A DNA stretch of 25,903 nucleotides from Bdellovibrionales bacterium (GCA_043785205.1 JAYVXM010000029.1:1-25903); one strand, 5' to 3'; positions 1 through 25,903 are shown, counted from the first letter of the stretch. Notes: generated by a model not told the origin, from the letters alone. A program made the numbers and translations.

Positions 1-747
1 CCAAAAACCGCCCCGATCCCGGAGCGGTGCCGCCTTTTCGAGTTCGCGCAATCCGAGGAAATCCACGTAGAACGCGCGAGCGTTCATTTCTTCTCCCGGC
101 GGGATCGAAATCTGGGCATGATCGACCCCAACGATTTCTGCGGTCGGGATCTCCACGATCGAAAGGATATCCGAGAAACGGACGGACACTTCCTCGAGTC
201 GAAGAGTCGGGGCGTCCTCCGCGGCCGCAAACAAGCCGTCGAGCCCCAGGGCGCCGAAAAGTCGGGGAAGATCTCCGATCGGAGGGAACGCGATTTCAGT
301 GACGAACGGGAGACCCGCCGGGATCGTTTCGCGTCCGTGTACTTCAATCAAAGTGGGAATTCCCGGGCGAGCGAGCCAGGCCGTTCGGGAAAGCCGGATC
401 GACTCCATACTTTTCGGATGGAGAAGCCATCCGCTCCCGCTAAGCGATGCGAGATAGCCTTCGAGATCGAGCACGTCGACCGCGATGTGGTGCAAGCCGG
501 GTCCTCGCTTGGCCATCGCGCGCGAATACGCACCCTCACGTACCGGCTCCATCAATAGGAGAGCTCCCGTGCGCCCCGTTCCTCCGACGTAAATTTCCCG
601 AGTTCCCTCGCCGTCCCAGACTTCGGCCGCCCCTACCGGAAAATGATGGGCAGCGAGTCCGTTAGCCGAGCGTTCTACCGAAGGCACCAGAAAGGCGACG
701 TGACTGAGGCGCGCAGAAAAATTCGAGGGGTTTTTTTCGTTACGCAT
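1..747 (-). CDS. Tandem VOC (glyoxalase/methylmalonyl-CoA epimerase-like) protein, 3' end beyond window edge
   Basis: Not in the ORF track (no stop in window). Hand translation from ATG at 747 is stop-free to base 1: MRNEKNPSNFSARLSHVAFLVPSVE...LLMEPVREGAYSRAMAKRGPGLHHIAVDVLDLE...PTLIEV (epimerase-like VOC signature), then VDHAQISIPPGEEMNARAFYVDFLGLRELEKAAPLRDRGGFW (start of a second glyoxalase domain). Starts 12 nt after the upstream TAG, with purine-rich GAAGAAG in the gap. Confidence 0.85.
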   Translation of the reverse strand, partial: MRNEKNPSNFSARLSHVAFLVPSVERSANGLAAHHFPVGAAEVWDGEGTREIYVGGTGRTGALLLMEPVREGAYSRAMAKRGPGLHHIAVDVLDLEGYLASLSGSGWLLHPKSMESIRLSRTAWLARPGIPTLIEVHGRETIPAGLPFVTEIAFPPIGDLPRLFGALGLDGLFAAAEDAPTLRLEEVSVRFSDILSIVEIPTAEIVGVDHAQISIPPGEEMNARAFYVDFLGLRELEKAAPLRDRGGFW

Positions 748-759
748 GGATCTTCTTCG

Positions 760-2007
760 CTAGTTCGATTTCCAACATTTGAGGAAACGGTTCCACATCG
801 TTTCCGGATCCCCAACGTACCCGATACTGAAGCGAAGAAGTCCGGGCGAAAGTCCCATCGCCTTTTGTTCCTCCTCGGGAATTTCACTCGACGTGCTCTT
901 CGCCGAACAGCTCATCAGCGTCCGGGAAAATCCGAGGGAGACGGCGTAGAGGCCGAACTTCTCGTCCTGGAGTTTCGTCGCGAGAACCTGGGCGCGCTCG
1001 GGCGTACCGCAGTCGACGGTGAGGATGCCGCCGAAGCCGTAGACCGGGTTCGCGATCTCGCGGATCAGATTCCGCTGAGGGTGGTTCGGCAGGCTCGGGT
1101 AGATCACCGGGATTTTGAGCTCGGCCATGCGGTTCGCGAGGAATTCCGCCATTTTCGCATGGGCCTGCATCCGGATCGGAAGGTGGTCCATCCGAAGGTA
1201 AAGTTCGTGGGCCACGCGTGGATCCATGACCGGACCTCCGAGCATGACGGCGCCGTGATTCACGTCGATCAGGCTCGCGATGAACTCTTCGGAGCCGGCG
1301 ATCGCGCCCGCGATCAGATCGCTCGAGCCCGAGATGTATTTCGTGCAGGAGTGGACGACCACGTCGGCTCCGAGTTCGAGCGGACGGACGATGAGTGGCG
1401 TGAAGGTATTATCGACGACGAGGCGGATGTTCCGCTTCCGGCAGAGCCCCGCTAAACCTCGGATATCGCTCACGGAGAGGAGCGGGTTACTCAGGGTTTC
1501 GACGTAGAGGACCTTCGTTTCGGGACGAAGCGCCCGCTCGACCATCGCGAAATTCGTGATTTCGATGAACGAAACGTCGATCCCTCGGGATGGGAGGACG
1601 TTTTTAAAGAGGGCGTAGGTTCCGCCATAGACCGTATTGGAACAGACCAGGTGCCCGCCCGCTTGGCCCATGCCGGTTTTACCGGAGCGGGCGGCTTCGT
1701 TCCGGAAGATCTGGTCGATCGCGCAGGCGATCGCCGCCATCCCGCTCGCCACCCCGAGGGCGGCCGGGGCCCCCTCCATCGCCGCGAGCTTCTTTCCGAA
1801 GATATTCACCGTCGGGTTCGAGTGCCTACTATAGAGGTAGCAACCCGGCATCTCCCCCTGGAAGGTCCGCTCCATGTCGGCGGGATCGAGGAATGTCGAA
1901 GTCGCAGCCACGTCGATGACCGGTACGACACCTCCCTCTTCGCCGAAGTGCTGGATATCGCGTATAGCCTGTTCCGGAGACGCCGCCGCTTGGGGAGGTT
2001 TTTGCAT
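760..2007 (-). CDS. PLP-dependent Cys/Met metabolism enzyme, methionine gamma-lyase-like (plant/Bacteroidetes-type subfamily)
   Basis: YSRHSNPT, SGMAAI, YGGT, VVDNTF, HSCTKYISG (PLP lysine), AVSLG, STSSE and GLLRFSIG motifs of the trans-sulfuration family; N-terminal QHFGEEGGV resembles the plant MGL subfamily as I recall it. Confidence 0.88.
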   Translation of the reverse strand: MQKPPQAAASPEQAIRDIQHFGEEGGVVPVIDVAATSTFLDPADMERTFQGEMPGCYLYSRHSNPTVNIFGKKLAAMEGAPAALGVASGMAAIACAIDQIFRNEAARSGKTGMGQAGGHLVCSNTVYGGTYALFKNVLPSRGIDVSFIEITNFAMVERALRPETKVLYVETLSNPLLSVSDIRGLAGLCRKRNIRLVVDNTFTPLIVRPLELGADVVVHSCTKYISGSSDLIAGAIAGSEEFIASLIDVNHGAVMLGGPVMDPRVAHELYLRMDHLPIRMQAHAKMAEFLANRMAELKIPVIYPSLPNHPQRNLIREIANPVYGFGGILTVDCGTPERAQVLATKLQDEKFGLYAVSLGFSRTLMSCSAKSTSSEIPEEEQKAMGLSPGLLRFSIGYVGDPETMWNRFLKCWKSN

Positions 2008-2027
2008 TCTCCGGGTTTACCCCCGCC

Positions 2028-2041
2028 TCTCTATATAGAGA
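2028..2041. promoter_or_regulatory. Perfect 14-bp palindrome, candidate operator
   Basis: TCTCTATATAGAGA equals its reverse complement; 20 nt upstream of the lyase start in a divergent intergenic region. Confidence 0.35.
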
Positions 2042-2151
2042 AGAGTTTCCCGACTTCAGTCGACTTAAAAGTGGTTAAGAGTATGAATTTGTTAATGTTT
2101 ACCGGAAAAGGCCGTCCCTCAAGGTTGTTACCTGAGTATTTTACTCCACTA

Positions 2152-2180
2152 TTTACACGTCGCGTCAGTTCCGGTATAAC
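2152..2180 (+). promoter_or_regulatory. Sigma70-type promoter for the large secreted protein/S8 operon
   Basis: TTTACA-N17-TATAAC, followed by SD TAAGGAG (2195-2201) and ATG at 2206. Confidence 0.6.
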
Positions 2181-2205
2181 CTCCCGGCACCCTTTAAGGA
2201 GTCAT

Positions 2206-5200
2206 ATGTTTACCTCGCGGAAAAGTCGCCCGCTCGCCCTCGTCGCTGCTTTGACCCTCGCCGGAATCTCCGGGGCGGCCCATGCGAACGAAACGCCGAA
2301 CGAACTCCCGATGGAGATCAAGACTTCGGGCGCTCCCGCGATCGATCTGATGTATCAGGGCCACCCCGTGGACGGCGGACGCGACGGCGCGATCGATCTC
2401 GCGAAAAAAGGGATCGACCTCTCGACGCTCGACCCCCTCCCGAACGACGCCTGGCAGCCCGCTTCGCTCCCAGTCTCGAACGCCGATAAATTCGGTTATC
2501 CGCCGACCGCCTCGCAAGTGCATTTTCTAAACGATATCGCGCCGAACGGAATGTACCGCGGCCAAGTCGAATATTATGGTCGTCCGTTCCGCCTCATCGT
2601 CGACATGGACGCTCACCAAGCGATCATGAACGCGGCCCTCCTCCGTAAGCTCGGCTACCCCGTCGACATGCCGAAACACTACGACGAGCTCGCGCTCCAC
2701 TTCGATACGCTCGTCCAGATGCGGAACTTCATCGATAACTTCGCGTTCGAAACCGAGTTCTCCCGCGATCGCTGGATCAAGAGCGTCGACGAAAAAAATC
2801 TCGTCCTCTCGATGAAGGACGTGAACCTCGAATATCCGCGGATCGACGTCCAGCAGCTCTATAACGGAAAGATCAACACCGCCTGGATCGCCGGCCACCG
2901 CGCCATGCGCGCGCTTATTATCCCGCTCATGCTCCTCGACGTGCGCCTCTCCGAAAACAGCGTGAATATCTTTCCCTGGGAGTTCGCGCGCATTTTCTCC
3001 GAAAACATCATGCTTTCCCATGCCTACGTCTCCGCGTTCAAGGAGACGACTTACGAAGACTCCCGTTGGATTGCCCGTAAGATCGCAATGCTAACGAAGG
3101 AAGAGCTCAAGTCGGTCATCGACCAGGCGGGATACCCCTCCGACGTCGCGGCTCTCCTCGTCGAAAAAATCACCGCCCGCCGGGACCACATGGTCCAGAT
3201 CTTCTCGCTTGCGAACGAAATTCCGTCGCAGCTCGTGAAACTTCCGTACGTGAATAATCTCACGATCGGATCGGTCGTGAACGGGCAGGTTACCCAGGAA
3301 TACTATAACGACCACGCCGAACGCTTCACCGTCGGCGATCCGGCTTCGCCGCTTCGTTGGAACGAGCTCAAGCACTACGTGAAGATGGAAGTCCTCGCCC
3401 AAGGAATCCACGTCCTCACCGATAAGATCAATAAAGATCTCCAATTCAAGGACACGACCGACGGGATCGACGCGCACAAACAGAGCCTGCTTAACGAGAT
3501 CATGGCGCACTTCAAGGATCACCCGAACGATCCGTACATCATTCCGCTGAAGCCGTGGGTCGAGCCGCTCTACGGACTCAACATGAATGCCTCCCGTTCG
3601 CTCGTCACCGGGACCTACTATGGATCCGATTCAAAGGCCCAACTCGTCGACAACCTCGTCGTCGGGGCGAGCGTCGGGGCGTTCGGCGGCATCGACGGCC
3701 GGAAGTACCTCCAAAACTTTGGTTTCGGCGCCTCGGTCTCGTACCAGCGCACCTATACCCACGTGCGGCCGATTCCGTCGCTCGAAGCTGTGAAGAACGA
3801 GAGCTGGAAGAATCTCTTCGTTCCGGGCTTCCTGAAGAGCACGAGCAAGGTCCTGACTTGGAAGGTCGTTAACCGTAAATTCGACGCCTTCCGCGGCACC
3901 TACGCCGAAGCTCAGCGAAATTGGGCGATCGACGCTCCGAAACTTTGGCCCGCCTACCTGAAGTTGAAAACCGCCTTCGACGCGACGAAAAAACGCGTAT
4001 GCGAAGCTCAGGGGTTCCCCGCTCCGTACGAAAAGTGCGTCCTCGACCCGAAGCTCTATCCGGCTCCCGTCGATCCGACCCCGGACGTGGCGAAAATTTA
4101 CCAAAAAGAAATCGGTGGGTCCGTGCCGGCCGACCGGATTATCCCGGCAGTCTCATCCGACCCGAAAAATCCGTCCGTCCTTCCCGACGACCTCGAGGAC
4201 ACCGTGGTCCTCAGCACTCTCAAGTCCTTTCTCGACGACGTCCGGGATAACGAAGTGTACACGATCACGGATTCGTTCGTGAACCAGGTCACTCCCCAAG
4301 TTCAGATTCCCCTCACGACTTTCGCCGGTATGGGCGTCATGGACCTCATCGGCAAGAACCTCTACAACAAGATCGCGCCTTCGGTCGGCGTCAGCGTCAC
4401 CGGTCAATGGGCGATCCTCAAGCGTCTCATGTTCATGCGGAAAGGCGATCAGTTTGCCGTCTACGACACGAAGATGAACACGCGCTCGCTTGGCGGTGCC
4501 GTCGACTTCTCGGCCTGGATTGAACTCGCTAAGGTCGCCGCGAACAAGAAGAAGGGCACCGCGGACACGAACGCGCTCATGCTCGACCTCGGTTCGGTGA
4601 CGGACGACGCGAAGGCCAAGGACTCGTCGCTCGCCAAGGATCGTAAAAAGCTCCTGATGGCGCTCGCCGATCTCATGTTCCACAACGAGATGGACACCGC
4701 GGAAGAAATCGCTCCTCCGTACGCCATCCACCACGATCTGACCGGAAAGACCCGCTCGGCGAAGTTCCTCCTCTGGAACTGGGCGAATTACGCGGAGACG
4801 AACAAGGTCACCTTGACCCCACCGGCGGATCCGCTCCACCCGTTCAACGTCAAGGACCAGGCCCGCACGCTCTATAGCGCCCGGAAGATGAACCTCAGCG
4901 GAAAAAATCCGTACGGGATCATCGGCCAACTTCTCAGCAAGGCCGTCGGCGTGAACGGCCTCCTCGATCCGGGCACGAACCAGAATCCTTCGGGTTCCTT
5001 CCTCGGATCCGCGAACTGGAGTCAGGTCCGCGCGGAAGCGGAAATCACGAACGGCGCGGAGTTCAAGCCGATGGTCATGTTCGAAGATCACTATTCTGGA
5101 TGGTATCTCGCTCAGGATAAACTCCTCGCCATCCTCGACAAGATCCAGGGTCAGGTCACCGCGCTGAACCTCGGGTCTCCGATTTTCCGGCGGGACATGT

Positions 5201-5826
5201 TCGCCTCGACGACCCAGCTCCAGGCTTACGAAATCCGTTCGAATATCGTTCTTTACCCGAGCGGCGTCGCGAAGCTCGAAGACTCCCTCTTCAAACCGAC
5301 GAGCCGCCAGGAACTTCTCCTCACGCTCCTCGACTGGGTCGACGAAGACGATTTCCGAAACCGTTGTCGGGCGTACTTCTCGGACCACGGCATCGAGCCG
5401 GAGCTTGAGCAGTTCGAGAAGATCGAGGACCCGAATAAAGTTTGGAATCGGTGTATCCAGCCGTGGATGCGCAAGGTGATGCGTCACGTTCGGAACGCTC
5501 CCCCTCGCGATCAGAAGGAAAAATATACCGAATGGCTTTCGAGCACGGTTTACCTGATCAATAAGCACCTCGGCGTCTCCCGGTTCCTCAACCGGATCGG
5601 CAAAGCGAACTTCTTCTTCCAAGTTCGCGTGAGCGGCTTCCGAAAGGGCGACGAAGGCGCGCTTAATAAGAACGCCGAAACGGATTACGTCACTGATTCG
5701 ATCGGGACCGTCTCGAGTCCGATCTCACTCGGGCCTTTCAGCGATCTAAAGGTCTATACGAACGGCGTCGACTGGCAAATTTCGGATTATGAACTTCAGG
5801 CCCGCTATTTCGGAGACGGTCTATGA
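2206..5826 (+). CDS. Large secreted protein of unknown function (1206 aa)
   Basis: True start is ATG 2206 (strong SD, signal peptide MFTSRKSRPLALVAALTLAGISGAAHA); the ORF-track extension back to 1651 is the antisense shadow of the lyase. Typical GC3 codon usage throughout; stop overlaps next start (ATGA). Confidence 0.9.
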   Translation: MFTSRKSRPLALVAALTLAGISGAAHANETPNELPMEIKTSGAPAIDLMYQGHPVDGGRDGAIDLAKKGIDLSTLDPLPNDAWQPASLPVSNADKFGYPPTASQVHFLNDIAPNGMYRGQVEYYGRPFRLIVDMDAHQAIMNAALLRKLGYPVDMPKHYDELALHFDTLVQMRNFIDNFAFETEFSRDRWIKSVDEKNLVLSMKDVNLEYPRIDVQQLYNGKINTAWIAGHRAMRALIIPLMLLDVRLSENSVNIFPWEFARIFSENIMLSHAYVSAFKETTYEDSRWIARKIAMLTKEELKSVIDQAGYPSDVAALLVEKITARRDHMVQIFSLANEIPSQLVKLPYVNNLTIGSVVNGQVTQEYYNDHAERFTVGDPASPLRWNELKHYVKMEVLAQGIHVLTDKINKDLQFKDTTDGIDAHKQSLLNEIMAHFKDHPNDPYIIPLKPWVEPLYGLNMNASRSLVTGTYYGSDSKAQLVDNLVVGASVGAFGGIDGRKYLQNFGFGASVSYQRTYTHVRPIPSLEAVKNESWKNLFVPGFLKSTSKVLTWKVVNRKFDAFRGTYAEAQRNWAIDAPKLWPAYLKLKTAFDATKKRVCEAQGFPAPYEKCVLDPKLYPAPVDPTPDVAKIYQKEIGGSVPADRIIPAVSSDPKNPSVLPDDLEDTVVLSTLKSFLDDVRDNEVYTITDSFVNQVTPQVQIPLTTFAGMGVMDLIGKNLYNKIAPSVGVSVTGQWAILKRLMFMRKGDQFAVYDTKMNTRSLGGAVDFSAWIELAKVAANKKKGTADTNALMLDLGSVTDDAKAKDSSLAKDRKKLLMALADLMFHNEMDTAEEIAPPYAIHHDLTGKTRSAKFLLWNWANYAETNKVTLTPPADPLHPFNVKDQARTLYSARKMNLSGKNPYGIIGQLLSKAVGVNGLLDPGTNQNPSGSFLGSANWSQVRAEAEITNGAEFKPMVMFEDHYSGWYLAQDKLLAILDKIQGQVTALNLGSPIFRRDMFASTTQLQAYEIRSNIVLYPSGVAKLEDSLFKPTSRQELLLTLLDWVDEDDFRNRCRAYFSDHGIEPELEQFEKIEDPNKVWNRCIQPWMRKVMRHVRNAPPRDQKEKYTEWLSSTVYLINKHLGVSRFLNRIGKANFFFQVRVSGFRKGDEGALNKNAETDYVTDSIGTVSSPISLGPFSDLKVYTNGVDWQISDYELQARYFGDGL

Positions 5827-8800
5827 TCAAGCGCATCGCCATACTCGTCGCCCTTTCGTCCCTTTCCGCTCACGCGGAAAACCTGATCCTCACCGGCCGG
5901 AGCGGCGACCTCGCCCGTTTCAGCGCGAACGCGACGAAGCAATTCGTCGTCGAGCCGCTCTTCACCCCGGGTGAGCAACGCATCCTCACTCGGCTCGGAA
6001 AGTCGGATATGGCGGCTTCGCTCCTCGTCCAACCGGGGAATGCGACGGCCGACGTGAATCTCCGGGCGAAGCACCTTCACCTGAGGGTGGAGATGGACCG
6101 GAAGGTCAAGGTGAAGTCCGCCGGACGCGATCCGCTCATGAGCGAACTCTGGGGAATTTCGAACAACGGCGACCCGCGGAAGTTCTACCTGGATAACTTC
6201 ACCTCGATCGTGGTGAAGGGCGTGAAGGGAGAAGACGTGAATCTTCCTTCCTCCTCCAACGAAGGAAAGGGGATCGTCGTCGCGATCCTCGACTCCGGGT
6301 TCGACACGAAACATCCGGACCTCGCGGGCCAGTTCGTCACGAAACCCGCCGAATGCGCGAACCTCGAGAAATATCTCGCCTGCGTGGCCGACGCGAAATC
6401 TCAGGATAAGCTGCCCACGGCCTGCGACGCCCAGTACATGAAGCTCGACACCGACGGAAACGGCTACCCGATGGACTGCCACGGATGGAACTTCGTGGGC
6501 AAAAAGAACAAATTTTCGAATCAATACGGAACGCCCGATATCGCGGAACAGTTTTCCGAAGGCTCCGGGCACGGAACGAAGGTCGCCGGCGTCGTCGGCG
6601 CGCTGGCCGATAACGGACTCGGCGTGCGCGGAATCGCGCCCGGCGTGAAGATCCTCGGTGTACGCGTGATCAGCGAAGACGCGAATCCGACCACCGGCGG
6701 AATCGCCAAACCGGATCAAGCGGTCAGCCTCGTCTCGACCGTCGTTCGCGGAATGCTCTACGCGATCTCCGAAAAAGCGAACGTGATCAATCTCTCGCTC
6801 GGCTGGAACGGGCGCGCCGATTCTCCACTCATGCGGGACGCGGTGAAGACCGCCCAGGCCGCGGGGATCATCGTGGTCGCCGCCGCCGGAAACGATTCGA
6901 CGGACGCGCTCGTTTATCCGTGCCAGTATACAGGAGTCGTTTGCGTCGGATCTCACGATCCGGACGGCAAGTTGTCGGAATTCTCGAACTTCGGCTCCGG
7001 CGTCGATATCGCCGCGCCGGGATTCAGCATTCTTTCGACGATCGATCAGGACGCGGATCCGATCTATTTCACCGACCGCCAAGGCTACGATTTCGACAGC
7101 GGGACCTCCTTCGCGTCGCCGTACGTCGCGGGCGCGATCGCCATCATTCGCTCCCAAGGCTTCAGCGTGAACGAGTCGATCGCGCGTCTCCTCGTCGGCG
7201 CTCGTCCGAAAGCCTACTCCGAAGGAAAGGTCGTTTTGACTGGAAATCTCGATGTCTCGCGCGCCCTCCGCGCTTCGCCGCGTCCGTTCTTCACGCCGGA
7301 AAACAAAGGAATCTATCCGCTGATCTGGGACCGCGCGAAAAACACGGCCGCCCTCGGCATTGATCTGAAGGATATTTGGACGAGCGCGCGGACCGTAAAG
7401 GCTCACCTCTCACTCTCAAAGCGGGACGAAGCCCTCGGTCAGATTCGGATCGATCAGCCGGATCTCACGCTTTCGAACTGGATGTCGGGCCAGGTCCACA
7501 CGCTCGAGACTTCTCTCACCATCCTCGATCCGAAAGTGACGAGCGACGCCACGCTCGTATTGGAGATCTCGGCCGATGGGTTCCCGAGCCAAAAAATCCG
7601 CGTTCCGCTCCAGATGTCGGTCGTGCTTGAAAAGGAAACCAAGCTGCCGAACGCCCAAACGATTCCCGTCCGCGGAACGGTCAATCCGAACGGAGTGATT
7701 TTCTCCATCCAATCGGCCGACGGACGCCCGGAACAGGATTACGTCGCGATCGAACAGGGCGACACCGAATGGAAGTATCAGATTATCCGCGAAGTGCGCG
7801 GAAGCGGCGGATCGAGTTACGTCGCCGGCGCGATCAAGTCGCTTCCGGCGGTTCCGAACGGATCCCCGCGGACGGCCCAACGCCTCGACGTGAACCTCGA
7901 CGGGAAACCCGATTACGTCTTCTCGGTGTACGTCCCGAGTCAGGAAGAAGATCACCTTCCGTACTTCCGCTTCGATTACCGAGACGCGGATGGAAACGAC
8001 GTTCTTCCCTCGTACCTTTTCAAAAACCGCACCTCGGTCCTCCAACTCGATCGCTTCCAGTGGATCCGTTCTGGAAATCGGCTCGTCCAGGCATGGAACG
8101 GCGTCGGCTTAACTCCGAAGGCCGAACAGGAGAAGTTCGATCCGTGGAATCCGAACAAATATAAAAACGAGGAAACCGACGCCCGCCTTTACTATCACGA
8201 TCCGGCGACGGAAGACGGCGTTCGTTCGCTCGCGATTCCGAAGGACGCGAGCCTCTCGAAGGACATGGCCTACCTTTCGCTGCTGAATCAAAGTCGAAGC
8301 GACGTCGCCGCCGGGAAGATCTCCTCCGTGATCACGGAAACCGGTGACTACGTGGCGAAGACCTATGCCGTCGAATTCAGCTCGACCGCGGATCCCGGAC
8401 GCGTCTATCCGATCGAAACGCCGAAGTTCCGAAACCTGCGTTCCGTCGAGGGAGTGAAAGCGTTCCCGCTCGATCCGAATCCGATCGCGGTGGCGACGAT
8501 GTTTTCCACGACTTCGGGAGTTCAATCCCAGCGCATCGGCGGAGTCGTGAAGGCCGGCGATCGTTACCTTCTGCTCGATCGCTCGATGACTCCGGAGGCC
8601 GCCGCGGACACTGTCTACAAGACGATCGCCGCATTTTCCGAAGGTTCGGCGGCGGCGCCGACCGGTATCGCCGCCTTCGCCCAGGCGAATTACGACGTCC
8701 TCTACCAGGACTCGACGACGAACCGAAATTTGTCGACGTCCCTTCGTCGGTATACGTTCCTCGCCTCGTCTCTCTTCGAGCGGACCTTCATTCCGGCGGT

Positions 8801-9056
8801 CGCGGAGACCGGTGGCGAGCGCGTCGCCGCCATTCAGATCCCGGACGGATTCGGCGCCTACCCCGGGGCGGAGCTGATCGTACCGTTACGCAAAAACGGC
8901 ATCAGCGTGGACCTCATCCGCCCGGCGGCCCTACGGATCCAAATCGGCTCCGATAGCTGCGACTGGCTCGCCCGTACCGATCCGTCGGCGGACGCTCCAT
9001 CTCAGGCCGTCTATTTCTGTGGGGACCGCTTTATTCGGCTCCCATACCGATTTTAA
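5823..9056 (+). CDS. Secreted S8 (subtilisin-like) serine peptidase with long C-terminal extension (1077 aa)
   Basis: Signal peptide ending SAHA; catalytic motifs VAILDSG (Asp), GHGTKVAG (His), AAAGND (oxyanion Asn), SGTSFASP (Ser); DTDGNGYPMDCHGWNF insertion typical of S8 enzymes. Confidence 0.95.
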   Translation: MIKRIAILVALSSLSAHAENLILTGRSGDLARFSANATKQFVVEPLFTPGEQRILTRLGKSDMAASLLVQPGNATADVNLRAKHLHLRVEMDRKVKVKSAGRDPLMSELWGISNNGDPRKFYLDNFTSIVVKGVKGEDVNLPSSSNEGKGIVVAILDSGFDTKHPDLAGQFVTKPAECANLEKYLACVADAKSQDKLPTACDAQYMKLDTDGNGYPMDCHGWNFVGKKNKFSNQYGTPDIAEQFSEGSGHGTKVAGVVGALADNGLGVRGIAPGVKILGVRVISEDANPTTGGIAKPDQAVSLVSTVVRGMLYAISEKANVINLSLGWNGRADSPLMRDAVKTAQAAGIIVVAAAGNDSTDALVYPCQYTGVVCVGSHDPDGKLSEFSNFGSGVDIAAPGFSILSTIDQDADPIYFTDRQGYDFDSGTSFASPYVAGAIAIIRSQGFSVNESIARLLVGARPKAYSEGKVVLTGNLDVSRALRASPRPFFTPENKGIYPLIWDRAKNTAALGIDLKDIWTSARTVKAHLSLSKRDEALGQIRIDQPDLTLSNWMSGQVHTLETSLTILDPKVTSDATLVLEISADGFPSQKIRVPLQMSVVLEKETKLPNAQTIPVRGTVNPNGVIFSIQSADGRPEQDYVAIEQGDTEWKYQIIREVRGSGGSSYVAGAIKSLPAVPNGSPRTAQRLDVNLDGKPDYVFSVYVPSQEEDHLPYFRFDYRDADGNDVLPSYLFKNRTSVLQLDRFQWIRSGNRLVQAWNGVGLTPKAEQEKFDPWNPNKYKNEETDARLYYHDPATEDGVRSLAIPKDASLSKDMAYLSLLNQSRSDVAAGKISSVITETGDYVAKTYAVEFSSTADPGRVYPIETPKFRNLRSVEGVKAFPLDPNPIAVATMFSTTSGVQSQRIGGVVKAGDRYLLLDRSMTPEAAADTVYKTIAAFSEGSAAAPTGIAAFAQANYDVLYQDSTTNRNLSTSLRRYTFLASSLFERTFIPAVAETGGERVAAIQIPDGFGAYPGAELIVPLRKNGISVDLIRPAALRIQIGSDSCDWLARTDPSADAPSQAVYFCGDRFIRLPYRF

Positions 9057-9065
9057 CCGGGACCG

Positions 9066-9087
9066 AAGTGGCCCCGCGGCCACTTTT
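9066..9087 (+). terminator. Probable intrinsic terminator after the S8 gene
   Basis: Stem AAGTGGCC/GGCCACTT with 4-nt loop, 10 nt after the stop; only a short T run (TTTT), so weak. Confidence 0.5.
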
Positions 9088-9192
9088 CGCACCCCCGAAC
9101 TTGCCAATAATGCGATGCGTTGTTACGGTCCCCCTGTCCGTTAACCCGCCAAGAATCAGGAGGTTATCGGTCGAGCTCTTCCCGTCGACCCT

Positions 9193-9209
9193 TTGGCACA
9201 TCGACTGCA
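9193..9209 (+). promoter_or_regulatory. Sigma54 (RpoN) -24/-12 promoter candidate
   Basis: TTGGCAC-ATCGA-CTGCA: GG-N10-GC spacing exact, one mismatch to TGGCAC-N5-TTGCA; 65 nt upstream of the lipoprotein ATG. Confidence 0.65.
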
Positions 9210-9273
9210 CTAAGGCTTCGTGAAGGTTTCAGTTTTGAACCTCAGTCCCAAAACACTTTAGGAGTGAAACGGT

Positions 9274-10044
9274 ATGAATAAGTCCCTTTTGAATCAATCC
9301 CTGATGGGCCTCGCGGGCATTGCGATGCTGGCCGGCCTAGCCGGCTGTAACGGCAGTTCCGGGGGCGGCGGCGGCAGCGTTATCGTCATCGATCCGATCG
9401 TTTATGCTTGGTTTGACGTGTATGGAAATGGCTGCGCGACCGCGGCGGCCGGCCCAAGCCCTGGCTGTAACTATTATGCTTACGGAAATAGCCTCGTGAA
9501 GATCATGGACTTCGAAGATCCGTACTTCAACAGCTCCTACCTCCCGCAATACGACAGCTGGACCTACTACCTCAACGGCGTGCTTTATCAGTATGACGGC
9601 TGGGCGTGGCTCTCGCCAAACGGGATTCTGTATGATGACGCTGGCAATGCGTTGAACAAGAAAAAAGGCTCCGGCGGCCGCGACATGGTTCGCGACGTTG
9701 CCCAAGCCGAAGCGAAGATCGTCGACAAGGCCGGTAAGGACCTCGCCGCGAAGTACAACCTCTCCGTTTCGAAGGGCGTGCAAATTGCCCGCACTCTGAA
9801 CGAATGGGCGAACATCGGCAAGCAACGCGCGAAGACCGAAAAGGACTTCGCCGAGTTTTCGCAGAAGCTTTACGGCGTCGACTACACTCGCGTGAAGAAC
9901 GCCGTTCTTTCCGCGATGAACGGCGACAAGGCTGACATGAAGGCCACCGTCGCTGACGCTGCGAAAAACTGGGGAACGAACGAAGAAACGATGAAGCAAG
10001 TTCTCAAGAATTGGTATCGCGACCAAGTTCCAGGCCTCGATTGA
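9274..10044 (+). CDS. Lipoprotein of unknown function (256 aa)
   Basis: Lipobox LAGC, Gly/Ser linker, Tyr/Trp-rich N-domain and helical Lys/Ala-rich C-domain; SD TTAGGAG; own terminator. Confidence 0.9.
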   Translation: MNKSLLNQSLMGLAGIAMLAGLAGCNGSSGGGGGSVIVIDPIVYAWFDVYGNGCATAAAGPSPGCNYYAYGNSLVKIMDFEDPYFNSSYLPQYDSWTYYLNGVLYQYDGWAWLSPNGILYDDAGNALNKKKGSGGRDMVRDVAQAEAKIVDKAGKDLAAKYNLSVSKGVQIARTLNEWANIGKQRAKTEKDFAEFSQKLYGVDYTRVKNAVLSAMNGDKADMKATVADAAKNWGTNEETMKQVLKNWYRDQVPGLD

Positions 10045-10073
10045 TCGATTCCTAGTCACAATCACTGAGAAGA

Positions 10074-10103
10074 CCCCGGGAGAGAAATCTCCCGGGGTTT
10101 TTT
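10074..10103 (+). terminator. Rho-independent terminator (possibly bidirectional)
   Basis: 10-bp stem CCCCGGGAGA/TCTCCCGGGG, GAAA tetraloop, followed by TTTTTTCTTT; between convergent genes. Confidence 0.9.
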
Positions 10104-10147
10104 CTTTCAATGACCTGTGAGCCTAAACCAAAAGGTAGGCCAGACGC

Positions 10148-11038
10148 CTATTTATTCACGGTCGTGACGGCTTCGCCACCGCGGTCATCGCGGAGGACGA
10201 CGATCACGCTCGTCACCGCCGGAAGCGGGTTCGCCGGCGTATAGCGGTTTTCGACACCCGGATCGGTTCGGGTGTACCGAATTTCGCCGGCGGTCACGAG
10301 CCAGGTGACGGTGAGTTTTTCGACTTTCGTCTCGGGCGTCCCATTCGAATCGACGAGGGTATAAGTTTCGGCGGCGCCGGTCCCCGCGGCGGAGTTCACG
10401 GGGAAGAGGTCGGTCGTGAGGGTGTAGGTCGCGGCGTCGACGCCGTTAAACGTGAGCGCCGGCGAACCGAACGTCGGGTTCTGGTTCTTCGTCGCCTTCG
10501 TCGAAACGATCACGCGCTTGAAAGCGGTGACGGCTTCGGTCGGAGACGCGACGAGGTTCAGGATGACGAGGTAGCCGACCCCATTCGTCTGCTGGTACGC
10601 GGGTCGGGGCGAACCGGTTCGCGGATCGAGGAAGACGATTCCGGCGGCGGGAATCGTGAACGCGGGCGTCGTGAGGACGCCATAGAAATTCGTCGCCGCG
10701 CTCCCCGGGGTGAACGATCCGGAGGCCGTGATCACCGTTCGGGTCGGATTCCCCGCGCAGGTCGGCGTCGCTCCGATCCCGACTCCGGGATCGACGCAGG
10801 ACTCGAGGGAATACGTGAGCGCGCGGCCGGCGCCGCGCGGATCGGAGACGTGAAACGCGACTTGGATTCCGGCGTCTCCGGCGTTGAATTCCGCGGCGGC
10901 GCCGACCACGTTCGCGGCTAGCACGCGGAGGCGGTCGAGGAGGAAATAATCCGGGAGATCGTTCGTGCCGCAACCGACGGCGGCGGCGGCGAGGACCATC
11001 GGAGGAAGACACTGGCGAAAGATTTTCGCGAACCCCAT
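10148..11038 (-). CDS. Lipoprotein, probable partner of the TonB-dependent receptor (296 aa)
   Basis: Lipobox AVGC; DRLRVLA near N-terminus and LRDDRGG near C-terminus; start overlaps the receptor stop (TGATG). Confidence 0.85.
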   Translation of the reverse strand: MGFAKIFRQCLPPMVLAAAAVGCGTNDLPDYFLLDRLRVLAANVVGAAAEFNAGDAGIQVAFHVSDPRGAGRALTYSLESCVDPGVGIGATPTCAGNPTRTVITASGSFTPGSAATNFYGVLTTPAFTIPAAGIVFLDPRTGSPRPAYQQTNGVGYLVILNLVASPTEAVTAFKRVIVSTKATKNQNPTFGSPALTFNGVDAATYTLTTDLFPVNSAAGTGAAETYTLVDSNGTPETKVEKLTVTWLVTAGEIRYTRTDPGVENRYTPANPLPAVTSVIVVLRDDRGGEAVTTVNK

Positions 11039-13392
11039 CAGAACTCCCCTTTCACGCCGAACGACGGAATGATCGGCAACCCCGTCACGTCGGTTCGTTT
11101 CGAATAGTCGTAGGAATAACTCACGTTTTCGACGTTCTTATGGTTCGTCGCGTTTTGGACGTCAAGATACGCGGTCAGGATGAGCGTGTTGAAGATCCAT
11201 TTCTTATCGGCCCGTATATCGAGTTGATAAAACGGTCCGACGCGCTCGCTGTAGTACGGACCGCGAATCGGAACGTACGCGTCGTTATCCGCGTCGAAAG
11301 TGGCGCCGATGACCGGCGTGATCGGATTCCCGGTAACGTACCGGAATCGCCCGGCGACCCGCCAGTTTCGGGGGAGATCCCGGCCGACGATCAGATTGAA
11401 ATTATGGGTCTGATCGTACGCCGAAGGGTACGTCGGCTGGCCCGGCGACTCGCGGATACTCCGCCCGATCGTATAGGAAAGCCACCCGTTCCAGGGATTC
11501 GCCTCCAAGCGGAGGAGCATTTCGAGTCCGTAGGCGTGACCGGTTCCGCCGTTATTATAGAATTCCGGTGAGGCGACGCCGTTTTTCGTGACGAGCGCGG
11601 TCGACGGAATCACGAGGTGATCGAATTTTCGGTAGAACGGCCCGCCCGTGAAGATGAACCCGTTCGAAGAGCCGGCCCGAAAATCCTCTTCGTAACCGAT
11701 CGCGAGGTGGGTGGCGCGCGGGGCGGTCAAATTCGGATTTCCGACCTGGTCGCTCGTCTCCTGGGGTTGGGGCGGCTGGTAGTAGAGTCCGGTCGCGAAA
11801 CGAAACGAACGGAAGGGCGTGAGCGCACGCTTGATCGCGAATCGCGGAGAGACGTGGGCCTCGTTGATCGCACTGAAGTAATCGAAACGAAGTCCGGGTT
11901 TCAGCGACCAGGCGGTCGAAAGGCGAAGGTCGTTATTCAGATAGGCGCCGACGTTCTGGCTCGTCGACACGATCCCGACCTTACGCTGTTCGCCGGTAGA
12001 AACGGGATTCGAAACCCCGCCGGCGGAATAGAAGTTCGGAAAATTCAGGTCGACCCTCGCCCACCCGAACGAATTATCGAGCCCGAAATACGAAGCGAAA
12101 CTTTCGGTCCAGTGATGCTCGAGCTCGTAACGGTTCGAAATCGTATAGAGGTAAAGTCGGAAATACTGGTCGTCGAGATCGAACTTCACCCAGTCCTTCC
12201 CTAGACCGAGCGAAAAACGGCTGACCGTGCGATCGCTGTGCCGATGGGTCCACTGCGGAATAAGGCGAACGAACGAAGTCTTCGTGTCGAAATTTCCGCG
12301 GATCTTCGGGTCGTTTTCGGGCGGGTCCTTCAAGACGAACCCGAGCGAGTCCTGAGACGCGATCAGGTCGAAGCGGAAATCGTCGCGCTCGGAAAGGGGA
12401 GTATCGTAGACGAGGGTAAAGTCGGTGAAGGTCGGCGCGGCCGTGAGGTCGGTCTTGTCGCTCTTGTCGCTCTTGTCGTCTTTCTTGTGACTTTCGGCTG
12501 CCTTCAGGAGCTCTCCGATATAGCTCCGCCGAAAACCGAGCGTCAGCGATCCCTTCTCCCCGACCGGCGTTTCGATCGCGGCGCCGGCATTGATGAAGTC
12601 GGCGTAGGCGAAACCCTTCAACCGGTCGCGATCCGGCTTCCGCGTCCAGACGCCGACGATCCCGCCCATCGCTCGCCCGTACTCGACACCGTAGCCGGCG
12701 GAAAGATAATCGACGCGTTCGAGCGCCTCGGGAAGCACGACCGAAGAAAACCCGCCGAAATGGAAGATGATCGGGACTTCGTGGCCGTCGATCGTATACC
12801 GGGTATCCTGGGGCGCCGAACCCTGGATGATGACCTGGGAGGAGAAGCTCGCGGCGCGGGAGACGCCGGGCATGTTCTGGACCGCCTTGATCGGGTCGTT
12901 GTTCGCGCCGGGAAGTTTTTGGGCGAGCGACGCCTTCAAACTCTTCGCCGAGTCGTCGCCGGAATCGAGCTTTCCGTACACGGTCGTTTCGTAAACTTGG
13001 TACGAATCGCGTTCGAGATAGAGCGTCCGTTCGACGGCGCCGTCGGCGGGCCACTGTTCCGTCTTGCGCGAATAGCGAACGTAACCCGTCACGTTCACGA
13101 GAAGTTCGAACTCGCCTTCCGGCACGCCCTCGATTCGAAAACGGCCGACGGCGTCCGTCATCCCCTTGAGTTTCGCGGGGAGCACGTACACGTTCGCGTC
13201 CGGTACCGGCTTCTGGGTTCCTTTTTCGACGAGGCGCCCGGAGACGACGAGCGTCGCCGCGTTCGGATCGACTTCGGACGAAACCGGCCCGAGCGACGCG
13301 ACGGGCGTCGGCGAGGCCGCGTTCGCAGCGAACGGTCCGAATTCGCCGAGGAGGAGGAGGAAAGCAAGGAGGACCGGTTTCATCGATTTCAA
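11038..13392 (-). CDS. TonB-dependent outer-membrane receptor with N-terminal carboxypeptidase-regulatory-like domain (784 aa)
   Basis: Signal peptide; VSGRLVEKGTQKPVPDANV...TDAVGRFRI N-domain; plug VQNMPGV...YTIDGHEV...LERVDYLSAGYGVEYGRAMGGIV; LKPGLRFDYF barrel strand; C-terminal GVKGEF. Start TTG 13392 (alternative ATG 13383). Confidence 0.93.
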   Translation of the reverse strand: MKSMKPVLLAFLLLLGEFGPFAANAASPTPVASLGPVSSEVDPNAATLVVSGRLVEKGTQKPVPDANVYVLPAKLKGMTDAVGRFRIEGVPEGEFELLVNVTGYVRYSRKTEQWPADGAVERTLYLERDSYQVYETTVYGKLDSGDDSAKSLKASLAQKLPGANNDPIKAVQNMPGVSRAASFSSQVIIQGSAPQDTRYTIDGHEVPIIFHFGGFSSVVLPEALERVDYLSAGYGVEYGRAMGGIVGVWTRKPDRDRLKGFAYADFINAGAAIETPVGEKGSLTLGFRRSYIGELLKAAESHKKDDKSDKSDKTDLTAAPTFTDFTLVYDTPLSERDDFRFDLIASQDSLGFVLKDPPENDPKIRGNFDTKTSFVRLIPQWTHRHSDRTVSRFSLGLGKDWVKFDLDDQYFRLYLYTISNRYELEHHWTESFASYFGLDNSFGWARVDLNFPNFYSAGGVSNPVSTGEQRKVGIVSTSQNVGAYLNNDLRLSTAWSLKPGLRFDYFSAINEAHVSPRFAIKRALTPFRSFRFATGLYYQPPQPQETSDQVGNPNLTAPRATHLAIGYEEDFRAGSSNGFIFTGGPFYRKFDHLVIPSTALVTKNGVASPEFYNNGGTGHAYGLEMLLRLEANPWNGWLSYTIGRSIRESPGQPTYPSAYDQTHNFNLIVGRDLPRNWRVAGRFRYVTGNPITPVIGATFDADNDAYVPIRGPYYSERVGPFYQLDIRADKKWIFNTLILTAYLDVQNATNHKNVENVSYSYDYSKRTDVTGLPIIPSFGVKGEF
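12453..12479. repeat. 9-bp tandem repeat x3 inside the receptor gene
   Basis: TCTTGTCGC-TCTTGTCGC-TCTTGTCGT, encoding the DDKSDKSDK stretch. Confidence 0.8.
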
Positions 13393-13401
13393 GGATCTCC
13401 G

Positions 13402-14070
13402 CTAGCGTTCCAAAACGAAATTATAGGCGAATTGAATTTCTACGGCGACCGGGTGGTCCTGGACTCGCGCCGGCCGAAAGTGGAAATTCTTCATCGCATC
13501 GACCGCCGCCTCGTTCAAACCATATCCGGGGCCGGAAATGAGTATCGCGCGTCGCACGCCGCCGGCGGCGTCGATCAGGAGCTTCATCAGGACCCGGCCC
13601 TGGACCTTCGCCTTCCGCGCCCCGGCCGGATAGGGGATGCGAAAATCCGTCTCGAGAACCGGCATCGCGGAAACGAGGTATTCCTCCGTCGGAATCGGAA
13701 TCGAGTCGGCGTCGTCGGTCCGAAGCTTCTCCGAGTCGGGATGCTTCGCGATCGTATTCCCGGCCTTCACCGCCGCCGCGTTCGGGTCCCCGGTCGCGTC
13801 CATCAACGCGTGCCGAGACGCCCCGAAAACGGAACGTTTTTCGGGCTCTTTTTTCGGGGGGATCAGCTTCGTGATCTGGATCGGAGCCTGGGTGGCGAGC
13901 TTCGGCGCCTCGTAGACTTCGAAATCGACGAGATCGCGTCGACTTCCCCATGGAAAGAGGACAAGTGCGATCGTGAGCGCGAATCCGACGTGAATTCCGA
14001 CCGAAACGCCGAGGGGACTTCGCCAGAACGGTAAGCGATCGGTCGAAAGGGCGTTCGCCGCGGAAGTCAT
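13402..14070 (-). CDS. tonB: Energy transducer TonB (222 aa)
   Basis: N-terminal TM helix SVGIHVGF (S-x3-H), Pro/Lys linker, C-terminal YPAGARKAKVQGRV...LNEAAVDAMKNFHFRPA TonB_C domain. Confidence 0.93.
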   Translation of the reverse strand: MTSAANALSTDRLPFWRSPLGVSVGIHVGFALTIALVLFPWGSRRDLVDFEVYEAPKLATQAPIQITKLIPPKKEPEKRSVFGASRHALMDATGDPNAAAVKAGNTIAKHPDSEKLRTDDADSIPIPTEEYLVSAMPVLETDFRIPYPAGARKAKVQGRVLMKLLIDAAGGVRRAILISGPGYGLNEAAVDAMKNFHFRPARVQDHPVAVEIQFAYNFVLER

Positions 14071-14495
14071 GGACCCGTTTTCTCGGGGCGTTCGATTTGG
14101 AGGGCGAACCGATTCATCCCGGCGCTCTTCACGAGGTCGATCGCACGGACGACGTCCGCATGACGGGAATCCCCGTCGGCGGCGATGATCGCCTGGGAAT
14201 CGGGATTCTTAGCCAGCGCGGCCTTCACCGCCGCGGTTACCGCTTCCTCGGTCGCGATCGTACCGTTCACGAGGATCTGGCCCTGCCGAGTGACCGCGAT
14301 TCCGAGCGTCTCGATCGCGGATCCGTCCGCGGCGGAGGCCTTCGGAAGCTTGATGCCGAGAGTATCCTTTACCAGCGCCGGCGCGGTGACGATGAAGATC
14401 ACGAGGAGGACGAGCACGACGTCGACGAACGGGGTGACGTTGATGTCCGAAATGAGCGGATCGTCCTCGGTCGAAGACGGGAGACTCGCGGCCAT
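14067..14495 (-). CDS. exbD: Biopolymer transporter ExbD/TolR (142 aa)
   Basis: SDINVTPFVDVVLVLLVIFIV with conserved TM Asp; IIAADGD motif; start ATG 14495 overlaps exbB stop (TGATG), stop overlaps tonB start (ATGA). Confidence 0.93.
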   Translation of the reverse strand: MAASLPSSTEDDPLISDINVTPFVDVVLVLLVIFIVTAPALVKDTLGIKLPKASAADGSAIETLGIAVTRQGQILVNGTIATEEAVTAAVKAALAKNPDSQAIIAADGDSRHADVVRAIDLVKSAGMNRFALQIERPEKTGP

Positions 14496-15115
14496 CAGAC
14501 CCGATCCCGAAGGATGAAGCGCGAAAGGTAAAGATCGCGGATCGATTCGCAATCTGCCAGGGCGCCCTTGATTCGCGTCGAAAAGGTATTATAGGCGACC
14601 ACGGCCGGAATCGCGACGAAGAGGCCGATCGCGGTCGCGATGAGCGCCTCGGCGAGCGAAAAGATGACCTGGTTCATCGCCGCGCTCGAGGTGGCAAGGG
14701 CGCCGAAGGACTGGATGATCCCGAGAACGGTTCCGAAGAGCCCGATGAACGGCGCGTTCGATCCGAGCGTGGCGAGCACGGAAAGTCCGCGCGAAAGGTC
14801 GGCGCGTTGGTCGGCCAAGTAGGAGCGTTGGGCGTAGGCGATCGCTTCGCTCCCCTGCGGGGCCGCGAGAATTTCGCGCATCGATCCGGCCTGGAGCGAG
14901 GTTCCCTTGAGGGCCCAGCCCTTGAGGCCGGCCGCGTCTCCCGAACGGATCATTTCGCGCGCGCGCGCGGAATCCGAATCCGTCACGTAAGCGCCGATTT
15001 TCTTCCGCCGATCGATCATGATCGCGCCCGACCATACGGAAAGGACGAGGAGAAGGACGAGGACGAGCTTCGTCGCGAAGCCGATCAGATGGATCCAGGT
15101 CGGGGTCGATGCCAT
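14495..15115 (-). CDS. exbB: MotA/TolQ/ExbB proton channel protein (206 aa)
   Basis: LATLGSNAPFIGLFGTVLGIIQSF and AEALIATAIGLFVAIPAVVAYN motifs; likely start ATG 15115 (longer ORF would overlap the ferredoxin). Confidence 0.93.
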   Translation of the reverse strand: MASTPTWIHLIGFATKLVLVLLLVLSVWSGAIMIDRRKKIGAYVTDSDSARAREMIRSGDAAGLKGWALKGTSLQAGSMREILAAPQGSEAIAYAQRSYLADQRADLSRGLSVLATLGSNAPFIGLFGTVLGIIQSFGALATSSAAMNQVIFSLAEALIATAIGLFVAIPAVVAYNTFSTRIKGALADCESIRDLYLSRFILRDRV

Positions 15116-15158
15116 AGCCTGTAGGGCTAACGGAGAACCGTGAAAACTTCCAGAACTG

Positions 15159-15488
15159 TCAGGGAATTCCGATCTCGACCCGGAGCGAAAATTCCACAGT
15201 TTCGGGAAAGCACTGGCAAGCGAGACGGTAACCCGCGGCGAGCTCGGCTTTCGTGAGATGACGTCGCTCCGCATCCGTGATCCGGGAGAGCCGAGGCGCC
15301 GGATCGAGGATGCGAATCCGGTCCCCGCCGCAGATTCCGTGGCCGCCGCACCGTGACCCGACCTCGAGCTCGAGGGTCTGGGCGTGGGCGAGCAGATTCA
15401 GGTTCGGTTCGACGAAATCGACCGTCGCGACGTGTGTCGTCGTCCCGTTTTCACGGCGGACGAATTCCGTACGGGGAACACTCGTCAT
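15159..15488 (-). CDS. [2Fe-2S] ferredoxin-like protein with Asp at third ligand position (109 aa)
   Basis: SRCGGHGICGGD and RLACQC motifs; start overlaps the nucleotidase stop (TAATG). Confidence 0.85.
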   Translation of the reverse strand: MTSVPRTEFVRRENGTTTHVATVDFVEPNLNLLAHAQTLELEVGSRCGGHGICGGDRIRILDPAPRLSRITDAERRHLTKAELAAGYRLACQCFPETVEFSLRVEIGIP

Positions 15489-17428
15489 TACGGGGCGGTC
15501 ACGTTCCGGAAACGGCCGTCGACTTTCGCTTCGATCTTCCCGGGATTCTTCGCGAGTTCGTCGGCGAGGATTTCCCGGAAAATCCCGAGATCGGCCAGCC
15601 GAGGCGCTTCCTTGAATTCGACGTAACCCGATCCACCCGCTTCGAGAAAGTCGAGGGTTCCTACCCGCAGTTCCCGATTCGAGATCTTCACGTTCGCCGG
15701 ATCGCGGGCGTCGTACAGCATTTCGCCGTCCTTGCCGCCGTCGTCGAGGGCGATCGTCAGAACCGCGGCGTTTGGATCGTTCCCGTCGGAATCCGGCGTC
15801 TTGCAGTCGCCGCGGCGGTACGTGACCCGTACGCCGGAACCGAGCACCGCGCCCGCTCTACCGCAGGTCCGGGCTGCATGGCTGTAGATCTTCACGAGCG
15901 TCGGAACCTTCATCGGTCCGAGGACGACCGCGTGGTTATTGAAGGGAGAGATGGCGTAGAGCTTCTCGTAACTGAACGGACCGACGTCGATGATCGTACG
16001 GACACCGCCGGTATTGATCAACGTCAAGTCGACTCCCGTGGCTTTCCGATACGTGTCGGTCAGGAAGTTCAGAAGGGCGCTCTCGTTCACGCCGTCCTTT
16101 AGAATCGGCGCTTCGGCGTAACCGAGGTTACGGTCCTTCATCGGCGCGATGTCCTTTTCACCGGCGGCAATCTTCGTCAGCGACGTCTCGGTCTCGACGA
16201 CCGGTTCGCATTCGTAAGTCAGGCGCACGCCCACGTTCTGCTCGCAGAACGCGTCGATCTGCCCGTCGCATTCGTGTTGAAACAGCATGGCGCCCGCGGC
16301 GACCCGGGTTTTTTCGCGAATGATTTTCTTCGCCTTCGTATCGACCACGAGATCGATCCGGCCGAACCGTTCGCCGTTCGCTCCGGACTGAATGCCGTAG
16401 ACCCCGTTCGAGTTCACGAGATTGATCGAATGGGTATGGCCGCCGATGACGGCGTCGACCGCGTCGGGCCGGTAGGCCTGGAGCGCTTGGATCAGCTTCG
16501 TAAGATTCTTTTCGTTATTGATGTCGCCGTCGTGGATGACGAGGACGAAAACGTCGGCCTTCCCTTCGAGGGATTCCCGGACGGACTTGTACTCGTCGGC
16601 CGGATTCCGGAAGCAGAGATCGCTTACGTTCGCGGCGGTCGTGAGCGTCGGGGTGCTCGGGTTATCGAGTCCGATGATCGCGACGCGTACGCCGGAGACG
16701 TTCTTGAGCAGGTAGGACTTCAGGAACTCCGGGCGCTCGGCGTGGGACCAGTCGAGCGGTCCGGTCGACTCGCAGCCTTCGGATTGAACGGTCGCCGGTT
16801 TTCCGTCGAGGGTTTTCAACGACGCCTTCAGATAGGCGTTCGACGAAAGGAGCGGAAACGGAGCCGCGTTCGCGAGCTTCTTGATCACGCCGCGGGGATC
16901 TCCGGTCGATCCCGCGGGAACTTGGTCGACGAGCCAGCCTTCGGGACCGAAATCGTAGTCGTGATTCCCCGGCACGACGGCGTCGTAGCCGACGTCGGCG
17001 AAGAGGGAGAACATGAGCGCGCCTTCCGAGTAGTTCGAGAGGAGCGTCCCTTGAAATTGGTCGCCGCCGTCGAGAACGAGGAGGCCGCCGCGCTCTCCGT
17101 AACGCTTCGTCATCCCATCGCGAACCGATTTCACGGCGCCGGCCCAGAAGGCCATCCCGCCGTACGGCTTCCCGTCCTTCGTCATTTTCGGTTCGATCGC
17201 GCCGTGGATATCGTTCGTCGCGAGGATCGAAAGGAGCGATTCGTTCGCGGCGAGCGCGACGGGCTGTTTCGAGCAGGTCAGCGTCGGTGCCGGAGCGAGC
17301 GGGACGCCGCCGCCCTCCGCCGCCGGGCTCGGTGCCCGTCCTCGGTGTCGGCTATCGCAGCCGACCGTCGCGAAAACGAGAGCGGAAACCAGGGAACCGA
17401 AAACCATCGACCGCGTGTTCAAATTCAT
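15488..17428 (-). CDS. Lipoprotein 5'-nucleotidase / UDP-sugar hydrolase (UshA-like, 646 aa)
   Basis: Lipobox TVGC; metallophosphoesterase motifs TNDIHG, LDGGDQFQG, GNHDYDFG, GGHTH; C-terminal nucleotidase domain NTGGVR...SPFNN. Confidence 0.93.
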   Translation of the reverse strand: MNLNTRSMVFGSLVSALVFATVGCDSRHRGRAPSPAAEGGGVPLAPAPTLTCSKQPVALAANESLLSILATNDIHGAIEPKMTKDGKPYGGMAFWAGAVKSVRDGMTKRYGERGGLLVLDGGDQFQGTLLSNYSEGALMFSLFADVGYDAVVPGNHDYDFGPEGWLVDQVPAGSTGDPRGVIKKLANAAPFPLLSSNAYLKASLKTLDGKPATVQSEGCESTGPLDWSHAERPEFLKSYLLKNVSGVRVAIIGLDNPSTPTLTTAANVSDLCFRNPADEYKSVRESLEGKADVFVLVIHDGDINNEKNLTKLIQALQAYRPDAVDAVIGGHTHSINLVNSNGVYGIQSGANGERFGRIDLVVDTKAKKIIREKTRVAAGAMLFQHECDGQIDAFCEQNVGVRLTYECEPVVETETSLTKIAAGEKDIAPMKDRNLGYAEAPILKDGVNESALLNFLTDTYRKATGVDLTLINTGGVRTIIDVGPFSYEKLYAISPFNNHAVVLGPMKVPTLVKIYSHAARTCGRAGAVLGSGVRVTYRRGDCKTPDSDGNDPNAAVLTIALDDGGKDGEMLYDARDPANVKISNRELRVGTLDFLEAGGSGYVEFKEAPRLADLGIFREILADELAKNPGKIEAKVDGRFRNVTAP

Positions 17429-17574
17429 AGGCGTGGAGTACCCCGGACGCAGCAGGGTGTCAATTGGGCGAAACCCCTCCTAAGTCGGTGATAACCACTC
17501 GAAATAAAACACTTTTATCCAAAAAATCGGATCAGTGGGGGTGCCGAAAAAGACGGAATTCTGACACTCCCTTT

Positions 17575-17600
17575 TTAAGGGCGAAATCGCGTTCCGATGT
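17575..17600 (+). promoter_or_regulatory. Possible sigma28 (FliA)-type promoter
   Basis: TTAA-N14-TCCGATGT versus TAAA-N15-GCCGATAA; 44 nt upstream of ATG 17645. Spacing and ends are imperfect. Confidence 0.3.
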
Positions 17601-17644
17601 CACACTAGGAAGTGAGGAATGGCGTGAAAAAAGAGAGAGCTAGG

Positions 17645-18709
17645 ATGGCTCGTTTCAATTTCAATCTCGGTTTTTTTGGATCCGGCGGCGAGCGAATCGC
17701 GCTCGGTCTTCTCCTGGCCGCACTCCTGATCGAGAGCGCCCCTACCCACGCGGCCGGCCGGCCGGTCATGGGCAAGCCGGCGATCCTGAAGAAGGTCCAA
17801 CGCGACTACTGCACCCGACTTTTCGAAAGAGAGTGGGTCGCCGCCATCGGAAAAATGGGCGAGCCCGTCTCGAAGAACGGATTCAAATTCGGCGTCGGGA
17901 CGAAGATGGCCGTGAAGGTCGATACCGGCAAAGCGGCCGAAGGGGTCTTTCTCGGCCGGCTCGTCGACGTCGAATATAAAACAACGGGCTATCTCTTCGA
18001 AGATATCGGAGAGATGAAAAATTACGTGATCGATCCGGAGCGAACGAAGATCCTATTCGGAGGTAAAGTCGTTCCCGATTCCGCGATGCAGCCGATCGTC
18101 GAAACCGTCGAGCAACGGGGAGATACCTGCGCCACCTACAGCGTCGAAAACTATTTTTCCCAGCTCCTCGCCGCCAAGCGGGAAGGAAACGGCGAACTTC
18201 GGAAGGCGCTCGAAGGCGCTCTCGGCCACGCCGATATTCGGCAAATCGCCGACGACTATTACCTGAAAACGCGGGGTGGCGCGAACTTCGATCCGGTCTT
18301 CAAGGAGATCGGCGATAAATACGGATACGCCTGCAAAACGATCAAGTTCGCGAACGCCGCCCAGTTCACGTCCCGGGTTTCGGCCGCGATCGCGGGCGGC
18401 GTGCCCGTTCTCCTCGAGTTCTACATCGGAAAGAACATGGTGAAGGCCGAAGACCAGTGGGTGAATACGCTCGCGAAGACCGGCGAGGATCGTCGCTTCT
18501 GGCCACCGCGCGCGCTCGGCGACCGGAGCGGCGGCGGACACGCACTCGTCGCGGTCGAAACCTTCCAATCCGGAAGCGATCGGCTGAAGCTCCTGATCTC
18601 GGATTCGGATTGGAACAAGCGTCCGATCAGCTGGGACTACGAGAAGTATTTCGAATCCCGCGCGAAATCGAGCGGTATGATCGCCCATTTCTGCGAGAAC
18701 GCGAAATAG
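17645..18709 (+). CDS. Secreted papain-fold (C1/C39-like) cysteine peptidase candidate (354 aa)
   Basis: Hydrophobic signal ending THA; EQRGDTCATYS (Gln...Cys), GVPVLL, GGHALVAV (His), LISDSDW (Asp where papain has Asn). Start ATG 17645 preferred. Confidence 0.7.
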   Translation: MARFNFNLGFFGSGGERIALGLLLAALLIESAPTHAAGRPVMGKPAILKKVQRDYCTRLFEREWVAAIGKMGEPVSKNGFKFGVGTKMAVKVDTGKAAEGVFLGRLVDVEYKTTGYLFEDIGEMKNYVIDPERTKILFGGKVVPDSAMQPIVETVEQRGDTCATYSVENYFSQLLAAKREGNGELRKALEGALGHADIRQIADDYYLKTRGGANFDPVFKEIGDKYGYACKTIKFANAAQFTSRVSAAIAGGVPVLLEFYIGKNMVKAEDQWVNTLAKTGEDRRFWPPRALGDRSGGGHALVAVETFQSGSDRLKLLISDSDWNKRPISWDYEKYFESRAKSSGMIAHFCENAK

Positions 18710-18740
18710 CCGGCGCTCATGGGTCGCATCGGTCGTGCAC

Positions 18741-19481
18741 CTATTGAAAAATGAATTCGATCCTCGGGGCTTCCGACGAAGGCGCGCGTCCCTCTTCGGC
18801 TCCGAGCTTTTTCCGACGCATCGTCGTCGAGATCCGTTCGTCTTCAACGAGCTTGTGGTCGACGAGGAAGCGCGCGACGGCGACGGTGCGCGCAACCTGA
18901 AAATCGTAGTTACCGGTTTCGGTCGTACCCCAAGCGCCGCGGATCGTGAGTTTTCCGCGCTCCTGGTTCTTCGCGAGCTTGCCGATCTTTTGGAAGATTT
19001 TCTCGATGCCGACCTGCCATTGGTCGGTCGTGCCGGGCTGGAAGAGATCGCTCTCGAGAACCGAGAAGCGCATGACTTCGACCATCACTTTATCGCCCGA
19101 GCTCGCGAGTTTCGCGACGGCGTCCGAAGCGTCTTCGGCCTGGGTGTTTCCTTCGAGGACGGGCTTCGAAGGCTTTTGGACGAGATCTTCGGGCACTTCG
19201 CCTTCGGCGCCTTTGAGTACGCTTTCACCCGCGCCGGTCTTGTCGCCAAGGGGAACGTTTTCTTTACTCGAAAGATCCACCCGAAGGGCGGAGGTCGGAT
19301 TATTGAAATAATTCGCGATCGCGGCCTTCACTTCTTCGTCGGAACCCATAAGCCACATCACGAGGAAGAAGCACATCAGGGCGGTCATGAAGTCGGCAAG
19401 CGCCACCTTCCACGCTCCGCCGTGCGCTCCGGCGTGACCGCCTTTTTTCTTCCTGATGATGATGGGTTGCTTCTCAGCCAC
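18741..19481 (-). CDS. motB: Flagellar-type stator protein MotB, degenerate OmpA-like domain (246 aa)
   Basis: IIIRKKKGGHAGAHGGAWKVALADFMTALMCFFLVMWL with the conducting Asp; GTG start after AAAAGGA. Confidence 0.92.
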   Translation of the reverse strand: MAEKQPIIIRKKKGGHAGAHGGAWKVALADFMTALMCFFLVMWLMGSDEEVKAAIANYFNNPTSALRVDLSSKENVPLGDKTGAGESVLKGAEGEVPEDLVQKPSKPVLEGNTQAEDASDAVAKLASSGDKVMVEVMRFSVLESDLFQPGTTDQWQVGIEKIFQKIGKLAKNQERGKLTIRGAWGTTETGNYDFQVARTVAVARFLVDHKLVEDERISTTMRRKKLGAEEGRAPSSEAPRIEFIFQ

Positions 19482-19539
19482 GAGGATTCCTTTTTATTTC
19501 AGACCGCACACTTCAATAAATCCGGACGGGAACGATCGC

Positions 19540-20418
19540 CTACGCCGCGGCGGCCGCGCTGCCACCCTTACCGACGCTCGACGTTGCCCGATCGACTTCG
19601 TCGAAGGTCGGACGACAGTCGGGCGGGATGGAACGGCGAGCAAACTCGACGCACACCTTCGGCGAACAATCCTTCGCGAACGCGATGAGGGCCGCTTTGA
19701 TCGTGTTGAACATCGCGCTCGAATCCGCGATCTGGCCCTCCATTTTTCCGGCGAGCGGTTGGATATAACCGTATGAGATCAGAATCCCGAGGAACGTTCC
19801 GACGAGGGCGGCGGCGACGGAGTGACCGATGACTTCCTTGCCCATGGAGAGCTTACCCATGGTTTGGACGACCCCGAGCACGGCGGCGACGATTCCGAGA
19901 CCCGGCATCGCGTCCCCGACCTTCGCGACCTGGGCGGGCGCGCGGAACTCGGCGCTATGAATCGCTTCCATGTCTTTTTCCATGAGATCTTCGAGGTCGT
20001 ACGGGGACATCGGCGCGGAGATCTGAACCTTCAGAGTATCGCAGAGGAAGTGAAGCGCGTGATGGTTCGCGACGACCGCGGGGTAGCGCTTGAAAATTTC
20101 AGAGGCTTCCGGCTTTTCGACATGGGCTTCGAGCGAAAGCGGGTTTCCCTTCGCGGTCTTGATGATCTCGTAAAGGAGGAGGAGGGTTTGGGTGTATTCT
20201 TCCTTCGTGGTCTTCTTGCCCTTCAGAGCGGCGAGGACCTGGTGAAGGATTTCTTTTAGAAGGGCCGGTTCGGCGGAAATGAGGAGACCGCCGCCGGCGG
20301 CGCCGCAGATGATGATGAGTTCGATCGGCTGCCAAAGAACCATGAGGTTCCCGCCATGGAACCAATAGGCTCCAAAGACGCAGACCGAGACGAACATTCC
20401 GCCAACGATGACTAACAT
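19540..20418 (-). CDS. motA: Flagellar-type stator protein MotA (292 aa)
   Basis: WQPIELIII, SEIFKRYP, FLCDTL, GDAMPGLGIVAAVLGVV, ALVGTFLGILISYG, VEFARRSI motifs of enterobacterial-type MotA. Confidence 0.95.
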   Translation of the reverse strand: MLVIVGGMFVSVCVFGAYWFHGGNLMVLWQPIELIIICGAAGGGLLISAEPALLKEILHQVLAALKGKKTTKEEYTQTLLLLYEIIKTAKGNPLSLEAHVEKPEASEIFKRYPAVVANHHALHFLCDTLKVQISAPMSPYDLEDLMEKDMEAIHSAEFRAPAQVAKVGDAMPGLGIVAAVLGVVQTMGKLSMGKEVIGHSVAAALVGTFLGILISYGYIQPLAGKMEGQIADSSAMFNTIKAALIAFAKDCSPKVCVEFARRSIPPDCRPTFDEVDRATSSVGKGGSAAAAA

Positions 20419-20506
20419 AGAGGTGGACCTTCAGCCTTCCTGGGAAACTCTTCTTCAGTATGCTTTTCGAACCGGACCGACTAAAAGTTGAGCGGTATAC
20501 ACGGTT

Positions 20507-20536
20507 TTTACACCCCCTGCGTTAAATCCATAAAAT
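20507..20536 (+). promoter_or_regulatory. Sigma70-type promoter candidate for the trypsin-like protease
   Basis: TTTACA-N18-TAAAAT; the -10 overlaps an imperfect inverted repeat AATCCATA-N5-TATGGGTT. Confidence 0.4.
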
Positions 20537-20560
20537 ATATGGGTTTTTTACTTGAGAGCC

Positions 20561-20657
20561 GTCGGGGAACCCCGCCGGACCTTAACAGTTAGGACCGAGC
20601 GGAGGGGGTTCGCCATTGACCGAAAGCACCCCTCCCAGATAGGGGTTTCAGACCGAC
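20561..20657 (+). other. Structured putative cis-regulatory leader RNA (family not identified)
   Basis: Nested stems GTCGG/CCGAC, GAACCCC/GGGGTTC, ACCCCT/AGGGGT, plus a competing GGAGGGG/CCCCTCC helix, in the leader of the protease gene. Confidence 0.4.
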
Positions 20658-20683
20658 ATCGTCCAACCGGGGGGAACCGACGA

Positions 20684-21634
20684 GTGCGCACTTTCTTCCT
20701 TTTAGGGTCCTTGCTCTTCGAACTGAATATTGTGTGGGCGGCGGAAGGCTTCTATCGTCCCGACCAACTCGGAACCGACCGGGCGTTTCTCGAAAATGCC
20801 CAAGCGGTGACCGTCCTCTTCGACGGACGGGGGGATGATGGCGTCTACCGCCCGTTCGCGAACGGATTCTTCATTTCCCGCGCCGGCCACATCCTGACGA
20901 ACCATCACGTCGGGACGAATTGCGGAGGGCGAAATCCCTCCGCCGACTGGCGCGATCTCTCCCGCCCGCGCGAATACGCCGCGGGATCCGGTTTCGGATG
21001 CCTCGACTTCCGCGCGCGCGTTTTTCCCAACACGAGCCGAGAAAAAGTCCTCGATCTCGAAATGGTCGCCCGGCCCGATCAGGCGACGCTCGATCGCGGC
21101 GGCGACTTCATCGTCCTTCGAGCGAAAAACTACGTTCCCGCCGCCTACGTCGGAATCGCGAACACCCGGGACTTTCCGCTCGGCACGTCCTATTACATGA
21201 TCGGTTATCCACCGACGACGACGCGCGGGAACTCCTCCGTCCTCATCCGGCAGGGCGCCTACTCGGACATCGCGGTTCGCGGCGAGTATCGGGTCGCCTT
21301 GGGTGAAACCGTGGCGGCCCCTCCCGACTACTTGAACGCCGCGAACCCCGTTCCCTACTTCGTCGGCGACGCGGACGGCGCGCCGGGCACGAGCGGATCG
21401 CTGATCATCTCCCATGCGGGAAACTTCCTCGGCTTCGTACAGGGCGCGGCGGATCGGCGCGGACTCCCGAATAGTCCGCTCTGCATTCGCGACGGCGTTC
21501 CGGCGGGAATGGATCATTTTTATTGCGGTGGCCTGATCAATTATCAACGCGCGACGTGGATCCTCGACCGCCTGGGCGAACTTTTCCCGAACACGGTCCA
21601 GGCCGTTTCGCGGGCGAACCTCACGAACCGGTGA
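20684..21634 (+). CDS. Secreted trypsin-like (S1/Trypsin_2) serine peptidase (316 aa)
   Basis: GFFISRAGHILTNHHV (His), GDFIVLR (Asp), APGTSGS (Ser); GTG 20684 after GGGGGGA gives a signal-peptide N-terminus. Confidence 0.88.
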   Translation: MRTFFLLGSLLFELNIVWAAEGFYRPDQLGTDRAFLENAQAVTVLFDGRGDDGVYRPFANGFFISRAGHILTNHHVGTNCGGRNPSADWRDLSRPREYAAGSGFGCLDFRARVFPNTSREKVLDLEMVARPDQATLDRGGDFIVLRAKNYVPAAYVGIANTRDFPLGTSYYMIGYPPTTTRGNSSVLIRQGAYSDIAVRGEYRVALGETVAAPPDYLNAANPVPYFVGDADGAPGTSGSLIISHAGNFLGFVQGAADRRGLPNSPLCIRDGVPAGMDHFYCGGLINYQRATWILDRLGELFPNTVQAVSRANLTNR

Positions 21635-22529
21635 ATCCCGGAGCCACCCGCGTTCCCATTCTCACGAGTCCGCCGACGAACTTGGAATTCCGATTCTCCG
21701 GTTCGTTCTTTCGTTTCACGAGATAGACGTCGGTATGACAGGCGGTGCCCGGCTTCGGCGTCGAGTGCCGGACGAGCGAATATTCCGGGCGATACCTTCG
21801 ATTGTGAAGCTGGATGATGAAGGTCGGAAAGTAGCCGCCGCAAAGTCCTTGCCGGCAGAGTTCGAGCGCGCTCTCCATGAGGGTAACTTCGTGGGCGACC
21901 TTGCGGGTGAAAGCCCGGTTCGGCCATCCGTCGAGCCCCTGGTGGCGCGTCGGCGCTCCCTGAAGCGGCATGACCGGGACGACGTAGGGAAGATCCTCCG
22001 GAGGAAGGCGTTCGAAGGAACCGCGCTTCCGAAAAGTTCCCATCTCGATCCGGGAGATTTTCAAGTGTTCGACTTCGGGGAAGGCGACCGGGATGTAAGT
22101 GATTCCGAAATCGGCCTTTCCGCACGCTACCGCTTGCTCGAGCGATCCGGGCAGCGTTTCGTGGAGGACGATTTTCTTATCCATCCCCTTCTGAGATTCG
22201 AGCACTTGAAGGAAATAGGTCGAGAACACCTCGAAGGTGGCGAGCACGATCGGCGATTCTCGTTTTCGTTCCGACATGCCCGCGACCGTTTTTTTCAGCC
22301 TCTCGAGCTCGTCGATAATCCGTTCCGACTCCTCCGAAAAATGCCGACCCTCCGGAGTGAGCTTCAATCCGCGCCCGACCGGGACGAGGAGTTGGACGCC
22401 GAGTTCGTCCTGAAGCTGGTGAAAGATCTTCGACACGGCCGACGGAGTGAGGTTCGCGATTTCCGCCGCTCCGCGAATACTTTCCGTTTTCGCGATGGCG
22501 AGAAAAACCTTGAGTTTCGATGTTTCCAT
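21621..22529 (-). CDS. LysR family transcriptional regulator (302 aa)
   Basis: N-terminal HTH LKVFLAIAKTESIRGAAEIANLTPSAVSK...LQDELGVQLL...GRGLKLTPEG; effector domain with ADFGI; divergent from the HDO gene. Confidence 0.93.
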   Translation of the reverse strand: METSKLKVFLAIAKTESIRGAAEIANLTPSAVSKIFHQLQDELGVQLLVPVGRGLKLTPEGRHFSEESERIIDELERLKKTVAGMSERKRESPIVLATFEVFSTYFLQVLESQKGMDKKIVLHETLPGSLEQAVACGKADFGITYIPVAFPEVEHLKISRIEMGTFRKRGSFERLPPEDLPYVVPVMPLQGAPTRHQGLDGWPNRAFTRKVAHEVTLMESALELCRQGLCGGYFPTFIIQLHNRRYRPEYSLVRHSTPKPGTACHTDVYLVKRKNEPENRNSKFVGGLVRMGTRVAPGFTGS

Positions 22530-22613
22530 TTACGACACGAATGTAATCCTTAATTCGATTTTATTCAACTATAGGAACTGGCATCTCCGGTCCTGAGAAA
22601 AGAGGTCCCCGTC

Positions 22614-23327
22614 ATGCAGCTCCAAACGCGATCCGAAGCCGTCTCTCCTGAACTCGATCTGGCGACCGTCCGCGCCGCGGTCGATTTTTACCGTCTCCAA
22701 ATGCGCGATCATGCGCTGAAGGCGGTCTTCCACTCCCCGACCGTTTCGAAAGCCCTCCTCCTTGAGTACGCCGGGCTCCAGTACGTGGACAGCGTCCTCT
22801 GGGTTCCCATGCTCGCCCTGATGAAGGATCGGACGCGGAATCCCCGCCTCCGGCGCGCCCTCACGGAAAACATCCTTTGCGAGGCCGGCGCGAACCATAC
22901 TTCCCACGTCACGCTCTGCATGCAATTCGTTCGCAGCATCGGCGTCGTGCCCTTTTTCGGCGCCTTCGACCGCTATAGCGCGCTCGCGAACCATCCCGTC
23001 GAAATGATGAACGCCGTGAGCGGCATGTCCGAGGCCCAGATCTCCGGGTGGGCGCTCGTCGCCGAAGCCATCGTGCCGGATCTTTTCCGAATGGCCCTAC
23101 CCGGCTTCCGCCGCCTCCCCGGCGTGGACCTCACCTACCTCGAGGAACACATCGTGGTCGACGCCGACGAGCACGCGACGTGGATGTTCGAAGCGGCGGG
23201 AGAATTACTGGCCGAAGGGGTTTGCGTCGACGAGATTCTGAATGGTATTCACTTGGGCGGCAGAACCGCGCTGAGCGTGCCGGACGCGCTCTATGCGAAA
23301 TTCCTTCGGGGCGAGTACGATGGCTGA
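22614..23327 (+). CDS. Heme-oxygenase-like diiron oxidase (HDO; CADD/PqqC/TenA-fold, iron-containing redox enzyme) (237 aa)
   Basis: Predicted helical; ENILCEAGANHTSH (E...H), LVAEAIVP (E), YLEEHIVVDADEH (H-x3-D-x3-H) match the six-ligand diiron pattern; SD AGAGG. Confidence 0.8.
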   Translation: MQLQTRSEAVSPELDLATVRAAVDFYRLQMRDHALKAVFHSPTVSKALLLEYAGLQYVDSVLWVPMLALMKDRTRNPRLRRALTENILCEAGANHTSHVTLCMQFVRSIGVVPFFGAFDRYSALANHPVEMMNAVSGMSEAQISGWALVAEAIVPDLFRMALPGFRRLPGVDLTYLEEHIVVDADEHATWMFEAAGELLAEGVCVDEILNGIHLGGRTALSVPDALYAKFLRGEYDG

Positions 23328-24105
23328 TTATATTCACGGTTTCGACGAACAGGAACGACGGCGTTTATTGCGGCAGGGGGAATTCCTCGCGCCGCTGATT
23401 TACTCCGACGTGGATTTCACGAAGTGCAAATCCATCCTCGAGGTCGGCTCCGGAGTGGGCGCACAAACCCTCCAACTCCTAAAACGGTTTCCGAAAGCTC
23501 ACATTACCTGCGTCGAGCTTTCGGAAACCCAACTCGAAACGGCGCGGCGGGTCCTCCGCACGCCGATTCGGCAGGGACGCGTGACGCTGGTTCAGGGATC
23601 GGCCGAAGCGCTTCCCTTCCGATCCGGGTCGTTCGACGCCGCGTTCGTCTGCTGGCTTCTCGAACACGTGTCGAATCCCGGAAAGGTACTCGCGCAGGTC
23701 GCGCGGGTCCTGAGAAAGAACGGGACGCTCTGCGCCCGCGAGGTTTTCAATCAACTCTGGTACGCCTATCCAGCGAGCCGGACCCTCGACCGGCATTGGC
23801 GGACGTTCAATACGAACCAGCTCCGGATGGGCGGCGATCCGTTCGTTGGCGTTCGCCTCGGAACGCTCCTCGAGAAAAACGGATTCCGGAAGATCGAAAT
23901 CGAGTTCCGTACCCAGGTCGTCGACTCGCGCGACCGGGTTCGGAAACGCGAGATGATGGCGTACTGGCGGGATCTCTTCCTGAGCGGGAATACCGCTTCG
24001 GCTTCCGCGCGAAAGAAAATCCGGCAGGAGTTCGCCCGGATCAGCGCCGATCCGGGCGGCGGGATGTTTTTCGGATTCACGGCGGCCCACGCCGCCCGTA
24101 AGTGA
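23320..24105 (+). CDS. Class I SAM-dependent methyltransferase (261 aa)
   Basis: ILEVGSGVG motif I, CVELS, GSAEALPF...SFDAAF, LLEHV; ATG 23320 overlaps the HDO stop by 8 nt (ATGGCTGA). Confidence 0.93.
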   Translation: MADYIHGFDEQERRRLLRQGEFLAPLIYSDVDFTKCKSILEVGSGVGAQTLQLLKRFPKAHITCVELSETQLETARRVLRTPIRQGRVTLVQGSAEALPFRSGSFDAAFVCWLLEHVSNPGKVLAQVARVLRKNGTLCAREVFNQLWYAYPASRTLDRHWRTFNTNQLRMGGDPFVGVRLGTLLEKNGFRKIEIEFRTQVVDSRDRVRKREMMAYWRDLFLSGNTASASARKKIRQEFARISADPGGGMFFGFTAAHAARK

Positions 24106-24116
24106 ATCGCCGCTCT

Positions 24117-25049
24117 TTAAAACCAGAGCGCGACGAGCGTCGGGATGTAAAAGAGCGCGAAGATCGTCGAGAGGAGAACGGCGATGCCCGCTTTCTCCGG
24201 CTCCGTCTTGAGCAGCGTCGCGTACGCGACCGTATTCGCGGCCAGCGGACAGGCCGCGATCAGGAGCATCATCTGGTGGGTCCGCTCGTCGAAGATCCCG
24301 AAGCGTCCGCGATCGAGGACGATGAAGAGTCCGACCGCCGCCGGCCAGACCGCGAACTTTCCGACGAAGGTCGCGAGCGTAAAACGCCAGTCGAAGCGAA
24401 ACGTCCGCACCTCGGCCACGCCGAGCCCGATCAGCATCACGCCGAGAACGGAATAGGCGCCGCGGAAGTAGCCGGAAAAATCCGCGGCGACGCCCTCGAT
24501 CTTCAGCCCGAGGCGATTCGCGACGAGCGCGGCGGCGAACGCGTAGAGCGCGGGTAACCGGGCAAGGCGACGGAGGGCTTCCGGCATCGTCGCCGTTCCC
24601 CGCGCGAGGATGTAGAAGCCGACCGTGTTTTCGTAAAGAATGAATCCGAGACAGAAAAGAAGGTAGAGTCCCACCGAGCCCGAACCGAAGAGGATGAGCG
24701 CGATCGGCACGCCGAAATATCCGGTGTTCGCGTTCCCGGCCGAAAACGCGAGCAGGTTACCCGTCGCGCCGCGAATGCCGAACGCGGCCCCGAAGCGATG
24801 GGCGATCGCCAAGAATCCGACGGCGATCGCGGAGCAGAGCAGCCCGAAGCCGAGAGGAACCGCTAAATACTCGGCCTTCAATTCGATTTGGCTGACGTTC
24901 GTGAAGACGACGATCGGGGCGATCACGAAAATCACGAGCTTGGCGACGGAATCACGCTCAATCTTCAGCTTCCGGCCGGCGAAGAAGCCCGTCGCGACGA
25001 TGAAATAAAGCGGGATCAGACGAACGACGAGGCTTCGGAAAATTTCCAT
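24117..25049 (-). CDS. AEC (auxin efflux carrier/malate-malonate permease) family transporter (310 aa)
   Basis: About 10 hydrophobic segments; SAGNANTGYFGVPI and ACPLAANT motifs of the AEC family. Confidence 0.88.
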   Translation of the reverse strand: MEIFRSLVVRLIPLYFIVATGFFAGRKLKIERDSVAKLVIFVIAPIVVFTNVSQIELKAEYLAVPLGFGLLCSAIAVGFLAIAHRFGAAFGIRGATGNLLAFSAGNANTGYFGVPIALILFGSGSVGLYLLFCLGFILYENTVGFYILARGTATMPEALRRLARLPALYAFAAALVANRLGLKIEGVAADFSGYFRGAYSVLGVMLIGLGVAEVRTFRFDWRFTLATFVGKFAVWPAAVGLFIVLDRGRFGIFDERTHQMMLLIAACPLAANTVAYATLLKTEPEKAGIAVLLSTIFALFYIPTLVALWF

Positions 25050-25128
25050 CGGTGGTCCCAGAATAGGACAGGATTTCCGGAGCGTGCTAGCCTTAAATCA
25101 ATTGGTCCCCCGTCCCGGAGATTCACGG

Positions 25129-25903
25129 ATGAAACTCTTCCTAAGGACGGCGCCCCTGGGTTTATCCCTGGCGCTGTCGACGATCGCGTCCCCCGCCCAC
25201 GCCGACTGGTCCGATCCGCCGGTCGCCTGCATCGAAGATCTCGTTCCGAAATTCCTACCGTGCCTCGACCTCGCGACGGTTGCGGATCCGTACGGCGACT
25301 TTCCGGCCGGCACGACCGATGCGGAAAAACGCTATTGGACGGTGGACCACCGCGCGGATCTTTCTTACTGCCGTTCGAAGGAAGTCCAGCGGCGGGAAGC
25401 CGCCCATCCCGGGAGTCAGAGCGCGAACTACCTCGAAAACGCGTGGATGTGGGTGAAGCAGGCCGATCAGCTCCCCGAAAAACTCGACGAAATCTATTCG
25501 GCCGCCGAAGCGGCGGACATGCCGCCCCAGATTCTTTTCGGCGCACTCAAGCAGGAGTCTCTTCTTTCGAACCTCGGCATCACCGTCGACGGAGCGAATT
25601 TTTCCTGCGGCATCGGCCAGATCAATATCTTCGAATGGTGCCAGTATGTGAGTAACCTTCCGCGCGCGGAACAGACGCGTATGGGCTGGCCGGTCGGTCT
25701 CGCCTGCACGGAGGCGACCTTGACGACCGAGCTCGTTCGCCCCTTTTACGTGATTGCCCTCGCGAAGATGCACGGTCGCCCCGACTACGAACTCACGCCC
25801 GCCGAATTCGCGGGGATCGCGGAAAAAGACGTCGTCCCGCACTTTCCGACGGCCGATCCGGCCCTTCAGCACGACCGCTTCCTCGCGGTTTCGAACTTCG
25901 TGA
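25129..25903 (+). CDS. Secreted lysozyme-like / lytic transglycosylase (SLT-type) domain protein, 3' end beyond window edge
   Basis: Not in the ORF track. Hand translation from ATG 25129 (SD GGAG) is stop-free to the end: MKLFLRTAPLGLSLALSTIASPAHA (signal)...IYSAAEAADMPPQILFGALKQES...CGIGQIN, matching SLT motifs I (catalytic Glu in QES) and II (GxxQ). Confidence 0.8.
   Translation, partial: MKLFLRTAPLGLSLALSTIASPAHADWSDPPVACIEDLVPKFLPCLDLATVADPYGDFPAGTTDAEKRYWTVDHRADLSYCRSKEVQRREAAHPGSQSANYLENAWMWVKQADQLPEKLDEIYSAAEAADMPPQILFGALKQESLLSNLGITVDGANFSCGIGQINIFEWCQYVSNLPRAEQTRMGWPVGLACTEATLTTELVRPFYVIALAKMHGRPDYELTPAEFAGIAEKDVVPHFPTADPALQHDRFLAVSNFV

What the first reader, a model, noticed from the sequence alone, without database searches (positions are those of the whole stretch)
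10148..17428. Seven-gene operon joining a lipoprotein 5'-nucleotidase and an odd ferredoxin to a dedicated ExbB-ExbD-TonB-receptor-lipoprotein import set
Seen: one strand, junctions TAATG, 43 nt, TGATG, ATGA, 9 nt, TGATG; no room for a riboswitch before exbB and no Fur box recognised. Known: Ton systems import siderophores, cobalamin, glycans; UshA-type enzymes release nucleosides and phosphate. Inference: a private energised uptake route for nucleotides/nucleotide cofactors (NAD, FAD, cobamides) or nucleic-acid breakdown products, with periplasmic dephosphorylation; the ferredoxin could reduce an imported metal/cofactor. I know of no described system with this composition.
Basis: partly seen in the sequence, partly recalled or inferred. 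Interest (0 to 1): 0.68.

Follow-up and report, generated by a model that had tools for sequence, protein, structure and literature searches.

The report
Ton import module beside nucleotidase and ferredoxin
The seven genes are real and tightly packed, but they are best read as a widespread, self-contained outer-membrane import module (motor, receptor and an unnamed partner lipoprotein) that only one clade of predatory-type Bdellovibrionota has placed behind a nucleotidase-ferredoxin pair, so a nucleotide-import role is possible but unproven.

Summary
Observation confirmed. There is no riboswitch and no E. coli-type Fur or Pho box.

Interpretation partly supported. The conserved unit is five genes: exbB-exbD-tonB, a CarboxypepD_reg-type receptor, and a 296-aa lipoprotein.
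- The lipoprotein was found in 57 of 116 genomes of the order.
- Its family has no Pfam model but 2,597 cluster representatives. It folds as two beta-sandwiches.
- It always sits beside the receptor, even where the gene order is swapped.

The nucleotidase-ferredoxin-Ton arrangement occurs in three genera that form one clade on the receptor tree, so it arose once.
- It has been broken inside this genus (G005) and in G105.
- In most relatives the nucleotidase and the ferredoxin lie elsewhere.

exbB carries its own promoter-like element, placed for a leaderless transcript. In this genome it fills the 43-nt gap, and it moved with the module in G005. In this genus it matches the sigma-70 consensus poorly.

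The cargo stays unproven.

The scan noted the same arrangement in two other genomes (e1-3369103, e1-700911).

Verdict: a new variant of a known kind, of moderate interest.

The parts
17435..17463 (-). Promoter-like element of the nucleotidase gene: TTGACA (17463-17458), 17-nt spacer, TACTCC (17440-17435), ending 6 nt before the ATG. This is leaderless geometry.
   Evidence: Read. Equivalent TTGACA/TTGACT-N17-TA.... boxes lie 6 nt before the ATG in three genus members. TANNNT is enriched genome-wide 6-7 nt before ATG. Not experimentally tested.
15488..17428 (-). Lipoprotein 5'-nucleotidase/UshA-family metallophosphoesterase, 646 aa.
   Evidence: Pfam Metallophos + 5_nucleotid_C. Weak NCBIfam hits to UshA and YfkN-type nucleotidases, all far below their cut-offs. 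PDB sequence matches to UshA and CD73 over residues 41-166. Metallophosphoesterase motifs NDIHG, GGDQFQG, GNHDYD and GGHTH, and lipobox ATVGC followed by Asp, are visible.
15159..15488 (-). Small cytoplasmic Fer2-type protein (109 aa) with a C-x5-C-x2-D ... C ligand set, overlapping the nucleotidase stop (TAATG).
   Evidence: Pfam Fer2, 25 bits. Nearest solved relatives are the RACo N-domain (3zyy) and NqrF, which have Cys where this protein has D56. Ligand conservation in 11 orthologues.
15116..15158 (-). 43-nt gap holding a conserved promoter-like element: TGGAAG (15152-15147), 17-nt spacer, TAGCCC (15129-15124), 8 nt, then the exbB ATG.
   Evidence: Alignment A3 of 7 genus members, including G005 where lolA lies upstream. 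Same register in other genera with better boxes. No sigma-70 hit under the strict scan, so in this genus it is a weak or non-canonical promoter.
14495..15115 (-). ExbB proton-channel subunit, 206 aa.
   Evidence: PF01618, 104 bits. Start set by alignment with orthologues.
14067..14495 (-). ExbD, with its ATG overlapping the exbB stop (TGATG).
   Evidence: PF02472, 95 bits. Sequence.
13402..14070 (-). TonB, 222 aa, with an N-terminal membrane anchor and a TonB_C domain.
   Evidence: PF03544, 51 bits.
11038..13392 (-). TonB-dependent receptor, 784 aa, with signal peptide, N-terminal CarboxypepD_reg-like domain, plug, barrel and C-terminal Phe.
   Evidence: Pfam. Only a marginal sequence match to a solved receptor. 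One of only 3 Plug-domain proteins found in this 93%-complete genome. ESM Atlas neighbours are ~770-aa CarboxypepD_reg-Plug receptors of Bacteroidota, Myxococcota and Gemmatimonadota.
10148..11038 (-). Receptor-partner lipoprotein, 296 aa, made of two tandem Ig/FN3-like beta-sandwiches. It belongs to an unnamed family.
   Evidence: No Pfam or NCBIfam hit. AlphaFold2 model with mean pLDDT 91. Only generic beta-sandwich matches in PDB and AFDB. Close shape matches only to unnamed Bdellovibrionota and Myxococcota clusters. 2,597 cluster representatives at E<=1e-3. Adjacent to the receptor in all 39 loci examined, in either order. Invariant C81/C94, KNxNP and RDxRGG motifs.
10136..10150 (-). Terminator-like hairpin overlapping the lipoprotein stop codon. 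The next gene (9274-10044) is convergent.
   Evidence: weak consensus match only; ORF map.

Best explanation
The locus is a composite of two units.

Unit 1 (shown by comparative genomics) is an autonomous five-gene TonB-dependent outer-membrane import module. It consists of a dedicated ExbB-ExbD-TonB motor, a CarboxypepD_reg-type receptor, and an obligatory partner lipoprotein from a large, unnamed two-beta-sandwich family. By analogy with SusD, BtuG, XusB and other 'lid' lipoproteins, the partner most likely sits on the receptor and helps capture cargo (inferred). The module carries its own promoter-like element immediately before exbB, arranged for a leaderless transcript.

Unit 2 is a lipoprotein UshA-family nucleotidase translationally coupled to a small Cys3-Asp [2Fe-2S]-type protein, with its own leaderless-type promoter.

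In one clade (three genera, including this one) unit 1 lies directly behind unit 2 with no terminator between them. Read-through co-transcription of all seven genes is therefore likely here (inferred), especially as the internal promoter is degenerate in this genus.

The ferredoxin shows a moderate, recurring association with Ton motors. The nucleotidase shows a weaker, single-origin association.

The cargo is not identified. My best guess, at about one in three, is nucleic-acid breakdown products (oligonucleotides or nucleotides) taken up as a nucleotide or phosphorus source, with the nucleotidase working in the periplasm.
For: Module autonomy:
- exbB-exbD-tonB-TBDR-lipo is conserved across families of the order, while the gene upstream of exbB varies: LolA/SMC, class II RNR, CBS/MetRS, Tad, VTT, hemerythrin, DoxX.
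- The lipoprotein was found in 57 of 116 genomes.
- Receptor and lipoprotein stay adjacent even where their order is swapped.
- In G005 the five genes plus the ~35-nt upstream element sit 20 kb away from the nucleotidase, behind lolA, and that genome has no fdx orthologue.

Promoter:
- Conserved fixed-register element in 7 genus members.
- A TA(G/A)NNN hexamer lies 6-8 nt before the exbB ATG in 19 of 25 loci. Mean promoter score is 6.68 against 5.92+/-0.19 for shuffles. Good boxes occur in g54 and g63, which also have nuc-fdx upstream.
- Genome-wide TANNNT peak 6-7 nt before ATG.

Single origin of the seven-gene order: g1+g54+g63 form one clade on the receptor tree, with support 92/94.

Ferredoxin link:
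- fdx lies beside the module in g1, g54, g63 and g33.
- It lies within 1.4-1.6 kb in two metagenomic loci.
- In G012 it sits directly upstream of a different TonB-ExbB-ExbD-ExbD set.
- Co-occurrence odds ratio with the lipoprotein is 5.9 (not corrected for phylogeny).

Cargo hint:
- 5'-nucleotidase in clade A; signal-peptide SNase nuclease in clade B.
- cNMP-binding protein plus metallophosphoesterase downstream in g26; His phosphatase and pstB-phoU(-phoBR) neighbours in three loci.
- Precedent of TonB-dependent DNA-utilisation loci (bioRxiv 10.1101/2025.03.18.642099).
Against: - No transcript data exist. No RNA run holds this DNA, and laying four metatranscriptomes gave only scraps of unrelated ExbB/ExbD.
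- In this genus the internal element matches sigma-70 poorly (5/12; -10 is TAGCCC, without the final T) and was not called by the strict scan. It could be an operator or UTR element rather than a promoter.
- In G008 the fdx-exbB gap is only 11 nt, which favours a true operon there.
- The whole neighbourhood (motAB ... S8 peptidase, dn256) is syntenic across the clade. Retention of nuc-fdx next to the module may therefore be neutral.
- Most module neighbours in other lineages are unrelated housekeeping or signalling genes, so the phosphate/nucleotide theme is post hoc and weak.
- Six of seven unlinked fdx loci have no Ton gene nearby.
- The lipoprotein's location (surface or periplasm) and its contact with the receptor were not modelled.
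- Mononucleotides are small enough for porins (textbook knowledge), so a TonB system would make more sense for oligonucleotides.
Confidence: 0.6

Rival explanations
1. One reading: one dedicated seven-gene operon. It would form a private energised route for nucleotides or nucleotide cofactors (NAD, FAD, cobamides), with periplasmic dephosphorylation by the nucleotidase and the ferredoxin reducing an imported cofactor.
For: - Tight junctions with no terminator inside.
- The same seven-gene order is retained in three genera at only 45-55% protein identity.
- The gap shrinks to 11 nt in G008.
- The internal promoter is degenerate in this genus.
- A nuclease occupies an analogous position in another clade.
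Against: - Single evolutionary origin, broken in G005 and G105.
- The module works without nuc or fdx in most lineages: 12 of 57 lipoprotein-positive genomes lack fdx and 21 lack the nuc orthologue.
- A conserved promoter-like element sits in the gap.
- No cobalamin, FMN, TPP or other riboswitch in the window or in 20 related loci, which argues against cobamide or flavin cargo.
- The ferredoxin has no signal peptide, so it cannot act on cargo in the periplasm.
Confidence: 0.2
2. The module imports an iron or other metal chelate. The Fe-S protein (and, in other lineages, hemerythrin) serves as a cytoplasmic reductase or iron/redox sensor, and the nucleotidase is an unrelated neighbour.
For: - The ferredoxin associates with Ton motors in several arrangements, including a second, different Ton set in G012.
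- Hemerythrin lies directly upstream of exbB in two loci and nearby in g63.
- An Rrf2 (Fe-S type) regulator sits next to fdx in G105.
- Precedents from established knowledge: FhuF, and XusC-type reductases (Price et al., bioRxiv 10.1101/2023.03.17.533168).
- Weak NCBIfam hits of the receptor to haem and FepA families.
Against: - No Fur box by the E. coli consensus.
- The receptor hits are 250-550 bits below the family cut-offs.
- No siderophore biosynthesis, periplasmic binding protein or ABC importer lies in any locus examined.
- fdx is absent from 12 lipoprotein-positive genomes and is unlinked in most genera.
Confidence: 0.15
3. The module is not a nutrient importer. It would be an envelope machine (secretion, gliding or surface-protein handling) of the Oar/Glt kind known from Myxococcota, powered by a Tol/Exb-type motor.
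For: - CarboxypepD_reg-type receptors include Oar (established knowledge).
- The lipoprotein family is shared with Myxococcota.
- motAB lies next to the locus in clade A.
- The genome holds 12 ExbD-family genes but only 3 plug-domain receptors.
Against: - The receptor has a plug domain above the Pfam cut-off and an ordinary ~780-aa size, unlike Oar, which is over 1,000 aa by established knowledge.
- The gene set is the canonical ExbB-ExbD-TonB-receptor set, with no Glt or Agl partners.
- motAB adjacency is confined to clade A.
Confidence: 0.05

Closest known systems
TonB-dependent transporters with non-SusD accessory 'lid' lipoproteins (BtuG, XusB, HmuY, DUF4249, DUF4625 and DUF4876 families; Price, Deutschbauer & Arkin, bioRxiv 10.1101/2023.03.17.533168)
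   Same: A receptor outside the SusC family is encoded next to, and on the same strand as, a lipoprotein. That adjacency is conserved across families, as here in 39 of 39 loci. The partner is an all-beta lipoprotein.
   Different: The lipoprotein matches none of those Pfam families, even at E<=5, and belongs to an unnamed family centred on Bdellovibrionota and Myxococcota. The module carries its own ExbB-ExbD-TonB. Contact with the receptor and surface exposure were not tested here.
ddbABCDEF DNA-utilisation loci of gut Bacteroidales and the related Riemerella transformation locus (bioRxiv 10.1101/2025.03.18.642099)
   Different: The Ddb partner is DUF5689 with a DNA-binding fold; here it is a double beta-sandwich with no such match. 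Ddb loci hold endonucleases and no motor genes, no nucleotidase and no ferredoxin. Here the hydrolase is linked only in some clades, and no function has been shown. Homology between the receptor and DdbC was not tested because no DdbC sequence was available through the tools.
Periplasmic UshA / NadN / CpdB nucleotidase routes (E. coli UshA; Haemophilus NadN for NAD; V. cholerae phosphatases for eDNA use, PMC4714964)
   Same: A two-domain metallophosphoesterase / 5'-nucleotidase with all catalytic motifs and an export signal, which would release nucleosides and phosphate outside the cytoplasm.
   Different: The protein is very divergent: 94 bits against a cut-off of 600 for UshA, and 41 against 436 for NadN. 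It is lipid-anchored. The known routes rely on porins rather than a TonB-dependent receptor.
Canonical exbB-exbD-tonB clusters with a cytoplasmic iron-sulfur or reductase partner in ferric-chelate uptake (FhuF; XusABC)
   Same: A Ton motor and receptor are encoded together with a small redox protein that could act on cargo after import.
   Different: The protein here is a Fer2-fold, RACo/NqrF-type domain with Asp in place of the third Cys, not FhuF or a FoxB/XusC membrane reductase. No Fur box and no inner-membrane importer are present.

Membership tests
TonB-dependent receptor (TBDT) | Plug domain followed by a 22-strand beta-barrel domain | tested here: met
   PF07715 Plug, 36.4 bits (cut-off 23.9), and PF00593 barrel, 72.8 bits (cut-off 27). 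Plug also recovered by the genome search.
TonB-dependent receptor (TBDT) | Signal peptide and C-terminal aromatic residue for outer-membrane insertion | tested here: met
   N-terminus MKSMKPVLLAFLLLLGEFGPFAANA and C-terminal ...VKGEF, read.
TonB-dependent receptor (TBDT) | TonB box that engages TonB | not tested
   No motif search or complex model was run.
SusC/RagA subfamily with SusD partner | TIGR04056-type receptor of about 1,000 aa paired with a SusD-family (TPR-rich, helical) lipoprotein | tested here: not met
   No SusC/RagA NCBIfam hit. The receptor is 784 aa. The partner is all-beta with no SusD Pfam hit.
ExbB-ExbD-TonB energising complex | MotA_ExbB channel protein, ExbD/TolR protein and a TonB_C protein encoded together | tested here: met
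   PF01618 104.5 bits, PF02472 94.7 bits, PF03544 50.9 bits. Scores sit between the TolQ/R and ExbB/D equivalog models and below all their cut-offs. Assignment to Exb rather than Tol rests on the adjacent TonB and receptor.
UshA / 5'-nucleotidase family | N-terminal dimetal phosphoesterase domain with the DxH, GDxx(D/Q), GNH(D/E), H and GHxH motifs | tested here: met
   NDIHG, GGDQFQG, PGNHDYD, VIHDG and GGHTH seen in the translation. PF00149 29 bits. PDB matches to UshA and CD73 over residues 41-166.
UshA / 5'-nucleotidase family | C-terminal substrate-binding domain; membership of a named equivalog (UshA, NadN, CpdB/YfkN) | tested here: inconclusive
   PF02872 matches only residues 446-503, at 41 bits. 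All NCBIfam equivalogs score far below their cut-offs. It is a family member, but substrate specificity cannot be assigned.
Plant/RACo/NqrF-type [2Fe-2S] ferredoxin (Fer2) | Fer2 fold | tested here: met
   PF00111, 25.1 bits (cut-off 21). Sequence matches to the RACo N-domain (3zyy) and NqrF.
Plant/RACo/NqrF-type [2Fe-2S] ferredoxin (Fer2) | Four cysteine ligands, C-x5-C-x2-C ... C | tested here: not met
   The third ligand position is Asp56. It is invariant in 11 orthologues, and only three Cys are conserved. Cluster binding is therefore unproven. 3Cys+Asp ligation is known from E. coli SdhB (established knowledge).
Ddb-type DNA-utilisation locus | DdbC-type receptor with a DUF5689 partner and co-encoded secreted nucleases | tested here: not met
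   The partner has no Pfam hit at E<=5 and a different fold. No nuclease lies in this window. An SNase is linked only in genus g33 and one metagenomic locus.

The most novel reading that the evidence does not exclude
The five-gene module would be a TonB-dependent importer for nucleic-acid breakdown products (oligonucleotides or nucleotides) in predatory-type Bdellovibrionota and Myxococcota. It would be built around a new family of receptor-partner lipoproteins and regulated or assisted by a Cys3-Asp iron-sulfur protein that works with the Ton motor. That would give a molecular candidate for the energy-dependent uptake of intact nucleotides reported for Bdellovibrio in the 1970s-80s (Rittenberg & Langley 1975; Ruby et al. 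1985; cited in PMC13689555). To my knowledge the outer-membrane component of that uptake has not been identified.
Probability: 0.2. Interest if true: 0.75.

Novelty: new variant of a known kind. Interest (0 to 1): 0.45.

Why it matters
1. The work defines a large, unnamed family of receptor-partner lipoproteins: no Pfam model, about 2,600 cluster representatives, and always next to a CarboxypepD_reg-type TonB-dependent receptor. This extends the 'lid lipoprotein' idea beyond Bacteroidota to Bdellovibrionota and Myxococcota.

2. It shows a recurring genomic link between an atypical Cys3-Asp ferredoxin-like protein and Ton motors. I know of no precedent for this.

3. If the cargo is nucleic-acid derived, the module would be a candidate outer-membrane step for nucleotide scavenging by predatory bacteria, and a second, independent case of TonB-dependent nucleic-acid uptake after the Bacteroidales Ddb loci.

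If none of this holds, the locus is an ordinary Ton uptake cluster with two unrelated neighbours.

Tried and rejected
- A single-sequence AlphaFold run of the lipoprotein was useless (pLDDT 34). The alignment-based run worked.
- The search for related loci with the 22-sequence alignment failed for lack of a conserved stretch. A 12-sequence alignment found only 8 loci.
- My first sample of 40 relatives suggested the nuc/fdx linkage was confined to one genus. The order-wide survey corrected this to three genera for nuc and four for fdx.
- I suspected that the 750-aa and 340-aa genes next to nucleotidase paralogues in other genera were another receptor-lipoprotein pair. Their N-terminal sequences looked instead like a PrkA-type protein and an RluA-type pseudouridine synthase (judged by eye and not scanned), so I dropped the idea.
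- A DUF4249 or other known lid-family relationship of the lipoprotein was not detected.
- A sigma-54 or ECF reading of TGGAAG-N17-TAGCCC was rejected because the spacing does not fit TGGCAC-N5-TTGC or GGAAC-N16-17-CGT (by inspection).
- The conserved TAG/TAA as an upstream stop codon was rejected, because it falls in all three frames relative to the ATG.
- Cobalamin or other cofactor riboswitches: none in the window or in 20 related loci.
- E. coli-type Fur and Pho boxes: none.
- RNA evidence: no RNA run holds the locus, and the four metatranscriptomes laid gave only 55-85-nt scraps of conserved ExbB/ExbD segments from other organisms.
- Annotating the module's neighbours in 15 more loci gave mostly unrelated genes.


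Full report
**Observation.** The window is a whole 25.9-kb contig of a 3.2-Mb metagenome-assembled genome (93% complete, 659 contigs). Names attached to its relatives place it in uncultured Bdellovibrionota: "Bdellovibrionia", "Bdellovibrionales", "Oligoflexia".

Seven minus-strand ORFs occupy 10148-17428. Pfam and NCBIfam identify them as follows:
- a Metallophos + 5_nucleotid_C protein with a lipobox;
- a 109-aa Fer2 protein;
- ExbB, ExbD and TonB;
- a CarboxypepD_reg + Plug + barrel receptor;
- a 296-aa lipoprotein with no family.

Rfam finds nothing in the window, and E. coli-type Fur and Pho boxes are absent.

**The conserved unit is five genes, not seven.** tblastn of the seven proteins against 13 related loci showed exbB-exbD-tonB-receptor-lipoprotein conserved across families of the order. 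The gene upstream of exbB differs between them: LolA/SMC, class II ribonucleotide reductase, CBS/MetRS, Tad, VTT.

An order-wide search of 116 species representatives found the lipoprotein in 57 genomes, the ferredoxin orthologue in 68 and the nucleotidase orthologue in 60. The receptor and the lipoprotein are adjacent in all 39 loci I examined. This includes lineages where their order is swapped, and loci that keep only tonB or no motor genes at all.

The lipoprotein family has no Pfam model, even at E<=5, yet it has 2,597 cluster representatives at E<=1e-3 in a 1.8-billion-protein library. An alignment-based AlphaFold2 model (pLDDT 91) shows two tandem Ig/FN3-like beta-sandwiches. PDB and AFDB give only generic matches. 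The only close shape matches are unnamed Bdellovibrionota and Myxococcota clusters.

This genome holds only three plug-domain receptors but twelve ExbD-family genes. A motor dedicated to this receptor is therefore plausible.

**How far the nucleotidase and ferredoxin linkage reaches.** The full seven-gene order occurs in seven genomes of the genus: G000, G002, G003, G004, G007 and G008, with G006 split across contigs. It also occurs in G095 (genus g54) and G106 (genus g63), at only 45-55% protein identity.

On a maximum-likelihood tree of the receptor these genera form one clade (support 92/94). The arrangement therefore arose once.

It has been undone twice.
- In G005, nested inside the genus, the order is motAB-nuc-S8. 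The five-gene module sits 20 kb away behind lolA, and no ferredoxin orthologue was found.
- In G105 an Rrf2 regulator and a short-chain dehydrogenase replace the nucleotidase.

Elsewhere the nucleotidase orthologue lies in a different conserved neighbourhood, next to a paralogue, and the ferredoxin stands alone in variable contexts.

Flanking genes (motAB, S8 peptidase, the 256-aa lipoprotein) are also syntenic within the clade. Neutral retention of the adjacency therefore cannot be excluded.

**The ferredoxin recurs next to Ton genes.**
- In genus g33 and in a metagenomic locus, the order is fdx, then a convergent signal-peptide SNase nuclease, then DoxX-exbB-exbD-tonB-lipoprotein-receptor.
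- In another metagenomic locus fdx lies 1.6 kb downstream on the other strand.
- In G012 it lies directly upstream of a different TonB-Aspzincin-ExbB-ExbD-ExbD set.
- Presence or absence of fdx and the lipoprotein correlate (45/12/23/36; odds ratio 5.9). The nucleotidase correlates less (odds ratio 2.5). Neither figure is corrected for phylogeny.
- Against a strict link: six of seven other fdx loci have no Ton gene within about 6 kb, and 12 lipoprotein-positive genomes lack fdx.

The protein itself is unusual. Three Cys plus Asp56 are invariant where RACo and NqrF have a fourth Cys. It has no signal peptide, so it must act in the cytoplasm.

**Promoters.** The 43-nt gap holds TGGAAG-N17-TAGCCC-N8-ATG. 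This element is conserved in register in seven genus members, including G005 where the upstream gene is lolA, while the sequence further upstream is not alignable.

Across 25 loci, 19 carry a TA(G/A)NNN hexamer ending 6-8 nt before the exbB ATG. The mean promoter score is 6.68 against 5.92+/-0.19 for shuffles. Internal genes of the module score lower.

In g54 and g63, which also have nuc-fdx upstream, the boxes are good: TTGTCA-17-TAGAAC and TTGAGC-17-TAACAC/TAATTT.

Genome-wide in G000, TANNNT peaks sharply 6-7 nt before ATG starts: 4.2% and 2.2% against a background of about 0.8%. This geometry is what a leaderless transcript requires. The nucleotidase gene has TTGACA-N17-TACTCC 6 nt before its ATG.

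I conclude that the module has its own start site in most lineages. In this genus the boxes are degenerate (5/12; not called by the strict scan) and no terminator separates fdx from exbB. Read-through from the nucleotidase promoter probably contributes here. None of this could be checked with RNA data.

**Cargo.** Nothing identifies it directly. There is no riboswitch in the window or in 20 related loci, which argues against cobamide, flavin or thiamine cargo.

Two different exported nucleic-acid hydrolases lie next to the module in two clades: a 5'-nucleotidase and an SNase. Other lineages show:
- a cNMP-binding protein plus a metallophosphoesterase co-directional downstream (g26);
- a histidine phosphatase;
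- convergent pstB-phoU(-phoBR) in three loci;
- a class II ribonucleotide reductase, and a Ham1 NTP pyrophosphatase.

Other neighbours are unrelated: MFS, Dus, radical SAM, GH3, GGDEF, cyclophilin and others. The theme was noticed after the fact, so I rate it as suggestive only.

Hemerythrin directly upstream of exbB in two loci, together with the Fe-S protein, keeps an iron-related reading alive.

**Comparison with known systems.**
- The receptor-lipoprotein pair resembles the non-SusD 'lids' of Bacteroides (bioRxiv 10.1101/2023.03.17.533168), but the lipoprotein belongs to none of those families.
The components there are different.
[quoted passage not shown] To my knowledge the outer-membrane component has not been identified. 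That is why the cargo question is worth testing.

**Verdict.** The locus is best described as a new variant of a known kind: a self-contained Ton import module with an unnamed partner lipoprotein family, joined in one clade to a nucleotidase-ferredoxin pair. Earlier first-stage notes from two other genomes describe the same or a related arrangement (e1-3369103, e1-700911), consistent with the survey here.

Noticed in passing
whole genome G000 (analysis of /data/genome.fa); examples at window 17435-17463 and 15124-15152: TANNNT hexamers peak sharply 6-7 nt upstream of ATG starts genome-wide (4.2% and 2.2% against about 0.8% background, in a noisy ORF set). This suggests that leaderless transcripts are common in this organism. 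A Shine-Dalgarno-like signal peaks separately 6-10 nt upstream.
   Followed up: partly
L029 (G012:C7) 5989-9577: In genus g5 the ferredoxin orthologue sits directly upstream of a second, different Ton set: TonB_C protein, Aspzincin_M35-like peptidase, ExbB, and two ExbD genes. It lies 140 kb from that genome's receptor-lipoprotein module.
   Followed up: partly
L060 (G105:C290) 8227-9284: In one g63 genome the nucleotidase position is taken by a divergent Rrf2-family (Fe-S type) regulator and a short-chain dehydrogenase, next to the ferredoxin gene.
   Followed up: no
L056 4461-4982; the P0183 locus; L059/L060 (hemerythrin beyond motAB): A hemerythrin gene lies immediately upstream of exbB, on the same strand, in two unrelated metagenomic loci, and nearby in genus g63.
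   Followed up: no
window 17575-17605 (minus-strand reading), with L015 and L018 equivalents: A short motif, T(T/G)GTGACATC, is conserved in three genomes in the divergent region between the nucleotidase gene and the 365-aa gene at 17612-18709. That gene has no Pfam hit but is conserved in G002, G003 and G004.
   Followed up: no
window 18741-20418: The real genes upstream are probably motA (19540-20418, -) and motB (18741-19481, -). The 317-aa plus-strand ORF at 18735-19688 that I used as a synteny marker is probably just the frame antisense to motB. motAB-nuc adjacency is conserved in G003, G005, G008 and G106.
   Followed up: partly
L027 12185-13440; same genes in L076 and L077 (genus g26): In genus g26 the receptor-lipoprotein pair is followed, co-directionally, by a cyclic-nucleotide-binding protein and a calcineurin-like metallophosphoesterase.
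   Followed up: partly
L050 (contig CAVYLT010000055.1, labelled Nitrospirota MAG) 7567-10834: A receptor-lipoprotein pair of this family (43% and 35% identity) sits without motor genes, next to transposase-like ORFs, in a MAG labelled Nitrospirota. This could be a binning error or a transfer.
   Followed up: no
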